Source of the DNA: Gammaproteobacteria bacterium
Lineage (GTDB): Bacteria; Pseudomonadota; Gammaproteobacteria; UBA4575
Direction of reading: 5' to 3'
Assembly: GCA_965220895.1 (NCBI GenBank)
Contig: OZ244850.1
Coordinates: forward strand, 596,861 to 660,860
Length of the DNA: 64,000 nucleotides
Shown one piece after another: positions 1-64,000 of this stretch (positions within the stretch are counted from its first letter, which is position 1; each line of letters begins with the position of its first letter). Below the pieces are notes generated by a model. It saw nothing but the letters and a program-made list of their open reading frames with translations. It had not been told where the DNA came from and did no database searches. The position numbers and the translations under genes were made by a program.

Positions 1-368
1 ATGTCCGTGTCACACAAGGCAGCATGGTATTGACCGGGAACACCATCGTCATTGAATCCGACGACAAGAAAGTCCGGAAGATCAAGGCCGAGGGCAATTT
101 GAGCACCTTCAGGCAAACCACTGATGATGGCAAAACGGTGTATGCGGAAGCGGCAAAAATGGTGTACGACATCGGCAAGAAGCAAATCGTGCTGACCGAA
201 AATGCGAAACTGACAGAAGATGGCAATACCCTTGCAAGTGACAGCATCGTTTTCCATACGGACAAGAAAACCGTCAGCGGGAGAAGCAATGCTGGCAGCG
301 GAAGAGTCAATATTACCGTTTTGCCTGAGACGGTCACGGACGAGCCGTCAAACAGACCCGGCCCCTGA
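1..368 (+). CDS. lptA: LptA, LPS transport periplasmic protein (C-terminal part; 5' end lies before the window)
   Basis: ORF 24-368 is open back to the window edge in the same frame. Repetitive beta-jellyroll-like K/T/D-rich sequence typical of LptA/OstA_N. Sits immediately upstream of lptB-rpoN, as in other proteobacteria. Confidence 0.6.
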   Translation, partial: VRVTQGSMVLTGNTIVIESDDKKVRKIKAEGNLSTFRQTTDDGKTVYAEAAKMVYDIGKKQIVLTENAKLTEDGNTLASDSIVFHTDKKTVSGRSNAGSGRVNITVLPETVTDEPSNRPGP

Positions 369-404
369 CTGCGTGCACGCCTAACCCCACGAGATTCTTG
401 CAGC

Positions 405-1133
405 ATGAACCAGCTACATACAGAAAATTTGCACAAGCGATTCAATGCGCACGTGGCCGTTCAGCAGGCCAACCTGGACGTCCAGTCCAGTGAGATTGTG
501 GGTTTGCTGGGCCCCAATGGTGCAGGCAAGACCACGTGCTTTTACATGCTGGCAGGATTACTGCGCACTACCGAGGGCCGTATCATTCTGAATGACCTGG
601 ACATCACGCACATGCCGATGCATGTCCGCGCCAGACACGGCATCGGCTACTTGCCGCAAGAGCCATCCATTTTCCGCGGTCTGACCGTAGAGCAGAATAT
701 CATGGTGAGTCTAGAAGCACGTGACGGCCTGGGGAAAAGACAGCGCAGACAGCAGTGCGAAAACTTGCTTGCCAACCTGCGAATCGAACATATCCGCGAC
801 TCCAAAGGCCAGCAGTTGTCCGGTGGGGAACGACGCCGTGCTGAAATCGCACGTGCGCTGGCGACCGAGCCGAAATTCATTTTGCTGGACGAGCCCTTCA
901 CAGGAGTGGACCCCATCTCTGTGAAGGACATACAACAGATACTCAAGGATTTGTGCAGTCATGGAATTGGACTGCTGATCACCGACCACAATGTCCGTGA
1001 GACACTGGGCATATGCGATCGCGCCTACATACTCAATAATGGACATGTGCTGGCTGAAGGCCCACCATCCAGCATTCTCTCAAACCAGCAGGTGCGCGAC
1101 ACTTATCTGGGGAAGCACTTCTCACTCGGCTAG
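405..1133 (+). CDS. lptB: LPS export ABC transporter ATP-binding protein LptB
   Basis: Walker [13 protein letters not shown] signature LSGGERRR, Walker B ILLDEP. Conserved position before rpoN. Confidence 0.9.
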
Positions 1134-1263
1134 TCTGCCCGGGGTCGAGCCACCCCGTTATTCGAAATTCAGAAGCGCCTGCCCTCTCCGGCACGGGCAG
1201 GATCGCCCTGCACTTCACGAATAATCAACCATAAGCAAGCAATATTCATGCCATAATCTAGGC

Positions 1264-2715
1264 ATGCTAAAGCCCACCTTACAACTGCGTCTCGGACAAC
1301 AGCTGACCATGACGCAGCAACTGCAGCAGGCCATTCGACTTTTGCAGTTGTCATCGCTTGAACTCAAGGCGGCTATTCAGGATGCCTACGAATCCAATCC
1401 CTTGCTTGAAACCGAGGAAAATGACGGGCCTGGAGACCCGTCTGCTGAAAATGCAAAAATCAGCGAAGACGATCATGAAATCCGGGCGGATGCAGACGAT
1501 CCGGTGTCCTCGGAGGAGCCAGCAGGCGACCGTGAATGGGATGATATGTACGAGTTCTCCTACATGCCGGGGCTCAGCCATCAGACCGAGGATCATCTCG
1601 ACTACCTGGAATCGAAAACGGCAGGGTCGCAAGGCTCCTTGCAGGACCACCTGTTGTGGCAACTTGAGCTCAGTGCGCTTTCTGAGCAGGACCTGCTGGT
1701 GGCGGGAACCCTGGTCAATGCTTTGGATGAATCCGGCTATCTGCACGAGTCCCTGGAGAATATACACAGCAGCCTGCACCAGATGCACGAAATAGGATTG
1801 GATGAGATCGAGGCCGTTCTCAAGTTCGTACAGCGTCTTGATCCCGTTGGCTGTGGAACCCGTAGCCTGCAGGAATGTCTGGACGTGCAGTTGCAGCAAA
1901 TGCCCGATGACCTGCCCTTCCTGCCACAGGCGCGTTCAATCGTAGCTGGGCATCTTGACCTGGTGGGAATGAAGGACTACGCAAAATTGAGCGCCTGCAG
2001 TGGCTTGGAGATCGAGGAAATTGAACATGCGGTCGAACTGATTCAAACCCTGCACCCCAAGCCAGGAGACCTGATCAATACCCAAAAATCCGAGTACATC
2101 GTGCCCGACGTATATGTCGAAAAACACGGGGAGAAATGGAGCGTGCGACTGAATCCGTACACCATCCCGAAACTGAGCATCAACGGCGTATACTCGAACA
2201 TGATCAAGGACCTGGCCAGCGGCGATGCCGATTACATGCGCGGCCAGTTGCAGGAGGCACGCTGGCTGATCAAAAGCATCCAGCGCCGCAACCAGACCCT
2301 TGTTCGTGTTGCGACCTCAATCGTCATGCATCAGCAGGCTTTTTTCGAGTATGGGGAAGAAGCCATGCAGCCTTTGGTCTTGAAGGACATTGCCGATGAA
2401 ATCGACATGCATGAATCGACCGTATCACGCATTACCACAAACAAATTCATGGATTCCCCAAAGGGTGTATTTGAGTTCAAATATTTCTTTTCAAGCCATG
2501 TCAGCACCAACGATGGGGGCGTATGTTCTGCCACAGCGATCAAGGCAATGATCAAGAAACTGATACAGGAGGAGAACCAGGCAAGGCCCTTGAGTGATCA
2601 CAAGATCGCCGGCCTTCTTGAACAAAAAGGCATCAGTGTCGCGCGCCGCACGATCGCCAAGTACCGTGAATCCCTGACGATCCCGTCCTCCAGTCAACGC
2701 CGGCGGCTTGGATGA
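1264..2715 (+). CDS. rpoN: RNA polymerase sigma-54 factor
   Basis: N-terminal LQLRLGQQLTMTQQLQQAIRLLQ activator-interacting region. C-terminal RpoN box ARRTIAKYRE. 483 aa. Confidence 0.95.
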   Translation: MLKPTLQLRLGQQLTMTQQLQQAIRLLQLSSLELKAAIQDAYESNPLLETEENDGPGDPSAENAKISEDDHEIRADADDPVSSEEPAGDREWDDMYEFSYMPGLSHQTEDHLDYLESKTAGSQGSLQDHLLWQLELSALSEQDLLVAGTLVNALDESGYLHESLENIHSSLHQMHEIGLDEIEAVLKFVQRLDPVGCGTRSLQECLDVQLQQMPDDLPFLPQARSIVAGHLDLVGMKDYAKLSACSGLEIEEIEHAVELIQTLHPKPGDLINTQKSEYIVPDVYVEKHGEKWSVRLNPYTIPKLSINGVYSNMIKDLASGDADYMRGQLQEARWLIKSIQRRNQTLVRVATSIVMHQQAFFEYGEEAMQPLVLKDIADEIDMHESTVSRITTNKFMDSPKGVFEFKYFFSSHVSTNDGGVCSATAIKAMIKKLIQEENQARPLSDHKIAGLLEQKGISVARRTIAKYRESLTIPSSSQRRRLG

Positions 2716-2773
2716 AAAGTGTTAATCTCATAACTTCTATGCTTAACTGTTACCAGCGCCAAAAGGAATAACT

Positions 2774-3094
2774 ATGCGAATAAATATTACTGGCCATCAT
2801 CTCAAAGTGACCGATGCCCTGAGGAATCATGTAGAAAAGAAATTCAAGCGGCTGACCCGACACTTTGAACAGGTGATCAATGTTCACGTTATCCTGACTG
2901 TCGAAAAGCTCACCCATAAGGCCGAAGCCTCCCTGCAGGTAAGTGGCAGCAAGATTTTTGCAAACTCATACAATGAAGGTATGTATGCGGCCGTTGACTC
3001 TCTGGTAGATAAGCTGGACCGGCAGATTGTGAAGCACAAGGAAAAATTGAAAGATCATCACCAAAGCGAAGTGAGGCACCGTACAAACTACTGA
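2774..3094 (+). CDS. hpf: ribosome hibernation promoting factor
   Basis: MRINITGHHLKVTDALRNHVEKKF start, typical of the HPF/YfiA family. Position after rpoN. Confidence 0.9.
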   Translation: MRINITGHHLKVTDALRNHVEKKFKRLTRHFEQVINVHVILTVEKLTHKAEASLQVSGSKIFANSYNEGMYAAVDSLVDKLDRQIVKHKEKLKDHHQSEVRHRTNY

Positions 3095-3112
3095 CATCTG
3101 GGATCTTGGGTT

Positions 3113-3580
3113 ATGCTTCTCAAAGACTACATCTCTGAGAAAGGAGTGATATTTGCCACATCCGTTAGTAGCAAAAAAGGGGCGCTGGAACTTCTCAGTG
3201 AATCTCTTGCACGACAGCATCCGGATTTGACCAAAAACAAGGTGCTGGATGCCTTGCTGGCCCGTGAGAAACTGGGCAGCACAGGGCTTGGCAAAGGAAT
3301 CGCAATCCCGCATTGCCGGCTGGAAGAAATCGATAACATCTACGTGGCAATGCTAAAACTGGACAAGGGTGTTGAATTTGAATCCACTGACAGCCTGGCT
3401 GTTAATTTTTTGTTTTGCATGGTGGTGCCAGAAAATGCCGCGGACGAACAACTCCAACTGCTATCTGGTCTTGCCAAACTGTTGGGAAATGACCAGATCA
3501 GGCAATCCATAGAAAAATGCAGTAATGCAAAATGCCTTTACAACTTGCTTTGCCAGGACTCAGGGCATCTTGTGCCCTGA
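3113..3580 (+). CDS. ptsN: PTS IIA-Ntr (nitrogen regulatory EIIA)
   Basis: EIIA-fructose-type fold with phosphorylatable His in GKGIAIPHC. rpoN-operon synteny. Confidence 0.85.
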   Translation: MLLKDYISEKGVIFATSVSSKKGALELLSESLARQHPDLTKNKVLDALLAREKLGSTGLGKGIAIPHCRLEEIDNIYVAMLKLDKGVEFESTDSLAVNFLFCMVVPENAADEQLQLLSGLAKLLGNDQIRQSIEKCSNAKCLYNLLCQDSGHLVP

Positions 3581-3689
3581 CCCTATAACCGAAATCTTCC
3601 TGCAAGCCGGTCTGCCGTTCCCTTCTCGGCGTGAGACAGGAACGCCTTTTAGACGCATGGCTAAGACAAATAACTGAATTTTTCCGGCA

Positions 3690-4226
3690 ATGAAAGATAC
3701 CGAGATTTCCATATTGCATGGTGTGTTCATGGAAATCGCAGAGGTCGGTGTGCTGCTTGCCGGACAAAGCGGTTTGGGTAAAAGTGAACTTGCTTTGGAT
3801 CTCATCAGCAGGGGGCACAGACTGATCGCAGATGATGCCCCGGAATTCACTCGAATCGCAGCGGATACGATTTGTGGAACCTGCCCAGATGCCCTGCAAG
3901 ACTTTCTTGAAGTGCGGGGGTTGGGAGTATTAAATGTACGCGAGATGTACGGGGGAAAGGCGATCAAATCTAGTCAACACCTGGAGTTGATTGTCGAGTT
4001 GGTCCCGGCTGAACAGACACCTTTACCCTCCGAGGACCGGGTCCAGCTTCCCGAAGGCAAAACCGACGTGCTTGGTGTGGAAATCCCCACGATTGTCTTT
4101 CCCGTAGCCCCAAACAGAAACCTTGCTGTCCTGGTAGAGGCAGCTGCACGTTCTCGATCGCTTGGCAAGCGTGGCTATGTCGCCAGCAGGGACTTCAGCG
4201 ATCGCCAGAAAAAACTGATGCAGTAA
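3690..4226 (+). CDS. hprK: short HPr kinase/phosphorylase homolog (kinase C-domain only)
   Basis: P-loop GQSGLGKSE and HprK C-domain motifs. 178 aa, as in the truncated proteobacterial HprK. Confidence 0.7.
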   Translation: MKDTEISILHGVFMEIAEVGVLLAGQSGLGKSELALDLISRGHRLIADDAPEFTRIAADTICGTCPDALQDFLEVRGLGVLNVREMYGGKAIKSSQHLELIVELVPAEQTPLPSEDRVQLPEGKTDVLGVEIPTIVFPVAPNRNLAVLVEAAARSRSLGKRGYVASRDFSDRQKKLMQ

Positions 4227-4232
4227 GTACTG

Positions 4233-5096
4233 ATGAAGCTAGTCGTCGTGAGCGGCCTGTCAGGTTCAGGAAAAACAGTCGCTATCAATACCCTTGAAGA
4301 CAACGATTTTTACTGCATCGATAATATGCCCCTGAACATGCTGCCTGTCTGCATCGAGCAATTCATCGCAAGCTCTCCGGTTCTTTATGAAAAAATTGCG
4401 ATCGGAGTCGATGCACGCAATGTCAGCCAAGACATGCATGCGTTTCCAAATATCATCAAGGAATTCAGGCAGCAGGGCATTGACCTGGAGCTTGTCTACC
4501 TGGAGGCCAGCGATGAGGCGCTGATACAACGATACAGCGAAACCGGCCGCAAGCATCCGTTTACCCAAAAAGGATTGTCGCTGATTGATGCCATTCAGAC
4601 CGAAAAACAAATCCTTTCAGAAGTTGTAGTGCTTGCCGATATCTGCATTGACACCACCTTGACCAACGTGCGGCAACTGCGCTCTGTAATTACAGACCGG
4701 GTATGCAAAAACAGGTCCACCACACTGACCCTGCTGTTGCAGTCGTTTGGTTTTAAGTACAGTGTCCCGAATGATTCAAATTATGTTTTTGACGTGCGCT
4801 TTTTACCCAATCCCTACTGGGAACAGCACCTGCGCAGCTTGGGCGGCAATCACCCGGAAGTCATTGACTATCTCCAGTCTCATGAAGAAGTAAGGCTAAT
4901 GATCACTTCGGTTGGCGACTTCATCGAGCACTGGGCGCCTTATTTTTCCCGGGAAAGCCGCAATTATTTGAGTGTCTCCATCGGATGTACCGGTGGTCAA
5001 CACCGCTCGGTGCACATCACAGAATTTGTGGCAGACCGTTTCCGAAAGTCCACCGACAAACATGTGCTGGTCCGTCACCGGGACCTGAAATACTGA
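4233..5096 (+). CDS. rapZ: RNase adapter protein RapZ (YhbJ)
   Basis: N-terminal P-loop GLSGSGKT and the conserved RapZ C-terminal domain. 287 aa. Confidence 0.9.
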   Translation: MKLVVVSGLSGSGKTVAINTLEDNDFYCIDNMPLNMLPVCIEQFIASSPVLYEKIAIGVDARNVSQDMHAFPNIIKEFRQQGIDLELVYLEASDEALIQRYSETGRKHPFTQKGLSLIDAIQTEKQILSEVVVLADICIDTTLTNVRQLRSVITDRVCKNRSTTLTLLLQSFGFKYSVPNDSNYVFDVRFLPNPYWEQHLRSLGGNHPEVIDYLQSHEEVRLMITSVGDFIEHWAPYFSRESRNYLSVSIGCTGGQHRSVHITEFVADRFRKSTDKHVLVRHRDLKY

Positions 5097-5097
5097 C

Positions 5098-5496
5098 ATG
5101 GCAGTATCCATACTCATCGTCACACATGGCAGCCTGGGGCATGAGCTGCTTGTAACGGCTGAATCCATGCTTGACGCCCCGCTCCCTCTGGTTTGCAGGG
5201 CACTTTCCGTGACCGATGCCAGCAATGCTGATGAACTGCTGTCCACGGCCCGAGAGCTCTGTGCCGAGATCGGCCAGGGAGACGGGGTACTCGTCCTGAC
5301 AGACATATTTGGTTCAACACCAAGCAACATCTGCAACAAACTGAATGTATCTGAAGATGTGCGCGTGCTTGCCGGACTCAGTCTGCCCATGCTGATTCGT
5401 ACCATGAACTATCCGGACCTGAGTCTGGACAACCTTGCAGAGAAGGCCCTGAGCGGTGCACACGACGGCATTGTGGACTGCAGTCCGAAGAGATAA
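5098..5496 (+). CDS. PTS EIIA component, mannose/fructose family
   Basis: ILIVTHGSLGHELL with the phosphorylatable His of the EIIA-Man fold. 132 aa, in PTS-Ntr context. Confidence 0.75.
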   Translation: MAVSILIVTHGSLGHELLVTAESMLDAPLPLVCRALSVTDASNADELLSTARELCAEIGQGDGVLVLTDIFGSTPSNICNKLNVSEDVRVLAGLSLPMLIRTMNYPDLSLDNLAEKALSGAHDGIVDCSPKR

Positions 5497-5501
5497 GGAA
5501 C

Positions 5502-5771
5502 ATGCTCAGCAAGGAATTGACCATACCCAACAAGCTCGGACTGCATGCGCGTGCGGCAGCGAAGCTGGTAGCCCTGGCATCCGCTTTCCAAAGTGAAATA
5601 CAGGTGGAAAAAGACTCCAGAAAGGTCAACGGGAAAAGTATCATGGGGGTCATGATGCTGGCAGCGAGTCAGCATTCAAAAGTGACTGTTACGGCCTCAG
5701 GGATCGACGAGCGGGATGCTATGGTCTCTATCGAAAACCTGGTCAACAATTTTTTTGATGAAGACGAATAG
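5502..5771 (+). CDS. HPr-family phosphocarrier protein (NPr-like)
   Basis: GLHARAAAKLV His15 motif and SIMGVMML Ser46-region. 89 aa. Confidence 0.85.
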   Translation: MLSKELTIPNKLGLHARAAAKLVALASAFQSEIQVEKDSRKVNGKSIMGVMMLAASQHSKVTVTASGIDERDAMVSIENLVNNFFDEDE

Positions 5772-5795
5772 GGTGTTCAAGGACGCTGGTTTGCA

Positions 5796-7526
5796 ATGGC
5801 ACTGATTATTTCCGGGATCGATGTATCCAAAGGCGTTGCCATAGGGAACGTGCACCTGCTCGATCGTGGCGCACCCGAAGTATTTGAGCACAAACTAAAA
5901 AAGGACGAAATCAAACCGGAAGTCGAACGTTTCCAGAATGCCGTCGATGAAGCCAGCAACCACCTGCGCGGCATACGTGACACCATTCCCAAAGACACAT
6001 CCTCGGATGTTGCCGCATTTATCGATTCACATATCCTCATGCTCAAGGACTCCATGCTTCGCAAAGTGCCGGCCGGAATCATTCGCAAACAACGCTGCAA
6101 TGCCGAATGGGCGCTGAAAATACAGCATGACAAACTGATTTCCACTTTTGAACAGATGGAAGACGATTATCTGCGCACCCGTGTCAATGATGTCGGGCAC
6201 GTGATCAACCTGATTCAGCAAATCCTGAAAGACCGGAAGTACACAGTGCAGATCGATGCGCAACCTCTGAAAGGCCGCATCATCGTGGCCGATGACCTCA
6301 CTCCCGCAGACACCGTTTTGATGCAGACCCAGAGCATTGCAGGCTTTATCACTGAACTGGGCGGGCCTCTTTCCCACACCGCGATTTTGGCCCGCAGTCT
6401 GGGAATTCCTGCCGTGGTCGGCGTTCAAGGTGCACGCTCACTTCTGCGACAGGAAGAACAGATCATCATTGATGGCAGCAGTGGCATGGTGCTGGCGGGT
6501 GCAGACCAGAAAACGATTCGCAGCTACCGAATGAGACAGCGCAAGGAAAAGGAAGCGCGACGCAAGTTGCGGGCTTTGCGCGATGTCTCGGCCAAGACAC
6601 GCGATGGCCGGCGAATCAGCCTGCAGGCCAACATCGAGCTGGCCGAAGACATGATTGCACTGAGGCAGTCTGGAGCAGATGGCGTGGGACTCTACCGCAC
6701 AGAATTTCTCTATATCGACCGTGAAGAACCGGCAGACGAAGCTGAACAGCTGAATGCCTACCGGAAAATCATTCGTGCACTGAAAGGCAAACCCTTGACT
6801 ATCCGCACTCTGGACCTGGGTGCTGAGAAGGAATTTGATCCCCATTTCCAGGGACCACTGACGCAAAACCCCGCATTGGGGTTGCGTGCGATTCGCAGGT
6901 CCCTCAAGGACATCGACCTGTTCAAACAACAGTTGCGGGCAATATTGCGAGCTTCTTCCTACGGACCGGTCCGCATTCTGTTGCCCATGGTTACAAGCCA
7001 TGCCGAGCTGGTTCAGTCCTTATCCATCCTGGAACAAGCCAAGCAGGAACTGGAGGGCGGGCAACACTCCTATGATCAAAACATCCCGATCGGTGCCATG
7101 ATCGAGGTCCCTGCAGCAGCATTGTCTGCGCATATTTTTGCAAAGCAGCTCAACTTCCTGTCCATCGGCACGAATGACTTGATTCAATACACACTTGCCA
7201 TTGACCGGATTGATGATCAGGTGAACTACCTGTACGACCCATTACACCCCTCCGTGCTGAAATTGGTCGACCTGACCCTGCGTGCAGGCCGTCATGCAAA
7301 GATTCCCGTTGCAATGTGCGGAGAAATGGCAGGGGACCCGCGCTATACCAGACTGCTGCTTGGTCTGGGACTGCAGGAATTCAGCACACACCCCTCCAAC
7401 CTTCTGGAAATTAAGCAGATTGTCAACCGGAGCAGAATTTCGGAGCTGGAAAAACCTGCGAGGAGAATCCTGAACACAACCCGGCCCGCCAGAATCACTT
7501 CCCTGGTTGATTCACTGAACGACTAG
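5796..7526 (+). CDS. ptsI: phosphoenolpyruvate-protein phosphotransferase (PTS enzyme I), no GAF domain
   Basis: 576 aa. PEP-utilizing enzyme mobile domain plus TIM-barrel PEP-binding domain (NDLIQYTLA, CGEMAGDP). Confidence 0.85.
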   Translation: MALIISGIDVSKGVAIGNVHLLDRGAPEVFEHKLKKDEIKPEVERFQNAVDEASNHLRGIRDTIPKDTSSDVAAFIDSHILMLKDSMLRKVPAGIIRKQRCNAEWALKIQHDKLISTFEQMEDDYLRTRVNDVGHVINLIQQILKDRKYTVQIDAQPLKGRIIVADDLTPADTVLMQTQSIAGFITELGGPLSHTAILARSLGIPAVVGVQGARSLLRQEEQIIIDGSSGMVLAGADQKTIRSYRMRQRKEKEARRKLRALRDVSAKTRDGRRISLQANIELAEDMIALRQSGADGVGLYRTEFLYIDREEPADEAEQLNAYRKIIRALKGKPLTIRTLDLGAEKEFDPHFQGPLTQNPALGLRAIRRSLKDIDLFKQQLRAILRASSYGPVRILLPMVTSHAELVQSLSILEQAKQELEGGQHSYDQNIPIGAMIEVPAAALSAHIFAKQLNFLSIGTNDLIQYTLAIDRIDDQVNYLYDPLHPSVLKLVDLTLRAGRHAKIPVAMCGEMAGDPRYTRLLLGLGLQEFSTHPSNLLEIKQIVNRSRISELEKPARRILNTTRPARITSLVDSLND

Positions 7527-7618
7527 CTCCTCCTGGCCTGGTAATCCGTGCTTTGGCAGGAAACTACCAAAGCAGTTACACTTGCCACCCATCTTCGCAA
7601 CCGTAAACCGTTCAGCCA

Positions 7619-8971
7619 ATGCCTGACTCTGCACTACAGACACAGAACCAGACCCTGAAGGTCATCAGTGAGGCCTTGCAGACTGGAACCATGCAGCGTG
7701 CCAGACGCATGCTGAACGCATTGCATCCAGCCGAGATTGCCAATCTGCTGGAGGCGCTTCCCCATTCACAGCGCATCATTGTCTGGAACATGCTCGACAC
7801 CGATGACGGGGAAATCCTGCTGAATGTTGGCGAAGAAGTCCGCAGCGGCCTGATCAAGCTCATGGGCAGTGAAGCCCTGGTGGCAGCCACCGAAGGTCTG
7901 GAAATCGATGATCTTGCAGACCTGCTTGTTGACCTGCCGCACACGGTTACACGACAAGTGCTGGCCAGCATGGACTATCAGGACCGTCAGCGCCTGGAAG
8001 CCGTATTGTCCTATGATGAAGATACCGCCGGGGGCCTGATGAATACCGACATGGTCACCGTGCGCCATGATGTCACACTGGACGTGGTGCTCCGCTATCT
8101 GCGCGGTCGGGGCACGCTTCCCGATGGAACGGACTCACTGTTTGTCGTCGACCGTTACGAACGCTACATTGGCGCACTTCCGCTCTCAAAAGTGTTGACC
8201 AACAACTCAACGAAAGTGGTACGGGATGTGCTTGAGGACGATGTTCGCGCGTTCGATGCCAACACGGAGGCTTCCCAGGTTGCAAAGGCTTTCGAGGATT
8301 TGGACCTGGTTTCAGCGGCAGTCGTTGATACAGACAACAAGCTGATCGGCCGCATCACTGTGGATGACGTCGTGGATGTCATCCGTGAAGAAGCTGAGCA
8401 TTCGGTGTTCAGCATGGCAGGCTTGTCGGAAGAAGAAGATTTGTTCGCTCCCGTTGTGGCATCTACACAGCGCCGCACCATCTGGCTGGGAGTAAACCTG
8501 TTGACCGCTTTTCTGGCTGCCTGGGTCATCAGCCTGTTTCAGGTGACTTTGGAAAAAATCATCGTGCTGGCAATTCTGATCCCGGTGGTTGCAAGCATGG
8601 GGGGTATAGCCGGTTATCAGACGTTGACCCTGGTGATCCGGGGCCTGGCACTCGGGCAGGTCGGACGCAGTAATTCCAAGCTGTTATTGTTCAAGGAACT
8701 TGCAGTCGGGTTCTTGAACGGGATGACGTGGGCTCTCATCGTTGCGCTGATCGTTGTCCTGTGGTTCAAGGATTTCAAGATGGGTGGAATCATTGCAGTT
8801 GCAACCATGGCAAACCTGTTGTGTGCGGCACTTGCGGGCGTATCAATCCCGGTAATTTTGCGCAACCTCAACATTGATCCGGCACTGGCGGGAGGAGTCA
8901 TCCTGACCACGATCACCGACGTCATCGGGATTTTCGCCTTTCTTGGGCTGGCAACCTGGCTGCTGCTTTAA
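7619..8971 (+). CDS. mgtE: magnesium transporter MgtE
   Basis: N-domain, tandem CBS domains and C-terminal 5-TM MgtE membrane domain. 450 aa. Confidence 0.9.
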   Translation: MPDSALQTQNQTLKVISEALQTGTMQRARRMLNALHPAEIANLLEALPHSQRIIVWNMLDTDDGEILLNVGEEVRSGLIKLMGSEALVAATEGLEIDDLADLLVDLPHTVTRQVLASMDYQDRQRLEAVLSYDEDTAGGLMNTDMVTVRHDVTLDVVLRYLRGRGTLPDGTDSLFVVDRYERYIGALPLSKVLTNNSTKVVRDVLEDDVRAFDANTEASQVAKAFEDLDLVSAAVVDTDNKLIGRITVDDVVDVIREEAEHSVFSMAGLSEEEDLFAPVVASTQRRTIWLGVNLLTAFLAAWVISLFQVTLEKIIVLAILIPVVASMGGIAGYQTLTLVIRGLALGQVGRSNSKLLLFKELAVGFLNGMTWALIVALIVVLWFKDFKMGGIIAVATMANLLCAALAGVSIPVILRNLNIDPALAGGVILTTITDVIGIFAFLGLATWLLL

Positions 8972-8988
8972 AACCCGCCCCTCAAAGT

Positions 8989-9008
8989 GCCTGTCAGGCC
9001 GTTTTTTG
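8989..9008 (+). terminator. intrinsic terminator after mgtE (GCCTG-T-CAGGC hairpin followed by a T-run)
   Basis: Perfect 5-bp stem with a 1-nt loop followed by CGTTTTTTG, 18 nt after the mgtE stop. Confidence 0.45.
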
Positions 9009-9029
9009 TCCGATACCGGGAAGGCTCGT

Positions 9030-9596
9030 TCAGGTCTTAGGCAAGGTCACGCCTTGCTGACCCTGATATTTCCCGCCCCGGTCCTTGTAAGAGGTTTCAC
9101 AGGTTTCGTCGGACTCGAAAAAGAGTACCTGTGCGATGCCCTCATTGGCATAGATTTTGGCTGGCAGTGGCGTGGAATTTGAGATTTCTATGGTGACATG
9201 TCCCTCCCACTCGGGCTCAAGCGGGGTCACGTTGATAATGATTCCACAACGCGCATAGGTAGACTTCCCCAGACACACCGTCAGTACCGAGCGTGGAATA
9301 CGAAAATACTCAACGGTCCTCGCCAGCACAAAGGAATTTGGAGGGATTACGCACTCATCCGCCTTGAGATCTATGAAACTGTCCATGTTGAACTGCTTTG
9401 GGTCCACCATCGCAGAATTGATGTTGGTGAAGATTTTGAATTCATCCGCACAGCGCACGTCATAGCCGTAGCTGGACGTTCCGTAAGAAACTAGGCGTCC
9501 ATTGTCGCCGGAACGCACCTGGCCCGCCTCGAACGGCTCAATCATGCCATGCTGCTCCGCCATTCGACGAATCCAGCGATCTGATTTAATTGCCAT
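9030..9596 (-). CDS. dcd: dCTP deaminase
   Basis: 188 aa with the conserved Dcd motifs SSYGYDVRC and the [10 protein letters not shown]-type region. Confidence 0.9.
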
Positions 9597-9723
9597 AGAT
9601 ACTCAACTTCACCATGCCCCTGTCCGGGACCCGCCCGTACAGTGCAGTTCCAAATGTACTTGTTACCTGGTGTGACCGCAAAAAGCAGTGTGTCCTACAA
9701 GGATGGGACCATGAAAAAGGCCG

Positions 9724-10812
9724 TCAGGTATTCTGGATAACAATTTTTGGAAAGCGTGCCCTGTAGTCTTTCCCCTGTGCGGCAAGTTTTGCAGCAGCCT
9801 TGCGTGCGATCTCACGATAAATTTCAGCGATGCGACTGTCCGGCATCATTGCCACGGATGGGTTTCCACCGTCCGCCTGCTCACGAATCTTGATATCCAA
9901 GGGCAAGGCGCCCAGTATGTCGACACCCGATTCCTCGGCCATTCGCTGGCCGCCCCCCTGGCCAAAAATGGCCTCTTCATGGCCGCACTTGCTGCAAATA
10001 TGGATACTCATGTTTTCCACGACGCCCAGCACCGGCACTTCAACTTTCTCAAACATCTTTAATCCCTTGCGTGCATCCAGCAGGGCAATGTCCTGAGGCG
10101 TAGTGACGATAATGGCCCCGCTTACCGGTATTTTCTGCGCCAGGGTCAGCTGCACATCTCCCGTACCGGGAGGCAAGTCAACCACCAAGTAGTCGAGTCC
10201 GCGCCAGCAAGTATCGTTTAGCAACTGCTCGAGTGCCTGGGTCACCATCGGGCCCCGCCAGATCATGGGGGTTTCCTCGTCGATCAAGAACCCGATGGAC
10301 ATGGCCTGCAGTCCATGGGCTACCATGGGCTCCAGGCTTTTGCCATCGCTAGACTCGGGCTGCCCGCTCACGCCTAGCATGCGGGGCTGACTGGGGCCAT
10401 AGATATCGGCATCCAGCATGCCCACTGTCGCACCCTCCATGGACAAGGCCAGGGCAAGATTCACCGCGGTCGTGGATTTACCCACACCCCCCTTGCCGGA
10501 AGCCACGGCAATGATGTTTTTGATATTTTCAAGAGGTTTGAGGCTTTTCTGTACCGTATGCGCCTCAATCTGCCAGCCTACATCCACCTGCACGCGCTCT
10601 GCTCCGGCTTCCTTTACTTTGGCCTCGATCTGCCTGGCAAGACCGTCCGTGACCCCTTTCGCTGGATAGCCGAGCTTGACCGTGACGCTCACCTCATCGC
10701 CTTCGGTCTCAATCTGTTTTACCGTATTGCCCGCAACCAGATCTTTTCCAAGATAAGGGTCCTGGATCTGTTTCAGTGCAGTCTCCACGTGCTCTTTCGT
10801 AAGCTGAACCAT
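9724..10812 (-). CDS. apbC: Fe-S cluster carrier ATPase ApbC/Mrp
   Basis: Deviant Walker A GKGGVGKST, CxxC motif (CSKCGHE), N-terminal DUF59-like domain. Divergent from metG as in E. coli mrp-metG. Confidence 0.9.
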   Translation of the reverse strand: MVQLTKEHVETALKQIQDPYLGKDLVAGNTVKQIETEGDEVSVTVKLGYPAKGVTDGLARQIEAKVKEAGAERVQVDVGWQIEAHTVQKSLKPLENIKNIIAVASGKGGVGKSTTAVNLALALSMEGATVGMLDADIYGPSQPRMLGVSGQPESSDGKSLEPMVAHGLQAMSIGFLIDEETPMIWRGPMVTQALEQLLNDTCWRGLDYLVVDLPPGTGDVQLTLAQKIPVSGAIIVTTPQDIALLDARKGLKMFEKVEVPVLGVVENMSIHICSKCGHEEAIFGQGGGQRMAEESGVDILGALPLDIKIREQADGGNPSVAMMPDSRIAEIYREIARKAAAKLAAQGKDYRARFPKIVIQNT

Positions 10813-10976
10813 TTTTTACTCCCCTGAAAATATTTGGGTCTAGCGCAACGGGAGCCTACTATACCATGCCCCCCAAGGCGGCATGGACCCCAGGCTCTGC
10901 GGGTTTGTACGGCAAGATTATGATGATATTTTCAAACCCCTAATAGGGTAAAATCGCGAAAACGGATTGCACCGAC

Positions 10977-13004
10977 ATGCCCAAAACAAAACGAAATATC
11001 CTCGTCACCAGCGCACTGCCTTATGCCAACGGACCCATACATATCGGACATCTGGTCGAGTACATTCAAACCGACATCTGGACCCGGTTTCAGAAAATGT
11101 GCGGGCACGATTGCCTGTACATATGTGCAGATGACGCCCATGGCACACCGATCATGCTCAAGGCCCAGCAGGAGGGAATAAGCCCTGAACAACTGATCGC
11201 TCGAGTCAGCGCCGAGCATCAGGAAGATTTCTCAGACTTTCATATCCAGTTCGATAACTACCACTCCACCCATTCCGAAGAAAACAGGATTCATTCCACA
11301 CGCATCTACGAACGCCTGAAAAAGGGTGGATACATCACCACAAAAACGGTCGTCGACCTGTTTGACCCGCAGGATCAGGTATTTTTGCCTGACCGTTTCG
11401 TGAAGGGCGAATGCCCGAAATGCGGCGCCAAAGACCAGTACGGGGATAACTGCGAGGTCTGTGGAAGTACGTACACGCCCGCAGACCTGATCAACCCCTA
11501 CTCATCGGTCAGCGGTGCCACACCGGTCAAAAAGGAAAACCTGCACTACTTCTTCAGGTTGAACGACTTCAAGGAAGTGCTGCGTGACTGGATCGAGAAC
11601 AGGCCACTGCAACCGGGAATTACCAACAAGCTCAAAGAGTGGTTTCAGGAAGACCTGAGGGACTGGGACATCTCCCGTGACGCACCCTATTTCGGTTTTG
11701 AAATCCCTGATGCGCCAGGCAAGTATTTCTACGTGTGGCTGGATGCGCCGGTAGGGTACATGGCCAGTCTGCAACAGTACTGTGACCGCACGGGCCGGGA
11801 TTTCGATGCTTACTGGGATGCCGACAGTGAATACGAGGTGTACCATTTTATCGGCAAGGACATCGCCTACTTCCATATGCTGTTCTGGCCTGCGATGCTG
11901 CACGGTGCAAACTATCGAATCCCCACTGCTGTTTACTGTCACGGATTCCTGACGGTCGACGGTCAAAAGATGTCGAAATCGCGGGGCACCTTCGTCAAGG
12001 CGCGTACTTATCTCGACCATCTGAACCCGGAGTATTTGCGTTACTACTTTGCGGCAAAGCTGGGGCCTGATGTCAGCGACATTGATCTCAGCCTGGATGA
12101 CTTCCAGCAACGTGTAAACAGTGATGTTGTGGGAAAACTGGTGAACATAGCCAGTCGCTGCTCCGGGTTTATTCACAAGTACTTTGAAGGAAAACTGACT
12201 TCGGCGTTCATCGAAGGCGGGCAGGAGGTGTTTGATACCGCAGTACACGGTCACGAGCACATAAAACAGCTCTACGAATCCCGCAACTATTCGCAAGCCA
12301 TGCGATCGATCATGAAGCATGCCGATGAAGCCAACCAGATCATCGATGCACACAAGCCCTGGGAGCTCGCAAAAGACGAAACCAAGCATGACCAGGTGCA
12401 TCAGGTCTGCAGCTTTGGCCTGAACATGTACCGGCTGCTGAGTGGCTACCTGAAACCCGTGATGCCCGAACTTGCGAAAAAATCTGAAACCTTCCTGAAT
12501 ACACAAACCTGCTGGGATGACCTGGCATCGGGAAAACCATTGCCGGAGGGGCACCAGATAAATACATTCAAGCCCCTGATCACCCGGATCGAAAAAAAGG
12601 CGATAGAGAACATGATTGAAGATTCAAAACAGGATGACACGCCAGCACCAGCTGATCCGATCAGCGACGAAATCACCATCGAGGACTTCGCAAGACTGGA
12701 TTTCAGGATTGCGAAAATTGTCCTGGCAGAACATGTAGATGGGGCTGAAAAACTCCTCAAGCTGACGCTGGACCTTGGAGAGCCTACGGGGAATGTACGG
12801 CGCACCGTGTTTGCAGGAATAAAGTCCGCCTACGACCCGAAAGACATTGAAGGCCGGTTGACCGTGGTGGTTGCGAATCTGGCTCCACGGAAAATGCGTT
12901 TTGGCACTTCAGAAGGAATGGTGCTTGCCGCCGGCCCCGGCGGCAAGGACATATTTCTGCTGCAGCCTGACAGCGGGGCGGTTCCCGGCATGCGCGTGAA
13001 ATAG
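10977..13004 (+). CDS. metG: methionine--tRNA ligase
   Basis: HIGH motif ([11 protein letters not shown]), KMSKS, zinc knuckle CPKCG...CEVCG, and C-terminal tRNA-binding domain. 675 aa. Confidence 0.95.
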
Positions 13005-13011
13005 ATATCCA

Positions 13012-13407
13012 GTGCAAAACCACGACACCATCGTCCCGACGGGAAAATATCTAGCAAGAATCGATGAACGACAATGTGTCGGCTGTACGCTGTGCATCAA
13101 GGCCTGTCCCTTTGACGCAATCGTCGGTGCTTCCAGGCAAATGCATACGGTCATCAGCCGGTATTGCACAGGCTGCACGTTGTGCATCCCGCCGTGTCCG
13201 GTCGACTGCATCACGCTGGAAATAAATACCTTCTATAACCAAATCAGCCAAACCGTTTCATCAGGCGAACAGCGAAAGCTGAAAAAAGAATTCGCCGCAT
13301 TTTCGCGCAGCAACAGGAAGCGACGTATACAAAGACTCGAACATGCTCACCGGGAGAAGCAGCGACTGTTCGAACGCAGGAAAAGGGAACTATCGCTCAA
13401 CAAGTAA
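13012..13407 (+). CDS. RnfB/RsxB-like 2x[4Fe-4S] ferredoxin (ferredoxin domain only, basic C-terminal tail)
   Basis: Two CxxCxxCxxxCP motifs ([24 protein letters not shown]). Resembles the C-terminal ferredoxin part of RnfB. Directly upstream of nth. Confidence 0.7.
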
Positions 13408-13422
13408 CCTCTTACCCATACA

Positions 13423-14052
13423 ATGAAACAGGAAAAATACGAAAAAATCTTCAGCCGCCTGAAAAAGGCCAATCCGAAGCCAAGAACCGAACTCGTACAC
13501 AAGTCCAATTTTGAACTGCTGGTCTCCGTCATACTCTCCGCCCAGGCCACGGACGTAAGTGTTAACAAGGCCACCAAGGACCTTTACAAAGTGGCCAATA
13601 CGCCAAGAAAAATGCTCAAGCTCGGGGAGAAAAAACTGAAGACCTATATCAAGTCAATCGGCTTATACAACAGCAAGGCTGAGAATATCATCAAGACCTG
13701 CCGCATCCTGCTTGAAGACCACGGGGGACGAGTCCCTCGCAACCGTGAAGCACTGCAGACATTGCCAGGGGTCGGCAGGAAGACCGCTAACGTGATCCTG
13801 AACAACGCCTTCAATCAGCCGACCATTGCGGTGGACACGCACATATTCCGGGTATCGAACCGGACCGGCCTCGCCCCTGGGAAAAATGTACTTGCCGTAG
13901 AACTTGAACTGGAAAAGCGGGTGCCGGAAAAATACAAGCTGCATGCACATCACTGGCTCATCCTGCTCGGCCGCTACATTTGCGTGGCACGCAAGCCGAA
14001 ATGCCAGGAATGTCCAATTTTCGATCTTTGCGAATACAGTGAAAAGGCGTGA
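13423..14052 (+). CDS. nth: endonuclease III
   Basis: HhH-GPD motif LPGVGRKTANVIL and C-terminal [4Fe-4S] Cys cluster (CxxxxxxCxxCxxxxxC). Confidence 0.95.
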   Translation: MKQEKYEKIFSRLKKANPKPRTELVHKSNFELLVSVILSAQATDVSVNKATKDLYKVANTPRKMLKLGEKKLKTYIKSIGLYNSKAENIIKTCRILLEDHGGRVPRNREALQTLPGVGRKTANVILNNAFNQPTIAVDTHIFRVSNRTGLAPGKNVLAVELELEKRVPEKYKLHAHHWLILLGRYICVARKPKCQECPIFDLCEYSEKA

Positions 14053-14086
14053 TCCGCTAGAAACTATCGTTTAAAGGGAGGCCCAG

Positions 14087-14737
14087 ATGTCCGTACTTGT
14101 CAGCACCGCAAATTCATTGCAGGACCTCCTTGACCGGTTTCGAGTGATTGACTTTTTGGGGCCCCTCGCGCTGCGCCTGTATCTGGCGCCCGTGTTCATT
14201 GCCGTCGGCCTGCATAAATTCATGCATCTGGAAGATATCGCAAGCTGGTTCGGAAACCCCGACTGGGGACTTGGCCTGCCAAGCCCCATGCTCATGGCCA
14301 TTCTCGCGGCATCCGCAGAGCTGTTCGGCGGCATCGCCTTGTTGTTTGGAGTGGCAGTGCGGTGGTTCACCATCCCCCTGATGGTCACCATGCTCGTTGC
14401 AATTTTTGCAGTGCACTGGAACCAGGGCTGGTTTGCAATCGCACCGGGTGATCCTGCAACCAGCACGGCTAAACCCCTTGCATCCATCGGGATTCCGGCT
14501 GCGAGACACAGCCTGGAAAACAGCGAGGAAGTCGGCAAGCGCTTGCAGGCTGCCAAATCCCTGCTGAAAAAACATGGAAACTACAAATGGCTGACGGAAA
14601 AAGGACGTTTCGTGGTATTGAATAACGGTATTGAATTTGCCGCCACCTATTTCGTGATGCTGCTGGTCCTGTTCTTTACAGGCGCAGGCAGGTACCTGTC
14701 CGTGGATTACTGGATTGCCAGACATTTCAGGAAATGA
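14087..14737 (+). CDS. DoxX-family membrane protein
   Basis: Hydrophobic 4-TM DoxX-like core (LAPVFIAVGLHKF...ELFGGIALLFG) with a C-terminal extension. Confidence 0.7.
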   Translation: MSVLVSTANSLQDLLDRFRVIDFLGPLALRLYLAPVFIAVGLHKFMHLEDIASWFGNPDWGLGLPSPMLMAILAASAELFGGIALLFGVAVRWFTIPLMVTMLVAIFAVHWNQGWFAIAPGDPATSTAKPLASIGIPAARHSLENSEEVGKRLQAAKSLLKKHGNYKWLTEKGRFVVLNNGIEFAATYFVMLLVLFFTGAGRYLSVDYWIARHFRK

Positions 14738-14764
14738 ACCGGGCAATTTTCTGATCTTGCGAAT

Positions 14765-15652
14765 TTGCACAGCCCCTCTAAACCACGTCCTATGGATACA
14801 AGCGATCAAACTATCGAAGCGGTCAGCGGCTCGGGCCTTGGTTTGCGGCGGGACTTTCTCGGTGAGCTTGAGGCAAACTGCCCGGCCTGCATCGATTTCA
14901 TGGAAGTTGCACCGGAGAACTGGATAGGTGTCGGCGGAAAACTAAGCAAACGTTTTCATGCCTTCACGGAAAAAGTTCCGTTTGTTTCACACGGACTGTC
15001 ACTCTCGATCGGCAGCCCTGCTCCCCTGGATGAGTCACTGGTGCATGACATCAAGAAATTCATACATGCACATGACATCCGCTGTTACAGCGAACACCTG
15101 AGTTACTGTTCAGATGACGGGCACCTGTATGACCTGATGCCCATCCCCTTTACCGAGGAGGCCGTGCATTATGTCGCCGACAGGATCAAGCGGGTCCAGG
15201 ATATTCTGGAACAGAAAATAGCCATGGAAAATGTTTCCTACTATGCGGCTCCCGGCAAGGAGATGGATGAGATCGATTTCATCAAGGCCGTGCTCAAGGA
15301 GGCCGATTGCAACTTGCTGCTGGACGTGAACAACATCTATGTCAATTCCATCAACCACCAGTATGATCCGACGGGATTCCTGCAGGCATTGCCCGGCGAA
15401 CGCATTGCCTATTGCCACATTGCAGGCCACTACATGGAGGAGGAAGATTTGCTGGTAGACACCCACGGCGCCGGCGTGATCGATCCTGTCTGGGACTTGC
15501 TGGACAAGGCCTACGAGTTGTTCGGTGCTGTGCCGACCTTGCTGGAACGGGATTTCAACATCCCGCCCCTGGAAGATCTGGTACAAGAAGTACATGCCAT
15601 CCGTGACCTGCAGAGCAAGTGGGGCACGGCACCTGGTGTACAGACCGGCTGA
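14765..15652 (+). CDS. DUF692 (UPF0276, MbnB/TglH-like TIM-barrel) protein
   Basis: GLGLRRDF...FMEVAPENW...SHGLSLSIGS...HDIRCYSEHLSY...LLLDVNN...LLERD pattern characteristic of the DUF692 family. Confidence 0.8.
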   Translation: MHSPSKPRPMDTSDQTIEAVSGSGLGLRRDFLGELEANCPACIDFMEVAPENWIGVGGKLSKRFHAFTEKVPFVSHGLSLSIGSPAPLDESLVHDIKKFIHAHDIRCYSEHLSYCSDDGHLYDLMPIPFTEEAVHYVADRIKRVQDILEQKIAMENVSYYAAPGKEMDEIDFIKAVLKEADCNLLLDVNNIYVNSINHQYDPTGFLQALPGERIAYCHIAGHYMEEEDLLVDTHGAGVIDPVWDLLDKAYELFGAVPTLLERDFNIPPLEDLVQEVHAIRDLQSKWGTAPGVQTG

Positions 15653-15655
15653 TCC

Positions 15656-16438
15656 ATGTCTGTGATGCCTTCAAAAATGTCTGCCTTCAAGAAAATCCAG
15701 TACCAGTTTACTGCGCACTTGAGGGATCCGGACCGGCACAGTGCGCCGGAAGACATTGAAGACCGGCGCATGAAAATCTATCGCGGTCTTCTCTTTCGCA
15801 ACGTGCAAAATTTCATCAGCAGTGCATTCCCCGTGCTGCGCAAGCTCTACAGCGACGAGAACTGGCACAGCATGGTCCGGGATTTTTTTGCCAGCCATCG
15901 CTCGGCATCCCCCTATTTCAGGGACATATCCCGGGAATTCCTGGATTATCTGCAAAACGAGAGGACCCCCCGGCCTGAAGATCCGATATTCCTCAACGAG
16001 CTCGCTCACTACGAATGGATGGAAATTTATCTCGCAAATTCAGACCTTGAACCGGACATGACAAATGTAGACCCCGCGGGAGACTTGATGCAGAACGTGC
16101 CGGTCCTTTCTCCCCTCGCGGTATCCTTCAGTTACAACTTCCCCGTGCACAAGATAAGCCCTGATTTTCAGCCGAAACAGGCAAGCGCACAGCCTGTGTT
16201 CCTGATGATCTACCGGGATTTGCAGGACAAAACCGGCTTCATGGAACTGAACTCTCTTACAGCAACGCTGATCGAGCAACTCAAAAACAACAGGCTGGAA
16301 TCAGGTAAACAGATTCTTGAAAGGATTGCCGAAACGCTGCGCCATCCAAACCCGGATACGGTGTTCAGAAACGGGGAGCAGGTCCTCGAGCAGTTGCGCA
16401 CCAAGGATATTTTGCTCGGCACCAGAACACCAAAATAA
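15656..16438 (+). CDS. DUF2063 (MbnC-like putative DNA-binding domain) protein
   Basis: Follows DUF692 with a 3-bp gap. N-terminal FQ..F...IRDPD...IYRGLLFRNVQNFISSAFPVL motif typical of the DUF2063 partner of DUF692. Confidence 0.75.
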   Translation: MSVMPSKMSAFKKIQYQFTAHLRDPDRHSAPEDIEDRRMKIYRGLLFRNVQNFISSAFPVLRKLYSDENWHSMVRDFFASHRSASPYFRDISREFLDYLQNERTPRPEDPIFLNELAHYEWMEIYLANSDLEPDMTNVDPAGDLMQNVPVLSPLAVSFSYNFPVHKISPDFQPKQASAQPVFLMIYRDLQDKTGFMELNSLTATLIEQLKNNRLESGKQILERIAETLRHPNPDTVFRNGEQVLEQLRTKDILLGTRTPK

Positions 16439-16448
16439 GTCTCCTCCA

Positions 16449-16997
16449 TCAAGGGTTCTTGTCTGGCCAAGGTGTCTCTGCGTGGTCAGAACTTGCGGAC
16501 AGTATCCTGCATGAGACGAACAGGAAGTCAGACAACCTGTTCAGGTAGACCTGGATGTCCGGATTGACGGACTGATGCCGGCTCAACACCACCACGCTCC
16601 TTTCCGCCCGTCTGCAAACAGCGCGGGCCAAGTGGCAAACCGAAGCAGCGCTCCCCCCATTGGGCAGTATGAAGCTTTTCAGTGCAGGCAGACTCTCTGT
16701 AAAGGTATCGATCCGAGCTTCCAGATTAGTGACCATCTCAGGATGAACCCGCTTCAAGCTTGGATTGCCTAATTCTGCACCCAGATCAAACAGGCGTTGC
16801 TGGATTTCGATCAGGCTGTCCCTGAGATCGGTTGGCAAGTCTTCGGCCAGGATCATGCCGATGACAGAATTCAGTTCATCGACATCGCCCAGGGCCTGGA
16901 TTTCAGGGCAATCCTTGCGCACACGACGACCACCAGGCAGGCCGGTTTCGCCCCGGTCCCCGGTTCGGGTATAGATTCTGGTTGCCCTGTCGGTCAC
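16449..16997 (-). CDS. cob(I)alamin adenosyltransferase, PduO/MMAB type
   Basis: TRIYTRTGDRGETGL N-terminal hallmark. Probable GTG start at 16997; the longer ATG-initiated ORF would overlap btuB. Confidence 0.8.
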   Translation of the reverse strand: MTDRATRIYTRTGDRGETGLPGGRRVRKDCPEIQALGDVDELNSVIGMILAEDLPTDLRDSLIEIQQRLFDLGAELGNPSLKRVHPEMVTNLEARIDTFTESLPALKSFILPNGGSAASVCHLARAVCRRAERSVVVLSRHQSVNPDIQVYLNRLSDFLFVSCRILSASSDHAETPWPDKNP

Positions 16998-17019
16998 GCG
17001 CAGTCCGCCGACAAATATG

Positions 17020-18807
17020 CTACATGGGTTTAATTTGCAGCTCAGCAAACACGGACTGTCCCGGCATGTTATATCCGGACGCCAGTTCATACTCCTTGTC
17101 GAAAAGGTTTTCCGCCTTCAGCGCCAGTGTTGCATAGGGGAAATGGTACCCGATGGAAACATCAAATAACCCGTAACCCGGCATCTTCACGTCTTGAAAG
17201 CCTCTCCTTTCCGAGGTCACCAGACCATTCGCCTGAATGAAGAATTGCTTTTGGTTGTAGGCTACAGATCCCGTGAGTGTGCGCTTGGCTCTCCTCAGCA
17301 GGGGCACATCGTCCGTTTCGTTGCGAGGGTCCTGGATGATCCCTTCCAGGCCCAGGTCCCAGGCACCAGACTGGTGACCCAGGGCAATTTCCATCCCCCG
17401 GATACGCACCTCATCCACATTCCGGTTCTCATAGGTGAATGTATCCGGGTCGATCAGTGTGGCCTCAATGAGATCATCAATCTTGTTCTCAAAAACACGC
17501 AATGATACGAAAGTCTGCGGAGTCCACTTGTGACGGATCCCTGCCTCCATGGAGCGGGAGGTCTCCTCTTTAAGATCCGGGTTTCCTCCAAATCCGAATC
17601 TTGCATTGCTGTCCGGTGCCCGGAACCCGGTACCTATGCTTGTAAACAGCCGGGTTCCCTGACGCAGCAAATAACCGTATTCGAGGTTCCAGGTCATGGC
17701 ATCATCAAAGTCTTCATGGTCTGTGTAGCGGGTTGCAGTGGAAAGACTGTGCTTGTTTCTTACAAACTGCTCGTGCAGGTACGCTGAAAATATACGTGTA
17801 CTCTCCTTGTAGGAATTCCCAAAGGACAGGGAGTTCGTATCCTCATCCGCCAGTGACATCCCGAGTACGAGCACGTTATCGTTGAACGTGATGTCATTCT
17901 TCCAGTCGTAAACGACCCTGTCGGTCAGGGCATAATCCTCGTTCCCCAGAAAATTGGCCTGGTTCTGGTGGATTTCGTCCCGGGTTCTCGAAACCGACAA
18001 TGCAGACTTCCAGTTGTCCAGCACAGGCCGGCTCATCGACACACTCAGGACATTGTTTTTCCGATCATGGTCAAGATCGGTTCCAAAGCTGTCGTATTCA
18101 GTGTTGCCTTCCACCTGCCAGAAGCCAAACTGGAGTTCCCCAACTCCCGTTTGTGTTCTTATATTGAAGTCCAACGTGTCCCGGTCATGCCCGTGATTCG
18201 TTTCCGAGTCGAGGGCTGCCGGAAACCCTCCGGTCTGCAGCTGACTGAAAGATAGATTGCCCGAGATGCGGTCGCTCGCATAGCCAAGGCGCATGCCTTG
18301 CTCGTCCGTGGAATATCTGCCGGTCGTAACATGAAAATCGGCGCTCTTCGCTTCATCGCGGACAGAAGTGATGACATTGACCACCCCGCCTATGGCTTCA
18401 GATCCGTACACGGTTGAACGGGGACCTTTGACTACCTCGATACGATCAATTACAGAGGTGTCGATCATTTCCAGTGCCGGGGCACCCGTGGTGGCTGAAT
18501 TCATTTTCACATCATTGATGAGTACCGTAGTGTGATTACTGTTCGTGCCTCGGACAAACACGGAGGTCTGCTGTCCAGGGCCACCCGTGCGGCCGATGTC
18601 CAGGCCGGCATGCCATCGCAGCAGGCTTGCGATATCCGCAGCCGGACTGCGCTCGATCATTTCACGGGTAATGACCACTACGGAAGGTATGACCTCCTCA
18701 AGTGACTGGGCATATCGGGCAGGGGTAACGACCACCTCCTCCAGCGCATGTGCGAACGTGCCTACGCTGATCACGCATGCGGCCACGAGGACTCTAAACT
18801 TCATCAC
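17020..18807 (-). CDS. btuB: TonB-dependent outer-membrane receptor, BtuB-like (vitamin B12)
   Basis: Signal peptide, TonB box region (EEVVVTPAR), plug domain NSATTGAPALEMIDTSVIDRIEVVKGPRSTVYGSEAIGGVVNVIT, and a C-terminal beta-barrel ending with an aromatic residue. Confidence 0.85.
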   Translation of the reverse strand: MMKFRVLVAACVISVGTFAHALEEVVVTPARYAQSLEEVIPSVVVITREMIERSPAADIASLLRWHAGLDIGRTGGPGQQTSVFVRGTNSNHTTVLINDVKMNSATTGAPALEMIDTSVIDRIEVVKGPRSTVYGSEAIGGVVNVITSVRDEAKSADFHVTTGRYSTDEQGMRLGYASDRISGNLSFSQLQTGGFPAALDSETNHGHDRDTLDFNIRTQTGVGELQFGFWQVEGNTEYDSFGTDLDHDRKNNVLSVSMSRPVLDNWKSALSVSRTRDEIHQNQANFLGNEDYALTDRVVYDWKNDITFNDNVLVLGMSLADEDTNSLSFGNSYKESTRIFSAYLHEQFVRNKHSLSTATRYTDHEDFDDAMTWNLEYGYLLRQGTRLFTSIGTGFRAPDSNARFGFGGNPDLKEETSRSMEAGIRHKWTPQTFVSLRVFENKIDDLIEATLIDPDTFTYENRNVDEVRIRGMEIALGHQSGAWDLGLEGIIQDPRNETDDVPLLRRAKRTLTGSVAYNQKQFFIQANGLVTSERRGFQDVKMPGYGLFDVSIGYHFPYATLALKAENLFDKEYELASGYNMPGQSVFAELQIKPM

Positions 18808-18859
18808 TGTACGGTCTCCTATGTTAGTGAACCAGAGTTGGCGTGCAGAATACTTTTAT

Positions 18860-19573
18860 CTAGCTTTTACCGTATACCGGTACGGCTGCACCCGTCACGC
18901 CGCTGGCCTGCCTTGAGCAAAGATGCAGGATTTCATCAGCCAGTTCCGCAGTCGGCACCCAGTTGCTGAAGTTGCTGCCCGGCATGTCTGCACGATTTTG
19001 CGGGGTATCGATAGTTCCCGGCATGATGCAATTCACATTGATGTTGTTGTGTTTGTGTTCTGCTGCGAGGCTTTGCGTGAGCGTGATTACGGCCGCCTTG
19101 CTGATACAGTAAGGCGCCATTCTTGCCTTTCCCTCCACCGCTGCGCGGGCAGCCACATTCACGACTCTGCCCCTTCGCCTTTCCAGCATATGCGGGATGA
19201 TTGCACGGCACATGAGAAATACGCTTTTCGCATTCATGTTCAGCATGAAGTCCCAGTCCTGTACCGGTGTTTCGTGCACAAACGGCCCCATCCTGAAGCC
19301 CCCGGCAACATTGGCAAGAATATCGATGCGTTTGAACCGCTGTATGATCTGAGCAACCGAGTGATTCACCTGGTTCACGTCCGTCAGATCGGCCTCAAAC
19401 AAGCCGACATTCTCCGCATGCCTCCAAGAAGCCCGTTGCGAGCGGCCAAAACCGATGTCAATGAGTGCCAGTGTTGCACCAGCCAGGCGGAATTTTTTCG
19501 CTACAGTGCTGCCAAGGTTGCCTGCGGCTCCGGTAACCACTGCCACTTGACCATCGAAATCATGCACGTTCAT
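18860..19573 (-). CDS. short-chain dehydrogenase/reductase family oxidoreductase
   Basis: TGAAGNLG cofactor motif, NVAG, catalytic YxxxK (YCISK). 237 aa. Confidence 0.85.
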   Translation of the reverse strand: MNVHDFDGQVAVVTGAAGNLGSTVAKKFRLAGATLALIDIGFGRSQRASWRHAENVGLFEADLTDVNQVNHSVAQIIQRFKRIDILANVAGGFRMGPFVHETPVQDWDFMLNMNAKSVFLMCRAIIPHMLERRRGRVVNVAARAAVEGKARMAPYCISKAAVITLTQSLAAEHKHNNINVNCIMPGTIDTPQNRADMPGSNFSNWVPTAELADEILHLCSRQASGVTGAAVPVYGKS

Positions 19574-19697
19574 TCCCTGTACTTATCGTGAGAGTGGATT
19601 TTACCTTATCTCTCATGCTCCCATCATTCCGACAGAAACAGCTCCGTCTCTCGACCTGTGGCTGTCACCTGCGGGAAGTCGTGCTTTGGCACTCCAT

Positions 19698-19721
19698 AAA
19701 AAAAGGGAGCAGGGCGCTCCC
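19698..19721 (-). terminator. intrinsic terminator of the nrdAB operon
   Basis: On the minus strand, GGGAGC-GCCCU-GCUCCC hairpin followed by UUUUUUU, 56 nt downstream of the nrdB stop. Confidence 0.6.
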
Positions 19722-19776
19722 TTAATACAACCACCATGAGAGGTGGCCCCATAACGCCGAGAATCGGCCCAGACTC

Positions 19777-21009
19777 TTACCAGGTAAGAGCTCCTCCAGT
19801 TTGATATTCAGTAACCCGGGTTTCGAAAAAGTTCTTTTCTTTCTTCAGATCGAGTATTTCAGACATCCACGGGAAGGGGTTGCCCACACCGGCATACTGC
19901 TGCGGTAAACCAATCTGTGCGCAACGCCGGTTAGCAATGAATTTCAGATACTCTTCAAACATGGGAGCATTCAGGCCGAGAATACCGCGCGGCATGGTAT
20001 CACGGGCATATTGGACCTCAAGCTCCACGCCCTCCTGAATGAGCGCAACAATTTCCTGCTGGAAACTTTCCGTCCATAGATGCGGGTTTTCCATCTTGAT
20101 CTGATTGATAACATCAATACCGAAATTCATGTGCATGGACTCGTCACGCAGGATGTACTGAAACTGTTCGGCAACGCCGGTCATCTTGTTTCGGCGCCCC
20201 ATGGAAAGGATCTGTACAAAACCCACGTAGAAGAAGATGCCCTCAAACACCACATAAAATGCAATCAGGTCTCTTAGCAACCGTTGATCGTCTTCTGCAG
20301 TCCCGGTTTTAAAATCCGGATCACCCAGACTGTTGGTATACGGCAATGCCCATTCGGCCTTGCGGGCAACTGCCGGTAATTCCCGATACATGTTGAACAC
20401 TTCCCCCTCATCCAGACCCAGGGACTCAATGCAGTATTGGTAAGCATGGGTATGGACGGCTTCCTCAAAAGCCTGGCGCAACAAGTATTGCCGGCACTCC
20501 GGATTGGTGATGTGCCGGTACACAGCCAGTACCAGGTTATTTGCGACCAGAGAGTCTGCCGTGGAGAAGAACCCCAGATTGCGTTTGATGATGGTGCGCT
20601 CATCTTCGGTCAGGCCATCCGGGTCTTTCCACAACGCTATATCAGCCGTCATGTTGATTTCCTGGGGCATCCAGTGATTGGCACATCCATCCAGGTATTT
20701 CTGCCAGGCCCACTCGTACTTGAAGGGCACCAGCTGATTCAGATCAGCACGGCAATTGATGATTTTTTTATCATCGACCTGGATACGGTCGGCACCTCTG
20801 TCGATGCTCTCCAGGCCAGTAACACCTTCATGTCGTTCCTGATCTTCAGGCTGTTCGGGGAATGTCCGCGCTCGTGTGTCCAGAACCTGCGGGTCTACAA
20901 AAACGGCAGGTGCGGTAACACTTGACGTGCTGGCTCGTGTATCAGCGATCGGATCTTCCCAACTTTCCATAACAGCTTCTCCCTTAAAGTTATTACCGCT
21001 TACTGGCAA
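19777..21009 (-). CDS. nrdB: ribonucleotide-diphosphate reductase beta subunit (class Ia, Pseudomonas-type long N-terminus)
   Basis: Di-iron ligand motifs ([12 protein letters not shown]), C-terminal tyrosine-containing tail. The start may instead be the internal MESWEDP (20970), which would remove the 10-nt overlap with nrdA. Confidence 0.9.
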
Positions 21010-23891
21010 GCCTCACAGTCAGGGTCCAGAATTGAGCAGGCATCAGGTGCACTGCCATTGCCATTATTCTTTACGGCATTGAGCTTGTTTTCCCGACCCT
21101 GAACAGTACTTTTTTCCACATGTGTAGCACCCATAGAACGCAGGTAATACGTTGTTTTCAAACCCCGCACCCAGGCAAGCTTGTACAGGTTGTCCAGCTT
21201 CTGGCCTGACGGCTCGGCCATGTAAAGGTTGAGTGACTGCGCCTGGTCAATCCATTTCTGCCGGCGCGACGCGGCCTCAACCAGCCAGCGCGGGTCAATT
21301 TCAAATGCGGTTGCGTAAATGCTTTTCAGTTCACCGGGAATACGGTCTATGGACTGTACGCTGCCATCAAAGTACTTGAGGTCATTGACCATGACCTCAT
21401 CCCAGAGACCGCTGGCTTTCAAATCCGCAACCAGGTAGGGATTACTGACCGTAAATTCCCCCGACAAGTTCGACTTCACAAACAGGTTCTGATACGTGGG
21501 CTCAATACTTTGCGTTACACCGCAAATGTTGGAAATGGTGGCAGTCGGGGCAATCGCCATGGTATTGGAATTGCGCATTCCGACTTTTTGCACACGCTGG
21601 CGCAAGCTGTCCCAGTCCATGGTGGCAGAGCGATCCTGTTTCAGGAAGCCGCCCCGTCCTTCGGCCAGAAGTTCAATCGAATCGATGGGCAAAATGCCCT
21701 GGTCCCAGAGCGACCCCTTGAATGTCGGGTAGGAGCCGCGTTCTTCCGCCAAATGAGTCGACGCCTTGATGGCGTAGTAGCTCACCGCCTCCATCGAACG
21801 ATCGGCAAACTCGGTCGCATCATTGCTCTCATAAGCGATGCGTTGTTTGTACAGGGCATCCTGAAAACCCATGACTCCGAGCCCGATGGGTCGATGGCGA
21901 AAATTGGAGCGACGTGCTTTGGGCACACTGTAGTAGTTGTACTCAATCACGTTATCCAGCATGCGGATGGCCGTGGACACCGTCTGTTCCAGCTTTTCTA
22001 GATTCAAGCCGTTTTCATCGACATGGGCAGCGAGGTTGACAGAACCCAGGTTGCACACGGCTATTTCTTCATCATCGGTATTCAGGGTTATTTCCGTACA
22101 CAGATTGGATGAGTGCACCACGCCGGCATGCTGCTGGGGAGAACGCAAGTTGCAGGGATCCTTGAATGTCAGCCATGGATGGCCGGTCTCATACAACATG
22201 CCCAGCATCTTGCGCCACAAGTCAACCGCGTTCACCTTTTTGAAATTCTTGATCTCGCCACGCTCGGCCTTTTGCTCATACTCTTCGTAGCGCGCTTCAA
22301 ACTCGGCACTGCACAAATCGTGCAAATCCGGCGCTTCATGGGGCGAGAACAGGGTCCACTGCTGCTCTTCGCTGACGCGCTTCATAAACAGGTCCGGCAC
22401 CCAGTTGGCGGTATTCATATCGTGTGTGCGACGACGGTCGTCCCCCGTGTTCTTGCGCAACTCCAGAAACTCCTCGATGTCCAGATGCCAGGTTTCCAGA
22501 TAGGCGCACATGGCACCCTTGCGCTTGCCACCCTGGTTCACAGCAACGGCAGTGTCGTTGGCAACCTTGAGGAAAGGAACCACGCCTTGTGACTTGCCAT
22601 TCGTACCCTTGATATGCGAACCCATGGCACGCACCCGGGACCAGTCATTCCCCAGGCCCCCTGCGAATTTGGACAGCATGGCATCATCCCGGATGGCCTC
22701 GAAGATGCCATACAGGTCATCCGGCACCGTGCTGAGATAGCACGAGGACAGCTGTGAGCGCAGCGTGCCCGAGTTGAACAATGTCGGTGTCGAGCTCATG
22801 AAATCAAAAGACGACAGCAGGTTGTAAAACTCGATGGTGCGGTCTTCACGGTCCACTTCGTTGATGGCGAGGCCCATGGCAACACGCATGAAGAAGGCCT
22901 GCGGAAGCTCTACCCGGGTCCCCTCACTTTGAATGAAGTAGCGGTCATACAGGGTCTGCATGCCAAGGTACGTAAACTGATGATCACGCTCCGGCTTTAT
23001 CGCCTCGCCGAGTCTCTTCAGGTCATACTCGGAGGCAAGTTTTGTATCCAGAAGTCCAAGTTCCGTAACCTTTCGAATATAGTGTTCGAAGTAGTCCGCA
23101 TACTGCAGCGTCATCTCCTTGAAGGTTGCCTCGGTAGGGACTCCATAGATGAAACTGAGCACCTCGCGACGCAGGCTGTCCAGCAAAAGGCGTGCGGCAA
23201 CGTACGTGTAATTGGGCTCCTGCTCGATCAGGGTACGTGCACTCATGGTCAGTGCAGTGCCCACTTCCGTCTCGGGGATGCCGTCATACAGGCTGCGCAG
23301 CGCCTCATCGACAATTGACTGTGCCTGGACATCCTCTGTTTCTGTACATGCTTCGGAAACCATGCGCGTCAGGCGTTCAATATCCAGTGGTTTGAGATTG
23401 CCATCTGCGTCCGTCACATCCATGGCCTGGGGAGACGGTTCACCGACTTCCTGCAACGTACTCTTTTCAGCACGTTGTGCAGCACGTGCCTGTGCACGCT
23501 CTTCACGGTACAGTACATACGCACGGGCAATCTTGTGCTGGCCATAGCGCATCAGTGCCAGCTCAACCTGATCCTGGATATCTTCTATATGGAACGTCCC
23601 GCCCTGGGGCCGGCTGCGGGAAAGTGCATAAAAGACCTTCTCGGTGATTTTCTCGACCATCTCATGGATGCGAGAAGAGGCCGCAGCATGGCCGCCTTCA
23701 ACTGCAAGAAAGGCCTTGGTGACCGCGACCTTGATTTTCTCGCGGTCGAAACCGGTAACTTTGCCGTTGCGACGGATTACGCGGTATCGCTCGGGTGAGG
23801 TTATTGCAACTTTTGGATCATTTGCCTCGGCAAGACCTTCAGGCTGGTCGAGTGTTTTCGGGTTGATAGCAGTGGCAAATTCTGATCGCAT
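21000..23891 (-). CDS. nrdA: ribonucleotide-diphosphate reductase alpha subunit (class Ia)
   Basis: 963 aa. N-terminal ATP-cone(s), active-site region, C-terminal CxxC-type cysteines ([10 protein letters not shown]). Confidence 0.95.
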
Positions 23892-24026
23892 CCGATCCCT
23901 TGGTCCTCTGGTAAAACGTCTTTGTTATTGGTTTTCAACCAATCCCTGGCATTTCTGCGTTCGCCCTCTTCGGAGCTTCGTCAGTAGTAACAACAATGGA
24001 AGGGATTGCTACAATGCTGTAAATAT

Positions 24027-24042
24027 ACACAATATGTTGTAT
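24027..24042. promoter_or_regulatory. candidate NrdR box upstream of nrdA
   Basis: ACACAATATGTTGTAT is a near-palindrome matching the NrdR-box pattern acaCwAtATaTwGtgt at 13 of 16 positions. It lies 136-151 bp upstream of the nrdA start. Confidence 0.35.
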
Positions 24043-24221
24043 GGATGCTAGGCTCTTGGCACAAGAAGTTGTCAAAAGCATACAGGCCTGAAATCTCTGG
24101 GCTTTTCCCAGATACCCCAAGAATATCCAGAGCTTATAAACAACAAATTGATAAAATTTTTTGATGGGATGCCTCGTAATCCGGGCACGATGGCGGCACT
24201 TGTTCGCGCTACAATGAACTG

Positions 24222-24575
24222 ATGACCCGCCCGGAAGACATCCCTCTGCAAGCTGACCTCGCTGATCATGGCGGGTGCGCCAATTCGGAGCCGTTTGCCC
24301 TGCGCGTCCTGGGCGACAGCATGGAGCCCGAGTTCCGGGACGGGAACATCATCATTATCGACTCTGCGGCAGCCGTGGAAAGTGGATGCTACGTGCTTGC
24401 CATGGTCGATGAAGAATATATCTTCCGCCAGTTGATCATCGAAAATGACCGCTACGTGCTGAGAGCCCTGAATGAAGGATACGAAGAAATAGAGGTCCCC
24501 GGGCTCAAGGCCATCCGCGGCGTTATCGTCCAGCGCTCAGGAGTGCGCCGCAAGGATCACAAGCACTACGTCTGA
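24222..24575 (+). CDS. stand-alone S24 (LexA/UmuD-like) peptidase-domain protein without an HTH
   Basis: LRVLGDSMEPEF Ser-nucleophile motif and beta-rich C-domain. Only 117 aa. The position normally holding the catalytic Lys reads FRQL. Confidence 0.65.
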   Translation: MTRPEDIPLQADLADHGGCANSEPFALRVLGDSMEPEFRDGNIIIIDSAAAVESGCYVLAMVDEEYIFRQLIIENDRYVLRALNEGYEEIEVPGLKAIRGVIVQRSGVRRKDHKHYV

Positions 24576-24607
24576 GAACCGCGCCCCCGAAGTTCGGGTC
24601 AGCTTTT

Positions 24608-25078
24608 TCAGGTCACCGGATCTACTTGCTGTTCGGGCTTGATTTTGGGGCTGAGAAATACCTCGGCACAGTCCTGATCCACTTTTTTATGGTCCTGGTC
24701 GACCAGGAGCTGCTCATAGTCGTTCCATCCCTTCAGGCCCGTTTTCAGCGAAACGACGTTTTCATAGCCCATCAGCTGCAGGGTATGGGCTGCCAGCACA
24801 CTGCGGTTGCCGGACCGGCAGACGATCACGACTTCCTTTGCCCGGGCTTCAACCAGTGCGGGCATGGTTTCACTGTAGCCGTAGTCGCACGCGGCCTCCA
24901 GGGTCCCCCTGGGCACATTGAAAGACCCGGCAATATGCATTGCAGCAAACTCCTCGGGTTCGCGGATATCCAGGACCAGGGGTTGAGGGTCGCTGGAAAG
25001 TCTCTGCTCCAGGTCCCAGGGCATGATCTCGTTGACCAGCTTTTCGTGCTCGCAAACGAGCTGCTTGAACGTCTTCAC
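24608..25078 (-). CDS. single-domain rhodanese (sulfurtransferase)
   Basis: Active-site loop CRSGNRS. 156 aa. Confidence 0.85.
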   Translation of the reverse strand: MKTFKQLVCEHEKLVNEIMPWDLEQRLSSDPQPLVLDIREPEEFAAMHIAGSFNVPRGTLEAACDYGYSETMPALVEARAKEVVIVCRSGNRSVLAAHTLQLMGYENVVSLKTGLKGWNDYEQLLVDQDHKKVDQDCAEVFLSPKIKPEQQVDPVT

Positions 25079-25128
25079 GGGTATTCCGCTTCCGGAAAGT
25101 CGGGCTGTACCGCCTGGAATGGAGAGCT

Positions 25129-25794
25129 TTATTCGCTTGTGTAGGTTTTTCTGGCTCGAAGGCCTTGCTCTACGGCAATCACCGCCGCCTCCACTCGCGA
25201 GTGGATGTTCAGCTTTCTTAAAATGGCCTTAACATGCAGCTTGACCGTCCCATCCGAGATGCCGAGGTTTCTGGCGATGACCTTGTTGCTCTGGCCTTCG
25301 GCCAACAGACTCAATATCTCGCGCTCACGCGGAGTCAGGCTGTCCAGTGGGCTTATTTCTGTTTCGAGAGGGTCCTCTCCCTTGACCACCTTTGCCAGAA
25401 TTTGAGCCAGATTCGGCGCTACAACGGTTTCGCCCCGGATAATCTCACGCAAGGCGGCAACCACGTTGTCCGGCTCCATGTCCTTCAGCAGATAACCCTT
25501 GGCACCATTGCGCAAGGCTTCCACCAGGTCGCGTTCATCGCCACTCGTCGTCAGCATGACCACAGGAGCTTCAAATTTCAGATGCCGGAACTGCTTCAGG
25601 ACCTCAAGACCGGACATTCCCGGCATCCGCATGTCCAGCAACACGATATCAGGCTGCAACTCCTGGGCCAGCCGGATTCCCTCGTGACCATCGCCGACCG
25701 AGGCAACGACCTCGATTCCATGTCGGCTCAGCAGGCTTTGCAAGCCTTCACGAAACAAGGTGTGGTCGTCAATGACAATGATGCGCAGCTTCAT
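25129..25794 (-). CDS. two-component response regulator, NarL/FixJ family (REC + LuxR-type HTH)
   Basis: IVIDDH...LLDMRMPGMSG receiver domain and C-terminal LTPREREILSLLAEGQSNKVIARNLGISDGTVKLH HTH. Likely start is MKLRII. Confidence 0.85.
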   Translation of the reverse strand: MKLRIIVIDDHTLFREGLQSLLSRHGIEVVASVGDGHEGIRLAQELQPDIVLLDMRMPGMSGLEVLKQFRHLKFEAPVVMLTTSGDERDLVEALRNGAKGYLLKDMEPDNVVAALREIIRGETVVAPNLAQILAKVVKGEDPLETEISPLDSLTPREREILSLLAEGQSNKVIARNLGISDGTVKLHVKAILRKLNIHSRVEAAVIAVEQGLRARKTYTSE

Positions 25795-25816
25795 ATAGGA
25801 AACCATGACTCAGGAC

Positions 25817-27187
25817 TCACACCATTTCGTGCTGAATGTTCTCTTGTACATCATCCGGCAGGTAGTTAAATTCAAAGCGGACCTGTACACCTTCACCCGG
25901 TTCTCCATCCACGGTAAGTGTACCACCAATCCTGTTAGCACGGTCCTGCATGACACTGATGCCAACATGCTCGCCGGCCGGGTTTTGTTTTTGAAGGTCT
26001 GTGATCCCAATACCGTCGTCTTCAACCAGAACCGAGTAATAACCTTCTCCATCTCCTCGCATGAGGACACGCACCGTACCTGCTTCACTGTGCTTGCGTA
26101 CATTGGTGAGAGCTTCCTGGATAACACGCAGTACCTGTAACTCGATCTGCGGCGGCAGCATGGTATCCGGCCACTCTTTTTGCAGATACACCTGTATGCC
26201 ATCACTGTCTTGCTTGAACCGTTCGATGATCTGCTCCACAGACACGGTAAGGCTGCGCTCACCAATGGGCAGACGGAAATGCGCAATGAGTGCCCGCAAC
26301 TCCGTGTGTGCCTCGTCGATGGTGGATTCTATCCGTTCCAGTTCCTGCCAGGTTGCTGCTTCATCTCCCTGGTGGATCGTCTCATCCAGCACCCTCACCT
26401 GGTAACGGATGCTTGCCAAGGTCTGTGCAAGTGAATCGTGCAACTCATTGGCGATGTTGGTTCTTTCCCGCATGATCGACAGGGCTTTGGCTTCTTCGTC
26501 AAGACGGGCTTTTTCTACAGCGATGCCAAGGTGGCGCCCCATGCTCGTGAACAGCTCCTTGTACTCGCTGTCATTCTTGAATTTATCCTCTTCAATATAC
26601 AAATTGTATACGCCAAGAACCTTGCCACGGTACTGCAGTGGGATAATCAGCACGGAAAGGCTTTCGCCGTCAAAGATGGCTTTGCTGATCTGCGCCGGAC
26701 AGGGCACCACCCGGCTAGGAACCGCTCGCTGCTGATACGACTCGGGCATATCCTCGGGCAAGAACGGTGGATCATCCCTGAGGGCTGACTCGATGCCGGT
26801 CCCGGCGATCAGCGAAAAGGAATTTTTTTTCGTTTCAAGAAAGACCACTGCGCCACGTGCATCCACCAGCTCCTTCATGGTGTGCAGAAAATGAGTGAGC
26901 AGTTCATGCACGTTGCGTGACATGTTGATGCTGGTGACAACGTCATACAGTGTTTTCTGCGACTCGTTCTTGCGTGCAATGTGTTCTGTGTGCCGCTGCA
27001 GTTGTATCTCTGCATCCCTGGACAACGACTCCAGCATTTCACCCACGAAGTTGATGTCCTGGCTCAGTTCTGACAATTCTGATACCGGAAAAGCGGGGAT
27101 GCGTGCGGCAAGTTCGCCGGCACGAATCTTTTGTGTCCACGTGTGCAGCGCGGTCAAGAACTCCGTCAATTTGGCATCCGAATCCAC
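25817..27187 (-). CDS. soluble sensor histidine kinase with GAF domain, HisKA_3 (NarX/NarQ-class) dimerisation domain and HATPase
   Basis: ELHDSLAQTL H-box, a GAF-like region, C-terminal GxGxG ATPase motifs (DDGIGI). No predicted TM segments. Confidence 0.8.
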   Translation of the reverse strand: MDSDAKLTEFLTALHTWTQKIRAGELAARIPAFPVSELSELSQDINFVGEMLESLSRDAEIQLQRHTEHIARKNESQKTLYDVVTSINMSRNVHELLTHFLHTMKELVDARGAVVFLETKKNSFSLIAGTGIESALRDDPPFLPEDMPESYQQRAVPSRVVPCPAQISKAIFDGESLSVLIIPLQYRGKVLGVYNLYIEEDKFKNDSEYKELFTSMGRHLGIAVEKARLDEEAKALSIMRERTNIANELHDSLAQTLASIRYQVRVLDETIHQGDEAATWQELERIESTIDEAHTELRALIAHFRLPIGERSLTVSVEQIIERFKQDSDGIQVYLQKEWPDTMLPPQIELQVLRVIQEALTNVRKHSEAGTVRVLMRGDGEGYYSVLVEDDGIGITDLQKQNPAGEHVGISVMQDRANRIGGTLTVDGEPGEGVQVRFEFNYLPDDVQENIQHEMV

Positions 27188-27461
27188 TTCAGACTCCGCG
27201 ACCCCGGCAATGGAGTTGATGAAATTGTGTCGTATGTGTCATCGCTGGCTATTACTTTACCAGTATTGGGATTTCATGCTGCACAAAAGCACTCGTTCAA
27301 TCAACGCTTGGACGGACTTTATTGCAAGAATTCATAACCCTGCCCAAGGATTACAAAATATACTCTGCTGGCGTGTGGGATCAGCCAGGTTTCTAAGGGG
27401 ACAAGCGGCTCAGAAGCTCTTTCAATTTGTAACGCAGGTCGACCTTCAGGACCCGCAGTCT

Positions 27462-27788
27462 CTACCCCTCTTCGGGTGGCGAGTAGTTTGGATCATTGGG
27501 ATTTAGAAATACGAAGTGGAACTGTTTGGGCTCCAGTTCAACAAAGTCAATCGTTGTGCCATCCAGCAAATCCATGCTGGAATCGGCCACCACCAGTTCA
27601 ACGCCATTCGACTCGAAACGATGATCCTTTTCACTCCCGCTGCCAACATCATCAAACCCGAGGCCATAATGGAGGGAGCTGTCCGCATTGCGGGTGGCGG
27701 CAACGCGTAACGGGGTGTTGTCCATTTTCGCCTCAAACGCGGACTTCCTGACCTGGTCAGCAGCAGATTTTGTCATTTTTACCGACAT
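27462..27788 (-). CDS. dsrR: DsrR, IscA/HesB-like protein lacking the Fe-S ligand cysteines
   Basis: A-type carrier fold pattern (LRVAATRN...GLGFDD...NGVELVVADSSMDLLDGTTIDFVE) without the CGC motif. Immediately after dsrN, as described for Allochromatium dsrR. Confidence 0.7.
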   Translation of the reverse strand: MSVKMTKSAADQVRKSAFEAKMDNTPLRVAATRNADSSLHYGLGFDDVGSGSEKDHRFESNGVELVVADSSMDLLDGTTIDFVELEPKQFHFVFLNPNDPNYSPPEEG

Positions 27789-27846
27789 GGAATTGATCCA
27801 AAAACCAGTTTGATCTTGACCTAGGAGAGCCGATTGTAGCTCATCC

Positions 27847-29211
27847 TCAAGCACATGATTTTATAAAGTTGAGAAAGTCCGGAATCCATTGATTCCTTTC
27901 CGTGTTCCTTTGGTGGGTATAGCAGGCCAGCAGGTTCTTGTAGCGGATACCATCGTTCTTCCCATCGATTCCAAAACCGCGTTTCACCGCATAAGAGTAG
28001 TCATAGCCACCCGCCAGATTTTCGAGCGTGGAGTAATGGAACTCATGTCCTGGCACTGCCTGTCGGGATGTGCCGGACCACGGGTGCCGAGTGTTTTTCT
28101 GCAGCATCGTGTAACCGCGTCCTGCGGGCTTTTCATGCATCTCGCAATCCGCATCGATCACCCCGGCCATTGCACATTTTTCCGAATCAGCACGGATCGA
28201 ATTGCAAAGATACATCAACCCGCCACATTCGGCATAAGCGGGCATGCCATTCTCAATGGCCTCCCGAACCGCCCGCAACATTTGGGCATTGGCCGAAAGC
28301 TGGTGCATGCTTTTTTCCGGAAAGCCTCCGCCGATGAAAAGTGCGTCGGCTTGCGGGAGGCGGCGGTCATGCAATGTGTCAAATGGCAGCAATTGCACCC
28401 CCAGTCGGGAAAAGGTATCCACATCGTCCGCGTAGTAAAAGCCAAACGCCGCATCCCTGGCAAAGGCAATTCTTAATCCGTAATCCCGGACACGCCCGGG
28501 GGGCTCTCCTGTAGTTGATTCGGGTGCCAATGCGGAATCTGCAATGGCCGCGACTTCATCGAGGTTTACCTGGTCTTCGACCACCCTGGAAATATCCGCT
28601 ATGTGCCTGTCGGCCAACGGATCCTCGTTGCTCGGCATCAAGCCCAAATAACGTTCCACCAGTTCAAGTTTCCGATTGCGATGCACGGCACCCAGAACAG
28701 GTACATCCGTATAGCGCTCAATCGCTGTCGTCAATTTTGCTGCATGCCGGTCACCGCCCACCAGATTCAGGATGACACCCGCAATTTTTACACCCGGATC
28801 AAATTGCTGGTACCCCAGAATCAGTGGAGCCACCCCCCGAATCGTGCCGCGGGTATCGAGCGTCAGTATCACCGGCACCTTGAGCAATTTTGCCAAAGCG
28901 GCACTGCTGTCATGGCCATCTTCACTCAAGCCGTCGTAGAGACCCTTGTTGGCTTCAATGATGCCAATCGCGGCATCCCGTGCATGTCTTTCGAACAGGG
29001 AGACAATCTCTTCCTCTGTCTGCGTCCAGAAGTCAAGGTTGTAGCAGTTGCGCTTCGATGCCCTGGACAACCACAAGGGATCAATGTAGTCCGGACCCTT
29101 CTTGAAGGTCTGTACTTGCATGCCGCGGTGGCTCAGAGCCGCACTGATTCCGATGCTCAGTATGGTTTTGCCCGAGGATTTGTGGGCGGCCGAAATCAGG
29201 ACAGATGTCAT
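27847..29211 (-). CDS. dsrN: DsrN, CobB/CbiA-like glutamine amidotransferase (siroheme amidase)
   Basis: N-terminal CobQ/CobB ATP-binding GKT motif and C-terminal GATase domain. Located after dsrP. Confidence 0.8.
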   Translation of the reverse strand: MTSVLISAAHKSSGKTILSIGISAALSHRGMQVQTFKKGPDYIDPLWLSRASKRNCYNLDFWTQTEEEIVSLFERHARDAAIGIIEANKGLYDGLSEDGHDSSAALAKLLKVPVILTLDTRGTIRGVAPLILGYQQFDPGVKIAGVILNLVGGDRHAAKLTTAIERYTDVPVLGAVHRNRKLELVERYLGLMPSNEDPLADRHIADISRVVEDQVNLDEVAAIADSALAPESTTGEPPGRVRDYGLRIAFARDAAFGFYYADDVDTFSRLGVQLLPFDTLHDRRLPQADALFIGGGFPEKSMHQLSANAQMLRAVREAIENGMPAYAECGGLMYLCNSIRADSEKCAMAGVIDADCEMHEKPAGRGYTMLQKNTRHPWSGTSRQAVPGHEFHYSTLENLAGGYDYSYAVKRGFGIDGKNDGIRYKNLLACYTHQRNTERNQWIPDFLNFIKSCA

Positions 29212-29252
29212 GGCGCTATGCAGGACCCCTCACAAAAGCGGTCCGTATTCCG

Positions 29253-30464
29253 TTACGAGGTAACGGGTTCCAGTCTGAGAGCCTTGTCTGACAAACTTTC
29301 AGGCAAAAATTCAAGTACGGCAATTCCCACCGTGACGATGATCAGTGCCACACAGACCCCTCCCACACCAAGCAAAATCTCAAAAATGCTGGGTGCATAC
29401 TGGCCGACAACCCCGTCATAAAAGCTGCTGCTTTCCTCCATGCCGGGGAAAAGCACCAGAGGATAGGCCTGTCCACCAATGATGATCACATACAACTGGG
29501 CCAGACCCCCAGCAATCACCAGAAGCGACGCCAGCGAGATCATGTGTTTTGACTGGTTGAATGGTTTGACAAAGATCAGTGCCAGCGGCACCACACTGCC
29601 TATGAACATCTGTGCCACCCAGAACAGGAAGGTGTAGATGCCGCCGTCCACCAGAATGAACCGCTCCACACCGTGATGCTCCGTGGCATACAAGTTGGTC
29701 AGGTGGTACACCAGGACGAAATAGAACACGGCGGCAATGAAGATGCCCAGCAGAACCCTGAGCTTGTGCAGTATGGCATCGCCAAGCTGGCGTTGGGTCC
29801 ATGCATAGCTGGCTTGCAGTACCAGAATGAAGACAGCCAGGCCAAACGAAAATGACATGATGATGAACAAGGGTGCCATGATGGCCGCATCGTATGCCTG
29901 GCGCGCCACCAGAAATCCGAAGATCGATCCGGTACCGGTGGTGAGGACCAACCGCCAGATGAATGCGGCGAATCCGGCTGACCTGGAGAAGCGATTCATT
30001 TTCCTTTCCATCATCATCCAGAGGTACACGGCGGTAATGAAAATAAATCCGACATACAAGAATATGTTCCAGGCAAAGATGGATTTGAAGTTATATACCG
30101 TCATGGCAACGATCAGGCGATCGGGCCGGCCCAGGTCCAGAACCAGTATGATCAAACCCCCTACAAGCAGTGCGATGGCAAGAAGCGCAGACAGCCTCGC
30201 AAGCGGCTTATAGTCGATTTTCCCGAATACGGAAGAGATCGATGCGACATTCAGGGCACCGGAAGCTGCAACGATCAGAAAGACAGCAATGACATGCGGG
30301 AATCCCCACACAATCTGGTTGTTCATGCCGGTGACGTGATGGCCCTCCACATCCATATGGTGTGCAGCGAGATAGCCAACCAGCGCGCCGAGAACCAGCA
30401 AGCCCAACAGGACCCAGTATTGAGCAGATCGGGCATCAATGGTGCTGAAACGAACGGTCTCCAT
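29253..30464 (-). CDS. dsrP: DsrP, NrfD/PsrC-like integral membrane subunit
   Basis: Roughly 10 predicted TM helices, NrfD-like. Start placed at METVRF to avoid overlap with dsrO. Confidence 0.8.
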   Translation of the reverse strand: METVRFSTIDARSAQYWVLLGLLVLGALVGYLAAHHMDVEGHHVTGMNNQIVWGFPHVIAVFLIVAASGALNVASISSVFGKIDYKPLARLSALLAIALLVGGLIILVLDLGRPDRLIVAMTVYNFKSIFAWNIFLYVGFIFITAVYLWMMMERKMNRFSRSAGFAAFIWRLVLTTGTGSIFGFLVARQAYDAAIMAPLFIIMSFSFGLAVFILVLQASYAWTQRQLGDAILHKLRVLLGIFIAAVFYFVLVYHLTNLYATEHHGVERFILVDGGIYTFLFWVAQMFIGSVVPLALIFVKPFNQSKHMISLASLLVIAGGLAQLYVIIIGGQAYPLVLFPGMEESSSFYDGVVGQYAPSIFEILLGVGGVCVALIIVTVGIAVLEFLPESLSDKALRLEPVTS

Positions 30465-30507
30465 GCGATCTGCCCTAGTCGATTGGGTGGATGACTTGCC
30501 GGTCCAT

Positions 30508-31284
30508 TCAAATACCCTGATACCGGACCCCGGTATTGAGCCCCAGATCGGCACGAATCTGCGTGCCGCCGAATTCTTCCAGCCGTTTAGAAATTTCACT
30601 CTCGGGGTCGTTCAAGTTGCCAAACAAAAGCGCCTGGTGCCCTTCTTTGGCACAAGCCTCGGCACAGGCCGTGTTGTTGTCGCCTCGATCCACCTTGTGT
30701 ACACACAATGTACAGCTTTCCACACACCCCTTGCCCCGGGGCGAGTGCGGCAGCTGGTCCTGGAGCGGCTCGTGGATAAACGAGCGTGCCTTGTAGGGGC
30801 ACGCCATCATGCAATACCGGCATCCGATGCAGGTGTGCTTGTCGACCAGTACGATTCCGTCCACGCGGCGGAAGGAGGCGCCAGTCGGGCATACGTCAAC
30901 ACATGGAGGATGCTCACAATGCTGGCACATCATGGGCATGGATGTGACGTGGCCGGTTTGCTTGTCCTTTACGTTCAGTTTACGAATCCACTGGGCGTCG
31001 GTTGCAGGACGGCCCAGGCTCCACACACCATTTTCCTCGTTACAGGCACTCACGCATGCATTGCAATCTTCATGGCAGTTGTTTGTATTGACCAGCATGC
31101 CCCAGCGCTGTTGGCTGCTGACGGCCTGGTCATCCGGCTTGGCCTCTGCCGCTGAATATAAAAAGACACCCGGTGCCACAGTCAGGCCTGCCAGGGCAGC
31201 CATCCCCTGTGTGAAGTTGCGCCGTTCGACGCTGATATCCTCAGTAGTGTCCAGTGTGTAGCGCATGACAGGCTCGGTACTCAT
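30508..31284 (-). CDS. dsrO: DsrO, Tat-secreted 4x[4Fe-4S] ferredoxin subunit
   Basis: Twin-arginine motif ERRNFTQGMAALAG and four Cys clusters (CxxCxxCxxxCP-type). Start placed at MSTEPV. Confidence 0.8.
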   Translation of the reverse strand: MSTEPVMRYTLDTTEDISVERRNFTQGMAALAGLTVAPGVFLYSAAEAKPDDQAVSSQQRWGMLVNTNNCHEDCNACVSACNEENGVWSLGRPATDAQWIRKLNVKDKQTGHVTSMPMMCQHCEHPPCVDVCPTGASFRRVDGIVLVDKHTCIGCRYCMMACPYKARSFIHEPLQDQLPHSPRGKGCVESCTLCVHKVDRGDNNTACAEACAKEGHQALLFGNLNDPESEISKRLEEFGGTQIRADLGLNTGVRYQGI

Positions 31285-31288
31285 GTCG

Positions 31289-31777
31289 TCACCTGGCGAA
31301 GGTAGTCGTGCTGAACTGCAAGGTTTCATGCAGTTCCGGCACGGATTGCTGGGCCTTCACGTCCGGCTCCTGCGCTTTTCGTATTGCTTCTGCCGGGCGA
31401 TCGGCATGACACTGAAAACAGTCGATGTTCACCGCCGTGAATTGATGGCAGCTTGCACAAAAGTGTGTTTCTTGTGAGTAGCGTGCATATTCACCCTGCG
31501 CATTCGGCGTGATGTGGCAGTCGATACACCCGATCAGGCTGTACTGTTTTGTACGAATGCCTTCGACGACTGTCCGGTCCCTGTGGTCAAGGATATATTC
31601 AAAATGCTGCCTGCGCATGATCTCTACCGGCTCCACACACAGGGTGTCCTCACTGTATACCCCCTTGGGCGGCGGGATATCTTCCGGACCGCCCGACACC
31701 GTCCCGGTCATGAGCACGCAGCATGCCAGGATGCCAGCAAGGCTCAAAAACCAGCGGTGAACAGTGTGCCTGATCAA
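31289..31777 (-). CDS. dsrJ: DsrJ, periplasmic triheme cytochrome c
   Basis: Signal peptide plus three CxxCH motifs (CIDCH, CASCH, CFQCH). Confidence 0.85.
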   Translation of the reverse strand: MIRHTVHRWFLSLAGILACCVLMTGTVSGGPEDIPPPKGVYSEDTLCVEPVEIMRRQHFEYILDHRDRTVVEGIRTKQYSLIGCIDCHITPNAQGEYARYSQETHFCASCHQFTAVNIDCFQCHADRPAEAIRKAQEPDVKAQQSVPELHETLQFSTTTFAR

Positions 31778-31819
31778 GGTGCTTCACTTCGGTCCAGTCA
31801 TGACGTGTCTTCAGCTCAC

Positions 31820-33373
31820 TCAGGCAGCCTCGGCCTGCTCCTGCGCTTCCCCAGGCGGGTCTTCTTCAGACTCTTCCTTCCCTTCAGGCTGCAGCACAAT
31901 TGCGTTGCTGACGAGTTGGTGCAGGCTGACGATTTGATCCATCTCGAAATCATAGTATGGGAACACTTTGGAAAACTGGCTTTTGCAAATCGCACACATC
32001 GCCGCCATGTGGGTCACGCCGTAGTCATCCACAACATTCTTAAGGGCTTCCATGCGCGGCAGTGCGCCCTTGACGCGCAACTCGATCAGGTCATCCGTCA
32101 GCAAACCGCCGCCGCCGCCGCAACAATAGGTACCTTCCTTGATGGAGTAACTCGGCATGTCCACGTAGTGGTTGCAGACCGTCCTGAGAATTTCTCTCGG
32201 GATCTCGAACTGGCCACCTGGCCGGTCCCCCATCCGCGATGCGCGGGCGACATTGCAGGAGTCGTGGTAGGTAATCACCATGTCATCATTTTTCGAGGGA
32301 TCCAGAGTCAGTTTTCCCTCCTGGATCAGGCCGTGAGTCACTTCACAAATATGCTGCGGCACCGGATAGCTGGGGTCCAGAAAATCGAACGGCCCGGCCA
32401 GGGTGTTCAGGAACGAATAGGCGACTCTCCAGGCATGCCCGCACTCGCCGAATACGATCCGCTTGACGCCAAGATCAAGCGCCGCCTCGCGTATACGCAG
32501 GGCGAGTTTTCGCATATTTTCATAGCTGCCGATGAACATGCCGAAGTTTGCGGCTTCACTGGCATAGGAGCTCAGCGTCCATGAAATGCCTGCCTGGTGA
32601 AACACTTTTGCGTAGCCGATCAACCCGTCGATATGGGGCTCGGCAAAAAAATCGGCGGACGGCGTGACGACCAGAACATCCGCGCCTTTGACATCAAGGG
32701 GAAACTGCACTTGAACTCCGGTTTCCTCTTCAACATCTTCTTCCAGCCCTTCCAGGGTGTCCGCGAGCGCAGGTTCCGGCAAACCCAGGTTATTACCGAT
32801 CACATGGACCTTACCGATAATCTCATTGCAGTATTTCTGACCCTTGCCGACGGCATCCATGATCTCGCGCGCAGCCATGGAGATTTCTGCGGTATCGATT
32901 CCATAGGGGCAGTACACCGAACACCGCCTGCACTGGGAACACTGATGGAAGTAGCTGTACCAGTCGTCCAGCACTTCTTCGGTCAGGTCTTCCGCACCGA
33001 CAAGCTTCGGGAAAAGTTTGCCGGGAAGCGTGTAGTAGCGCCGGTACACTTTCCTGAACAGGTCCTGGCGTGCCACAGGCATGTTTTTCGGATCCGTCGT
33101 GCCCAGGTAGTAGTGGCACTTGTCCGTGCAGGCACCGCACTTCACGCAGGAATCCAGGAATACCTGCAGCGAGCGGTACTTGCCGGTAAGCTCACCCATC
33201 TTGTCGATCGCCACTTCTTTCCAGTTATCGACCAACTCACCCGGATAACCAAGTTTTTCCTGAAAGTCAGGCTTGGCGACAAACGGCTTGCTGTGCGCCA
33301 TGACGCCTTCCTGCAAGTGGGGAATGACCGGGTACTCCCGGATCTTCGGAGTTTCAAATTCTGCAGCTGCCAT
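31820..33373 (-). CDS. dsrK: DsrK, HdrD-like catalytic Fe-S subunit
   Basis: Two ferredoxin-type Cys clusters and CCG domains (CCGGGGG). 517 aa. Confidence 0.9.
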   Translation of the reverse strand: MAAAEFETPKIREYPVIPHLQEGVMAHSKPFVAKPDFQEKLGYPGELVDNWKEVAIDKMGELTGKYRSLQVFLDSCVKCGACTDKCHYYLGTTDPKNMPVARQDLFRKVYRRYYTLPGKLFPKLVGAEDLTEEVLDDWYSYFHQCSQCRRCSVYCPYGIDTAEISMAAREIMDAVGKGQKYCNEIIGKVHVIGNNLGLPEPALADTLEGLEEDVEEETGVQVQFPLDVKGADVLVVTPSADFFAEPHIDGLIGYAKVFHQAGISWTLSSYASEAANFGMFIGSYENMRKLALRIREAALDLGVKRIVFGECGHAWRVAYSFLNTLAGPFDFLDPSYPVPQHICEVTHGLIQEGKLTLDPSKNDDMVITYHDSCNVARASRMGDRPGGQFEIPREILRTVCNHYVDMPSYSIKEGTYCCGGGGGLLTDDLIELRVKGALPRMEALKNVVDDYGVTHMAAMCAICKSQFSKVFPYYDFEMDQIVSLHQLVSNAIVLQPEGKEESEEDPPGEAQEQAEAA

Positions 33374-33375
33374 AA

Positions 33376-34116
33376 CTAACCCGAATTGGATGATTCAAGC
33401 CTGGAAGCCCAATCGGCCACATGGCGACGCTCGCGGGGATTATCGACCTGGTTTCGGGTCGGGCTGAAGAACACGCCCGGGGCATGCAGGAGCTTGCTGA
33501 AGGGAAAGATGACCATCAGCAGAATCACCAAGCTCAAGTGCACGATCAGGATCAGGTCATGGGGCAGCGGGGACCAGCTGAAGGCAAAAAGTCCCAGGAA
33601 AAATGCCTTCAGTGCAACGATGTCCGTGTGGTCCACAAAAGTCATCAATGCCCCGGTAACCCCGATGGCGATCAGCAGCAGCAGCATCAGGTGGTCCGAG
33701 GGTGCGGATATATAGCGGACGCGGTCGACAAACAGTCTTCTAGCCCACAAGCCGGCCAGGCCCGCCAACATCATGAAAGCGGCATATTTTCCAAACGGCT
33801 GTAAAAAGACCACCCAGCCCCAGACCGGGTCGGTGAAGTAGCGCAAGTGCCTCAACAGGACCAGCAGCAGACCAAAATGAAACATCCATCCAAACAGCCA
33901 GGTCCACTTGTTGGCTTTGAACAGGCTTTCGAATATCGTGAGTTCCTTGACCATCCGGAACACGACACCGCCGCGCGTCGTCGGCGCAGGAGTTGTGGGT
34001 ATTTTTAAAGGTGCGGGTGCTTTGGCGTACTGCCAGATTTTACGTGCAGTAAATACCAGCAATATGGCAGTTGCCACATAGAACAAGACTGCAAAGACGA
34101 TCGTTACGACTGACAT
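33376..34116 (-). CDS. dsrM: DsrM, NarI-like dihaem b membrane subunit
   Basis: 5-TM NarI/HdrE-like protein with conserved His residues. 3-bp gap to dsrK. Confidence 0.85.
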   Translation of the reverse strand: MSVVTIVFAVLFYVATAILLVFTARKIWQYAKAPAPLKIPTTPAPTTRGGVVFRMVKELTIFESLFKANKWTWLFGWMFHFGLLLVLLRHLRYFTDPVWGWVVFLQPFGKYAAFMMLAGLAGLWARRLFVDRVRYISAPSDHLMLLLLIAIGVTGALMTFVDHTDIVALKAFFLGLFAFSWSPLPHDLILIVHLSLVILLMVIFPFSKLLHAPGVFFSPTRNQVDNPRERRHVADWASRLESSNSG

Positions 34117-34224
34117 CTATCAGGGTTTCTTGGCACTTCACCCCCGGCATGAATAGGGTCTCGATGCAGAGAAGAAAGGCAGCTTGACCTTTCGGCCATT
34201 TCCCTTGTTAAGGCCCAGTGCAGC

Positions 34225-34557
34225 CTACACGCAGCCCGTCGGCTTGGGCAGACCTGCGTATTTACACGCCTGCTTCGCAGGACCGTAAGGAAACAGTTCA
34301 TACAGGTACTTGCTGTTACCCTTGTCCTTGCCCAGCTTCTTGCCGATGGCCTTGGTCAGCACGCGCACCGCAGGAGCAATCTGGTACTCTTCGTAGTATG
34401 AGCGCAGAAAGTTGATCACCTCCCAGTGATTTTCTCCCAGTTCGGCACCATCCGCTGCCGCCATCGCATCTGCCAGTTCCGGTTGCCAGTCGTTAAGGTT
34501 GGCCAAATAGCCTTCTTCATCAGTCTCAAAGGACTTGCCGTCTACTTCTAAAGGCAT
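34225..34557 (-). CDS. dsrC: DsrC with both conserved C-terminal cysteines
   Basis: C-terminus KQACKYAGLPKPTGCV (CysB...CysA). 110 aa. Confidence 0.9.
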   Translation of the reverse strand: MPLEVDGKSFETDEEGYLANLNDWQPELADAMAAADGAELGENHWEVINFLRSYYEEYQIAPAVRVLTKAIGKKLGKDKGNSKYLYELFPYGPAKQACKYAGLPKPTGCV

Positions 34558-34595
34558 GCAATTCTCCTAGTTTTCTCGCGTTCGTTAAACATATT

Positions 34596-34904
34596 CTACA
34601 GCCACGACTGAACGGTATCATGTTCGGTCGTCAAATCTACAAAGCCATTATAATCGACTACCTGAATCCCATCGATGACCTTGCCATTGTCCAGTCCACG
34701 GGCCTGGATATCCGGGCCCAGGACATAAATTGAAAAATCGTTCATGGCCTGAGTGACTTTATCACTGAACCTCGTGTTACGCATGGCGCCGATAACGCCA
34801 TCCTCGAACAAAAGCACAGCACTTCCCGCCTTGGCCAAGCGCAGACAGGATTCCAGGGCGTTACGTTCAAACGGGGACTTGTTTACGGTGTGCAAGGTGG
34901 CCAT
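34596..34904 (-). CDS. dsrH: DsrH
   Basis: 102 aa TusB/DsrH family protein, positioned after dsrF. Confidence 0.8.
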   Translation of the reverse strand: MATLHTVNKSPFERNALESCLRLAKAGSAVLLFEDGVIGAMRNTRFSDKVTQAMNDFSIYVLGPDIQARGLDNGKVIDGIQVVDYNGFVDLTTEHDTVQSWL

Positions 34905-34912
34905 GACAGATA

Positions 34913-35332
34913 TCAGAAACTCAGTATCACGTCCTGTTCATCAATGATTTTGACCAGGTCTTCGCGCCCGACCACGAACAGTGAATCCTTTTCTGCCCAG
35001 TCATCGTCCTCATCCTCGTATTTCAGCGCCTGAAGATCCTCGGCAGACAAGCCGCGCTCTTCCAGGGACTCCTGCTCCACATACACTTTTTTGATGTCGT
35101 AATCCCCGAGCGCCGTGTAGGTCTTGGAAAAGTTTTTCATACCGATGGCGGCCGTGTCCTGACCCTTGGTGAGCTGGTATACGCCGTCGTCCGCAAACAC
35201 CAGGCTGATGTCCTGGTCAAACGCCGCCGCGATAAGTACGACCTCCAGGGATTCCAGCGCATAGATCGTTCCGTACGGGGCCTTACGGTTGATATAACAA
35301 AATTTCTTGACTACGCCCTCGCCGTTTTCCAC
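34913..35332 (-). CDS. dsrF: DsrF
   Basis: TusC/DsrF family, 139 aa. Confidence 0.8.
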   Translation of the reverse strand: MENGEGVVKKFCYINRKAPYGTIYALESLEVVLIAAAFDQDISLVFADDGVYQLTKGQDTAAIGMKNFSKTYTALGDYDIKKVYVEQESLEERGLSAEDLQALKYEDEDDDWAEKDSLFVVGREDLVKIIDEQDVILSF

Positions 35333-35350
35333 CAGACATCCCCTAGAAGT

Positions 35351-35743
35351 TCAATCCCCGAAAGTCACCAGGCGATCCGCCTGTATTCCGGCTTCGATGA
35401 GTTGACCCAGGCCCGAGATACGAAAGCCCGGCGCCAGGTTGTTTGCACTCTTGCCATGTCGCCCCATTTCGTCTTCGTCGAGCACCCCGCGACGCTGCGC
35501 AGCGGCCACGCACACCACCAGGTCCAGGCCGTGCTTTTCAGCCAAACCAGACCATTCCAGGGTGAGATTACGGTCATCCTGGGGCGGCACACCCAAGCTC
35601 GTGCCGTTGTTTACTCCGTCGTGGTAGAAAAAGACCCGAAAGATCTCATGCCCTTTGTGCAGGGCAGCTTTTACAAATTGCAGGGCCGAATCAGATGCTT
35701 GGTGCGTGTACGGTCCTTCATTGATCACAATTCCAAACTTCAC
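35351..35743 (-). CDS. dsrE: DsrE
   Basis: TusD/DsrE family with the active-site Cys region (LVVCVAAAQRRG). 130 aa. Confidence 0.85.
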   Translation of the reverse strand: MKFGIVINEGPYTHQASDSALQFVKAALHKGHEIFRVFFYHDGVNNGTSLGVPPQDDRNLTLEWSGLAEKHGLDLVVCVAAAQRRGVLDEDEMGRHGKSANNLAPGFRISGLGQLIEAGIQADRLVTFGD

Positions 35744-35758
35744 ACTGCTCCCTCATGC

Positions 35759-36832
35759 CTAGAAACGGATATGAGCCGAAGAATTCAGGCTTCTGCGTGC
35801 ACCACGCCAGTTATCAATGTGGAATTTGGTAAAGGGAAGTCCCGTGCTCTCAAAGAACCGCGGCCAGCCGATACGCTCAATCCAGTCATTGATGCGCTCC
35901 CAGTCTCTGGCGCCGTCACGATAGGCCCGCAGGATTTGCTTGACCACCGCGGTCGCTTCCGGCCAGCGCGGCGGATTGTTGGGAATCCCCGCAGCCACCA
36001 GTTTCTGGAAGGTGGGCTTGCCCCGTGCATTACTGTGGTTGCCTCCGACCCAGATCGCAAGCTGGCTGTGCTCCGCATCATTGATCTGCATGGGCGGACA
36101 GGGCGGATAACAGGCCCCGCAGCAAATGCATTTTTTCTCGTCGACTTCAAGCGAGGGTTTGCCGTTCACCTGTGCAGGACGAATCGCTGCCACCGGGCAA
36201 CGGGCCACCACGGAAGGCCGCTCACATACATTGGATACCAGGTCATGGTTGATTTTCGGCGGCTTGGTGTGCTGTACATTGATCGCGATATCCCCCTGGC
36301 CACCACAGTTGATCTGGCAGCAGGAGGTCGTGATGTGTACGCGATTGGGCATGTTGTTTTCACGAAACTCATCGATCAGCTCGTCCATCATGGCCTTGAC
36401 CACGCCGGAGGCGTCGGTGCCCGGGATGTCGCAATGCAGCCAGCCCTGGGTATGCGAAATCATGGCCACGGAATTCTTCGTCCCGCCCACCACGAAGCCC
36501 TCGGTTTCCAGGGCATCGATCAGCGGCTGCACCTTGGAGCCGTCCGCCACCATGTATTCAATATTGCTGCGAATCGTAAAGCGCACATAGCCTTCTGCAA
36601 ATTCATCGCCGATCTCGCAAAGCTTGCGCAGGGTGAATACATCCAGGATACGCTGCGTTCCTGCCCGCACGGTCCAGATACGATCCCCGTTGTCAGCAAC
36701 ATGCAGCAGGACTCCCGGACGCGGGTGCTCGTGATAATCCCAGGCGCCGTAATTCTTGCGCATCACAGGATGCATGTACTGGAATCCGTCGGGGCAACCC
36801 GACTCAATGGGTGCACGATGCTGCTGCGCCAT
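35759..36832 (-). CDS. dsrB: dissimilatory sulfite reductase beta subunit (reverse type)
   Basis: Siroheme-[4Fe-4S] binding Cys motifs and a ferredoxin-like insert (CICCGACYPPCP). Confidence 0.9.
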   Translation of the reverse strand: MAQQHRAPIESGCPDGFQYMHPVMRKNYGAWDYHEHPRPGVLLHVADNGDRIWTVRAGTQRILDVFTLRKLCEIGDEFAEGYVRFTIRSNIEYMVADGSKVQPLIDALETEGFVVGGTKNSVAMISHTQGWLHCDIPGTDASGVVKAMMDELIDEFRENNMPNRVHITTSCCQINCGGQGDIAINVQHTKPPKINHDLVSNVCERPSVVARCPVAAIRPAQVNGKPSLEVDEKKCICCGACYPPCPPMQINDAEHSQLAIWVGGNHSNARGKPTFQKLVAAGIPNNPPRWPEATAVVKQILRAYRDGARDWERINDWIERIGWPRFFESTGLPFTKFHIDNWRGARRSLNSSAHIRF

Positions 36833-36899
36833 TCTGTTCTCCTAAAACGTTGTAGCCTGATGCTTTACGGAAAGTGTGGATACGGCAGGACTGCAGGGT

Positions 36900-38165
36900 C
36901 TATCCTGCGGCCGCCTGTCGCTGCTCGACTTTTCTCTGGAACCATTTCTCGGCTTCTTCATCCCAGCCGTCAGTACGCAGGTAGGAACTCTGGCGCGGCT
37001 CATCGACCATGTTGGGGTCGACTTCCACACCAACTCCTTCCAGAAAATTGACCAGCCCGATACGTTCGATCATTTCGCCGCATCGCTCATGCTCCAGGCC
37101 GTTCTCTGCCCAGAAATCAATGGTCTCCTCGGCCAGTTCGACCAGTTTTTCGTAATCCTCTTCGGTCTCGAGCTTCATGAACGGCACGACCACCGTGCCC
37201 ATCAGATCGCCAATCTTGAGGGTACGCTTGCCGCCGATCAGTATGGTCACCCCCCGATCGTCTCCCGGAGACAGGGCTTTCACCATGACGTTCAGGCAAT
37301 GCATGCAACGAACGCAATCCTGGTTGTTGACCTCCAGGGTGTCGTCGTCTTTCAGGGTAAGGGCCTTGGTGGGACACCGGGTGATTACATTGTCGATGAC
37401 ATACTGGCGCCCCTTGCGGTGCACAAACTTCTTGACCTCTTCCTGATCCACTTTCATGTCGTCACGCCATGTGCCGATAATGGAAAAGTCCGATCGCTCA
37501 ATCGAGTTCATGCAGTCATTTGGGCATCCGGATACTTTGAACTTGAATTTGTAGGGCAGTGCGGGACGATGGACATCGTCGGTGAAGTTGTTGAGCAGGG
37601 TTCGGTGAATTTTCATCTCGTCCGCGTTGGACATCTCACACCGCGCGGAGCCTACACAGGACTGTCCGGTGCGCACACAGGGGCCTGCACCCCCCAAATC
37701 CCATCCGTAATCATTGATCTCGTCAAAAAAGTGCTGCGTGTTTTCCGTCGTTGCCCCGATAAACATGATGTTCCCGGTCTGCCCGTGAAAGGTCACCAGC
37801 CCGGAACCCCATTTCTCCCAGCTGCTTCCAAGCTGTCGCAGCATGTCCGTCGTGTAGTAGTTTCCTGCAGGAGGCTGGACTCGCAGGGTATGGAACTCCT
37901 TGGATTCAGGAAACGCCGAACCGACTTCGGAAAAACGCGGAATGATTCCGCTGCCGTATCCAAAAACTGAAACCGTGCCACCCTTCCAGTAACCTTTGCG
38001 CGTCTCGTAGGAGTGTTCCAGCTGGCCCAGCAAGGAGTTGGCTACGCCGCGGACCCGTTCATCTTCATGCTTGTCGCGCAGGCGCTTGATACCGGAAACA
38101 AAACTTGGCCAAGGACCCGTTTCCAGGTCATCGAGCATAGGAGTGGGATGATGCGTATCGGCCAT
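36900..38165 (-). CDS. dsrA: dissimilatory sulfite reductase alpha subunit (reverse type)
   Basis: DsrA Cys motifs (CxxxxxC...CxxxC) and a ferredoxin domain (CVRCMHC). 421 aa. Followed by dsrB-dsrEFH-dsrC. Confidence 0.9.
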   Translation of the reverse strand: MADTHHPTPMLDDLETGPWPSFVSGIKRLRDKHEDERVRGVANSLLGQLEHSYETRKGYWKGGTVSVFGYGSGIIPRFSEVGSAFPESKEFHTLRVQPPAGNYYTTDMLRQLGSSWEKWGSGLVTFHGQTGNIMFIGATTENTQHFFDEINDYGWDLGGAGPCVRTGQSCVGSARCEMSNADEMKIHRTLLNNFTDDVHRPALPYKFKFKVSGCPNDCMNSIERSDFSIIGTWRDDMKVDQEEVKKFVHRKGRQYVIDNVITRCPTKALTLKDDDTLEVNNQDCVRCMHCLNVMVKALSPGDDRGVTILIGGKRTLKIGDLMGTVVVPFMKLETEEDYEKLVELAEETIDFWAENGLEHERCGEMIERIGLVNFLEGVGVEVDPNMVDEPRQSSYLRTDGWDEEAEKWFQRKVEQRQAAAG

Positions 38166-38279
38166 TATGAAATCTCCTTACGTATTTCTGGTTTCAAATC
38201 CGAAACTTCCAACCGGATGCATGGACTTTTCAAGTGTACAGGAACACGTCACGGCAAAGAAGCCCGAAGGTCTAAACAT

Positions 38280-38300
38280 ACACCCATGAGTCTAGAAGCA
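38280..38300. promoter_or_regulatory. perfect inverted repeat GTCTAG-N9-CTAGAC, candidate operator in the dsrA/TauD-like divergent region
   Basis: Read directly from the sequence. An additional GGTCTAAAC half-site copy lies at 38259-38267. The repeat is 115-135 bp upstream of the dsrA start codon. Confidence 0.3.
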
Positions 38301-38484
38301 GGGCCTAGACGACAAAATACCTCCATGGGGGGCGAACCCAAAAGCAGGTTATCCCGATAGAGATAGGATTTATCAGGTCGATCATATTAAGCTAAACCGG
38401 AAGTGTCCCAGACATGATTCCGGAGGGAAATCCAGACACAGACAGCCAACCTTTTCCCCGGACCGTTTCTGTGCTCGCCAAACC

Positions 38485-39402
38485 ATGCAGCAGTTCTCAC
38501 TCGAAAACCACAGCGCGTACCGTCGGTGGCGGACACGCAAACTCAGGAACTACCCGGCCCGTACCGAACAGCTGATCGTAGACATTCAGAATCCCTACCG
38601 GCTGACCCAAGAAGAAAAAAACGGGCTGTTGCAGTTGTGCGAGAAGGCCAATCTTGCCATCTACAGGGCCCCGCACGGCGATGTACAGGACAAGAATGTC
38701 GTGACCGCCATTGCCGGGCAGTTGGGCCTGGTCCGCATGGACGCCAACTTCTGTGCAGACCGGGACCGGATCTCTTCCATACAGGTCCTGCGTAAAGGAT
38801 CGGCAAGCTCGTACATTCCCTATACGAGCAAGCCCCTGAACTGGCACACCGACGGCTACTACAACCGGGAGGCGCAACGCATCCGGGCTTTCTTGATGCA
38901 CTGTGTACGCCCGGCCGGGAGCGGCGGTGAAAACACCTACCTGGACCCCGAAATCCTCTACATCCTGCTGCGCGATCATGACCCGGGGCACATTGAGGCC
39001 CTGATGGATCCTGAGGCCATGACCATACCTCCCAATCCTGAAAACCGCGAACGACCGGATCTTGAGACGACCGGGCCGGTATTTGTGATCGACAGGGCCA
39101 CGCAGACGTTATACATGCGCTATACCGCCCGGACCCGCAACATCCAGTGGAAAGACAGCCCGGCATGTGTGCGGGCCAGGACTACCTTGCTGGATCTTCT
39201 CAATGACAATGCCTATCGATTCCACTACCGCCTGCAAAGTGGGGAGGGTGTGATTTGCAACAATGTGCTGCATAATCGAACCATGTTTACCGATAAACCC
39301 CGCTCAGGACGCCTGCTGTACCGGGCCCGCTTTTATGAACGTGTGTCCAGCCCGGACCCTGCGAACGGCATGGCCCATACCGACGATGCTGTGGCTGAGT
39401 GA
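38485..39402 (+). CDS. TauD/TfdA-family Fe(II)/2-oxoglutarate dioxygenase
   Basis: HxD facial-triad motif (NWHTDGYY) and C-terminal His/Arg region typical of TauD-like dioxygenases. 305 aa. Confidence 0.75.
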   Translation: MQQFSLENHSAYRRWRTRKLRNYPARTEQLIVDIQNPYRLTQEEKNGLLQLCEKANLAIYRAPHGDVQDKNVVTAIAGQLGLVRMDANFCADRDRISSIQVLRKGSASSYIPYTSKPLNWHTDGYYNREAQRIRAFLMHCVRPAGSGGENTYLDPEILYILLRDHDPGHIEALMDPEAMTIPPNPENRERPDLETTGPVFVIDRATQTLYMRYTARTRNIQWKDSPACVRARTTLLDLLNDNAYRFHYRLQSGEGVICNNVLHNRTMFTDKPRSGRLLYRARFYERVSSPDPANGMAHTDDAVAE

Positions 39403-39409
39403 GGTCCTC

Positions 39410-39586
39410 ATGCAGCACCATGAGCTGCGCTCGTTTGAAGAACTCAAGGAAAAGATCGGTGAGCAGGCCCGGACAGAAGAGCTGTTCTTTCGCATGGACG
39501 TGCGTCCCCCGTTTCACGACACCCCCGAAAACTGGGAGGACATCCTGGAATCGGTATTCACCGCAGCCAAGAAAACCCCCGGCTAG
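39410..39586 (+). CDS. hypothetical small protein (58 aa)
   Basis: ATG 8 nt after the TauD-like stop. Ends 8 nt before the next gene. No recognisable motif. Confidence 0.35.
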   Translation: MQHHELRSFEELKEKIGEQARTEELFFRMDVRPPFHDTPENWEDILESVFTAAKKTPG

Positions 39587-39593
39587 TCCTGCA

Positions 39594-40283
39594 ATGTACT
39601 GGCAGGACCGAGAAGACAAGAGTGAGCAGTACGTCGTACCGGACGATGTTGTCGATTTGTCATTCAAGGTACAGTGCAAGCAGTTGCCGCTGGACCATGC
39701 CTACGACCTTTCCCGGGCCATTCAGGCAGAACTGGGCTGGATCGCAGAAGAACCCCGGGCCGGAATTCACCTGATCCATGGCGCCGAGTCAGGGAACGGC
39801 TGGATCCGGCCGCAGGAACCGGATGCCCTGCTGAGCCTGTCCCGCCGTACGCGTTTCATGCTGAGATTGCCGAAACACCGTATCGACGAGGCCAAGCAGC
39901 TTGCGGGAAGAAGTATCCAGGTCGGCGCGCATGAAATGATCCTGAGCCAGCCCCACGAGAAACTGCTTTCCACACAAACCACGATCTTTGCCCGCTACAT
40001 CGTCACCGATCATCTCACCGACGAGGGGGCCTTCCTGGAACAGGCGGACAACCTGCTAAAGGAGCAGGGCATACGCGCCAGGAAAATGATGAGCGGGCGG
40101 GCCCATGTGCTGAGGATGCCGGGGGACAATCTTGCCACGCGCAGCCTGATGATCGGCAGTCTTGAAAAAGAGGAGTCCATACAGCTGCAGCAACAAGGCC
40201 TGGGCACAGGCCGAGAGCTGGGCTGTGGCCTGTTCCTACCTCATAAGGGTATTGACGCCGTCCGCCAATCGCAGGAAAAATAA
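39594..40283 (+). CDS. orphan Cas6e(CasE)-like RAMP-fold protein
   Basis: N-terminal DLSFKV..LPLDHAYDLSRAI (Cas6 ferredoxin-fold start). C-terminal glycine-rich loop QQGLGTGRELGCGLF closely resembles E. coli Cas6e QQGIGPAKSMGCGLL. 230 aa. No Cascade genes nearby. Confidence 0.6.
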   Translation: MYWQDREDKSEQYVVPDDVVDLSFKVQCKQLPLDHAYDLSRAIQAELGWIAEEPRAGIHLIHGAESGNGWIRPQEPDALLSLSRRTRFMLRLPKHRIDEAKQLAGRSIQVGAHEMILSQPHEKLLSTQTTIFARYIVTDHLTDEGAFLEQADNLLKEQGIRARKMMSGRAHVLRMPGDNLATRSLMIGSLEKEESIQLQQQGLGTGRELGCGLFLPHKGIDAVRQSQEK

Positions 40284-40347
40284 AACCACTATTGAGTTAA
40301 CTGCTTACAAGAAGGCAAGCAAGAAATTGTCAGTGAGGAGTGAAGTT

Positions 40348-40689
40348 ATGGCAATTAACATTGATGGTAAGGAAATCGAAACGACGGATTCCGGTTTTCT
40401 GGTGGACATTGGAGACTGGAGCGAAGCGGTCGCCGAAGCCATTGCCCAGCAGGAAGACCTTGAGCTGACCGAAAGACACTGGGACGTCATCAAGTATCTC
40501 AGGGATGAGTTCATCAACAACAGCGGGAACCTGCCCAATACCCGGAACATGGTCAAGACCATGGCCAAGACCTGGGGGGACAAGAAAGTAAACGCCAAGA
40601 CCCTGTACGACCTGTTTCCCGGAAACCCCAGCAAGCAGGCAGGGCGTATCGGCGGACTGCCCGAAAGCCGGCGCAAGGGCGGTTATTGA
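40348..40689 (+). CDS. DsrC/TusE-family protein lacking both C-terminal cysteines
   Basis: TLYDLFPGNPSKQAGRIGGLPESRRKGGY aligns with the DsrC tail YLYELFPYGPAKQACKYAGLPKPTGCV, with both Cys substituted. Good RBS GAGGAG before the ATG at 40348. Confidence 0.8.
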   Translation: MAINIDGKEIETTDSGFLVDIGDWSEAVAEAIAQQEDLELTERHWDVIKYLRDEFINNSGNLPNTRNMVKTMAKTWGDKKVNAKTLYDLFPGNPSKQAGRIGGLPESRRKGGY

Positions 40690-40803
40690 TTCAGCTCCGC
40701 GGGTGCAGAATGCGCCATGCCTGCACCCCTTAGTGAATACAGACAGCGGGCCATAGGGCTACTAGCGTATGGCAGGCTGGCTTAAACAGAGTGAGGATTT
40801 GAC

Positions 40804-41007
40804 GTGAGTTCCAAACAGGAAAAGATCCAGAAGCTGCTTGAGATGCAAAGGAAGTTCATCGAATTCGAGCAAACCGGGAAGTTGACGGCAGAAAGCTACT
40901 GGCTGCCGGGGAAAGGCTCAGAGCTGGAAGGCTTCAAAGATGAGTATACGAAGGTTGCCATGAAAGTGGTTGACGATGCTCATGACGAAGTTGGCTCCAA
41001 ACCCTAG
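40804..41007 (+). CDS. hypothetical small protein (67 aa, GTG start)
   Basis: ORF only; no recognisable motif. Confidence 0.3.
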   Translation: MSSKQEKIQKLLEMQRKFIEFEQTGKLTAESYWLPGKGSELEGFKDEYTKVAMKVVDDAHDEVGSKP

Positions 41008-41141
41008 ACCAGCCTACTAAAACCGTCCTTTTCTGTACCCGCCCCAGGCTGTAATGAAACCGGCCTGCAAGGGCATCGCGACCCGGCTCCCCCTGATGAC
41101 TCTATCGGACCCGCCGACCAGCTCCCACGGGATCCGCGGTG

Positions 41142-41810
41142 TCAGGTCCCGCTCCACATGCGCACCAGGTTGAGATACACGTTGTCGACACGCCGGCTAT
41201 CCTCACTATCCGGGTCTTTGCGCAACATTTTCTCACGTGTCTTGCCCAGCTGGTAAAGCAGCTCCCGCTGTTCGTAGCTCCTAACCAGGCTCTGCACCCA
41301 GGTCACGGCCACCAGTCGCTCGCCGCCTGTGACGCGAGTCACCTGATGGCGCGTCGAGGCGGGATACAACACGGCGTCCCCTGCCGGGTATTTGATGGCC
41401 CGGCGACCGAAGGGGGCGCCTATCACCAGTTCCCCGCCTTCATATTCCTCAGGCGAATTCAAAAATACGGTAACGGCAATATCCGAGCGATAGCGGTTGT
41501 CTTCCCCCATCACGGGGTCATCCATGTGCTCCCCGTACGCCATGCCCTGGCCGTATCGCACGTAAAAGGGAACCGCAACGCGGTGCGGAAGGGCTGCAAT
41601 CTTGTATTCAGGATGGCGCACCAGGTTGCCCATGACCATACGGTTGAGCTCGGAAATCGTTTTTTCACTGCAGACCTCTTCGTTGTTTTTCACCTGCCGG
41701 GCGGAAGGCCCGGCCGAAAGCCTGCCGTCCTGGAATTCGGCATCGGCAAGTAATTCGCGTACCCGGTGAAGCTCCTGGCCGCCGAGAACGTGTTTGACTT
41801 GTGTCACCAT
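41142..41810 (-). CDS. PKHD-type Fe(II)/2OG hydroxylase (PiuC/YbiX-like)
   Basis: HxD...H triad (YGEHMDDP ... RHQV) and Fe2OG dioxygenase double-stranded beta-helix. 222 aa. Confidence 0.8.
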   Translation of the reverse strand: MVTQVKHVLGGQELHRVRELLADAEFQDGRLSAGPSARQVKNNEEVCSEKTISELNRMVMGNLVRHPEYKIAALPHRVAVPFYVRYGQGMAYGEHMDDPVMGEDNRYRSDIAVTVFLNSPEEYEGGELVIGAPFGRRAIKYPAGDAVLYPASTRHQVTRVTGGERLVAVTWVQSLVRSYEQRELLYQLGKTREKMLRKDPDSEDSRRVDNVYLNLVRMWSGT

Positions 41811-41879
41811 TGTTTGAATACTCGAACCCGGTTACATTGGCATGCAGTGAATCTGCGAAGCCCCCCGATGATACTGAAG

Positions 41880-42070
41880 GGAATTATGTAGCAAAATCCG
41901 CATGAAGACACACCGCACCATCCGTTACCGTCTGCACCCCAGCTCCCGCACTAAGGCCCATAAGCTGCACGGCACAGCTGATGGGGCCACTGGACGTGGA
42001 GGTGGCAGCATCAGCTGGCCTGGGAAGCGTCAAACGGGTAGTGAACCTCCTGTGGATTTTGCTACATGAT
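41880..42070 (+). mobile_element. internally deleted IS200/IS605-family (tnpB-type) element remnant, about 190 bp
   Basis: Starts like the tnpB N-terminus (MKTHRTIRYRLHP...) for about 90 nt. It then jumps to the last ~85 nt of a tnpB 3' end/right end (…GKRQTGSEPP…TTTTGCTACAT). It is about 85-90% identical to the full copy downstream. Confidence 0.6.
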
Positions 42071-42401
42071 CTCTTTTTCCATACTGAAAGTCACAATCGA
42101 TGAGAAAACCTTTTCCCTGCGAGTCGAGCATGAAATGATGCAGGACGCCCAAGATATATTTCAGAAAATGGATTCGGACATGGACCGGGGCTGGCAGATG
42201 AGCCGCACCTGGGTGGATTGTCCCAACGACCTGCAACGCTGCCAGATAGCTGCGGATAAAATGCTGACTGCGATACAGCAGGAGAGAACGGCAACCGTAG
42301 GGCTGATGGCGGCCTACATCGTCAACAGGATGCCCGGGATTCAAGCCCTGGACATCGACACTTCGGGCGACATGACCCTGACCGAGCTGGTCATGATCTG
42401 A
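42066..42401 (+). CDS. hypothetical protein (111 aa) between the two IS sequences
   Basis: ORF begins at the last bases of the IS remnant. No recognisable motif. Confidence 0.3.
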   Translation: MISFSILKVTIDEKTFSLRVEHEMMQDAQDIFQKMDSDMDRGWQMSRTWVDCPNDLQRCQIAADKMLTAIQQERTATVGLMAAYIVNRMPGIQALDIDTSGDMTLTELVMI

Positions 42402-42461
42402 ACCGAATCCGCCCGGATGCGCCCGCGCATCAGGTAGCATGGCATATCGAATGTTATGTAA

Positions 42462-43703
42462 GGAAATTATATACTTACAGCCCGCAATGAAGACGCATCG
42501 TACCATACGCTATCGCTTGCACCCCGGTTCCCGCACCAAGGCCCACAAGCTGCAGGGCACGGCCGAGGCTTGCCGATTCACATGGAACCACTTCGTTGGC
42601 AAGCTCAGGGATGACTACAAATGGTCTGGCCGATGTGATCCGCGCTGGTACAGCCTTAACAAGTTGTTTGCCCTCTGGCGCAAACACCAGGAGCCGTGGT
42701 TGCAAGACTACTCTTGCGCCATCGTGCGCCTGTCTTTAAAGCCCATCGCGACAGCCTACAAGCAGTTCTGGAAAGGGGAAGGCGGCCTTCCTCGCTTCAA
42801 GCCTCAGTACGACCATGTGCCCTCGTTCCCGCTGGGGGCAGGGATGTTCAAGCTGCAGGGCAAGTCCCTGCACATCCAGCGCATCGGCCAGGTCAAGCTC
42901 CGAGGTCACAATCCATATACCAATGCCAAACCTGTATCCGGCACGATCAAGCGTGAAGCCACGGGCTGGTATGCCTACATCGTGTACGAAGTCGAGATCA
43001 CGAAGAAGCCTGAAAGCATCAAGGCTGTGGGCATCGACCGCAACGTCGGTCAGGTCGCCCGGTCCGACGGCGTGGTGCACTACTCGCCTGATCTAGAGAA
43101 GCTGGAAGCCCGGAAGCGGAGGTATCAGCGCATGATGGCCAGGCGCCAGCGCGGCAACAGAAAACAGGGCATCAAGCCATCCAACCGGTACCTGAAAGCC
43201 AGGAATCTCCATGCCCGCACTCACCAGAAGATCACACAGGCACGCACCGACTGGTGCCACAAGGTCTCAAGGGAAATTGCAGACGACTATACTCTGGTCT
43301 ACCTGGAAGACTTGGATACAAGAGGCATGACGGCCTCGGCCAAGGGTACGAAAGGGCATCCCGGCCAACATGTGAAGCAGAAGGCCGGGCTGAACCGGGC
43401 AATTCTCAACTCGGAATGGTACAAGCTGGAGCACTGCCTCGGCTACAAGGCGAGCGTGATGAAGGTCAATCCTGCGTACACCAGCCAGACCTGCCATGCG
43501 TGCGGACACACCGACGAGAAGAACAGAAAGACCCGGGCCTGGCATGAGTGTGTGGCCTGTGGCTATCGGGATCATGCGGATCACAATGCTGCATTGAATA
43601 TACTGGCCTTCGGGAATGGGGCCGCTGGACGTGGAGGTGGCGGGGTTACCCGGCCTGGGAAGCGTCAAACGGGTAGTGAACCTCCTGCGGGTTTTGCTAC
43701 ATA
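42462..43703 (+). mobile_element. IS200/IS605-family element carrying only tnpB (IS1341-like)
   Basis: Boundaries inferred from alignment with the remnant copy. Left end GGAAATTAT..., right end ...GGGTTTTGCTACAT. No tnpA. Confidence 0.65.
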
Positions 43704-43704
43704 G
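42487..43704 (+). CDS. tnpB: RNA-guided endonuclease TnpB (OrfB_IS605 with C-terminal zinc finger)
   Basis: RuvC-like motifs and zinc finger CHACGH...CVACG. About 405 aa from MKTHRT. Confidence 0.9.
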   Translation: MKTHRTIRYRLHPGSRTKAHKLQGTAEACRFTWNHFVGKLRDDYKWSGRCDPRWYSLNKLFALWRKHQEPWLQDYSCAIVRLSLKPIATAYKQFWKGEGGLPRFKPQYDHVPSFPLGAGMFKLQGKSLHIQRIGQVKLRGHNPYTNAKPVSGTIKREATGWYAYIVYEVEITKKPESIKAVGIDRNVGQVARSDGVVHYSPDLEKLEARKRRYQRMMARRQRGNRKQGIKPSNRYLKARNLHARTHQKITQARTDWCHKVSREIADDYTLVYLEDLDTRGMTASAKGTKGHPGQHVKQKAGLNRAILNSEWYKLEHCLGYKASVMKVNPAYTSQTCHACGHTDEKNRKTRAWHECVACGYRDHADHNAALNILAFGNGAAGRGGGGVTRPGKRQTGSEPPAGFAT

Positions 43705-43830
43705 ATTCCCCTAAAGTTATATTCTCGTGCCCGGAAATTTCCTTATAATCGGGAATTCTTATATGCCTAATCGATTCAAATCGACCCGAATCACTGGGGT
43801 TGAGACGCCTGTTTTGGGAGGAAGTGGATA

Positions 43831-45756
43831 ATGGAAGAAAAGCTCACTTTTCGACGCTATGAGGATGGCGACCATGTCACGACGCAATGGAGCAAGGACG
43901 TTGTGCAAAATGGGTTGTCCGAGATCTGCCCGACCTACGTTCACCGAACCCCCCCGTGCCAGGCAAGCTGCCCCTCCGGCCACGACATTCGCGGCTGGCT
44001 TTCCATTGTCAGGGGTATAGACAAACCGGTAGGCGACATGACCTGGCAGGAGCATGCCTTTCGCCGCATGACCATGTCCAATCCATTCCCGTCCGTGATG
44101 GGGCGCGTGTGCCCTGCCCCGTGTGAGGACGGCTGCAACCGCAACGAAGTCGAAGAAGCCGTAGGCATCAATGCCGTGGAGCAGTACGTAGGGGACTGGG
44201 CCCTGGACCAGAACCTGACCTATTCGGTACCCGAGCACGACAGCGGCAAGAAGGTTGCGATTGTAGGTGGTGGATGCGCGGGCCTGACTGCGGCCTATTT
44301 CCTACGCCAGAAAGGCCATGCCTGCACAGTTTTTGATGAATATGACCAGCTCGGTGGCATGATGGTATTCGGCATCCCGGGATACCGTACACCGCGTTCC
44401 GTGCTGGAAGGCGAGATCAATCGCATCATCGACATGGGCGTGGAAGTAAAACTGAACACCCGTGTTGGCACGGATGTCTCGGTCGAGGAACTGGAACGTG
44501 ACTACGATGCCGTGTTCTGGGGTATCGGTGCCGTTTCCGGAAAGAAACTGCCGATCCCGGGTGGTGATGCACCGAATGTCGTGGACGGCATGTCCTACCT
44601 GCGCGCATTCAACGAGGATCGCCTGAAATACATCAGCGGCCGAATTCTTGTGATCGGTGCAGGAGATACGGCGATGGACGTGCTGGCGGTAGCCAGGCGC
44701 ATCGGCAACATCAACAGTGTGACCGTGAAAGACCGCCCGGAAAGTGTGATCCTGGGGCACACCGTGCATGATGTGGCAAGTGTGGCCAAGCGTACCGGGG
44801 CGGATGTATGGGTCGTCTACCGGCGTCCGATCTCAGAAGCACCTGCTACCAAGCATGAACTGGACGCGGTGATTCGCGAAGGTGTGGAAATCCATGACGG
44901 GCTGTCCCCTGTTGAGGTGATCCTGGACGAAGACGGCCGGGCCAAGGCGCTGCGAGTGGTTCCCGTGGAACTGGTTGACGGCAAGCTGGAACCCAAGGAA
45001 GGCGAGGAATTTGACATTGAATGTACACTGATCGTCAGCGCGACCGGCCAGACCGGAGACTATACGGGCATCGAGGAATTCGACAACGGGTGGGGCCTGA
45101 TGAATGCAGACAAGGTCTACCAGGTGGAAGGCAAGCCCGGGCATTTTGTCGCCGGCGATGCAGTCAACCCGCACCTGCTGACCACAGCCATCGGCCAGGC
45201 CTCGATTGCCGCAGAAGGCCTGCATCACTACTTGATGGATCAGGAAATCCCTTCACGCCCCAAGATCGACACCCATCATTTCAAGCTTCTGGAAGAGCTG
45301 CGCGTGCGTGAACTTGAGCCTGCGGCTTACGAAATTCACGAAGCCTGGGGTACGGACACGGCAGAATTCGCGATCCACAACTACGAGGACCGTTCAGCCA
45401 CCGAGATCGCGACCCACGACCAGTTGCACATGGCCTATTTCGAGCACGAGCCCATGAATCGCCGTGATGAGGCCAACATCACAGCGGACAAGGTGCTGAA
45501 CAATTTCCAGGAAAGATTTTCCGCCCTAGAAGAACAAAAAACGATCGATGAAGCAGCCCGCTGCATGAGTTGCGGCATGTGCTTCGAGTGTGACAACTGC
45601 GTAGTTTATTGTCCGGAAGACGCCATTTTCCGGGTCAAGAAAGATCAGCGTGCGATGGGCCGTTACGTCGACACCGATTACGACAAGTGCGTGGGCTGTC
45701 ACATCTGTGCCGATGTCTGCCCGAGCGGCTACATCAAGATGGGATTGCACTACTAG
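43831..45756 (+). CDS. dsrL: DsrL, GltD-like NAD(P)H:acceptor oxidoreductase with C-terminal ferredoxin domain
   Basis: N-terminal Cys clusters, FAD/NAD Rossmann motifs (VAIVGGGCAGL, ILVIGAGDTAMD), C-terminal 2x[4Fe-4S] domain (CMSCGMCFECDNC...CVGCHICADVCP). 641 aa. Confidence 0.85.
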   Translation: MEEKLTFRRYEDGDHVTTQWSKDVVQNGLSEICPTYVHRTPPCQASCPSGHDIRGWLSIVRGIDKPVGDMTWQEHAFRRMTMSNPFPSVMGRVCPAPCEDGCNRNEVEEAVGINAVEQYVGDWALDQNLTYSVPEHDSGKKVAIVGGGCAGLTAAYFLRQKGHACTVFDEYDQLGGMMVFGIPGYRTPRSVLEGEINRIIDMGVEVKLNTRVGTDVSVEELERDYDAVFWGIGAVSGKKLPIPGGDAPNVVDGMSYLRAFNEDRLKYISGRILVIGAGDTAMDVLAVARRIGNINSVTVKDRPESVILGHTVHDVASVAKRTGADVWVVYRRPISEAPATKHELDAVIREGVEIHDGLSPVEVILDEDGRAKALRVVPVELVDGKLEPKEGEEFDIECTLIVSATGQTGDYTGIEEFDNGWGLMNADKVYQVEGKPGHFVAGDAVNPHLLTTAIGQASIAAEGLHHYLMDQEIPSRPKIDTHHFKLLEELRVRELEPAAYEIHEAWGTDTAEFAIHNYEDRSATEIATHDQLHMAYFEHEPMNRRDEANITADKVLNNFQERFSALEEQKTIDEAARCMSCGMCFECDNCVVYCPEDAIFRVKKDQRAMGRYVDTDYDKCVGCHICADVCPSGYIKMGLHY

Positions 45757-45817
45757 CTGCAACCATCCAGCAACAGCTGCCCACACAGGCAGCCCTGCCA
45801 GGCGCCAGCAGGCAGTC

Positions 45818-46156
45818 TCAGGCCACGCTTCCGAACCCTTTGTCCACTGCACCGGTGGGTACATGCAGGCCTGCTATCCTGCAACCCTGGGCTACGGGCC
45901 CACCCGGAAACAAGTCGTACAGGTACTTCATTCCGCCTTTGTAGTGGAACTTCTCTTCCAACGCATCATGCAGTTCACGCATGTTGATCATGTTGATGTC
46001 GTGTCTTGAGTAGTACCCCTGCAATGCATGCAGCAGTTCAAAATGGTCATCCGTCAAGGTGATCCCTTCCTCGACCGCAACTTTCTTGGCATCTTCATCG
46101 GACCAGTCGTCTGACATGAAAAACCGTTCGTAGTTATCCGCTTTCTGGACTGTCAT
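45818..46156 (-). CDS. DsrC-family paralog retaining only the penultimate cysteine
   Basis: C-terminus YLYDLFPGGPVAQGCRIAGLHVPTGAVDKGFGSVA. CysB is kept, the terminal CysA is replaced, and the tail is extended. Confidence 0.8.
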   Translation of the reverse strand: MTVQKADNYERFFMSDDWSDEDAKKVAVEEGITLTDDHFELLHALQGYYSRHDINMINMRELHDALEEKFHYKGGMKYLYDLFPGGPVAQGCRIAGLHVPTGAVDKGFGSVA

Positions 46157-46267
46157 GAGGCCTCACCTCCTTGAAGAAAATAACGGTTTCTTGTGCCTGA
46201 ATTGTACCATGCCCGGCATCGTTCTTGAGGGCTGAGCGTTGCCACATGAGACAAGCCTGAAGCATAT

Positions 46268-47692
46268 GTTGTCTTAGCACCACCTATTCCTGAGTGGTAA
46301 GCTACAGGTCCTGCAATGGATTTGATCCGGGTTGTTGTCTTAGCACCACCTATTCCTGAGTGGTAAGCTGCCCGGAGCCATCGAACTTGCAACATGGACG
46401 TTGTCTTAGCACCACCTATTCCTGAGTGGTAAGCTGTTAAAAAGATTTGGCTTGATCACAATGTAGTTGTCTTAGCACCACCTATTCCTGAGTGGTAAGC
46501 TTAGTGTTAATCAATTATGTGCAAGGCTACAGTTGTCTTAGCACCACCTATTCCTGAGTGGTAAGCTAATGGCGAGAATGAACGTAAAAGACCTGAAGTT
46601 GTCTTAGCACCACCTATTCCTGAGTGGTAAGCTATTGCTGAACGAAAAAGGCAAGAGCGCTGAGTTGTCTTAGCACCACCTATTCCTGAGTGGTAAGCTT
46701 ATTCAAATCATAGGTTGAACACACAGAACGTTGTCTTAGCACCACCTATTCCTGAGTGGTAAGCTACGCGTATGGCAGGATCGCATGACGGTAAAGTTGT
46801 CTTAGCACCACCTATTCCTGAGTGGTAAGCTCTCATCTTGGATACGCCGATGATATTGTCAGGTTGTCTTAGCACCACCTATTCCTGAGTGGTAAGCTCT
46901 CTGCGACCTTGAGGATCGCCATGATTGCGTTGTCTTAGCACCACCTATTCCTGAGTGGTAAGCTCGATGCCATGCGCCACGGCTTTCTGCTTCGGTTGTC
47001 TTAGCACCACCTATTCCTGAGTGGTAAGCTCTCATCTTGGATACGCCGATGATATTGTCAGGTTGTCTTAGCACCACCTATTCCTGAGTGGTAAGCTTTA
47101 ACTCTCGACCGCCAAGATGGTTTGGCAAGTTGTCTTAGCACCACCTATTCCTGAGTGGTAAGCTCACGACCGGCCACGTTGATTACCTCTGTAAGTTGTC
47201 TTAGCACCACCTATTCCTGAGTGGTAAGCTTAAATGCACTGTAATAATACGACCCTTAGCGTTGTCTTAGCACCACCTATTCCTGAGTGGTAAGCTATTG
47301 CCAAGAATATTCAGGAGGTTAATGAAGTTGTCTTAGCACCACCTATTCCTGAGTGGTAAGCTGTTCCATTACTTCACACCTTTTCCACTGAAGTTGTCTT
47401 AGCACCACCTATTCCTGAGTGGTAAGCTGTATTCATAATGAGGAAGTTGTAGATAATAGTTGTCTTAGCACCACCTATTCCTGAGTGGTAAGCTTTTACA
47501 GTTGATTGTATCTCAGTTTTATCAGTTGTCTTAGCACCACCTATTCCTGAGTGGTAAGCTACGCTGGGTAAAAATACCACCCTGGTCCGTGTTGTCTTAG
47601 CACCACCTATTCCTGAGTGGTAAGCTAGTTGCTGAAAAAGGCATCAAACAACTTACGTTGTCTTAGCACCACCTATTCCTGAGTGGTAAGCT
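46268..47692 (+). CRISPR. CRISPR array, 22 x 36-bp repeats (GTTGTCTTAGCACCACCTATTCCTGAGTGGTAAGCT), 21 spacers of 30-31 bp
   Basis: Perfectly periodic 66/67-bp units read directly. Adjacent to cas2-cas1-cas9 (type II-C). The repeat 3' end TGGTAAGCT resembles an extended -10 box, as in Neisseria II-C repeats, so crRNAs are probably made from the plus strand. Confidence 0.95.
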
Positions 47693-47729
47693 ACCGACGT
47701 GATAAACTGTTGATTTGGCGAGTAAATTG

Positions 47730-47755
47730 GCTGGTTCCCATGGAGGGGAACCAGC
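47730..47755 (-). terminator. hairpin at the cas2 stop (GCTGGTTCCC/GGGAACCAGC), possible terminator/insulator between the cas operon and the array
   Basis: 10-bp perfect stem with a 6-nt loop overlapping the cas2 stop codon. The downstream U-tract is weak. Confidence 0.3.
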
Positions 47756-48090
47756 TAAAACAAGTAAAATTGGTTGGGTTCTTGGTTGGTTTTTCTCCTT
47801 TTTTGAGCATAATATCGCCTCATATTTGAGAACTGCTTATCAGTAATACACAGAACATCAACCTTGCCGCCCGGTGGTAACAAAGGCACGATTCTGTGAC
47901 TTATCGCGTTCGCCTTCTCGCCTGAGGAGCAGTATTTTAGATACACAGAAAACTGTGACATCTCGAATCCGAGGTCAAGAAGGCTGTTTCGGAACTTGGC
48001 TGCCTGTTTGCGTTCCTTCTTGGTAACCACCGGTAAATCGAACATCACGAATAGCCACATGATGCGGTATGGACTAAGGCCATCACTCAT
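47755..48090 (-). CDS. cas2: CRISPR-associated endoribonuclease Cas2
   Basis: About 100 aa, Cas2 fold pattern (RIMWLFVMFDLPV...). 4-nt overlap with cas1. Confidence 0.85.
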   Translation of the reverse strand: MSDGLSPYRIMWLFVMFDLPVVTKKERKQAAKFRNSLLDLGFEMSQFSVYLKYCSSGEKANAISHRIVPLLPPGGKVDVLCITDKQFSNMRRYYAQKRRKTNQEPNQFYLF

Positions 48091-48992
48091 GGCAGTGAAT
48101 CCAAGGGTGCAGGCAAAGGAGGCAGTACGTCAGCCATCACCTCTCCTTGGCAGTACTGGGAGAAAGCGCGACACATCCTGACTGCAACAAGCGACAGAGG
48201 AGAAAAACCTTCGGCCATCGGCAGTGGGAGTGCGGGTAAAGATGCTAGTCGCAACTTGCCCTCAGCGTTGAGCTCCTCGGAATAAGCTTTCCTCGACTGC
48301 CATACAACAAGATCAGCTATGGGACGAAATGGCTCAAGGAGGTCATCGACCAGATTCAAGGGGTTTTGCGGATTCTTGTGGTGTACACTGAAACTTGGAT
48401 GCAACCCAGCACCGGTAACGCCACGCGCTACACAGGCCCGTAACACGGTATAGGCGTAGTTCAGGGCAGCATTCAATCCCGAAGCCGTGCGGTCACGCCG
48501 GAAGTCTTTACCGAAAAGACGTTGCCAATAGGCACGGGCCGCCTGCGCCTCAATGTTGTCCGGATCCCCCGACCTTACTTTGCGGATCATGCGCAGAAGA
48601 TCCCTATTGGCCTCCCCGGCCCGACTCAGCACCTCTGCCTGATTGTCGATTTTCGTTCGAACCAATCGCTGCCAGACACGCTTTCGGCGAGGCTGAGACA
48701 GTTCGGTTTGCGCCCTCATCACGCTGAATTGTCTTACAGCACCCTGCACCGGCAAAGTCCAAGTGCTTGGCAGATAGTTTTTTCCGCACACCACTAACGG
48801 GATGTTTCGCTGCGCCAACTGATCCAGTAATTCGCTGGAAATGGCGCAACCAGGAACAGAAATCAGCACCACACCTATGTCGTCCAGCGGCACTTGACCC
48901 ATTTGTTCCCCACGCTGGTGAACTTGCAGGAAACCCCTTGACTTTTTCAGCCAATATCCCGGATCAGTAATCTCGACAACCTGGCCCCCCAT
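48087..48992 (-). CDS. cas1: CRISPR-associated integrase Cas1 (type II)
   Basis: 301 aa with type II Cas1 pattern (VPLDDIGVVLI...LLDQLAQRNIPLVV...). Directly downstream of cas9. Confidence 0.9.
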   Translation of the reverse strand: MGGQVVEITDPGYWLKKSRGFLQVHQRGEQMGQVPLDDIGVVLISVPGCAISSELLDQLAQRNIPLVVCGKNYLPSTWTLPVQGAVRQFSVMRAQTELSQPRRKRVWQRLVRTKIDNQAEVLSRAGEANRDLLRMIRKVRSGDPDNIEAQAARAYWQRLFGKDFRRDRTASGLNAALNYAYTVLRACVARGVTGAGLHPSFSVHHKNPQNPLNLVDDLLEPFRPIADLVVWQSRKAYSEELNAEGKLRLASLPALPLPMAEGFSPLSLVAVRMCRAFSQYCQGEVMADVLPPLPAPLDSLP

Positions 48993-49004
48993 ACGGCATC
49001 ACTG

Positions 49005-52000
49005 TCATGCAGTTCGACGAGGAGAACGGCGGTGCTCATGACTCACCTGTCCCGTGGGGCTTATATGCACTTTCTTGGCATTTCGTTTCTTGAGCGGATT
49101 GGAAGCAACGCACAAGTACTTAAAGGGATCTTCCTTGTTTCTTTCTCTGCTATCCACATTCGCCTCATGAAGCTCCGCAAATGACATTTGGCCGTTTTGA
49201 CTGACTTTTTGCAATCGATACAACTTTTTTTCACCGTCATTTTCAATTTCCACACAATCGTTGATTTGCAACCGCATCACCAGCTTCGCTGCAGGGTGGG
49301 GCCTGGCTGTCTGGCCAGGTTGGAAGTCATGCTGGTTGGCTTCAAACCGGGAAATCACCACGCCTTCCCACCTGCCCGCTTTCTTATGCACTGACGGGAA
49401 CGCATATATCTCAATACCCCAGTTGCTGTCGCCCTTGTAGGCCTTATAGGCGCTTCCTTCTGCATCTAGAATAGGAATAACCGACAGGGTTTCAGTCTGT
49501 CGCAAACTGCGGATTCCCTTTTGGCGCGCCAGGTCCTCTATTGCCTTCGCACCCGCCTCCGCTGTGTCGAATGCACACCTGAACTCCTCCCTCAGGCGGG
49601 CATCCCTGATTCGTTCAATGTTCTTCCGCTTCGTGAAGAATGAAATCGGTTTGCGGGTGACAACTTTGTACAAGTTCCGCTTTTCCTTCTCCCCGACAAG
49701 CCCATAGGCTGTGTCGTTATGCAGTTGTCCGTCTGTGGTTATCCCCCGCTGTAGTGTCTTGTGCCGTACCTTGTGCGAAACGACAATGTTCCGGACGGTA
49801 TCCACGACATCAGCCCGGAACCCTTCCCAAGGATCAATAGCACTTTTCCCGCCATTGACACGCGGGAACAGCCTGCCCATGGGCTGACTGCCAATTTGCT
49901 CGATTTCCTCAAGCTTCCGTGCCTCAGTCGCCACCTTTTGCAGCATGCTTCGGCTTGTCATGCCGATCACGATCGCATCCACGGCGTGATGACGATGGTC
50001 GTCGCGGTTTTTTCTCCCAGCGCTCTCCCCGCCATCCAGCAAAACACTGTTCAGTCCCCAGTGCCAACGCAGCAGGCTGGTCAGACGGCCGGTCAGGACA
50101 TCAATCTTGTCGATAGGACAAATTCTTTCGAGGTATTCGCGGGCAAGCCGACCAATGTAGCGAGTATCGTTGAGATGGCGGCTGGTGAAATCGGCACCTT
50201 CGCCTTGCTGCCAGATCTTCATTGCATCCTTCTGAAACCGCCACAGTTTGTAATCGGGGAGCTGCTCAGCGCGCGCAGCAATCTCGCCCCAGTCATAGCC
50301 ATTGGGGCTGTCTCCGAAGGCCTCATAGGGAGTCCGGTTGCCCTTGTCGCGGTTTGCCTTGCGCGTGCAAATCACCTTGTTTGCGCGGCTGTCATCCAAC
50401 GACCGACTAAATGGGATTAGGTGTTCAACTTGGGTGCGCTCACTGAAAAGGTCGGTGATTCCGATCTTGACGCCGGAGAAGGGGCAGCAACGTCCATTGG
50501 CGTCTTTGCTCAACTCTTTCCACAGAGACAGGCGCAAACGATTATCGGCGTTGAGTTGCTGACCAAGTTCCAGAAGCTTCTCGTTAAATCCCTGGTTTCT
50601 GTCCTGATTTTCCTTCTGTGCCCTTTCGATCTCCCGGCGCTTTAATTCGCCCGCCGGTAACTCCCGGCCCAATTCAATGGCTATGGAGAACGGTCGCCCG
50701 TACCGTTCAATCAATTCATTGACCACAAGGCGAATCTGGTTCAACGCGATATGCACCGTGGGGTTAGTTATACCGCCCCACCGGGTCTTTTCGTCGTCTT
50801 CAGCTCTTCCGGTCCCGGGAATGATGTGCCGCCCATCGCGAAATGCTTCTCCATAGTAGGGAAGCTTGTCCAGCAATTGGTATTTTCCGTCATCCCCTTT
50901 TTTGCGAAACGGATCCACGAATCCATTAACTTCCAGAGCCACGGACGCGGCTGCGGCGCTTTGCAATGGCAGGGAAAATTCCCCAGTATCCGGATCCACA
51001 ATTCCATCTCGCATCTTCGCCAACATGAGTTGCGCTGCCTTGCTGGAGATTTGTGCACTATCGTCCTTTAGTTGCGCATTGAGGCAATTGTTCGCAACGT
51101 AATCGGAGAGTTCGAAGTGTTCCCGAATGTACGTGCGGAGATCCGCATCATCCTGCGCGCCGTCCGGTGGCGGCAGATGCCCGGCGCCAGCAAGCCGTTT
51201 GCGATCGCGTTCCTGTTGATCGGGTGTGCCATTCAGTAGAACGTCGATAAACTCATCCTGCTTCCCCAGCGGCCAAGCGTGCCAGTCTTCTCCGATGCAG
51301 TCTTCATGCTGCATGAGGTTGCTGGTCAGATTGCCATTGAAGCCCTTGCGCTTCTGCGTCTCGAAATTAAATCTGAAGTCGCCTTCCGCATAGTTGAGCT
51401 TCTTCAAGACCCCCTTCATCTTGCCAAAAGTGACCTGACCGCTCTTTGTGACCACCCTCTCTAGAAGCCGCACTATCTCGTCCCTGGCGTCAGGATAGTC
51501 CCTTACCCGTTTGTTCTGGTAGCCGTCCCACCATTCCAAGCTATTGACTTCCTGAAAGATGCGATAGCACTGAAAACTTGGCATGGCCCGGAAAGTTCGA
51601 TCTTCACTCGGCAGATACGTGCACTTCCCCCGCTTCTGAGGTTTCAGGGGGCGCTGGTGGAAAATCGCCTGATGTACACGCTGCCGAGCGTCTTCAGTCA
51701 TCAACTTTGGATGATGTAGCGACTGGGCTTCCCAAATCTTGTTGAACTCGTCTTCGTATAGTTCGCGTGTTGGGTACACCTCGTACAGTTTTCCGTCAGC
51801 ACCCGCGCCCGGTCGAGCTCGCGTCGGAATACGTTTACGGTGACGCCGGTACAAAAATGAGCCATAGGTCAGATCCTCTCGTTCGGCCAGATCCCGTAAA
51901 GCCCGGTTCCGAGCTTCCGCCTCCGCCCTGCGAACCTGCTTTTTTTCTTCTCTCGACAGCTTCTTGTACTCTTCTCGCGCTAGTTCCGGATCAAGCAAAC

Positions 52001-52472
52001 CCATCTGTTGCAACAGCAATCGCGCCGAACTCGAAACCTTTCCACCGGTCACCTCTTCACTTCGGTCCTTCCGGTTGCTCTTGAAGCCTCGGCGCTGATT
52101 GATATGGAACAATGCACGACCGACTTCACATGGCTTCAGCGGTTGAGTCAAGGCCTGCGCTCGCAAGGCCAGCGGGTTCAAGGATTGCAACGCCTTGCGC
52201 TCTTTCTTTGATTCCGGGAACAGCCCTGCCTGGGTCAACTCATGCAACAAGAACTTCTTGCGCTGCTTGAAGCGGTCACGACGCCGACGCGCCGACCGCT
52301 TTTCCCGCCGGGTCGCCGCGAGCGTGGCTTTGCTCTTGTTGTCCCTTCCTTCGGCGAATATGCGCGACCCTGCGGCTGTGATGGCGCAGGGACTCCCGTT
52401 ATCGTCCAGTTCAAGGACACTCCAGCCAAGCGAATTTGTCCCCACATCAAGACCAAAGCGGTATCTCGACAT
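49005..52472 (-). CDS. cas9: Cas9 (type II-C, 1155 aa)
   Basis: RuvC-I GLDVGTNSLGW at the N-terminus, arginine-rich bridge helix, HNH motif (VEHLIPFSRS...NKVICTRKAN), RuvC-II/III. No csn2 or cas4, so subtype II-C. Confidence 0.9.
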   Translation of the reverse strand: MSRYRFGLDVGTNSLGWSVLELDDNGSPCAITAAGSRIFAEGRDNKSKATLAATRREKRSARRRRDRFKQRKKFLLHELTQAGLFPESKKERKALQSLNPLALRAQALTQPLKPCEVGRALFHINQRRGFKSNRKDRSEEVTGGKVSSSARLLLQQMGLLDPELAREEYKKLSREEKKQVRRAEAEARNRALRDLAEREDLTYGSFLYRRHRKRIPTRARPGAGADGKLYEVYPTRELYEDEFNKIWEAQSLHHPKLMTEDARQRVHQAIFHQRPLKPQKRGKCTYLPSEDRTFRAMPSFQCYRIFQEVNSLEWWDGYQNKRVRDYPDARDEIVRLLERVVTKSGQVTFGKMKGVLKKLNYAEGDFRFNFETQKRKGFNGNLTSNLMQHEDCIGEDWHAWPLGKQDEFIDVLLNGTPDQQERDRKRLAGAGHLPPPDGAQDDADLRTYIREHFELSDYVANNCLNAQLKDDSAQISSKAAQLMLAKMRDGIVDPDTGEFSLPLQSAAAASVALEVNGFVDPFRKKGDDGKYQLLDKLPYYGEAFRDGRHIIPGTGRAEDDEKTRWGGITNPTVHIALNQIRLVVNELIERYGRPFSIAIELGRELPAGELKRREIERAQKENQDRNQGFNEKLLELGQQLNADNRLRLSLWKELSKDANGRCCPFSGVKIGITDLFSERTQVEHLIPFSRSLDDSRANKVICTRKANRDKGNRTPYEAFGDSPNGYDWGEIAARAEQLPDYKLWRFQKDAMKIWQQGEGADFTSRHLNDTRYIGRLAREYLERICPIDKIDVLTGRLTSLLRWHWGLNSVLLDGGESAGRKNRDDHRHHAVDAIVIGMTSRSMLQKVATEARKLEEIEQIGSQPMGRLFPRVNGGKSAIDPWEGFRADVVDTVRNIVVSHKVRHKTLQRGITTDGQLHNDTAYGLVGEKEKRNLYKVVTRKPISFFTKRKNIERIRDARLREEFRCAFDTAEAGAKAIEDLARQKGIRSLRQTETLSVIPILDAEGSAYKAYKGDSNWGIEIYAFPSVHKKAGRWEGVVISRFEANQHDFQPGQTARPHPAAKLVMRLQINDCVEIENDGEKKLYRLQKVSQNGQMSFAELHEANVDSRERNKEDPFKYLCVASNPLKKRNAKKVHISPTGQVSHEHRRSPRRTA

Positions 52473-52565
52473 CTCCAGCGCCTACTCCCAATCCCGGGCA
52501 CATGCGGATACAGGAAACCAGTGAACCCGCCGATTGTGCATTTTAATCATGCACACTCCTCCTCA

Positions 52566-52662
52566 AACGAAAAGGGCGACCCGCAGGTCACCCTCCCAAT
52601 TTTGTGAATTCTCACTTGTTAATCTAAGCCGAAGCAAGAACCACCTATTCCTGAGTAATAAT
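52566..52662 (-). ncRNA. candidate tracrRNA
   Basis: On the minus strand there is a TATACT -10 box. It is followed by an anti-repeat with 16 nt perfectly complementary to repeat positions 14-29 (ACUCAGGAAUAGGUGG) and a bulged lower stem complementary to repeat nt 1-11. A GUGA-GAAU-UCAC hairpin and then a GGGUGACC-UGCG-GGUCGCCC + UUUUCGUUU intrinsic terminator follow, ending about 90 nt upstream of cas9. Confidence 0.55.
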
Positions 52663-52779
52663 GTTTTCAGTATACCTTAGTCTTTGCGTATATTTCGACT
52701 CTCAGAGTTGTCTCTCTGCATGTGCATGTGCATGTGCAAGTGGCAGTGCAATTCTCAGCCATGCCTTTGCAGATGGCCA

Positions 52780-53256
52780 TCACGCCGGGCCCAATATCTT
52801 CTCCATTCTTTCGTGACGCACGGATGAAAGCTCGCTCTTGCCGGTACCGCTCACGGCATAGCCGTTCCTCTTGTAGAACTCCACAGCACCCTCACGGGCA
52901 AGCAACCAGCAAGTCCTCACCTGGTGAGTGCGCGCGAACCGTTCAAGCCTTTCGAGAATCGAACGACCGATACCCCTGTGCCGATAGTCGGCATGGACGG
53001 CCATGTAGCGCACCCGTGCCGTGCCGTCCGCTTCCATGTGCACCCTGCCCACCCCGACGAGGGACTGCCCGTCGTAGGCTGCGATATGAAATGCGGTATC
53101 CTCCTGCGAGTCCCTTTCGCTGCCACGAGGCATGTGCAGCGGTTCACGCAGTTGCGCCCACCGGAACGAAAAGTATTCTGCGAATTCTCCAGGGGCAAGC
53201 GGCGACCGGTAGTGAATCAAGTGATCCTCATGCAAACACAACCCAGGTCGTGGCAA
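52780..53256 (-). CDS. GNAT-family N-acetyltransferase
   Basis: Acetyl-CoA-binding motif RHRGIGRSILERLERFA. 158 aa. Confidence 0.8.
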   Translation of the reverse strand: MPRPGLCLHEDHLIHYRSPLAPGEFAEYFSFRWAQLREPLHMPRGSERDSQEDTAFHIAAYDGQSLVGVGRVHMEADGTARVRYMAVHADYRHRGIGRSILERLERFARTHQVRTCWLLAREGAVEFYKRNGYAVSGTGKSELSSVRHERMEKILGPA

Positions 53257-53851
53257 TGTACTTCACTCCCTGCTCCAGCAGGGTGCCGCGATGCTCATGT
53301 GTCCAGAATGGCGGGAACAGGATCAGTTTTCCGGCTTCGGGCCTGACCTTGACCCCCTGAAACAGAAATTCCGTTTCTCCTCCCGGTCCTGCGACATCAT
53401 TCAGATACCAGATCGCCACCAGTTGACGGTGGCTGAAATCATGGCTGCCGCCATCAACGTGCCAGTGATAGTACTCGCCCGCCCGGGTCCTCTGGATCCC
53501 GTACCCCATATCCTTGAAAGGACCCTTGAAAAACGGATAGCGTTCACGAAATTCCCGCACGGCCAGACCCAGTGACCGGAAAAAGGTCCGGTCCGTATCC
53601 TTCCAGTGTGCCTTGCCGCTGACGACCAGGTCAGTGGATTTCTTGATGCTGGCGTCCCTGTCGGCAAGCTGACCAATGCGCCCTTCGTACTGTTCTTCCT
53701 CGGCCCGCTCAAAGTGCTCGATAACCTCGGCGCAGAAACCCGCAGGAAGGGAGCCGGCCTGTTCGAAAATAAAGCTGCCGGGCTTGATTTCGCGGATGGT
53801 TTGAAGGGGCTGTTCAGCCCTGCGGTCTGCGCGCCCCCGGGTCATGGTCAA
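53228..53851 (-). CDS. prolyl 4-hydroxylase-like 2OG-Fe(II) oxygenase
   Basis: HxD...H motif (HVDGGSH ... HEHRG) in a P4Hc-like fold. 207 aa. Start overlaps the upstream gene stop (ATGA). Confidence 0.8.
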   Translation of the reverse strand: MTMTRGRADRRAEQPLQTIREIKPGSFIFEQAGSLPAGFCAEVIEHFERAEEEQYEGRIGQLADRDASIKKSTDLVVSGKAHWKDTDRTFFRSLGLAVREFRERYPFFKGPFKDMGYGIQRTRAGEYYHWHVDGGSHDFSHRQLVAIWYLNDVAGPGGETEFLFQGVKVRPEAGKLILFPPFWTHEHRGTLLEQGVKYIATTWVVFA

Positions 53852-54897
53852 AGAGGGTTTTCTACGACAATCTTTTCCAGCCTGGACAGGCTCGCATCAT
53901 CCTGCTTCTCATAGCATGCAAGCATATCACCTGCCACTGACGTCCAGTGACGTACGCCTTTTGCAACCAGCTTTTTCAAAGGTTTCAGATTGTCCGTGTC
54001 CACCCATGCCTGGTAGGCTTTCTGAAAGCCCGGGAACAACTCCTTGCGCATGGCTGTGAGGTTGGCCGCATAAAAATGCAACGAGGCGGGATTGTAGTTT
54101 TCGATCAGTCCCGGCAAGGTCGACAGGCAGTCGGCCAGCAGGTCCTTGACGGCCCTGGCCATGATTTCTGCCCGGGAGCGTGGCAGGTTCATGACCATTT
54201 CGCGCCACCCATCCCCCAGCTCCCTGGAAGCAACAAATTCACCGATCTCATGCAGGGTGACGGCTTCGAGCTCGTTTTCCGTCATTCGGTCCAGCGCGTA
54301 CGAAACCCCCTTGTCAAACTCATAGAACGACAATGCCTTGGCCATGGCGTTTTCATTCTTGTGCCACTGCCATTCCTGGTATTTTTCCCAGAGCAGCCAA
54401 CTCAGCGATTCCCTGCGAATGAAAACGTTCTTGCCCTGGGTCATTGCCGGCGGTGCGGTCAGGTCCCTCGCGCATTCATCCGCGGCAACGTACATCGTGA
54501 AATCGTTGTAGACCTCTCTGGATTCAAGTCGTGCCAGAAAGAAGTTCGGGGTTGCGCGAAGACCGATACCGCCGCTGTACACATAGTGCTTGGGCACCAG
54601 TACCGCGTTGATGTTATCGGTGTCAAACGGGTCAAATTCCTCGCCATCGATCCGCAACGGCAAAAAACTCTCCTCTTCCAGCGTCTCCCACAGGTGTTCG
54701 CGATCCTGCACCCAGTCTCCCACCTCCTCCTTGGGCAGGGCTTCATCAAACGTGTAGCCGTTTTCCCAGCGAAAGTACTCGCGCATCTTCAGGAGATAGA
54801 CGCACAGCGTATAGTTGGCGGCGTTGCGCGCATCCGAGATGTCGCAGTTCTTCTGCACGGTCGTGCAAAGAAGTTCGGTTTGGGTGGTCATGGGCAC
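53848..54897 (-). CDS. hypothetical protein (349 aa), first gene of the unknown-P4H-GNAT operon
   Basis: Long ORF with coding-like composition. Translationally coupled to the P4H-like gene. No recognisable motif. Confidence 0.6.
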   Translation of the reverse strand: MPMTTQTELLCTTVQKNCDISDARNAANYTLCVYLLKMREYFRWENGYTFDEALPKEEVGDWVQDREHLWETLEEESFLPLRIDGEEFDPFDTDNINAVLVPKHYVYSGGIGLRATPNFFLARLESREVYNDFTMYVAADECARDLTAPPAMTQGKNVFIRRESLSWLLWEKYQEWQWHKNENAMAKALSFYEFDKGVSYALDRMTENELEAVTLHEIGEFVASRELGDGWREMVMNLPRSRAEIMARAVKDLLADCLSTLPGLIENYNPASLHFYAANLTAMRKELFPGFQKAYQAWVDTDNLKPLKKLVAKGVRHWTSVAGDMLACYEKQDDASLSRLEKIVVENPL

Positions 54898-54955
54898 ATT
54901 ATACGCCGAGTGATACTATGATCGGAAAAGGTGGCAAAACGGACGAACAAGGTGC

Positions 54956-55579
54956 TTGAAAACCGTGGCTAGACTGAAAACCAAATGGAACTTGCAGGAG
55001 CGACAACGCAGTCCTGAAGATATAGCAAGTGTGATCGCCTTCAATCTTTGGGTGCTGGCGGCAGATTCATGCCTGTTTCTTGAAAACGAGGGGTTCGAGA
55101 CCCGATCACAGTCGCAACGGCTCGACGTGATCGCAGAATTCACGGCATTCGGCGCCCATGTTGCAGACCGGATGGTGTTCGATACCATGACGGCTTCCGA
55201 ACGGGAATTGTTCATCAACTCGCTGGGACAGCACCTTGCAAACACCATGCAGACCAACCGCGAGGAGATCATCGGTGCCGGAAACTACCGCAAGGATTTT
55301 ATCGATCTTCTGAATCGCAGGATGGATGAGTTCTGCCAGTGCAGTTATTCGGAAGAGCACGGGCCCGGGTTTCCCATGCGACGACTGGCTGCAAATCACG
55401 TGCAGGCGGTCATGGGGGAAAAGGACAACAAGTGGATTCCCGACTACGTGATCGATTCCGAAATCCCCAAACTGTTGCTGGGCCTGAAAAGAGTCTTCAA
55501 GGGCCAGAAAGCCTCGCTGGACGAAACCGATTTCTCTGCACCCCCGATTCCTGAATCCGGCGTCTGGGGCGAGGAATGA
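54956..55579 (+). CDS. hypothetical protein (207 aa)
   Basis: Divergent from the 349-aa ORF. No recognisable motif. Confidence 0.5.
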   Translation: MKTVARLKTKWNLQERQRSPEDIASVIAFNLWVLAADSCLFLENEGFETRSQSQRLDVIAEFTAFGAHVADRMVFDTMTASERELFINSLGQHLANTMQTNREEIIGAGNYRKDFIDLLNRRMDEFCQCSYSEEHGPGFPMRRLAANHVQAVMGEKDNKWIPDYVIDSEIPKLLLGLKRVFKGQKASLDETDFSAPPIPESGVWGEE

Positions 55580-55687
55580 GTAGTTTCTAGGGGGTCTCGA
55601 CAGAAAGGAACACTGCCTGCATCAAGGACATGGACCTCGCGGCTGCATGCGCATCCCCTGTCGGGGCTGCAGTAACCGAAAGCGCAG

Positions 55688-55882
55688 TCACTGCTTCCAT
55701 TTATCAAAGTTATCAGTATTTTTCTCCTGTCCGTCTTCATAGCCTGCCGTATAGGCTTCGGTGACCCTTTGCTCCTCGCGCTCGGGGTGCCCGAGGTAGC
55801 CTCCCTGCCAACCCAGAACATATTCCGGGTCCACTCCCGCGGATTCCATTTTGGTCACGGTTTCTCTGTATAGCTGGTCCAT
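55688..55882 (-). CDS. hypothetical small protein (64 aa from MDQLYRE)
   Basis: Downstream of the TrpD2-like gene on the same strand. Start chosen to avoid overlap. Confidence 0.3.
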   Translation of the reverse strand: MDQLYRETVTKMESAGVDPEYVLGWQGGYLGHPEREEQRVTEAYTAGYEDGQEKNTDNFDKWKQ

Positions 55883-55898
55883 GTTTTCTCCTTGTCTA

Positions 55899-57053
55899 CT
55901 ACGATTTGTTTTTCTGGAAGTGCGCGAATGCCTTGCCTGAACCCAGCGCGGCGCGGATTCTCTCGGCGGCATCTTCGAGAGTTTTCTCAAGGCCGAGATG
56001 CACGAGCATAATGGCCCCGGAGTACACCAGGCCGTCGCGCCCGGGACCTTCTTCTCCCTGCAATGCAGACAACCCTACCTGCGCCGCTTCATGGGCAAGC
56101 TGGTCGACATCAAACTTTGCCGCCGTGCTGTCGCCTGCAACTTTGGAAGGGTCCAGTTCCGGCAACGGTACTGCCCGGACATCCTGGTCGATACCGGCTT
56201 GCTGTGGTGCGATTTCCACTTCGCTCAGCGGCCCGCCGTTTCGGTATTCAAAATACTTCGAGCTTTGCTTGAGAGAGGGTGTCACTCCTCCCTCAACCCC
56301 GCGCACAAACACCGAAGACTCAAAACCGGACAACCTTGCCAGATGTTCATACACGGGTGGATAGGGCTTGTGCACATAGCCGGTCACCAGATGAGTGCCG
56401 ACCGTTCCCCGTACGGGTCCGATCAAAACCTCCACCGTGGTGATGACTGGCCTTTTCACGATCTGGGTGCGCAGGGGAATCAGGCTGTGCAACGCCGGGC
56501 AGACCTGGCGTTGATCGATATAGGACCACCCCGCTTCCTGGCGATTGATCTGCTGCACGGCTTGCTGGACGGTCAAGTCGACATTGATGCCGGCGGCACG
56601 CAGAACCTTCCTGTGTGTGGCTCCATACTTCGGTCCCACGGCTTCCGCGCCGTGCGAGACGCTCCGCACCCCGCAAGCGGCCAGCACCGCGGGCAGGAAA
56701 GGGGAAACCGGCAGGCCACGTGTATAACCGTCGTAGGGGTCTGCGATATCCACGACGTGTTCCACGTCCGCCGTGGCTATGTTCGAGACATCGATGATCG
56801 CCTGCAGGCAACCACCGTTTTCATCCAGTGTCTCTCGTTTCATTCGCAGGGCAATCAGGAATATTCCGGCCTGAACCGGGTCCGCCGAGCCATCCAGGAT
56901 GTGGCTCATGGCGTCCCGCGCTTCCCCGAAGGAGATGTCCTTGCTGTATTCAGGCCCGGTAGCCACCCGCTGGATGTAGGAACGCATGGCCTGCTTCGCA
57001 TCCGGGTTTACGGGTTGTTCCTTTCTTGACATCTTTTCGTGAAGCCATCTCAA
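55899..57053 (-). CDS. TrpD2/YbiB-like protein (anthranilate phosphoribosyltransferase fold, glycosyl transferase family 3)
   Basis: GT3 N-terminal helical domain followed by an alpha/beta domain. 384 aa. Lacks obvious TrpD catalytic residues. Confidence 0.7.
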   Translation of the reverse strand: MRWLHEKMSRKEQPVNPDAKQAMRSYIQRVATGPEYSKDISFGEARDAMSHILDGSADPVQAGIFLIALRMKRETLDENGGCLQAIIDVSNIATADVEHVVDIADPYDGYTRGLPVSPFLPAVLAACGVRSVSHGAEAVGPKYGATHRKVLRAAGINVDLTVQQAVQQINRQEAGWSYIDQRQVCPALHSLIPLRTQIVKRPVITTVEVLIGPVRGTVGTHLVTGYVHKPYPPVYEHLARLSGFESSVFVRGVEGGVTPSLKQSSKYFEYRNGGPLSEVEIAPQQAGIDQDVRAVPLPELDPSKVAGDSTAAKFDVDQLAHEAAQVGLSALQGEEGPGRDGLVYSGAIMLVHLGLEKTLEDAAERIRAALGSGKAFAHFQKNKS

Positions 57054-57262
57054 ACGTGACAGGGCAGGATATAAAAAGCCGTAATCCTCCTAATATACCT
57101 CTATAGGGAGAACCTGCACGGACGGTACACGCCTTCGCGTCCTGCGGGCATGAACGATAACTCCGGCACAGGACGCGGTGAACAGTTACCCCTGGTATTC
57201 CCTTTGGTGCATTCGTCGGGTTTCGAATATTCGCGTATCATAGGCAGCACAAGCCAACCCCG

Positions 57263-57724
57263 ATGACTGTCCCGCTTGGAGATGACATGCCCGACGACGA
57301 TATGGACTTAGCCAGTGGCATCATGGCATTCGAGGCAAAACATTTTTCCCGGGCACTGCAGATTCTTTCTCAGCTTGCGGAAAAAGGCGATGCCGATGCC
57401 CAGTACCGATGTGCCATCATGTACCAGAATGGTTTGGGCACCGTGGCCAACCCGGATTCTGCCTACCAGTGGATGAAATCCGCGGCCGAGCAGGACCATG
57501 CATTGGCCCAGCATGGGCTCGGGTTCATGTACATGGAGGGTGACTGCACCGAGCAAAATGGTGAAGAGGCGGTGAGATGGTTCACCAAGGCGGCAGACCA
57601 GGGACTCCAGGGGTCACAAACGACGCTTGCCCTGATGTATGAAGAAGGCCGCGGTATTGAACAGGACCTAGAAAAAGCCAAACAGTGGTACGGCAGGGCC
57701 GGATTTTCTGCCGATGAAATTTAA
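57263..57724 (+). CDS. Sel1-repeat (TPR-like) protein
   Basis: Three Sel1 repeats (AQYRCAIMYQNGLGTVANPDSAYQWMKSAAEQDHALAQHGLGFMYMEG...). Confidence 0.75.
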   Translation: MTVPLGDDMPDDDMDLASGIMAFEAKHFSRALQILSQLAEKGDADAQYRCAIMYQNGLGTVANPDSAYQWMKSAAEQDHALAQHGLGFMYMEGDCTEQNGEEAVRWFTKAADQGLQGSQTTLALMYEEGRGIEQDLEKAKQWYGRAGFSADEI

Positions 57725-57741
57725 GCGACTGACAGGCCCCG

Positions 57742-58791
57742 ATGCGACCCGCTCATCTTATCGTCGTACTTGAAAAGGAGTTTCTAGGCGCCGCCTTCGG
57801 ACACCACACCCCGGTGATGCTGTGGGGACCCCCCGGTGTCGGCAAGTCGCAGATGGTCGGGCAGGTGGCGGAAAAAAACGGTGTGGAAGTCATCGACATA
57901 CGCCTGTCGCAAATGGAACCCAGCGACCTGCGGGGCATCCCCTTCCGGGACGGGAACACGGTGGAGTGGGCCATCCCCGCGATGCTGCCGGATGTCAGCC
58001 GGCACGGCGGGAATGGAATTTTGTTCCTCGACGAGATCACCTCGGCAGCCCCGAGTGTATCCGCAGCCGCCTATCAGCTGATTCTGGACCGGCGCCTGGG
58101 GCAATACCGCGTGCCCGAAGGCTGGGCGATATTTGCGGCCGGGAACCGGCAGGGGGACCGTGGAGTGACCTATTCGATGCCGGCCCCGCTGGCCAACCGG
58201 TTCTCCCATTTCGAGGTGGATGTCAATCTGGACGACTGGGTCGCCTGGGCCTACGCCAATCATATCGACGAGAAAATCATTGCCTTCCTGCGGTTTCGAC
58301 CCGACCTGCTGTTCGATTTCGATCCCGCACACAATCCGGTTGCCTTCCCTTCGCCACGCTCCTGGGAATTTGCCCACCGGGCCCTGCAAAAATTCCCGGA
58401 CCGGCCCGACCTGCTTACCGGTGCACTGCAGGCCTGTGTCGGACCTGCTGCGGGAGTGGAGCTCAATGCCTTTATCGCGAACCTGGATCAAATGCCTGAC
58501 CTGGAAGCGATCGTACGCGGGGACGACATTGCCGCGCCGCAGGAAATCGATTTGCAGTATGCGGTCGCCTCTGCGCTGGTCGGCCATGCCATCCGCGCCA
58601 GACAAACGGAGGATGCGGGCCACGTACACGGCAACATCCTGAACTACGCGGGCCGGTTCCCGCAGCGTGAAATGGGCGTGATGATGGTTTCGGACATGCA
58701 CCGGGCCATCGGCGAGGACCTTTTCAGCCTGCCCGAGTTCACCACGTGGGCAGACAAGATCGCGGATATCATGATCTATGATCACGCCTGA
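57742..58791 (+). CDS. MoxR-class AAA+ ATPase (AAA_5 type)
   Basis: Walker A GPPGVGKS, Walker B ILFLDEIT, sensor/arginine-finger region. 349 aa. Confidence 0.8.
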   Translation: MRPAHLIVVLEKEFLGAAFGHHTPVMLWGPPGVGKSQMVGQVAEKNGVEVIDIRLSQMEPSDLRGIPFRDGNTVEWAIPAMLPDVSRHGGNGILFLDEITSAAPSVSAAAYQLILDRRLGQYRVPEGWAIFAAGNRQGDRGVTYSMPAPLANRFSHFEVDVNLDDWVAWAYANHIDEKIIAFLRFRPDLLFDFDPAHNPVAFPSPRSWEFAHRALQKFPDRPDLLTGALQACVGPAAGVELNAFIANLDQMPDLEAIVRGDDIAAPQEIDLQYAVASALVGHAIRARQTEDAGHVHGNILNYAGRFPQREMGVMMVSDMHRAIGEDLFSLPEFTTWADKIADIMIYDHA

Positions 58792-58812
58792 GGCGTGCCG
58801 TGACACATGTAA

Positions 58813-60033
58813 GTGAGCAAGGGCAAAAACCAAAACAAGCTTGCAACCGCAAGAACCCGCCTGATTCTGGACAAACCCTTCCTCGGCGCACTGGTATTGC
58901 GCCTGCCCCTGGTCGCAGCGGATCCCGGCTGGTGCAAAACGGCCACCACCGATGCACGCAAGCTGTACTTCAATCCGGAATACATCGGGTCACTGGACAT
59001 CCAGGAGACGCAATTTGTGCTTGCGAAACAGGCGCTGCACTGTGCCTTGTCCCATTTTGCCCGAAGGCACCACCGCATCCGGTCGCGCTGGGAGCTGGCA
59101 TGTGATTATGCGGTCAACCCCCTGCTGATTCACGATGGCCTGAAACCGCCCCCGGGCACCCCGGTGGAGGAAAATTTCGAGGGCATGACCGCCGAGGAAA
59201 TCTACCACTGCATCGATGAGTTCGATGATGAAAACAGCGAACTTGAGAAGCCATCCGAAAGCCTGGGGGATGCAGGAAGCCACGCGCCGCAGCCGGACGG
59301 GCAAAGCCCGCCACCCCAAGAGCCCAGCGGGCAGGAACATGATCCAGATCCTGAGGAGCCCCCCGAACTTGCACGACAGCCTGCAGAGCTGACTGCACAG
59401 CAGCAGGAAGAGCTGTCCATCCAGTGGCAGCAGCGCCTGGCAGGCGCTGCCCAGCAAGCCATGCAGGCTGGAAAGCTTGGCGGCTCGATGGCGCGCATGG
59501 TCGACTACATGCTGCAGCCGAAGCTCCCCTGGCGGATGCTGCTGGCCAAGTACATGACGGCCAGTGCACGGGATGATTACAGCTATTCCAGACCTTCCTC
59601 GCGCCGCGGAGATCCGGCCATTTTCCCCAGCCTGCGCAGCACCCAGATCAACGTGGCGGTCGGCCTGGATATCAGCGGCTCCGTCGATGACAAGGACATG
59701 AACGAATTCCTGTCCGAAGTCGATGCCATCAAGGGCAACATGCGTGCACGGATTACCCTGCTTCCCTGCGATGCCGAACTGGCGGAAGGCGTGCCCTGGA
59801 TTTTCGAGCCCTGGGAAGATGTTGAAATGCCGGAGGTCCTGAAAGGCGGAGGAGGCACAAGCTTTTGCCCCGTGTTTGACTGGCTGGACGTGCAGGACCA
59901 GCCACCGGACCTGCTGGTCTACTTTACGGACGGCCAGGGAACCTTTCCCGGAACTCCCCCCTGCTATCCTGTGATCTGGCTCGTCAAGGGCAAACAGACG
60001 GTCCCCTGGGGGCAACGCGTGCAGCTGAACTGA
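58813..60033 (+). CDS. VWA-domain protein with N-terminal DUF2201 (putative metallopeptidase-like) domain
   Basis: MIDAS-like DxSGS (LDISGSVDD) in the C-terminal VWA domain. N-terminal DUF2201_N-like region. Acidic/proline-rich linker. Confidence 0.8.
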   Translation: MSKGKNQNKLATARTRLILDKPFLGALVLRLPLVAADPGWCKTATTDARKLYFNPEYIGSLDIQETQFVLAKQALHCALSHFARRHHRIRSRWELACDYAVNPLLIHDGLKPPPGTPVEENFEGMTAEEIYHCIDEFDDENSELEKPSESLGDAGSHAPQPDGQSPPPQEPSGQEHDPDPEEPPELARQPAELTAQQQEELSIQWQQRLAGAAQQAMQAGKLGGSMARMVDYMLQPKLPWRMLLAKYMTASARDDYSYSRPSSRRGDPAIFPSLRSTQINVAVGLDISGSVDDKDMNEFLSEVDAIKGNMRARITLLPCDAELAEGVPWIFEPWEDVEMPEVLKGGGGTSFCPVFDWLDVQDQPPDLLVYFTDGQGTFPGTPPCYPVIWLVKGKQTVPWGQRVQLN

Positions 60034-60034
60034 T

Positions 60035-61144
60035 ATGCAACTCTCTCACGAAGACCAGCTGCGATTGAACGTTCTCGTTGCCCAGTCCCTGCAAGCGATT
60101 CGGATCGATGAATCCCGCATGCGGGTGCATGCGCTATCGGAAAAAGGGGAAGCCAGCATCGATTTGAATCCCACCTGCAAGGATGAAAAATATATCCGTC
60201 TCATCCAGCAGTTCCTGTCGACCCATTACCTGGGTTCGCCCGGTGGCTATCCGGTATTTCTGAGGCGCTGGACCCGTATGGGCCAGGCACGCGATGACAG
60301 CCTGGAGAAACTGCTGCTGATCGGCGAACCGGAAGCGGTCGCCGCGGTGGTCCATGCGTCGGGGCTTACCAACGAGCTGGCGCGACGGGCCTGGTGGACC
60401 TCAACCAATGCTGAAAACGCACGGCGCATGCTTGAGAAAGAAAGCGTCGTAAAGGGCAACATGGGGAAGGAGCTGGCGCATTTCCTCGTTGAGTTCCTGC
60501 CGTTCGAGGAAGAACAAAAGGCCATCATCGACAGTGTTCGTCTGGTCCTGCAGCCCGGCCTGATTGACGATGAGGTACGCCGAGCGATCTGGAAGCGCGG
60601 CAAAAGAAAAAACTCCTACTATGTAGGCTTCCTGCAGCAGACCCCGGATCACCTGCCCATAGATGCAACACCTCACGAGAAATGGGAAACTGTCACAAGA
60701 GCAGTGAAACCAGAACTGGACCGCGGCAACGAGTATGCCGGACTGCTTTGCAGGGCACTGGGTCCCGCAGGCCAGGCTTTTTTACATGTCACCGACGAGG
60801 TACTGCAAAAACCCAATGATCAGGAGGTCGTTGTGGCCCTGCTGAATGCAATCGGGAATTACTTCGAATACGGGAAAACCGGCACCCGGGCCTGCCGCGA
60901 CATGCGGTCCCTGTCGGATCAGATTGGCGTACTATTCAGGGATGATCCGAACCTTGAGAAAATCCTGTCCATTGACCCGGATTTGCAGCCGCGGCTGGAT
61001 GCGATCCTGGGTCTGTCCATGGTAAGCGAGACCCTTGTGGACCCGATATTTGGCATGACCGATGCCATCGGCACGGTGATGAGAAAGAAGATCGAACCGG
61101 TGATCGGGCCCATCACCGGATATATCCGCCTGCTCCAGTCATGA
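60035..61144 (+). CDS. hypothetical protein (369 aa) translationally coupled to the VWA gene
   Basis: ATG 1 nt after the upstream stop. No recognisable motif. Confidence 0.65.
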   Translation: MQLSHEDQLRLNVLVAQSLQAIRIDESRMRVHALSEKGEASIDLNPTCKDEKYIRLIQQFLSTHYLGSPGGYPVFLRRWTRMGQARDDSLEKLLLIGEPEAVAAVVHASGLTNELARRAWWTSTNAENARRMLEKESVVKGNMGKELAHFLVEFLPFEEEQKAIIDSVRLVLQPGLIDDEVRRAIWKRGKRKNSYYVGFLQQTPDHLPIDATPHEKWETVTRAVKPELDRGNEYAGLLCRALGPAGQAFLHVTDEVLQKPNDQEVVVALLNAIGNYFEYGKTGTRACRDMRSLSDQIGVLFRDDPNLEKILSIDPDLQPRLDAILGLSMVSETLVDPIFGMTDAIGTVMRKKIEPVIGPITGYIRLLQS

Positions 61145-61157
61145 CGCACCTGCCTGC

Positions 61158-62591
61158 ATGAATTACCTGCCCGTATTTCTGGATGTCAAGAACAAGCCTT
61201 GCCTAGTGGTTGGCGGCGGACTGATCGCCACACGCAAAATTTCACTGCTGGTCCGGGCACAGGCCAAAATCACCGTCATCGCTCCGGAAGTCACGCCTGA
61301 TATTCACGACCAGGCCCTCGAGGGAGTCCTTGTCTGGCAACAGAAATACTTCTCGGCAGAGGACCTGGACGATTATCAGCTGGTCATGGCGGCCACAGAC
61401 AGCCGGGAAGTGAATGCCGAAATCGCCGCAGACTGCAAAAAACGCAACATCTGGGTCAATGCGGCCGACGATGTTCACAGCTGCAACTTCATCTTGCCCT
61501 CCATCATTGATCGCTCCCCCGTACAGATTGCGGTTTCCACAGGCGGCGCATCGCCGGTGCTGGCCAGGACACTGCGGGCCAAACTCGAAAACTGTACGCC
61601 GGCAGCCTACGGGAGGCTGGCAAAACTGATCGAGGAAAACCGGCTGCGGGTGAAAGAAAAGTTTTCCAGCATCGAGCAAAAGAGAAAATTCTGGGAAAAA
61701 ATCATCCAGGGTCCCGTGGCTGAACTTGTATTTTCGGGCCAGCATGAGGCTGCGCAAAAATTGTTGCAGGACGCCATCGAGCGCGAAGACCATCGGGAAC
61801 TGCCACAGGGAGAAGTGTATCTGGTCGGGGCGGGCCCCGGCGACCCCGACCTGCTGACGTTTCGTGCCTTGCGGCTGATGCAGCAGGCCGATGTCGTGGT
61901 GTATGACCGCCTGGTCTCACAGGAAATCATGGACTTGATAAGAAAGGATGCGGAACTCATCTATGCAGGCAAAGAGCGCGCGCAGCATGCATTGCCCCAG
62001 GAAAGCATTAACCAGTTGCTGGTTCGCCTGGCAAAAGAAGGAAAACGTGTCCTGCGCCTCAAGGGCGGCGACCCGTTCATCTTTGGTCGCGGTGGAGAGG
62101 AAATCAGCACATTGATCGATGAGGAGATACCCTTCCAGGTGGTTCCCGGGATCACTGCTGCCGCGGGGTGTGCCGCCTATGCCGGCATCCCGCTTACCCA
62201 TCGCCACCACTCGCAAGCGGTAATCTTTGCGACCGGCCACCTGAGTGACGGAACCGTAAACCTGAACTGGGACATGCTGGCCCATGAAAACCAGACCCTG
62301 GTCTTCTACATGGGACTGCAAGGCCTGGACATCATCTGCACCAACCTCAAAAAACACGGGCTGGCGTCCGCCACGCCCGCAGCCCTGATCATGCAAGGCA
62401 CCACGGCTCATCAGAAAGTGATCATGGGAAACCTGGACAACCTGCCGGCGCTGGTAGCCGAACACGATGTCGAACCTCCCACGCTGGTCATCGTCGGCGA
62501 TGTCGTACAACTGCACGACACCCTGCGCTGGTTCAATCCCGAAGAAGATGTCACGGCTTCCGCGGTCCGGTTCTTTGGAGCAAGAACCTGA
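61158..62591 (+). CDS. cysG: siroheme synthase (multifunctional CysG: precorrin-2 dehydrogenase/ferrochelatase + uroporphyrinogen-III methyltransferase)
   Basis: N-terminal NAD-binding VVGGGLIATRK and C-terminal SUMT domain (VYLVGAGPGDPDLLT, GGDPFIFGRGGEE). 477 aa. Confidence 0.9.
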   Translation: MNYLPVFLDVKNKPCLVVGGGLIATRKISLLVRAQAKITVIAPEVTPDIHDQALEGVLVWQQKYFSAEDLDDYQLVMAATDSREVNAEIAADCKKRNIWVNAADDVHSCNFILPSIIDRSPVQIAVSTGGASPVLARTLRAKLENCTPAAYGRLAKLIEENRLRVKEKFSSIEQKRKFWEKIIQGPVAELVFSGQHEAAQKLLQDAIEREDHRELPQGEVYLVGAGPGDPDLLTFRALRLMQQADVVVYDRLVSQEIMDLIRKDAELIYAGKERAQHALPQESINQLLVRLAKEGKRVLRLKGGDPFIFGRGGEEISTLIDEEIPFQVVPGITAAAGCAAYAGIPLTHRHHSQAVIFATGHLSDGTVNLNWDMLAHENQTLVFYMGLQGLDIICTNLKKHGLASATPAALIMQGTTAHQKVIMGNLDNLPALVAEHDVEPPTLVIVGDVVQLHDTLRWFNPEEDVTASAVRFFGART

Positions 62592-62705
62592 ATGCCGGAA
62601 AATATAGTAACAGTAACCCGCTGAAGAGGGTCGTTCCCATGCAGGTTGTACGTCCAGCACAAGTCGTTTGCATTTACGCTGCATTAGCATGAGGAAACCC
62701 GGAGC

Positions 62706-63557
62706 ATGGATACCCTCAATTTCTTCGGCCATCCGTTGACAGGAACCCCCTTCGGCCTGGCCCTTGACTTGTGCCTCCTGCTAGCCGTGTCCGTCTGGCT
62801 GCTGTCGGTCATCACACGTGAATACTCCTGGGTGGACCGGATCTGGCCGATCTGTCCCGTGATCTACTGCCTGCTGGTCGCGAGTGCCAGCGATTTCAGT
62901 TCAGCACGTGTGAACCTCATGGCCGTGCTTGTTTTGCTCTGGGGGTCGCGACTGACCTTCAACTATGCCCGCAAGGGAGGGTTCAGCAAAGGCGGTGAGG
63001 ATTATCGATGGGTCGTCATCCAGCAACAGCTGGGCCCGGTCGGATTCCAGCTGCTGAACATCGCCTTCATTGCACCCGTACAAATGCTGCTGGTCTGGCT
63101 GTTTACCTCACCCGTTCACCAGGCCTGGCTCTGGCAACAGGCTCCCCTGAATTGGCTGGATGCAGTTGCCGCCGTCCTGTTTTTGGTACTGTGGGTCATT
63201 GAGGCCGTTGCCGATGAGCAGATGTGGCGGTTTCAGCAAGACAAGAAGCGACGCGGCGCCGAAGGCCAGGACATCGAGACACCTTTCATCACGACCGGCC
63301 TGTTTAACTACTGCAGGCATCCCAACTATTTTTGCGAGATCGCCATGTGGTGGGTGTTTTACCTGTTCGCGGTCGCAGCCTCCGGACAGTGGCTGCACTG
63401 GACGGGGCTCGGGTTCATCTTGCTCACCCTGCTGTTTATCCCGTCGGCACGGCTGACGGAATCGATCTCGTTGTCCAAGTATCCCGCTTACCGTGACTAC
63501 CAAGCCTCTACGCCTGCACTCCTGCCCCTGCCAAGATTTGGTGCACGCAGTCGGTAG
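62706..63557 (+). CDS. DUF1295 / steroid 5-alpha-reductase-like membrane protein
   Basis: Multi-TM protein with the NYCRHPNYFCEI motif typical of the DUF1295/ICMT-like family. Confidence 0.75.
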   Translation: MDTLNFFGHPLTGTPFGLALDLCLLLAVSVWLLSVITREYSWVDRIWPICPVIYCLLVASASDFSSARVNLMAVLVLLWGSRLTFNYARKGGFSKGGEDYRWVVIQQQLGPVGFQLLNIAFIAPVQMLLVWLFTSPVHQAWLWQQAPLNWLDAVAAVLFLVLWVIEAVADEQMWRFQQDKKRRGAEGQDIETPFITTGLFNYCRHPNYFCEIAMWWVFYLFAVAASGQWLHWTGLGFILLTLLFIPSARLTESISLSKYPAYRDYQASTPALLPLPRFGARSR

Positions 63558-63849
63558 AGAACCCCGTCACGACAATTCACAAGGCGCATCTCACCCGATC
63601 TGAAGAACGGCTGTCCGAGCGGCACGGACTGCGGTCCAGCCCCATGCGCGAAATGGCTAAATCAGCCCTTCATCTAGAGCATTTGATTTTCCTGCACTAT
63701 AATCTGCGGCGTTTGTGCCGAGCCCGCGTGGACCCACTCGCCCGTTGAGTGGTCGATCTGTTCTGGAATAACCCGTGTGCAATAGATAGTATTTCATGTA
63801 AAAGGCTTACAATAAGAAAAGTATTGGCCTCTCCCCCGTTTCACTGACC

Positions 63850-64000
63850 ATGAGCACCGACAAAATTTCTTCGCAGGGTTTGTACGAGCCGAGCACCGAA
63901 CATGATGCGTGCGGGGTGGGATTCGTGGTCGACATCAAGGGCCGAAAATCGCACAAAATCGTCGAACATTCCCTCACCATCCTCAAAAACCTGATGCATC
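63850..64000 (+). CDS. gltB: glutamate synthase large subunit, N-terminal fragment (continues past the window)
   Basis: N-terminal Ntn amidotransferase signature HDACGVGFV after the initiator region. Confidence 0.75.

Follow-up and report, generated by a model that had tools for sequence, protein, structure and literature searches.

The window, by which we mean the whole 64-kb stretch of DNA that was analysed, contains a complete CRISPR-Cas locus with its cas genes on the minus strand. The gene cas9 (49005..52472, minus strand) encodes a protein of 1155 aa that matches TIGR01865 (E 2e-177), cas1 (48087-48992, minus strand) matches the NMENI-type model TIGR03639 (E 9e-74), and cas2 lies at 47755-48090 (minus strand). 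Neither csn2 nor cas4 is present in the locus, which has cas9, cas1, and cas2 only, and it is therefore assigned to type II-C. The CRISPR array (46268..47692, plus strand) consists of 22 identical 36-nt repeats, GTTGTCTTAGCACCACCTATTCCTGAGTGGTAAGCT in the plus-strand reading, and 21 spacers of 30-31 nt. One repeat-spacer-repeat block of the array is duplicated exactly (46796-46898 and 46995-47097), with spacer CTCATCTTGGATACGCCGATGATATTGTCAG occurring twice. Protospacers were sought as PAM-side evidence of polarity; the whole array found no match in a phage collection, and three 22-nt spacer seeds found none in IMG/VR, where neither the core of the tracrRNA nor that of the repeat turned up on phage sequences either.

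Several smaller features border these genes. Directly after the cas2 stop codon, between the cas operon and the array, lies a 10-bp hairpin, GCUGGUUCCC-CUCCAU-GGGAACCAGC (47746-47721, minus strand), and comparable hairpins follow cas2 in three of the related loci described below (L009, L011, and L014). Two related loci, L011 and L012, carry a gene for an AAA+/nSTAND-type ATPase between cas9 and cas1 (6506-7681 and 6512-7708, respectively) that is absent from the window. On the other side of cas9, a GNAT acetyltransferase gene ends at 52780, and the intergenic region upstream of cas9, 307 nt in length, holds the putative tracrRNA gene that is the subject of this analysis. A microsatellite, (TGCACA) x 3.5 (52738-52717, minus strand), is found between the GNAT stop codon and the predicted tracrRNA promoter.

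Putative tracrRNA gene upstream of cas9

The predicted tracrRNA transcript (52565..52662, minus strand) is about 98 nt long and would be read from the same strand as cas9, 94 nt upstream of it and outside the array. An earlier note, made from the sequence alone, had placed a tracrRNA here and reported 16 nt of perfect complementarity between its anti-repeat and the CRISPR repeat. The 16-mer itself, ACTCAGGAATAGGTGG (52656-52641, minus strand), is confirmed and is the sole copy outside the 22 array repeats, with 0.01 chance matches expected, but the pairing proves longer than was claimed. An upper stem of 22 bp is formed by 52640..52661 (minus strand) and repeat nt 12-33: 17 Watson-Crick pairs involve repeat nt 12-28, after which the stem continues through nt 29-33 by way of two G.U pairs. 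The lower-stem part of the anti-repeat, GCU-U-AGA-U-UAAC (52618..52629, minus strand), pairs with repeat nt 1-11. Here the G.U wobble and the 1-nt bulge of the earlier description are both found, the latter being a U on the tracr side, but a U.U mismatch between repeat U8 and tracr U52626 had been missed. The pair formed by repeat nt 8 is U-A or G-C in outgroups and U.U in the clade of the window. Cofolding of the repeat with the tracrRNA, a check that had been proposed with the original claim, leaves repeat nt 1-7 and 9-33 paired with the tracrRNA and yields a lower stem, a bulge, an upper stem, an AA junction, a nexus, and a terminator.

The strength of this pairing was compared with that of all other sites by running RNAduplex on the repeat against every 50-nt segment of both strands of the whole 64-kb window (about 25,000 segments). 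The best partner of the plus-sense repeat RNA is 52616-52665 (minus strand) at -42.7 kcal/mol, 6 sd from the background mean of -16.2 kcal/mol (sd 4.2). The next unrelated plus-sense site, 54186-54250 (minus strand), reaches -35.4 kcal/mol, while the best site for a minus-sense repeat, 35486-35560 (minus strand), reaches -36.7 kcal/mol. Both were considered as a second anti-repeat and rejected: their pairing is heavily interrupted, no scaffold follows, and neither is matched by the covariance model described below. No better anti-repeat is thus found on either strand of the window, a possibility that had been raised against the original assignment. A scaRNA, in which a repeat-like segment pairs with the tracrRNA, was likewise rejected, since the segment is complementary to the repeat and not similar to it. 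The fold of the tracrRNA has a z-score of -3.1. Rfam covariance models run over 45500-54000 with E values up to 10 gave no relevant match, the two that appeared being chance matches inside cas genes; tracrRNAs are too diverse for this result to count against the call.

The gene appears to have its own promoter. The -10 box TATACT (52669..52674, minus strand) is separated by an 18-nt spacer from a putative -35-like hexamer, TCGAAA (52693..52698, minus strand), which is weak and not clearly conserved in relatives. Because this promoter-like arrangement ends at 52669, transcription likely starts near 52662, 7 nt after the -10 box. In the clade of eight loci to which the window belongs, the box is TATACT in seven and TATAAT in one, always at the same distance (alignment A1), and pairs of loci agree on average at 96% of its positions, whereas its flanks are 36-46% identical. 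Other relatives have TATAAT, TATACT, or TACCAT.

Downstream of the anti-repeat, the cofold places an AA junction (52617-52616) followed by the nexus hairpin GUGA-GAAU-UCAC (52615-52604, minus strand), a combination that is a general pattern of type II guide RNAs (PMC6546382). The segment comprising the junction and the nexus is invariant in 11 loci; L015 has GCGA/UCGC in the nexus, a compensatory change, and in L003 this position is taken by a longer hairpin. After a 9-nt linker, the RNA is predicted to end at an intrinsic terminator (52565..52594, minus strand) made up of a hairpin at 52594-52573, with a 9-bp GC-rich stem, AGGGUGACC/GGUCGCCCU, and the loop UGCG, and a U tract, UUUCGUUU, within which the 3' end of the transcript would fall. 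The TATACT box, the GUGA/UCAC hairpin, and the intrinsic terminator named in the earlier note are thus all present. A simple terminator scan did not list the tracrRNA terminator, even when run on a narrow region, likely because G.U pairs allow the stem to run on into the U tract. The terminator call accordingly rests on folding and covariation: in alignment A2, described below, 98.8% of the cells of the terminator helix (helix 4) are paired, and one pair is compensatory, GAGCGACC/GGUCGCUC in L002.

A further stem-loop, UGUGCAU-GAUUAAA-AUGCACA (52555-52535, minus strand), lies in the cas9 leader, 15 nt past the tracrRNA terminator. A stem with different letters is kept at the same place in L006 (GAGUGCGCAU/AUGCGCACUC), L013, L007, and L005. 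It may act as a 5' UTR element of cas9 or serve as a binding site.

Homologous RNAs, covariation, and crRNA polarity

Sixteen related loci (L001 to L016) were collected from a reference-genome scan, a metagenome pattern scan, and context look-ups. A homologous RNA is present in 13 of the 16 (L001-L008, L010, L011, L013, L015, and L016), and 12 of these RNAs adjoin a related cas9 whose product is 38-88% identical to that of the window; the remaining one, that of L004, comes from a short contig that showed no cas9. The position of the gene varies within this single Cas9 family, in which four placements are found. In L001, L005, L006, L007, L008, L010, and L013 (Cas9 69-88% identical to that of the window) it is upstream of cas9 on the same strand. 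It is upstream on the opposite strand in L002 (5918-5822, minus strand; Cas9 61%), L015 (3940-3844, minus strand; 63%), and the Pseudobdellovibrio MAG locus L003 (3347-3245, minus strand; 38%). In L016 (9637-9540, minus strand; 70%) it lies past the far end of the array in the crRNA sense, and in L011 (9386-9486, plus strand; 66%) it is fused to the last repeat. These shifting positions fit earlier proposals of recruited repeats and gene relocation (PMC3737331, PMC6546382).

No tracrRNA was found within the flanks fetched for L009 (within 3 kb), L012, and L014. Some relatives look degraded: L006 has a single repeat (~5143-5178), L014, with no tracrRNA in its flanks, has four repeats and a truncated one (7890-8160), and L009 lacks a tracrRNA within 3 kb of its intact array. 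The tracrRNA copy of L011 contains a run of 14 G at the place of the nexus, which may be an assembly artefact.

A covariance model, R1, was built from eleven of the homologous RNAs, with L004, L011, and L003 left out of the build. It finds a single match in the window, 52562-52664 (minus strand; 123 bits, E 1e-25), and recovers all three of the RNAs left out. Covariation was then counted on the cofold structure in alignment A2, in which each repeat is joined to its own tracrRNA in nine loci. Standard pairs make up 93.8% of the cells (90.9% in the lower stem, helix 1), and 11 pairs are changed on both sides, compared with 3.0 +/- 1.2 in shuffles and 0-1 when the structure is slid by 1-3 columns. 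The upper stem accounts for eight of the compensatory pairs, and the lower stem, the nexus (in L015), and the terminator (in L002) for one each. Nine pairs are thus inter-molecular with changes on both sides across the nine loci, again with 0-1 in the slid controls; an upper-stem example is the repeat segment CCUGAGUG and its partner CACUCAGG, in place of which L002 has CCCAAGUG and CACUUGGG.

Taken together, the homologous RNAs and their compensatory changes give good sequence-level support to both the tracrRNA call and its polarity. We consider it highly probable that 52662-52565 (minus strand) encodes the tracrRNA of a type II-C CRISPR-Cas9 system like that of Neisseria and that its UUCG segment is an enlarged main bulge. 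The claim of a tracrRNA on the cas strand upstream of cas9 is upheld by the strongest anti-repeat in the 64 kb, 12 homologues beside related cas9 genes, and covariation. At the level of sequence the RNA has every feature expected of a tracrRNA; its expression, Cas9 binding, and role in interference are predicted, with indirect support from the conserved -10 box. We propose that a sigma-70 promoter of its own (TATACT) drives its transcription, which would stop at the intrinsic terminator just upstream of cas9. Sequence and covariation show its 5' half to be the anti-repeat, which pairs with the first 33 nt of the repeat in plus-strand crRNAs and gives a hybrid with an 11-bp lower stem, a one-sided main bulge, and a 22-bp upper stem, while the AA junction, the 4-bp nexus hairpin, and the terminator would together form the Cas9-binding scaffold.

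As the tracrRNA is read from the minus strand, the crRNAs must be plus sense. Each repeat of the window ends in TGGTAAGCT, an extended -10-like motif, and T28, G29, T31, A32, and T36 (TGnTAnnnT) are invariant in 12 different related repeats, in which positions 30, 33, and 34 vary. The N. meningitidis 8013 repeat has the same 3' end, AGTGCTACAAT, as the repeat of L009 (PMC12477760). Transcription of crRNAs in N. meningitidis begins at the 6th nt of each spacer, driven by promoters embedded in the repeats, and the system can do without RNase III (PMC5965381, PMC12477760). By analogy, the crRNAs of the window probably start from the TGGTAAGCT extended -10 element, a few nt into the next spacer. 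The plus-strand polarity and repeat-embedded extended -10 element suggested earlier thus gain support from the N. meningitidis analogy and from the conservation of TGnTAnnnT.

The main bulge and rival explanations

In the minimum-energy duplex, the main bulge UCUUGCUUCG (52630..52639, minus strand) consists of 10 nt that are unpaired on the tracr side only. A main bulge between the lower and upper stems is general in type II guide RNAs (PMC6546382, PMC3737331, PMC7606464), and in all the homologues U-rich unpaired tracr bases separate the upper-stem GGYGG from the lower stem. They read UU in L004, UUCU in L002, UUUU(C) in L015, UUUUCA in L016, and UCUUGCUUCG in the window as well as in the seven loci closest to it. 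What had been read as an 11-nt insertion splitting the anti-repeat is therefore replaced by a one-sided 10-nt bulge, where relatives carry 2-6 nt and only 6 nt are lineage-specific. Compared with L002 and L015, the clade of the window has 6 extra nt, which MAFFT places as GCTTCG directly before GCTTAG and which correspond to GCUUCG at 52635-52630. The simplest origin for this insertion would be a tandem duplication of the adjacent GCTTAG with one substitution. In a neighbour-joining tree of Cas9, the eight loci with the insertion are monophyletic (78% support, 50 bootstraps), so the insertion arose once, and the upstream same-strand position of the gene probably did too. We therefore envisage a main bulge that was ancestrally 4-6 nt long and would have reached 10 nt by a single GCUUCG insertion in this Cas9 clade. 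Having a bulge in the hybrid is nothing unusual, but the size of this one, the fact that it is one-sided, and its stepwise growth within a single family set it apart. The earlier description of the bulge as atypical can apply only to the first two of these and not to the presence of a main bulge, which is standard (PMC6546382).

The bulge is also strictly conserved. None of its 10 columns varies in the eight clade loci, whose Cas9 proteins are 69-88% identical, while identity within the clade is 36% from the -10 box to the anti-repeat core and 62% in the 3' tail. An invariant bulge amid diverged flanks points to purifying selection on its sequence, which is not merely tolerated. As this invariance exceeds what is expected of a tolerated insertion, the bulge could have a specific role, such as a Cas9 contact, a hairpin, or an alternative fold. 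Comparison of the Cas9 sequences revealed no clade-specific insertion or substitution block, only two deletions of 1-2 residues and one fixed substitution.

The duplication creates two alternative registers for pairing with AGC(A) of the repeat, as well as a possible GC(UUCG)GC hairpin spanning 52635-52628. The earlier note had proposed such a hairpin, and its sequence is literally there: a canonical C(UUCG)G tetraloop extended by a further G-C pair. One might therefore suppose that it is a real mini-hairpin extruded from the repeat:anti-repeat duplex as a three-way junction and serving as a functional module, for example as a clade-specific Cas9 contact, as protection of the bulge from RNases, or as a block that positions RNase III. 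The invariance of the segment in the eight loci is consistent with this, as is U52627C in L001 and L005, which weakens the competing GCU:AGC pairing and leaves the hairpin intact. We nevertheless consider a functional mini-hairpin unlikely. By nearest-neighbour energies, which do not speak to the behaviour of the bulge inside Cas9, the duplex with a single open bulge has -37.0 kcal/mol, the two-bulge register -33.2 kcal/mol, and the hairpin-extruded forms -31.0 to -33.8 kcal/mol; the isolated hairpin contributes -0.9 kcal/mol, and every model with the hairpin falls 3-4 kcal/mol short of the open bulge. Moreover, the 3' GC of the hairpin is needed as the partner of repeat G10 and C11, pairs that are invariant in all nine loci. 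With this energy deficit and this competing demand on its 3' strand, the hairpin is possible but not favoured. Nor is there covariation within it, the segment being invariant, and it is accompanied by no clade-specific insertion or substitution set in Cas9. In the duplex, these models suggest, the bases of the bulge most likely stay unpaired or fold no more than transiently.

The bulge might instead be conserved for what it does before the crRNA arrives. In the crRNA-free tracrRNA, a long-range helix between GYGG-UUYUYRC(UU) (52644-52632) and (AA)GYGAGAA-UUCRC (52617-52604, both minus strand) would hide the nexus until repeat pairing frees it, a conformational switch. In the clade of the window, L016, L002, and L015, the free RNA has this helix in its minimum-energy fold, which beats the nexus conformer by 3.6-5.9 kcal/mol. 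The helix is kept despite differing bulges (UUCUUGC, UUUUCAC, and UUUUCGC), with one pair being G.U, A-U, or G-C and another U-A versus C-G, and only 1.6-5% of random bulges fold as well. Set against this, there are just four distinct sequence types, most of the helix is missing from L004, repeat pairing and the nexus hairpin also constrain the covarying positions, and free guide RNAs are often predicted to misfold. In 6-40% of trials, shuffles that preserve composition fold equally well, which puts most of the effect down to the U-richness of the bulge. We accordingly hold the switch to be distinctly unlikely, and slightly less likely still its extension to the enlarged bulge, according to which the bulge would be the switch arm, with one copy of the duplicated GCUU serving the self-helix and the other the repeat pairing. 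A different objection would be that the whole element is a decayed orphan repeat, unexpressed or non-functional, with the real tracrRNA elsewhere or with crRNAs made from the minus strand. Anti-repeats are indeed thought to derive from repeats (PMC3737331, PMC6546382), and the gene is placed elsewhere in relatives, beyond the array in L011 and L016 and on the opposite strand in L002, L015, and L003. This reading is highly improbable: a promoter, an AA junction with nexus, and a terminator are conserved, with compensatory changes, beside cas9 genes whose products are 38-88% identical; the model has no second match in the window; the rival sites are heavily interrupted and without a scaffold; and the post-cas2 hairpin separates the cas operon from the array. 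The preferred reading is a tracrRNA with an enlarged main bulge.

Comparison with known type II guide RNAs

Briner et al. (2014), as cited by Faure et al. (2018) (PMC6546382), give the general modules of type II guide RNAs as a lower stem, a main bulge, an upper stem, an AA junction, a nexus, and a Rho-independent terminator. The predicted RNA has all these modules in the canonical order, and the first, spacer-adjacent base of the repeat is paired, as is general. For type II-C hybrids a median of -39.4 kcal/mol is reported (PMC6546382), not far from the -42.7 kcal/mol of the window. The hybrid of the window departs from the general pattern in that the first pair is G-C instead of the common G.U, the G.U pair being at repeat position 4, and in that the main bulge comes after 11 bp, is wholly on the tracr side, and measures 10 nt in the clade. 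When compared with C(UUCG)G tetraloop hairpins, the UUCG segment has an identical loop and closing pair and one more G-C pair, but its stem of only 2 bp is marginal in context, where the crRNA repeat competes for its 3' strand.

While the finding leaves the knowledge of type II systems unchanged, it provides a confident guide-RNA scaffold, and hence an sgRNA design, for an uncharacterised type II-C Cas9 family of ~1,155 aa from environmental Gammaproteobacteria and related metagenome-assembled genomes. An sgRNA built on this scaffold would read guide + GUUGUCUUAGCACCACC-GAAA-GGUGGUUCUUGCUUCGGCUUAGAUUAACAAGUGAGAAUUCACAAAAUUGGGAGGGUGACCUGCGGGUCGCCCUUUU. The family further offers a natural series for one scaffold, with main bulges of 2, 4, 5, 6, and 10 nt and four tracrRNA gene positions, from which the role of the main bulge and the mobility of tracrRNA genes could be studied.

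The most similar well-studied system is that of N. meningitidis. The hybrids of both have a central bulge (PMC3737331) and are followed by AAG and the scaffold. Both loci have the layout cas9-cas1-cas2-array with no fourth cas gene, and in both the repeats are 36 nt long, start with GTTGT, and end in TGnTAnnnT, with the crRNA sense opposite to that of the cas genes. Unlike in N. meningitidis, the tracrRNA gene of the window is upstream of cas9, and its scaffold is shorter, with a minimal 4-bp nexus and a single terminator hairpin. The bulge of the window is one-sided (0 x 10 nt), whereas that of the Nme hybrid is a roughly symmetric internal loop. Nme1 and Nme2 are also the closest solved Cas9 structures, though remote ones (E about 1e-52 to 1e-54), with the HNH region as the best-aligned stretch.

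Follow-up and report, generated by a model that had tools for sequence, protein, structure and literature searches.

The window, by which we mean the whole 64,000-nucleotide stretch of gammaproteobacterial DNA analysed, carries between positions 57263 and 62591 five plus-strand ORFs encoding a Sel1-repeat protein, a MoxR-type AAA_5 ATPase, a DUF2201_N+VWA protein, DsrS and a full-length CysG. This Sel1-AAA-VWA-dsrS-cysG arrangement is real and far beyond chance, and was found again in dozens of species-level genomes with DsrS identities of 51-95%. In our best reading, to which we give a probability of about 0.45, the five genes constitute an accessory module conserved among Gammaproteobacteria with Dsr-type sulfur oxidation, in which a MoxR/VWA remodelling chaperone acts with DsrS and the Sel1 protein on the reverse Dsr system, cysG being co-expressed. 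The conserved arrangement suggests a helper system, so far undescribed, for the main sulfur-oxidising enzyme. In the literature searched the arrangement was described nowhere and dsrS was linked with neither MoxR nor VWA genes, in agreement with the preliminary description of this DNA, which knew of no characterised example. The five genes are the following.

57263..57724, plus strand: Sel1-repeat protein, cytoplasmic, acidic, 3 repeats (PF08238, 99.6 bits over 3 stretches)
57742..58791, plus strand: MoxR-type AAA+ ATPase (AAA_5, 35.1 bits, cutoff 22; AAA, 33.1 bits)
58813..60033, plus strand: DUF2201 protein, 406 aa (DUF2201_N, PF13203, 148 bits; DUF2201 VWA-like, PF09967, 77 bits)
60035..61144, plus strand: DsrS homologue, 369 aa (NCBI name of relatives: 'sulfur reduction protein DsrS')
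61158..62591, plus strand: CysG, precorrin-2 dehydrogenase/ferrochelatase + SUMT (NF007922, 630.5 bits, cutoff 400)

All five ORFs lie where the preliminary description had placed them. Successive genes are separated by 17, 21, 1 and 13 nt; the last two gaps had been given correctly, while the first two had each been overstated by one (18 and 22). A terminator-like site was looked for on the plus strand from 57.0 to 62.06 kb and none was found, and no Rfam element is present. The true start of the Sel1 gene is probably the ATG at 57287 and not 57263, because GGAG precedes that ATG and the form starting at 57263 is absent from the protein collection. The Sel1 protein has a pI of 4.3, with neither a signal peptide nor a hydrophobic segment.

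The ATPase and its VWA partner

The ATPase consists of a single AAA module followed by a C-terminal helical region; at NCBI, a member of its identical-sequence cluster bears the name 'MoxR family ATPase'. Four motifs were invariant across 112 orthologues: Walker A (WGPPGVGKS), Walker B (ILFLDE), sensor-1 (AAGN) and the Arg-finger (LANRF). The best PDB matches were the midasin AAA ring (62 bits), NorQ (27) and CbbQ (22); no chelatase chain (BchI, CobS) was among them. In 56 of 58 loci the ATPase gene immediately precedes the VWA gene, and the protein is 73-79% identical in orthologous loci where DsrS is only about 50% identical.

The DUF2201 protein comprises an N-terminal zincin-like domain, a disordered acidic/Pro-rich linker (residues 140-190 approximately) and a C-terminal VWA domain. 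The zincin-like active site is degenerate, reading KQALHCALSH in place of the family motif HExxHxxxxH. Among the 120 closest orthologues, KQxxH replaces HExxH in 110 and HEALH is retained in 10. The MIDAS of the VWA domain is complete, its DxSGS, T and D elements being invariant. This combination of an invariant MIDAS and a lost HExxH fits the role of an adaptor, not of a protease. The sequence had no relative in the PDB. In the AF2 model (pLDDT 85), the C-terminal domain matched the VWA folds of CLCA1 and integrins with a probability of 1.0.

DUF2201 is a very large family, with 18,379 representatives at an E-value no higher than 1e-3, and the literature searched describes no characterised member of it. 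The window's pair shares its two-gene architecture and Pfam families with the other AAA_5+DUF2201 pairs (COG3864-type, 'predicted metal-dependent peptidase') but belongs to a distinct high-scoring clade, whose VWA proteins score 330-500 bits against at most 254 for the rest of DUF2201. Most of the closest members of this clade lack HExxH and are attached to DsrS.

DsrS and the dsr genes of the window

The fourth gene product, taken as an unknown 369-aa protein in the preliminary description, is a DsrS homologue: NCBI lists relatives 46-89% identical to it under the name 'sulfur reduction protein DsrS', among them examples at 89%, 57% and 56% and further ones that a second search brought up. 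It is a soluble protein of 41.6 kDa that begins 1 nt after the VWA stop codon. Pfam, NCBIfam and PDB sequence searches gave no match. The AF2 model (pLDDT 84, pTM 0.78) has an all-helical repeat body preceded by a small beta unit at the N-terminus, and a Foldseek search of the PDB gave no significant match, the best, at E 0.06, being to helical repeats. dsrS has been reported to be non-essential (PMC5944118), which counts against our best reading. The cysG gene begins 13 nt past dsrS, and its product contains all four Pfam domains, its own ferrochelatase module included.

The putative client system is encoded elsewhere in the window.

27462..38165, minus strand: dsrABEFHCMK(JO)PNR (dsrA, 633 bits; dsrB, 547 bits)
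43831-45756, plus strand: dsrL (Pyr_redox_2, Fer4_20, Fer4 architecture), apart from the dsr operon

The operon also holds dsrEFH, dsrC, a CobB-like dsrN and an IscA-like dsrR, at which it ends; neither dsrS nor dsrL lies within it. The dsrN gene is at 27847-29211, which bears out the distance of about 30 kb given earlier. In Allochromatium vinosum the operon reads dsrABEFHCMKLJOPNRS, and dsrS thus stands beside the siroheme-amidating dsrN and the IscA-like dsrR. The window has these genes too, but its dsrS lies outside the dsr operon in the Sel1-AAA-VWA-dsrS-cysG unit, and the published A. vinosum operon lists no ATPase or VWA genes. In both known layouts dsrS adjoins siroheme genes, namely cysG here and, in A. 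vinosum, dsrN-dsrR, which it follows. In Thioalkalivibrio and Sulfurifustis, dsrS was reported as 'located elsewhere', outside the dsr operon.

Conservation of the linkage

The DsrS-anchored set consisted of the 80 best-scoring among at least 564 relatives; every locus was gammaproteobacterial, so that the sample is biased towards the window's clade. AAA and VWA genes were directly upstream of DsrS in 50 of 65 genome loci, with a VWA-DsrS spacing of mostly 2-7 nt, and the AAA_5-DUF2201-DsrS order recurred in 6/7 further DsrS look-ups. Of 61 genome loci, 58 had a Sel1 orthologue upstream of DsrS. CysG followed within 1.3 kb downstream in 49/63, and the linkage to cysG is therefore kept in related genomes and not unique to that of the window. 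The flanks vary by lineage, the genes upstream including TrpD-like/DUF6866, HtpG/HslR and a radical-SAM gene and those downstream including CysG, 180-aa+Grx, YbaK-HDOD and GGDEF genes. The persistence of the AAA/VWA/DsrS trio between different flanks argues for selection on the linkage and not for inherited synteny.

Several related loci are themselves physically linked to dsr genes: to dsrAB (L036, L037, L079, L107, L129), to dsrL (L001-L012, L021) or to dsrPNR (L152). With the fourth gene being dsrS, the tie to Dsr proposed in the preliminary description is stronger than could be seen there.

The linkage is not obligatory in either direction. In 15/65 DsrS loci, AAA-VWA is absent between Sel1 and DsrS; together with the published A. 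vinosum operon, this indicates that the ATPase is not universally required for DsrS function. Conversely, DsrS was adjacent in only 15/55 loci of the VWA-anchored metagenome set, a further 7 had other module genes nearby, and the 11 most divergent members (VWA below 53% identity) had no module genes. The AAA/VWA pair hence needs no dsrS in cis, and its role might be broader than the DsrS-linked one. The AAA/VWA/DsrS spacing of 2-7 nt is kept despite changed flanks; pairs of the same AAA/VWA subfamily also occur without adjacent DsrS or cysG.

Three genes upstream of Sel1, identified in part by Pfam/NCBIfam matches, recur as well.

53848-54897, minus strand: DUF6866/Sfum_1244 protein
54956-55579, plus strand: 207-aa protein, conserved neighbour
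55899-57053, minus strand: TrpD-like family-3 glycosyltransferase-fold protein, divergent from Sel1

They were present in 47, 49 and 33, respectively, of the 80 DsrS-anchored loci. They were also present in L162-L169, where the Sel1 orthologues are 57-66% identical, and upstream of AAA-VWA in several loci without adjacent DsrS. These neighbours (53848..57053) possibly belong to the same functional set as the five-gene cluster.

Proposed mechanism and alternative explanations

That the four proteins interact physically, which client they have and what kind of remodelling they perform are inferred as follows. The MoxR-type ATPase, presumably a hexamer, would bind its dedicated VWA partner, whose intact MIDAS would grip an acidic residue on the client, and the client would be remodelled through ATP hydrolysis. 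The helical-repeat DsrS and the small Sel1 protein may be adaptors or co-chaperones specific to that client, for which the reverse dissimilatory sulfite reductase system is the most likely candidate. DsrAB, possibly together with DsrC, would be assembled, loaded with the siro(heme)amide-[4Fe-4S] cofactor or reactivated; siroheme would be supplied by cysG from the putative shared transcription unit. It is the gene neighbourhood only that points to DsrAB as the client and to cofactor insertion as the act.

Alternatively, the pair could be a general proteostasis or stress chaperone with many clients or with one outside the Dsr system. Its position beside dsrS and cysG would then stem from co-regulation, or from a gene order inherited within one clade, and not from a shared mechanism. 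The 40/55 VWA-anchored loci without adjacent DsrS, the occurrence of some AAA/VWA pairs beside htpG, hslR, NUDIX or adk genes, and the general stress roles of other MoxR subfamilies (PMC3893208) agree with this. We nevertheless consider it unlikely: the trio keeps its tight spacing across lineages with reshuffled flanks and DsrS identities of about 50%, further loci hold DUF6866, the 207-aa protein and Sel1 along with the pair, and the score gap sets the subfamily apart from other DUF2201 proteins. A regulatory module, in which a possibly RNA-binding DsrS would tune dsr post-transcriptionally, the ATPase/VWA pair would control the state of DsrS and cysG would merely share the regulon, appears rather improbable. 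Grimm et al. (2010) reportedly observed slower sulfur oxidation in a dsrS mutant and are said to have suggested post-transcriptional control rather than maturation as the role of DsrS. The separate dsrS promoter of A. vinosum (PMC3368242) and the alpha-solenoid model of DsrS, with Pumilio/Puf repeats among its weak, non-significant Foldseek matches, point the same way. However, no nucleic-acid-binding domain was detected in DsrS by Pfam, NCBIfam or PDB sequence searches, the Puf matches had E no lower than 0.25 and TM no higher than about 0.2, characterised MoxR/VWA pairs target enzyme complexes and not regulators (PMC3893208), and the recurrent neighbours cysG and a dithiol glutaredoxin have cofactor or redox functions.

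A processing protease, whose zincin-like domain cleaves a substrate delivered by the VWA and AAA parts, would suit the Pfam label of the N-domain (putative metallopeptidase), the HExxHxxxxH of the wider family and the few close orthologues with HEALH. It is very unlikely given that the first His and the catalytic Glu are gone from the window protein and the great majority of its orthologues, in which conservation is still strong. Even less credit is due to an ATP-dependent class I-type chelatase (BchI/BchD- or CobS/CobT-like) inserting iron into sirohydrochlorin. The proximity of an AAA+ plus VWA pair to a tetrapyrrole gene recalls such enzymes, and the preliminary description drew this analogy. 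It was not supported: a BchH/CobN-like subunit is absent from the cluster and not recurrent in related loci, the VWA protein has a zincin-like N-domain in place of the AAA-like one of BchD/CobT, the PDB matches of the ATPase include no chelatase, and CysG already brings a ferrochelatase module. MoxR/vWA ternary conflict systems do exist, and a bpMoxR Pfam match was seen at 19.9 bits, under the cutoff of 27; but an anti-phage function is scarcely credible, as PADLOC was empty for the VWA protein and DsrS and gave only noise below threshold for the ATPase, an effector domain is absent, and the chromosomal metabolic-gene context is stable across species.

Relation to known MoxR/VWA systems

The preferred reading, a chaperone for reverse Dsr, has precedents: those MoxR/VWA pairs that have been characterised bring about the maturation or activation of particular enzymes, such as MDH, NOR, CO dehydrogenase and Nuo (PMC3893208). 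The CbbQ/CbbO and NorQ/NorD pairs (CGN subfamily) likewise combine a single-module MoxR ATPase gene with an adjoining gene for a partner with a C-terminal MIDAS VWA domain; each pair is devoted to a single metabolic enzyme and lies close to its gene. The few relatives of the window ATPase with solved structures include NorQ and CbbQ, but these resemble it only weakly in sequence and score below the midasin AAA ring. CbbO and NorD are large, whereas the window partner has 406 aa and a zincin-like N-domain; the window moreover adds two conserved partners, Sel1 and DsrS, and its client is putative. CoxD/CoxE/CoxF, which mature the Mo-Cu cluster of CO dehydrogenase, and RavA/ViaA (Nuo, Frd) are also MoxR+VWA systems aiding a redox enzyme complex (PMC3893208). 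They belong to other MoxR subfamilies with no detectable specific similarity, and they are backed genetically and biochemically, whereas the window system is a candidate proposed from gene context. Like the window cluster, CoxDEF is multi-component.

The cysG-terminated gene cluster

All five plus-strand open reading frames that the preliminary description had placed between 57263 and 62591 are present in the window, and their coordinates agree exactly.

Genes of the cluster
57263-57724, plus strand: Sel1-repeat protein (PF08238 in three stretches, 99.6 bits)
57742-58791, plus strand: MoxR-type ATPase (AAA_5, 35.1 bits against a cutoff of 22)
58813-60033, plus strand: VWA protein (DUF2201_N, 148 bits; VWA-like DUF2201 domain PF09967, 77 bits)
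60035-61144, plus strand: 369-aa protein, putative DsrS homologue (no Pfam or NCBIfam match)
61158-62591, plus strand: siroheme synthase CysG, full-length (NF007922, 630.5 bits against a cutoff of 400)

From the Sel1 gene to cysG, the intergenic gaps are 17, 21, 1 and 13 nt, the 21 nt separating the ATPase and VWA genes. Translation of the Sel1 protein probably begins at position 57287, where an ATG is preceded by GGAG. No signal peptide or membrane segment was found in any of the five products, all of which are soluble. CysG carries PF13241, PF14824, PF10414 and PF00590, and thus combines the NAD-binding dehydrogenase/ferrochelatase and SUMT domains in one fused protein. A terminator scan of the plus strand gave no site from the Sel1 gene to the middle of cysG, the sole sites on this strand being located within or past cysG, and the promoter scan revealed no promoter-like site on the same strand. 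The search for Rfam families and riboswitches, performed upstream of and between the genes, yielded two matches only, both far under the gathering scores. A gene encoding a DUF1295 membrane protein (steroid-reductase/ICMT-like; 62706-63557, plus strand) starts 114 nt past cysG with no terminator-like site in between. Because this gene is kept downstream of cysG only in the closest relatives (loci L001-L008 of the related genomes compared), it is probably outside the module.

The 369-aa protein is related to DsrS

The homology search performed with the 369-aa protein, which the preliminary description had left unnamed, returned thousands of relatives. Those bearing a name were all called "sulfur reduction protein DsrS" at NCBI (matches P0004, P0098 and P0102, with 89%, 57% and 56% identity, respectively), and when a homologue of 42% identity served as seed for a second search, the DsrS-named proteins P0441, P0454, P0493 and P0497 were added. 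As judged from these names, the 369-aa protein is a DsrS homologue. A DsrS family model exists neither in Pfam nor in NCBIfam. The predicted mass of the protein, 41.6 kDa, agrees with that of DsrS from A. vinosum, about 41 kDa. Its structural model (pLDDT 84, pTM 0.78) shows about 20 helices after an N-terminal unit of three strands, and nothing significant was found in the PDB by sequence or by structure. On the basis of this model, DsrS looks like a scaffold and not like an enzyme. The paper on the A. vinosum genome listed the function of DsrS as unresolved, and dsrS has been described as non-essential (PMC5944118).

The oxidative dsr set is likewise encoded in the window: dsrAB, dsrEFH, dsrL, dsrN and dsrR are all found alongside DsrS.

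dsr genes of the window
36900-38165, minus strand: dsrA
35759-36832, minus strand: dsrB
between dsrB and dsrN, minus strand: dsrEFH, dsrC, dsrM, dsrK, dsrP
27847-29211, minus strand: dsrN, CobB-like
27462-27854, minus strand: dsrR, IscA-like
43831-45756, plus strand: dsrL, on the strand opposite to dsrA and about 6 kb beyond it

The operon of the window reads dsrABEFHCMK..PNR, with dsrR as the last gene; a distance of 32 kb separates dsrR from dsrS, which is encoded on the other strand. In A. vinosum, in contrast, dsrS closes the operon dsrABEFHCMKLJOPNRS, directly after dsrN-dsrR. This layout is not universal, as dsrS is "located elsewhere" in Thioalkalivibrio and in Sulfurifustis/Sulfuricaulis. 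Since the operon of the window ends at dsrR without dsrS and such placement elsewhere is known, the cluster represents a new place of dsrS. The second homology search, aimed at Chromatiaceae-type dsrS inside a dsr operon, returned only uncultured relatives with the Sel1-AAA-VWA-DsrS layout. Two further features were noted near these genes: a second dsrC-like gene (45818-46156) is paired with dsrL, and a GAF histidine kinase/LuxR response-regulator pair (25129-27187) is located downstream of dsrR.

The ATPase and the VWA protein

The ATPase is the best-conserved protein of the set, with 73-79% identity where DsrS has about 50%. Its motifs GPPGVGKS (Walker A), ILFLDE (Walker B), AAGN (sensor 1) and LANRF (arginine finger) are invariant among 112 orthologues. 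The closest solved relatives in the PDB are the AAA ring of midasin (62 bits), NorQ (27 bits) and CbbQ (22 bits), and the scores against the MoxR subfamily models AAA_3 (19.3 bits) and bpMoxR (19.9 bits) are both under the cutoff of 27.

The VWA protein is predicted to fold into two domains linked by a disordered acidic stretch. The MIDAS site is invariant (DISGS of the DxSGS type, the T of GGGGT and the D of FTDG), and the AlphaFold2 model (pLDDT 85) was matched by Foldseek to the VWA domains of CLCA1 and integrin I with a probability of 1.0. For the zincin-like N-domain, neither the sequence nor the fold gave a match in the PDB. The wider family shows HExxHxxxxH in this domain; the protein of the window has KQALHCALSH, without the first His and without the catalytic Glu, and the H and E of HExxH are likewise lost in 110 of the 120 closest orthologues. 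The change of HExxH to KQALH indicates an adaptor rather than a protease. The DUF2201 family comprises 18,379 representative clusters, among which the clade with the VWA protein of the window stands apart: the best full-length representatives reach 330-500 bits, and the remainder at most 254 bits.

Conservation of the gene set

With one genome scanned for each species, at least 564 DsrS relatives were obtained, of which the best 80 (51-95% identity) were used; these 80 all come from uncultured Gammaproteobacteria (Thiotrichales, Thiohalobacter, Thiogranum, Thiohalophilus and Thioalkalispiraceae labels). Neighbours were scored by tblastn with the proteins of the window, and only loci with enough flank were counted. 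The ATPase and VWA genes are immediately 5′ of dsrS in 50 of 65 loci, mostly with 2-7 nt between VWA and DsrS, and in the remaining 15 the Sel1 gene takes this position; Sel1 occurs anywhere upstream of DsrS in 58/61 loci. The linkage to cysG, for which the preliminary description had proposed a check in related genomes, is borne out, CysG being found at most 1.3 kb downstream of DsrS in 49/63 loci. Seven further DsrS from other lineages, for which the genes were called independently, gave the order Sel1-AAA_5-DUF2201-DsrS in six cases and Sel1-DsrS-180aa-Grx-CysG in one.

In some lineages, a protein of about 180 aa (25 loci) and a dithiol (CPYC) glutaredoxin (21 loci) are encoded between DsrS and CysG. 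One or both follow DsrS in L161, L162, L166, L168 and about 40 other loci, and EgtB-like (DinB_2 and FGE-sulfatase) and EgtD-like (Methyltransf_33) genes come next in L161 and L168; all of these genes are missing from the window. The flanks vary both upstream (TrpD-like/DUF6866, HtpG/HslR or radical-SAM genes) and downstream (CysG, YbaK-HDOD, GGDEF/EAL or sulfotransferase genes). Several loci adjoin dsr structural genes, namely dsrA(B) in L036, L037, L079, L107 and L129, dsrL in L001-L012 and L021, and dsrPNR in L152.

With divergent members of the VWA clade as seeds, 80 loci were retrieved from metagenomes. The ATPase gene is immediately 5′ of the VWA gene in 56/58 of these VWA-anchored loci, whereas no more than 15/55 have DsrS in the next 0.9 kb, which shows that ATPase and VWA protein are obligate as a pair but are not always in cis with dsrS. 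Seven more loci have a gene for DUF6866, the 207-aa protein, Sel1 or the TrpD-like protein nearby, and none of these genes, nor DsrS, was found near the 11 most divergent ones (VWA below 53% identity). Where DsrS is absent, the genes after VWA are unrelated (BepA-like M48 peptidase, adenylate kinase, SoxXA, diguanylate cyclase).

A candidate chaperone for the reverse Dsr system

Characterised MoxR/VWA pairs mature or activate particular enzyme complexes (PMC3893208). By analogy, the most economical reading is that the pair would be a chaperone remodelling its client in an ATP-driven manner, with DsrS and Sel1 giving it specificity and with the reverse Dsr system as the putative client. The step acted on may be cofactor-related, which is favoured by the co-location of cysG here and by the position of DsrS after dsrN-dsrR in A. 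vinosum. In its most specific form, DsrS, the MoxR ATPase, the MIDAS-containing VWA protein and Sel1 would constitute a dedicated ATP-driven insertase/activase acting on the siro(heme)amide-[4Fe-4S] centre in reverse DsrAB, a possibility to which we give roughly one chance in four. Compared with the known MoxR/VWA theme, the set is new in its four components, its protease-dead zincin-VWA adaptor and its putative client.

A rival explanation is a general chaperone whose position beside dsrS and cysG is coincidental: the pair does occur apart from dsrS, but a fixed gene set amid mix-and-match flanks favours selected linkage over inherited synteny. Another is a regulatory role centred on DsrS, for which Grimm et al. 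reportedly proposed post-transcriptional control in 2010. The protease, chelatase and defence readings each fail specific tests. An active peptidase in this lineage is countered by KQxxH in place of HExxH. The chelatase analogy drawn in the preliminary description (BchI/BchD, CobS/CobT) does not hold, since the class I H/N subunit (BchH/CobN) is absent from the cluster and related loci, the VWA protein is devoid of an AAA-like N-domain, and no chelatase subunit is among the PDB matches of the ATPase. As for an anti-phage or conflict MoxR-vWA system, PADLOC gave no match for the VWA protein or DsrS and only weak generic AAA matches, and an effector domain is absent.

The oxidation of sulfur by way of DsrAB counts among the major routes of the marine and sedimentary sulfur cycle, and we know of no pathway for the assembly of the siroamide/Fe-S active site of DsrAB. 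The MoxR/VWA pair, conserved and linked to dsrS and cysG, is a concrete candidate for this assembly and would be the first functional foothold for the large, uncharacterised AAA_5/DUF2201 family. If the insertase/activase reading is true, a siroheme enzyme would for the first time be assigned a chaperone system, and the role of DsrS would be explained; should the candidate be confirmed, a siroheme enzyme would join the short list of MoxR-type activase clients (rubisco, NOR, CO dehydrogenase, MDH). We expect moderate interest among specialists of sulfur metabolism and of AAA+ chaperones. In agreement with the preliminary description, which was aware of no characterisation of the arrangement, none of the papers searched mentions dsrS in a MoxR, von Willebrand or cysG context, and DUF2201 is all but absent from them.

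Neighbouring genes

Upstream of the cluster, at 53848-57053, are genes for a DUF6866/Sfum_1244 protein, a 207-aa protein of unknown function and a TrpD-like protein (family 3 glycosyltransferase fold, PRK07394-like). This block is kept in many lineages, also beside ATPase-VWA pairs without adjacent DsrS; no informative PDB or Pfam match was obtained for DUF6866, the 207-aa protein or the other unknown neighbours.

A type II CRISPR-Cas system occupies 47755-52472 on the minus strand (Cas9, 49005-52472, with RuvC_III and HNH_4; Cas1, 48087-48992; Cas2, 47755-48090), probably with its array at about 46.2-47.7 kb. It looks like an insertion, because in the closest relatives (L001-L012) no CRISPR-Cas is present at the matching position and the dsrC-like gene is directly followed by a 212-aa ORF. 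A TnpB/IS605 OrfB-like gene (Cas12f1-like_TNB, OrfB_IS605; 42439-43704, plus strand), not found in related loci, lies between a conserved 111-aa ORF and dsrL.

The 111-aa ORF belongs to a conserved block by dsrA (38013-42401), also present in L036, L037, L046, L063, L068, L078, L079, L107 and L129.

Other genes of the block by dsrA
38485-39402: TauD-like dioxygenase
39399-40283: 'Cas6' match (PF09559, 205 bits)
41142-41810: 2OG-Fe(II) oxygenase

An extra dsrC-like gene is probable at about 40.3-40.7 kb, where the DsrC tblastn matches lie on the strand opposite to a 123-aa ORF. Since DUF6866, Sel1 and DsrS accompany the block in many CRISPR-free loci, the 'Cas6' label is probably misleading.
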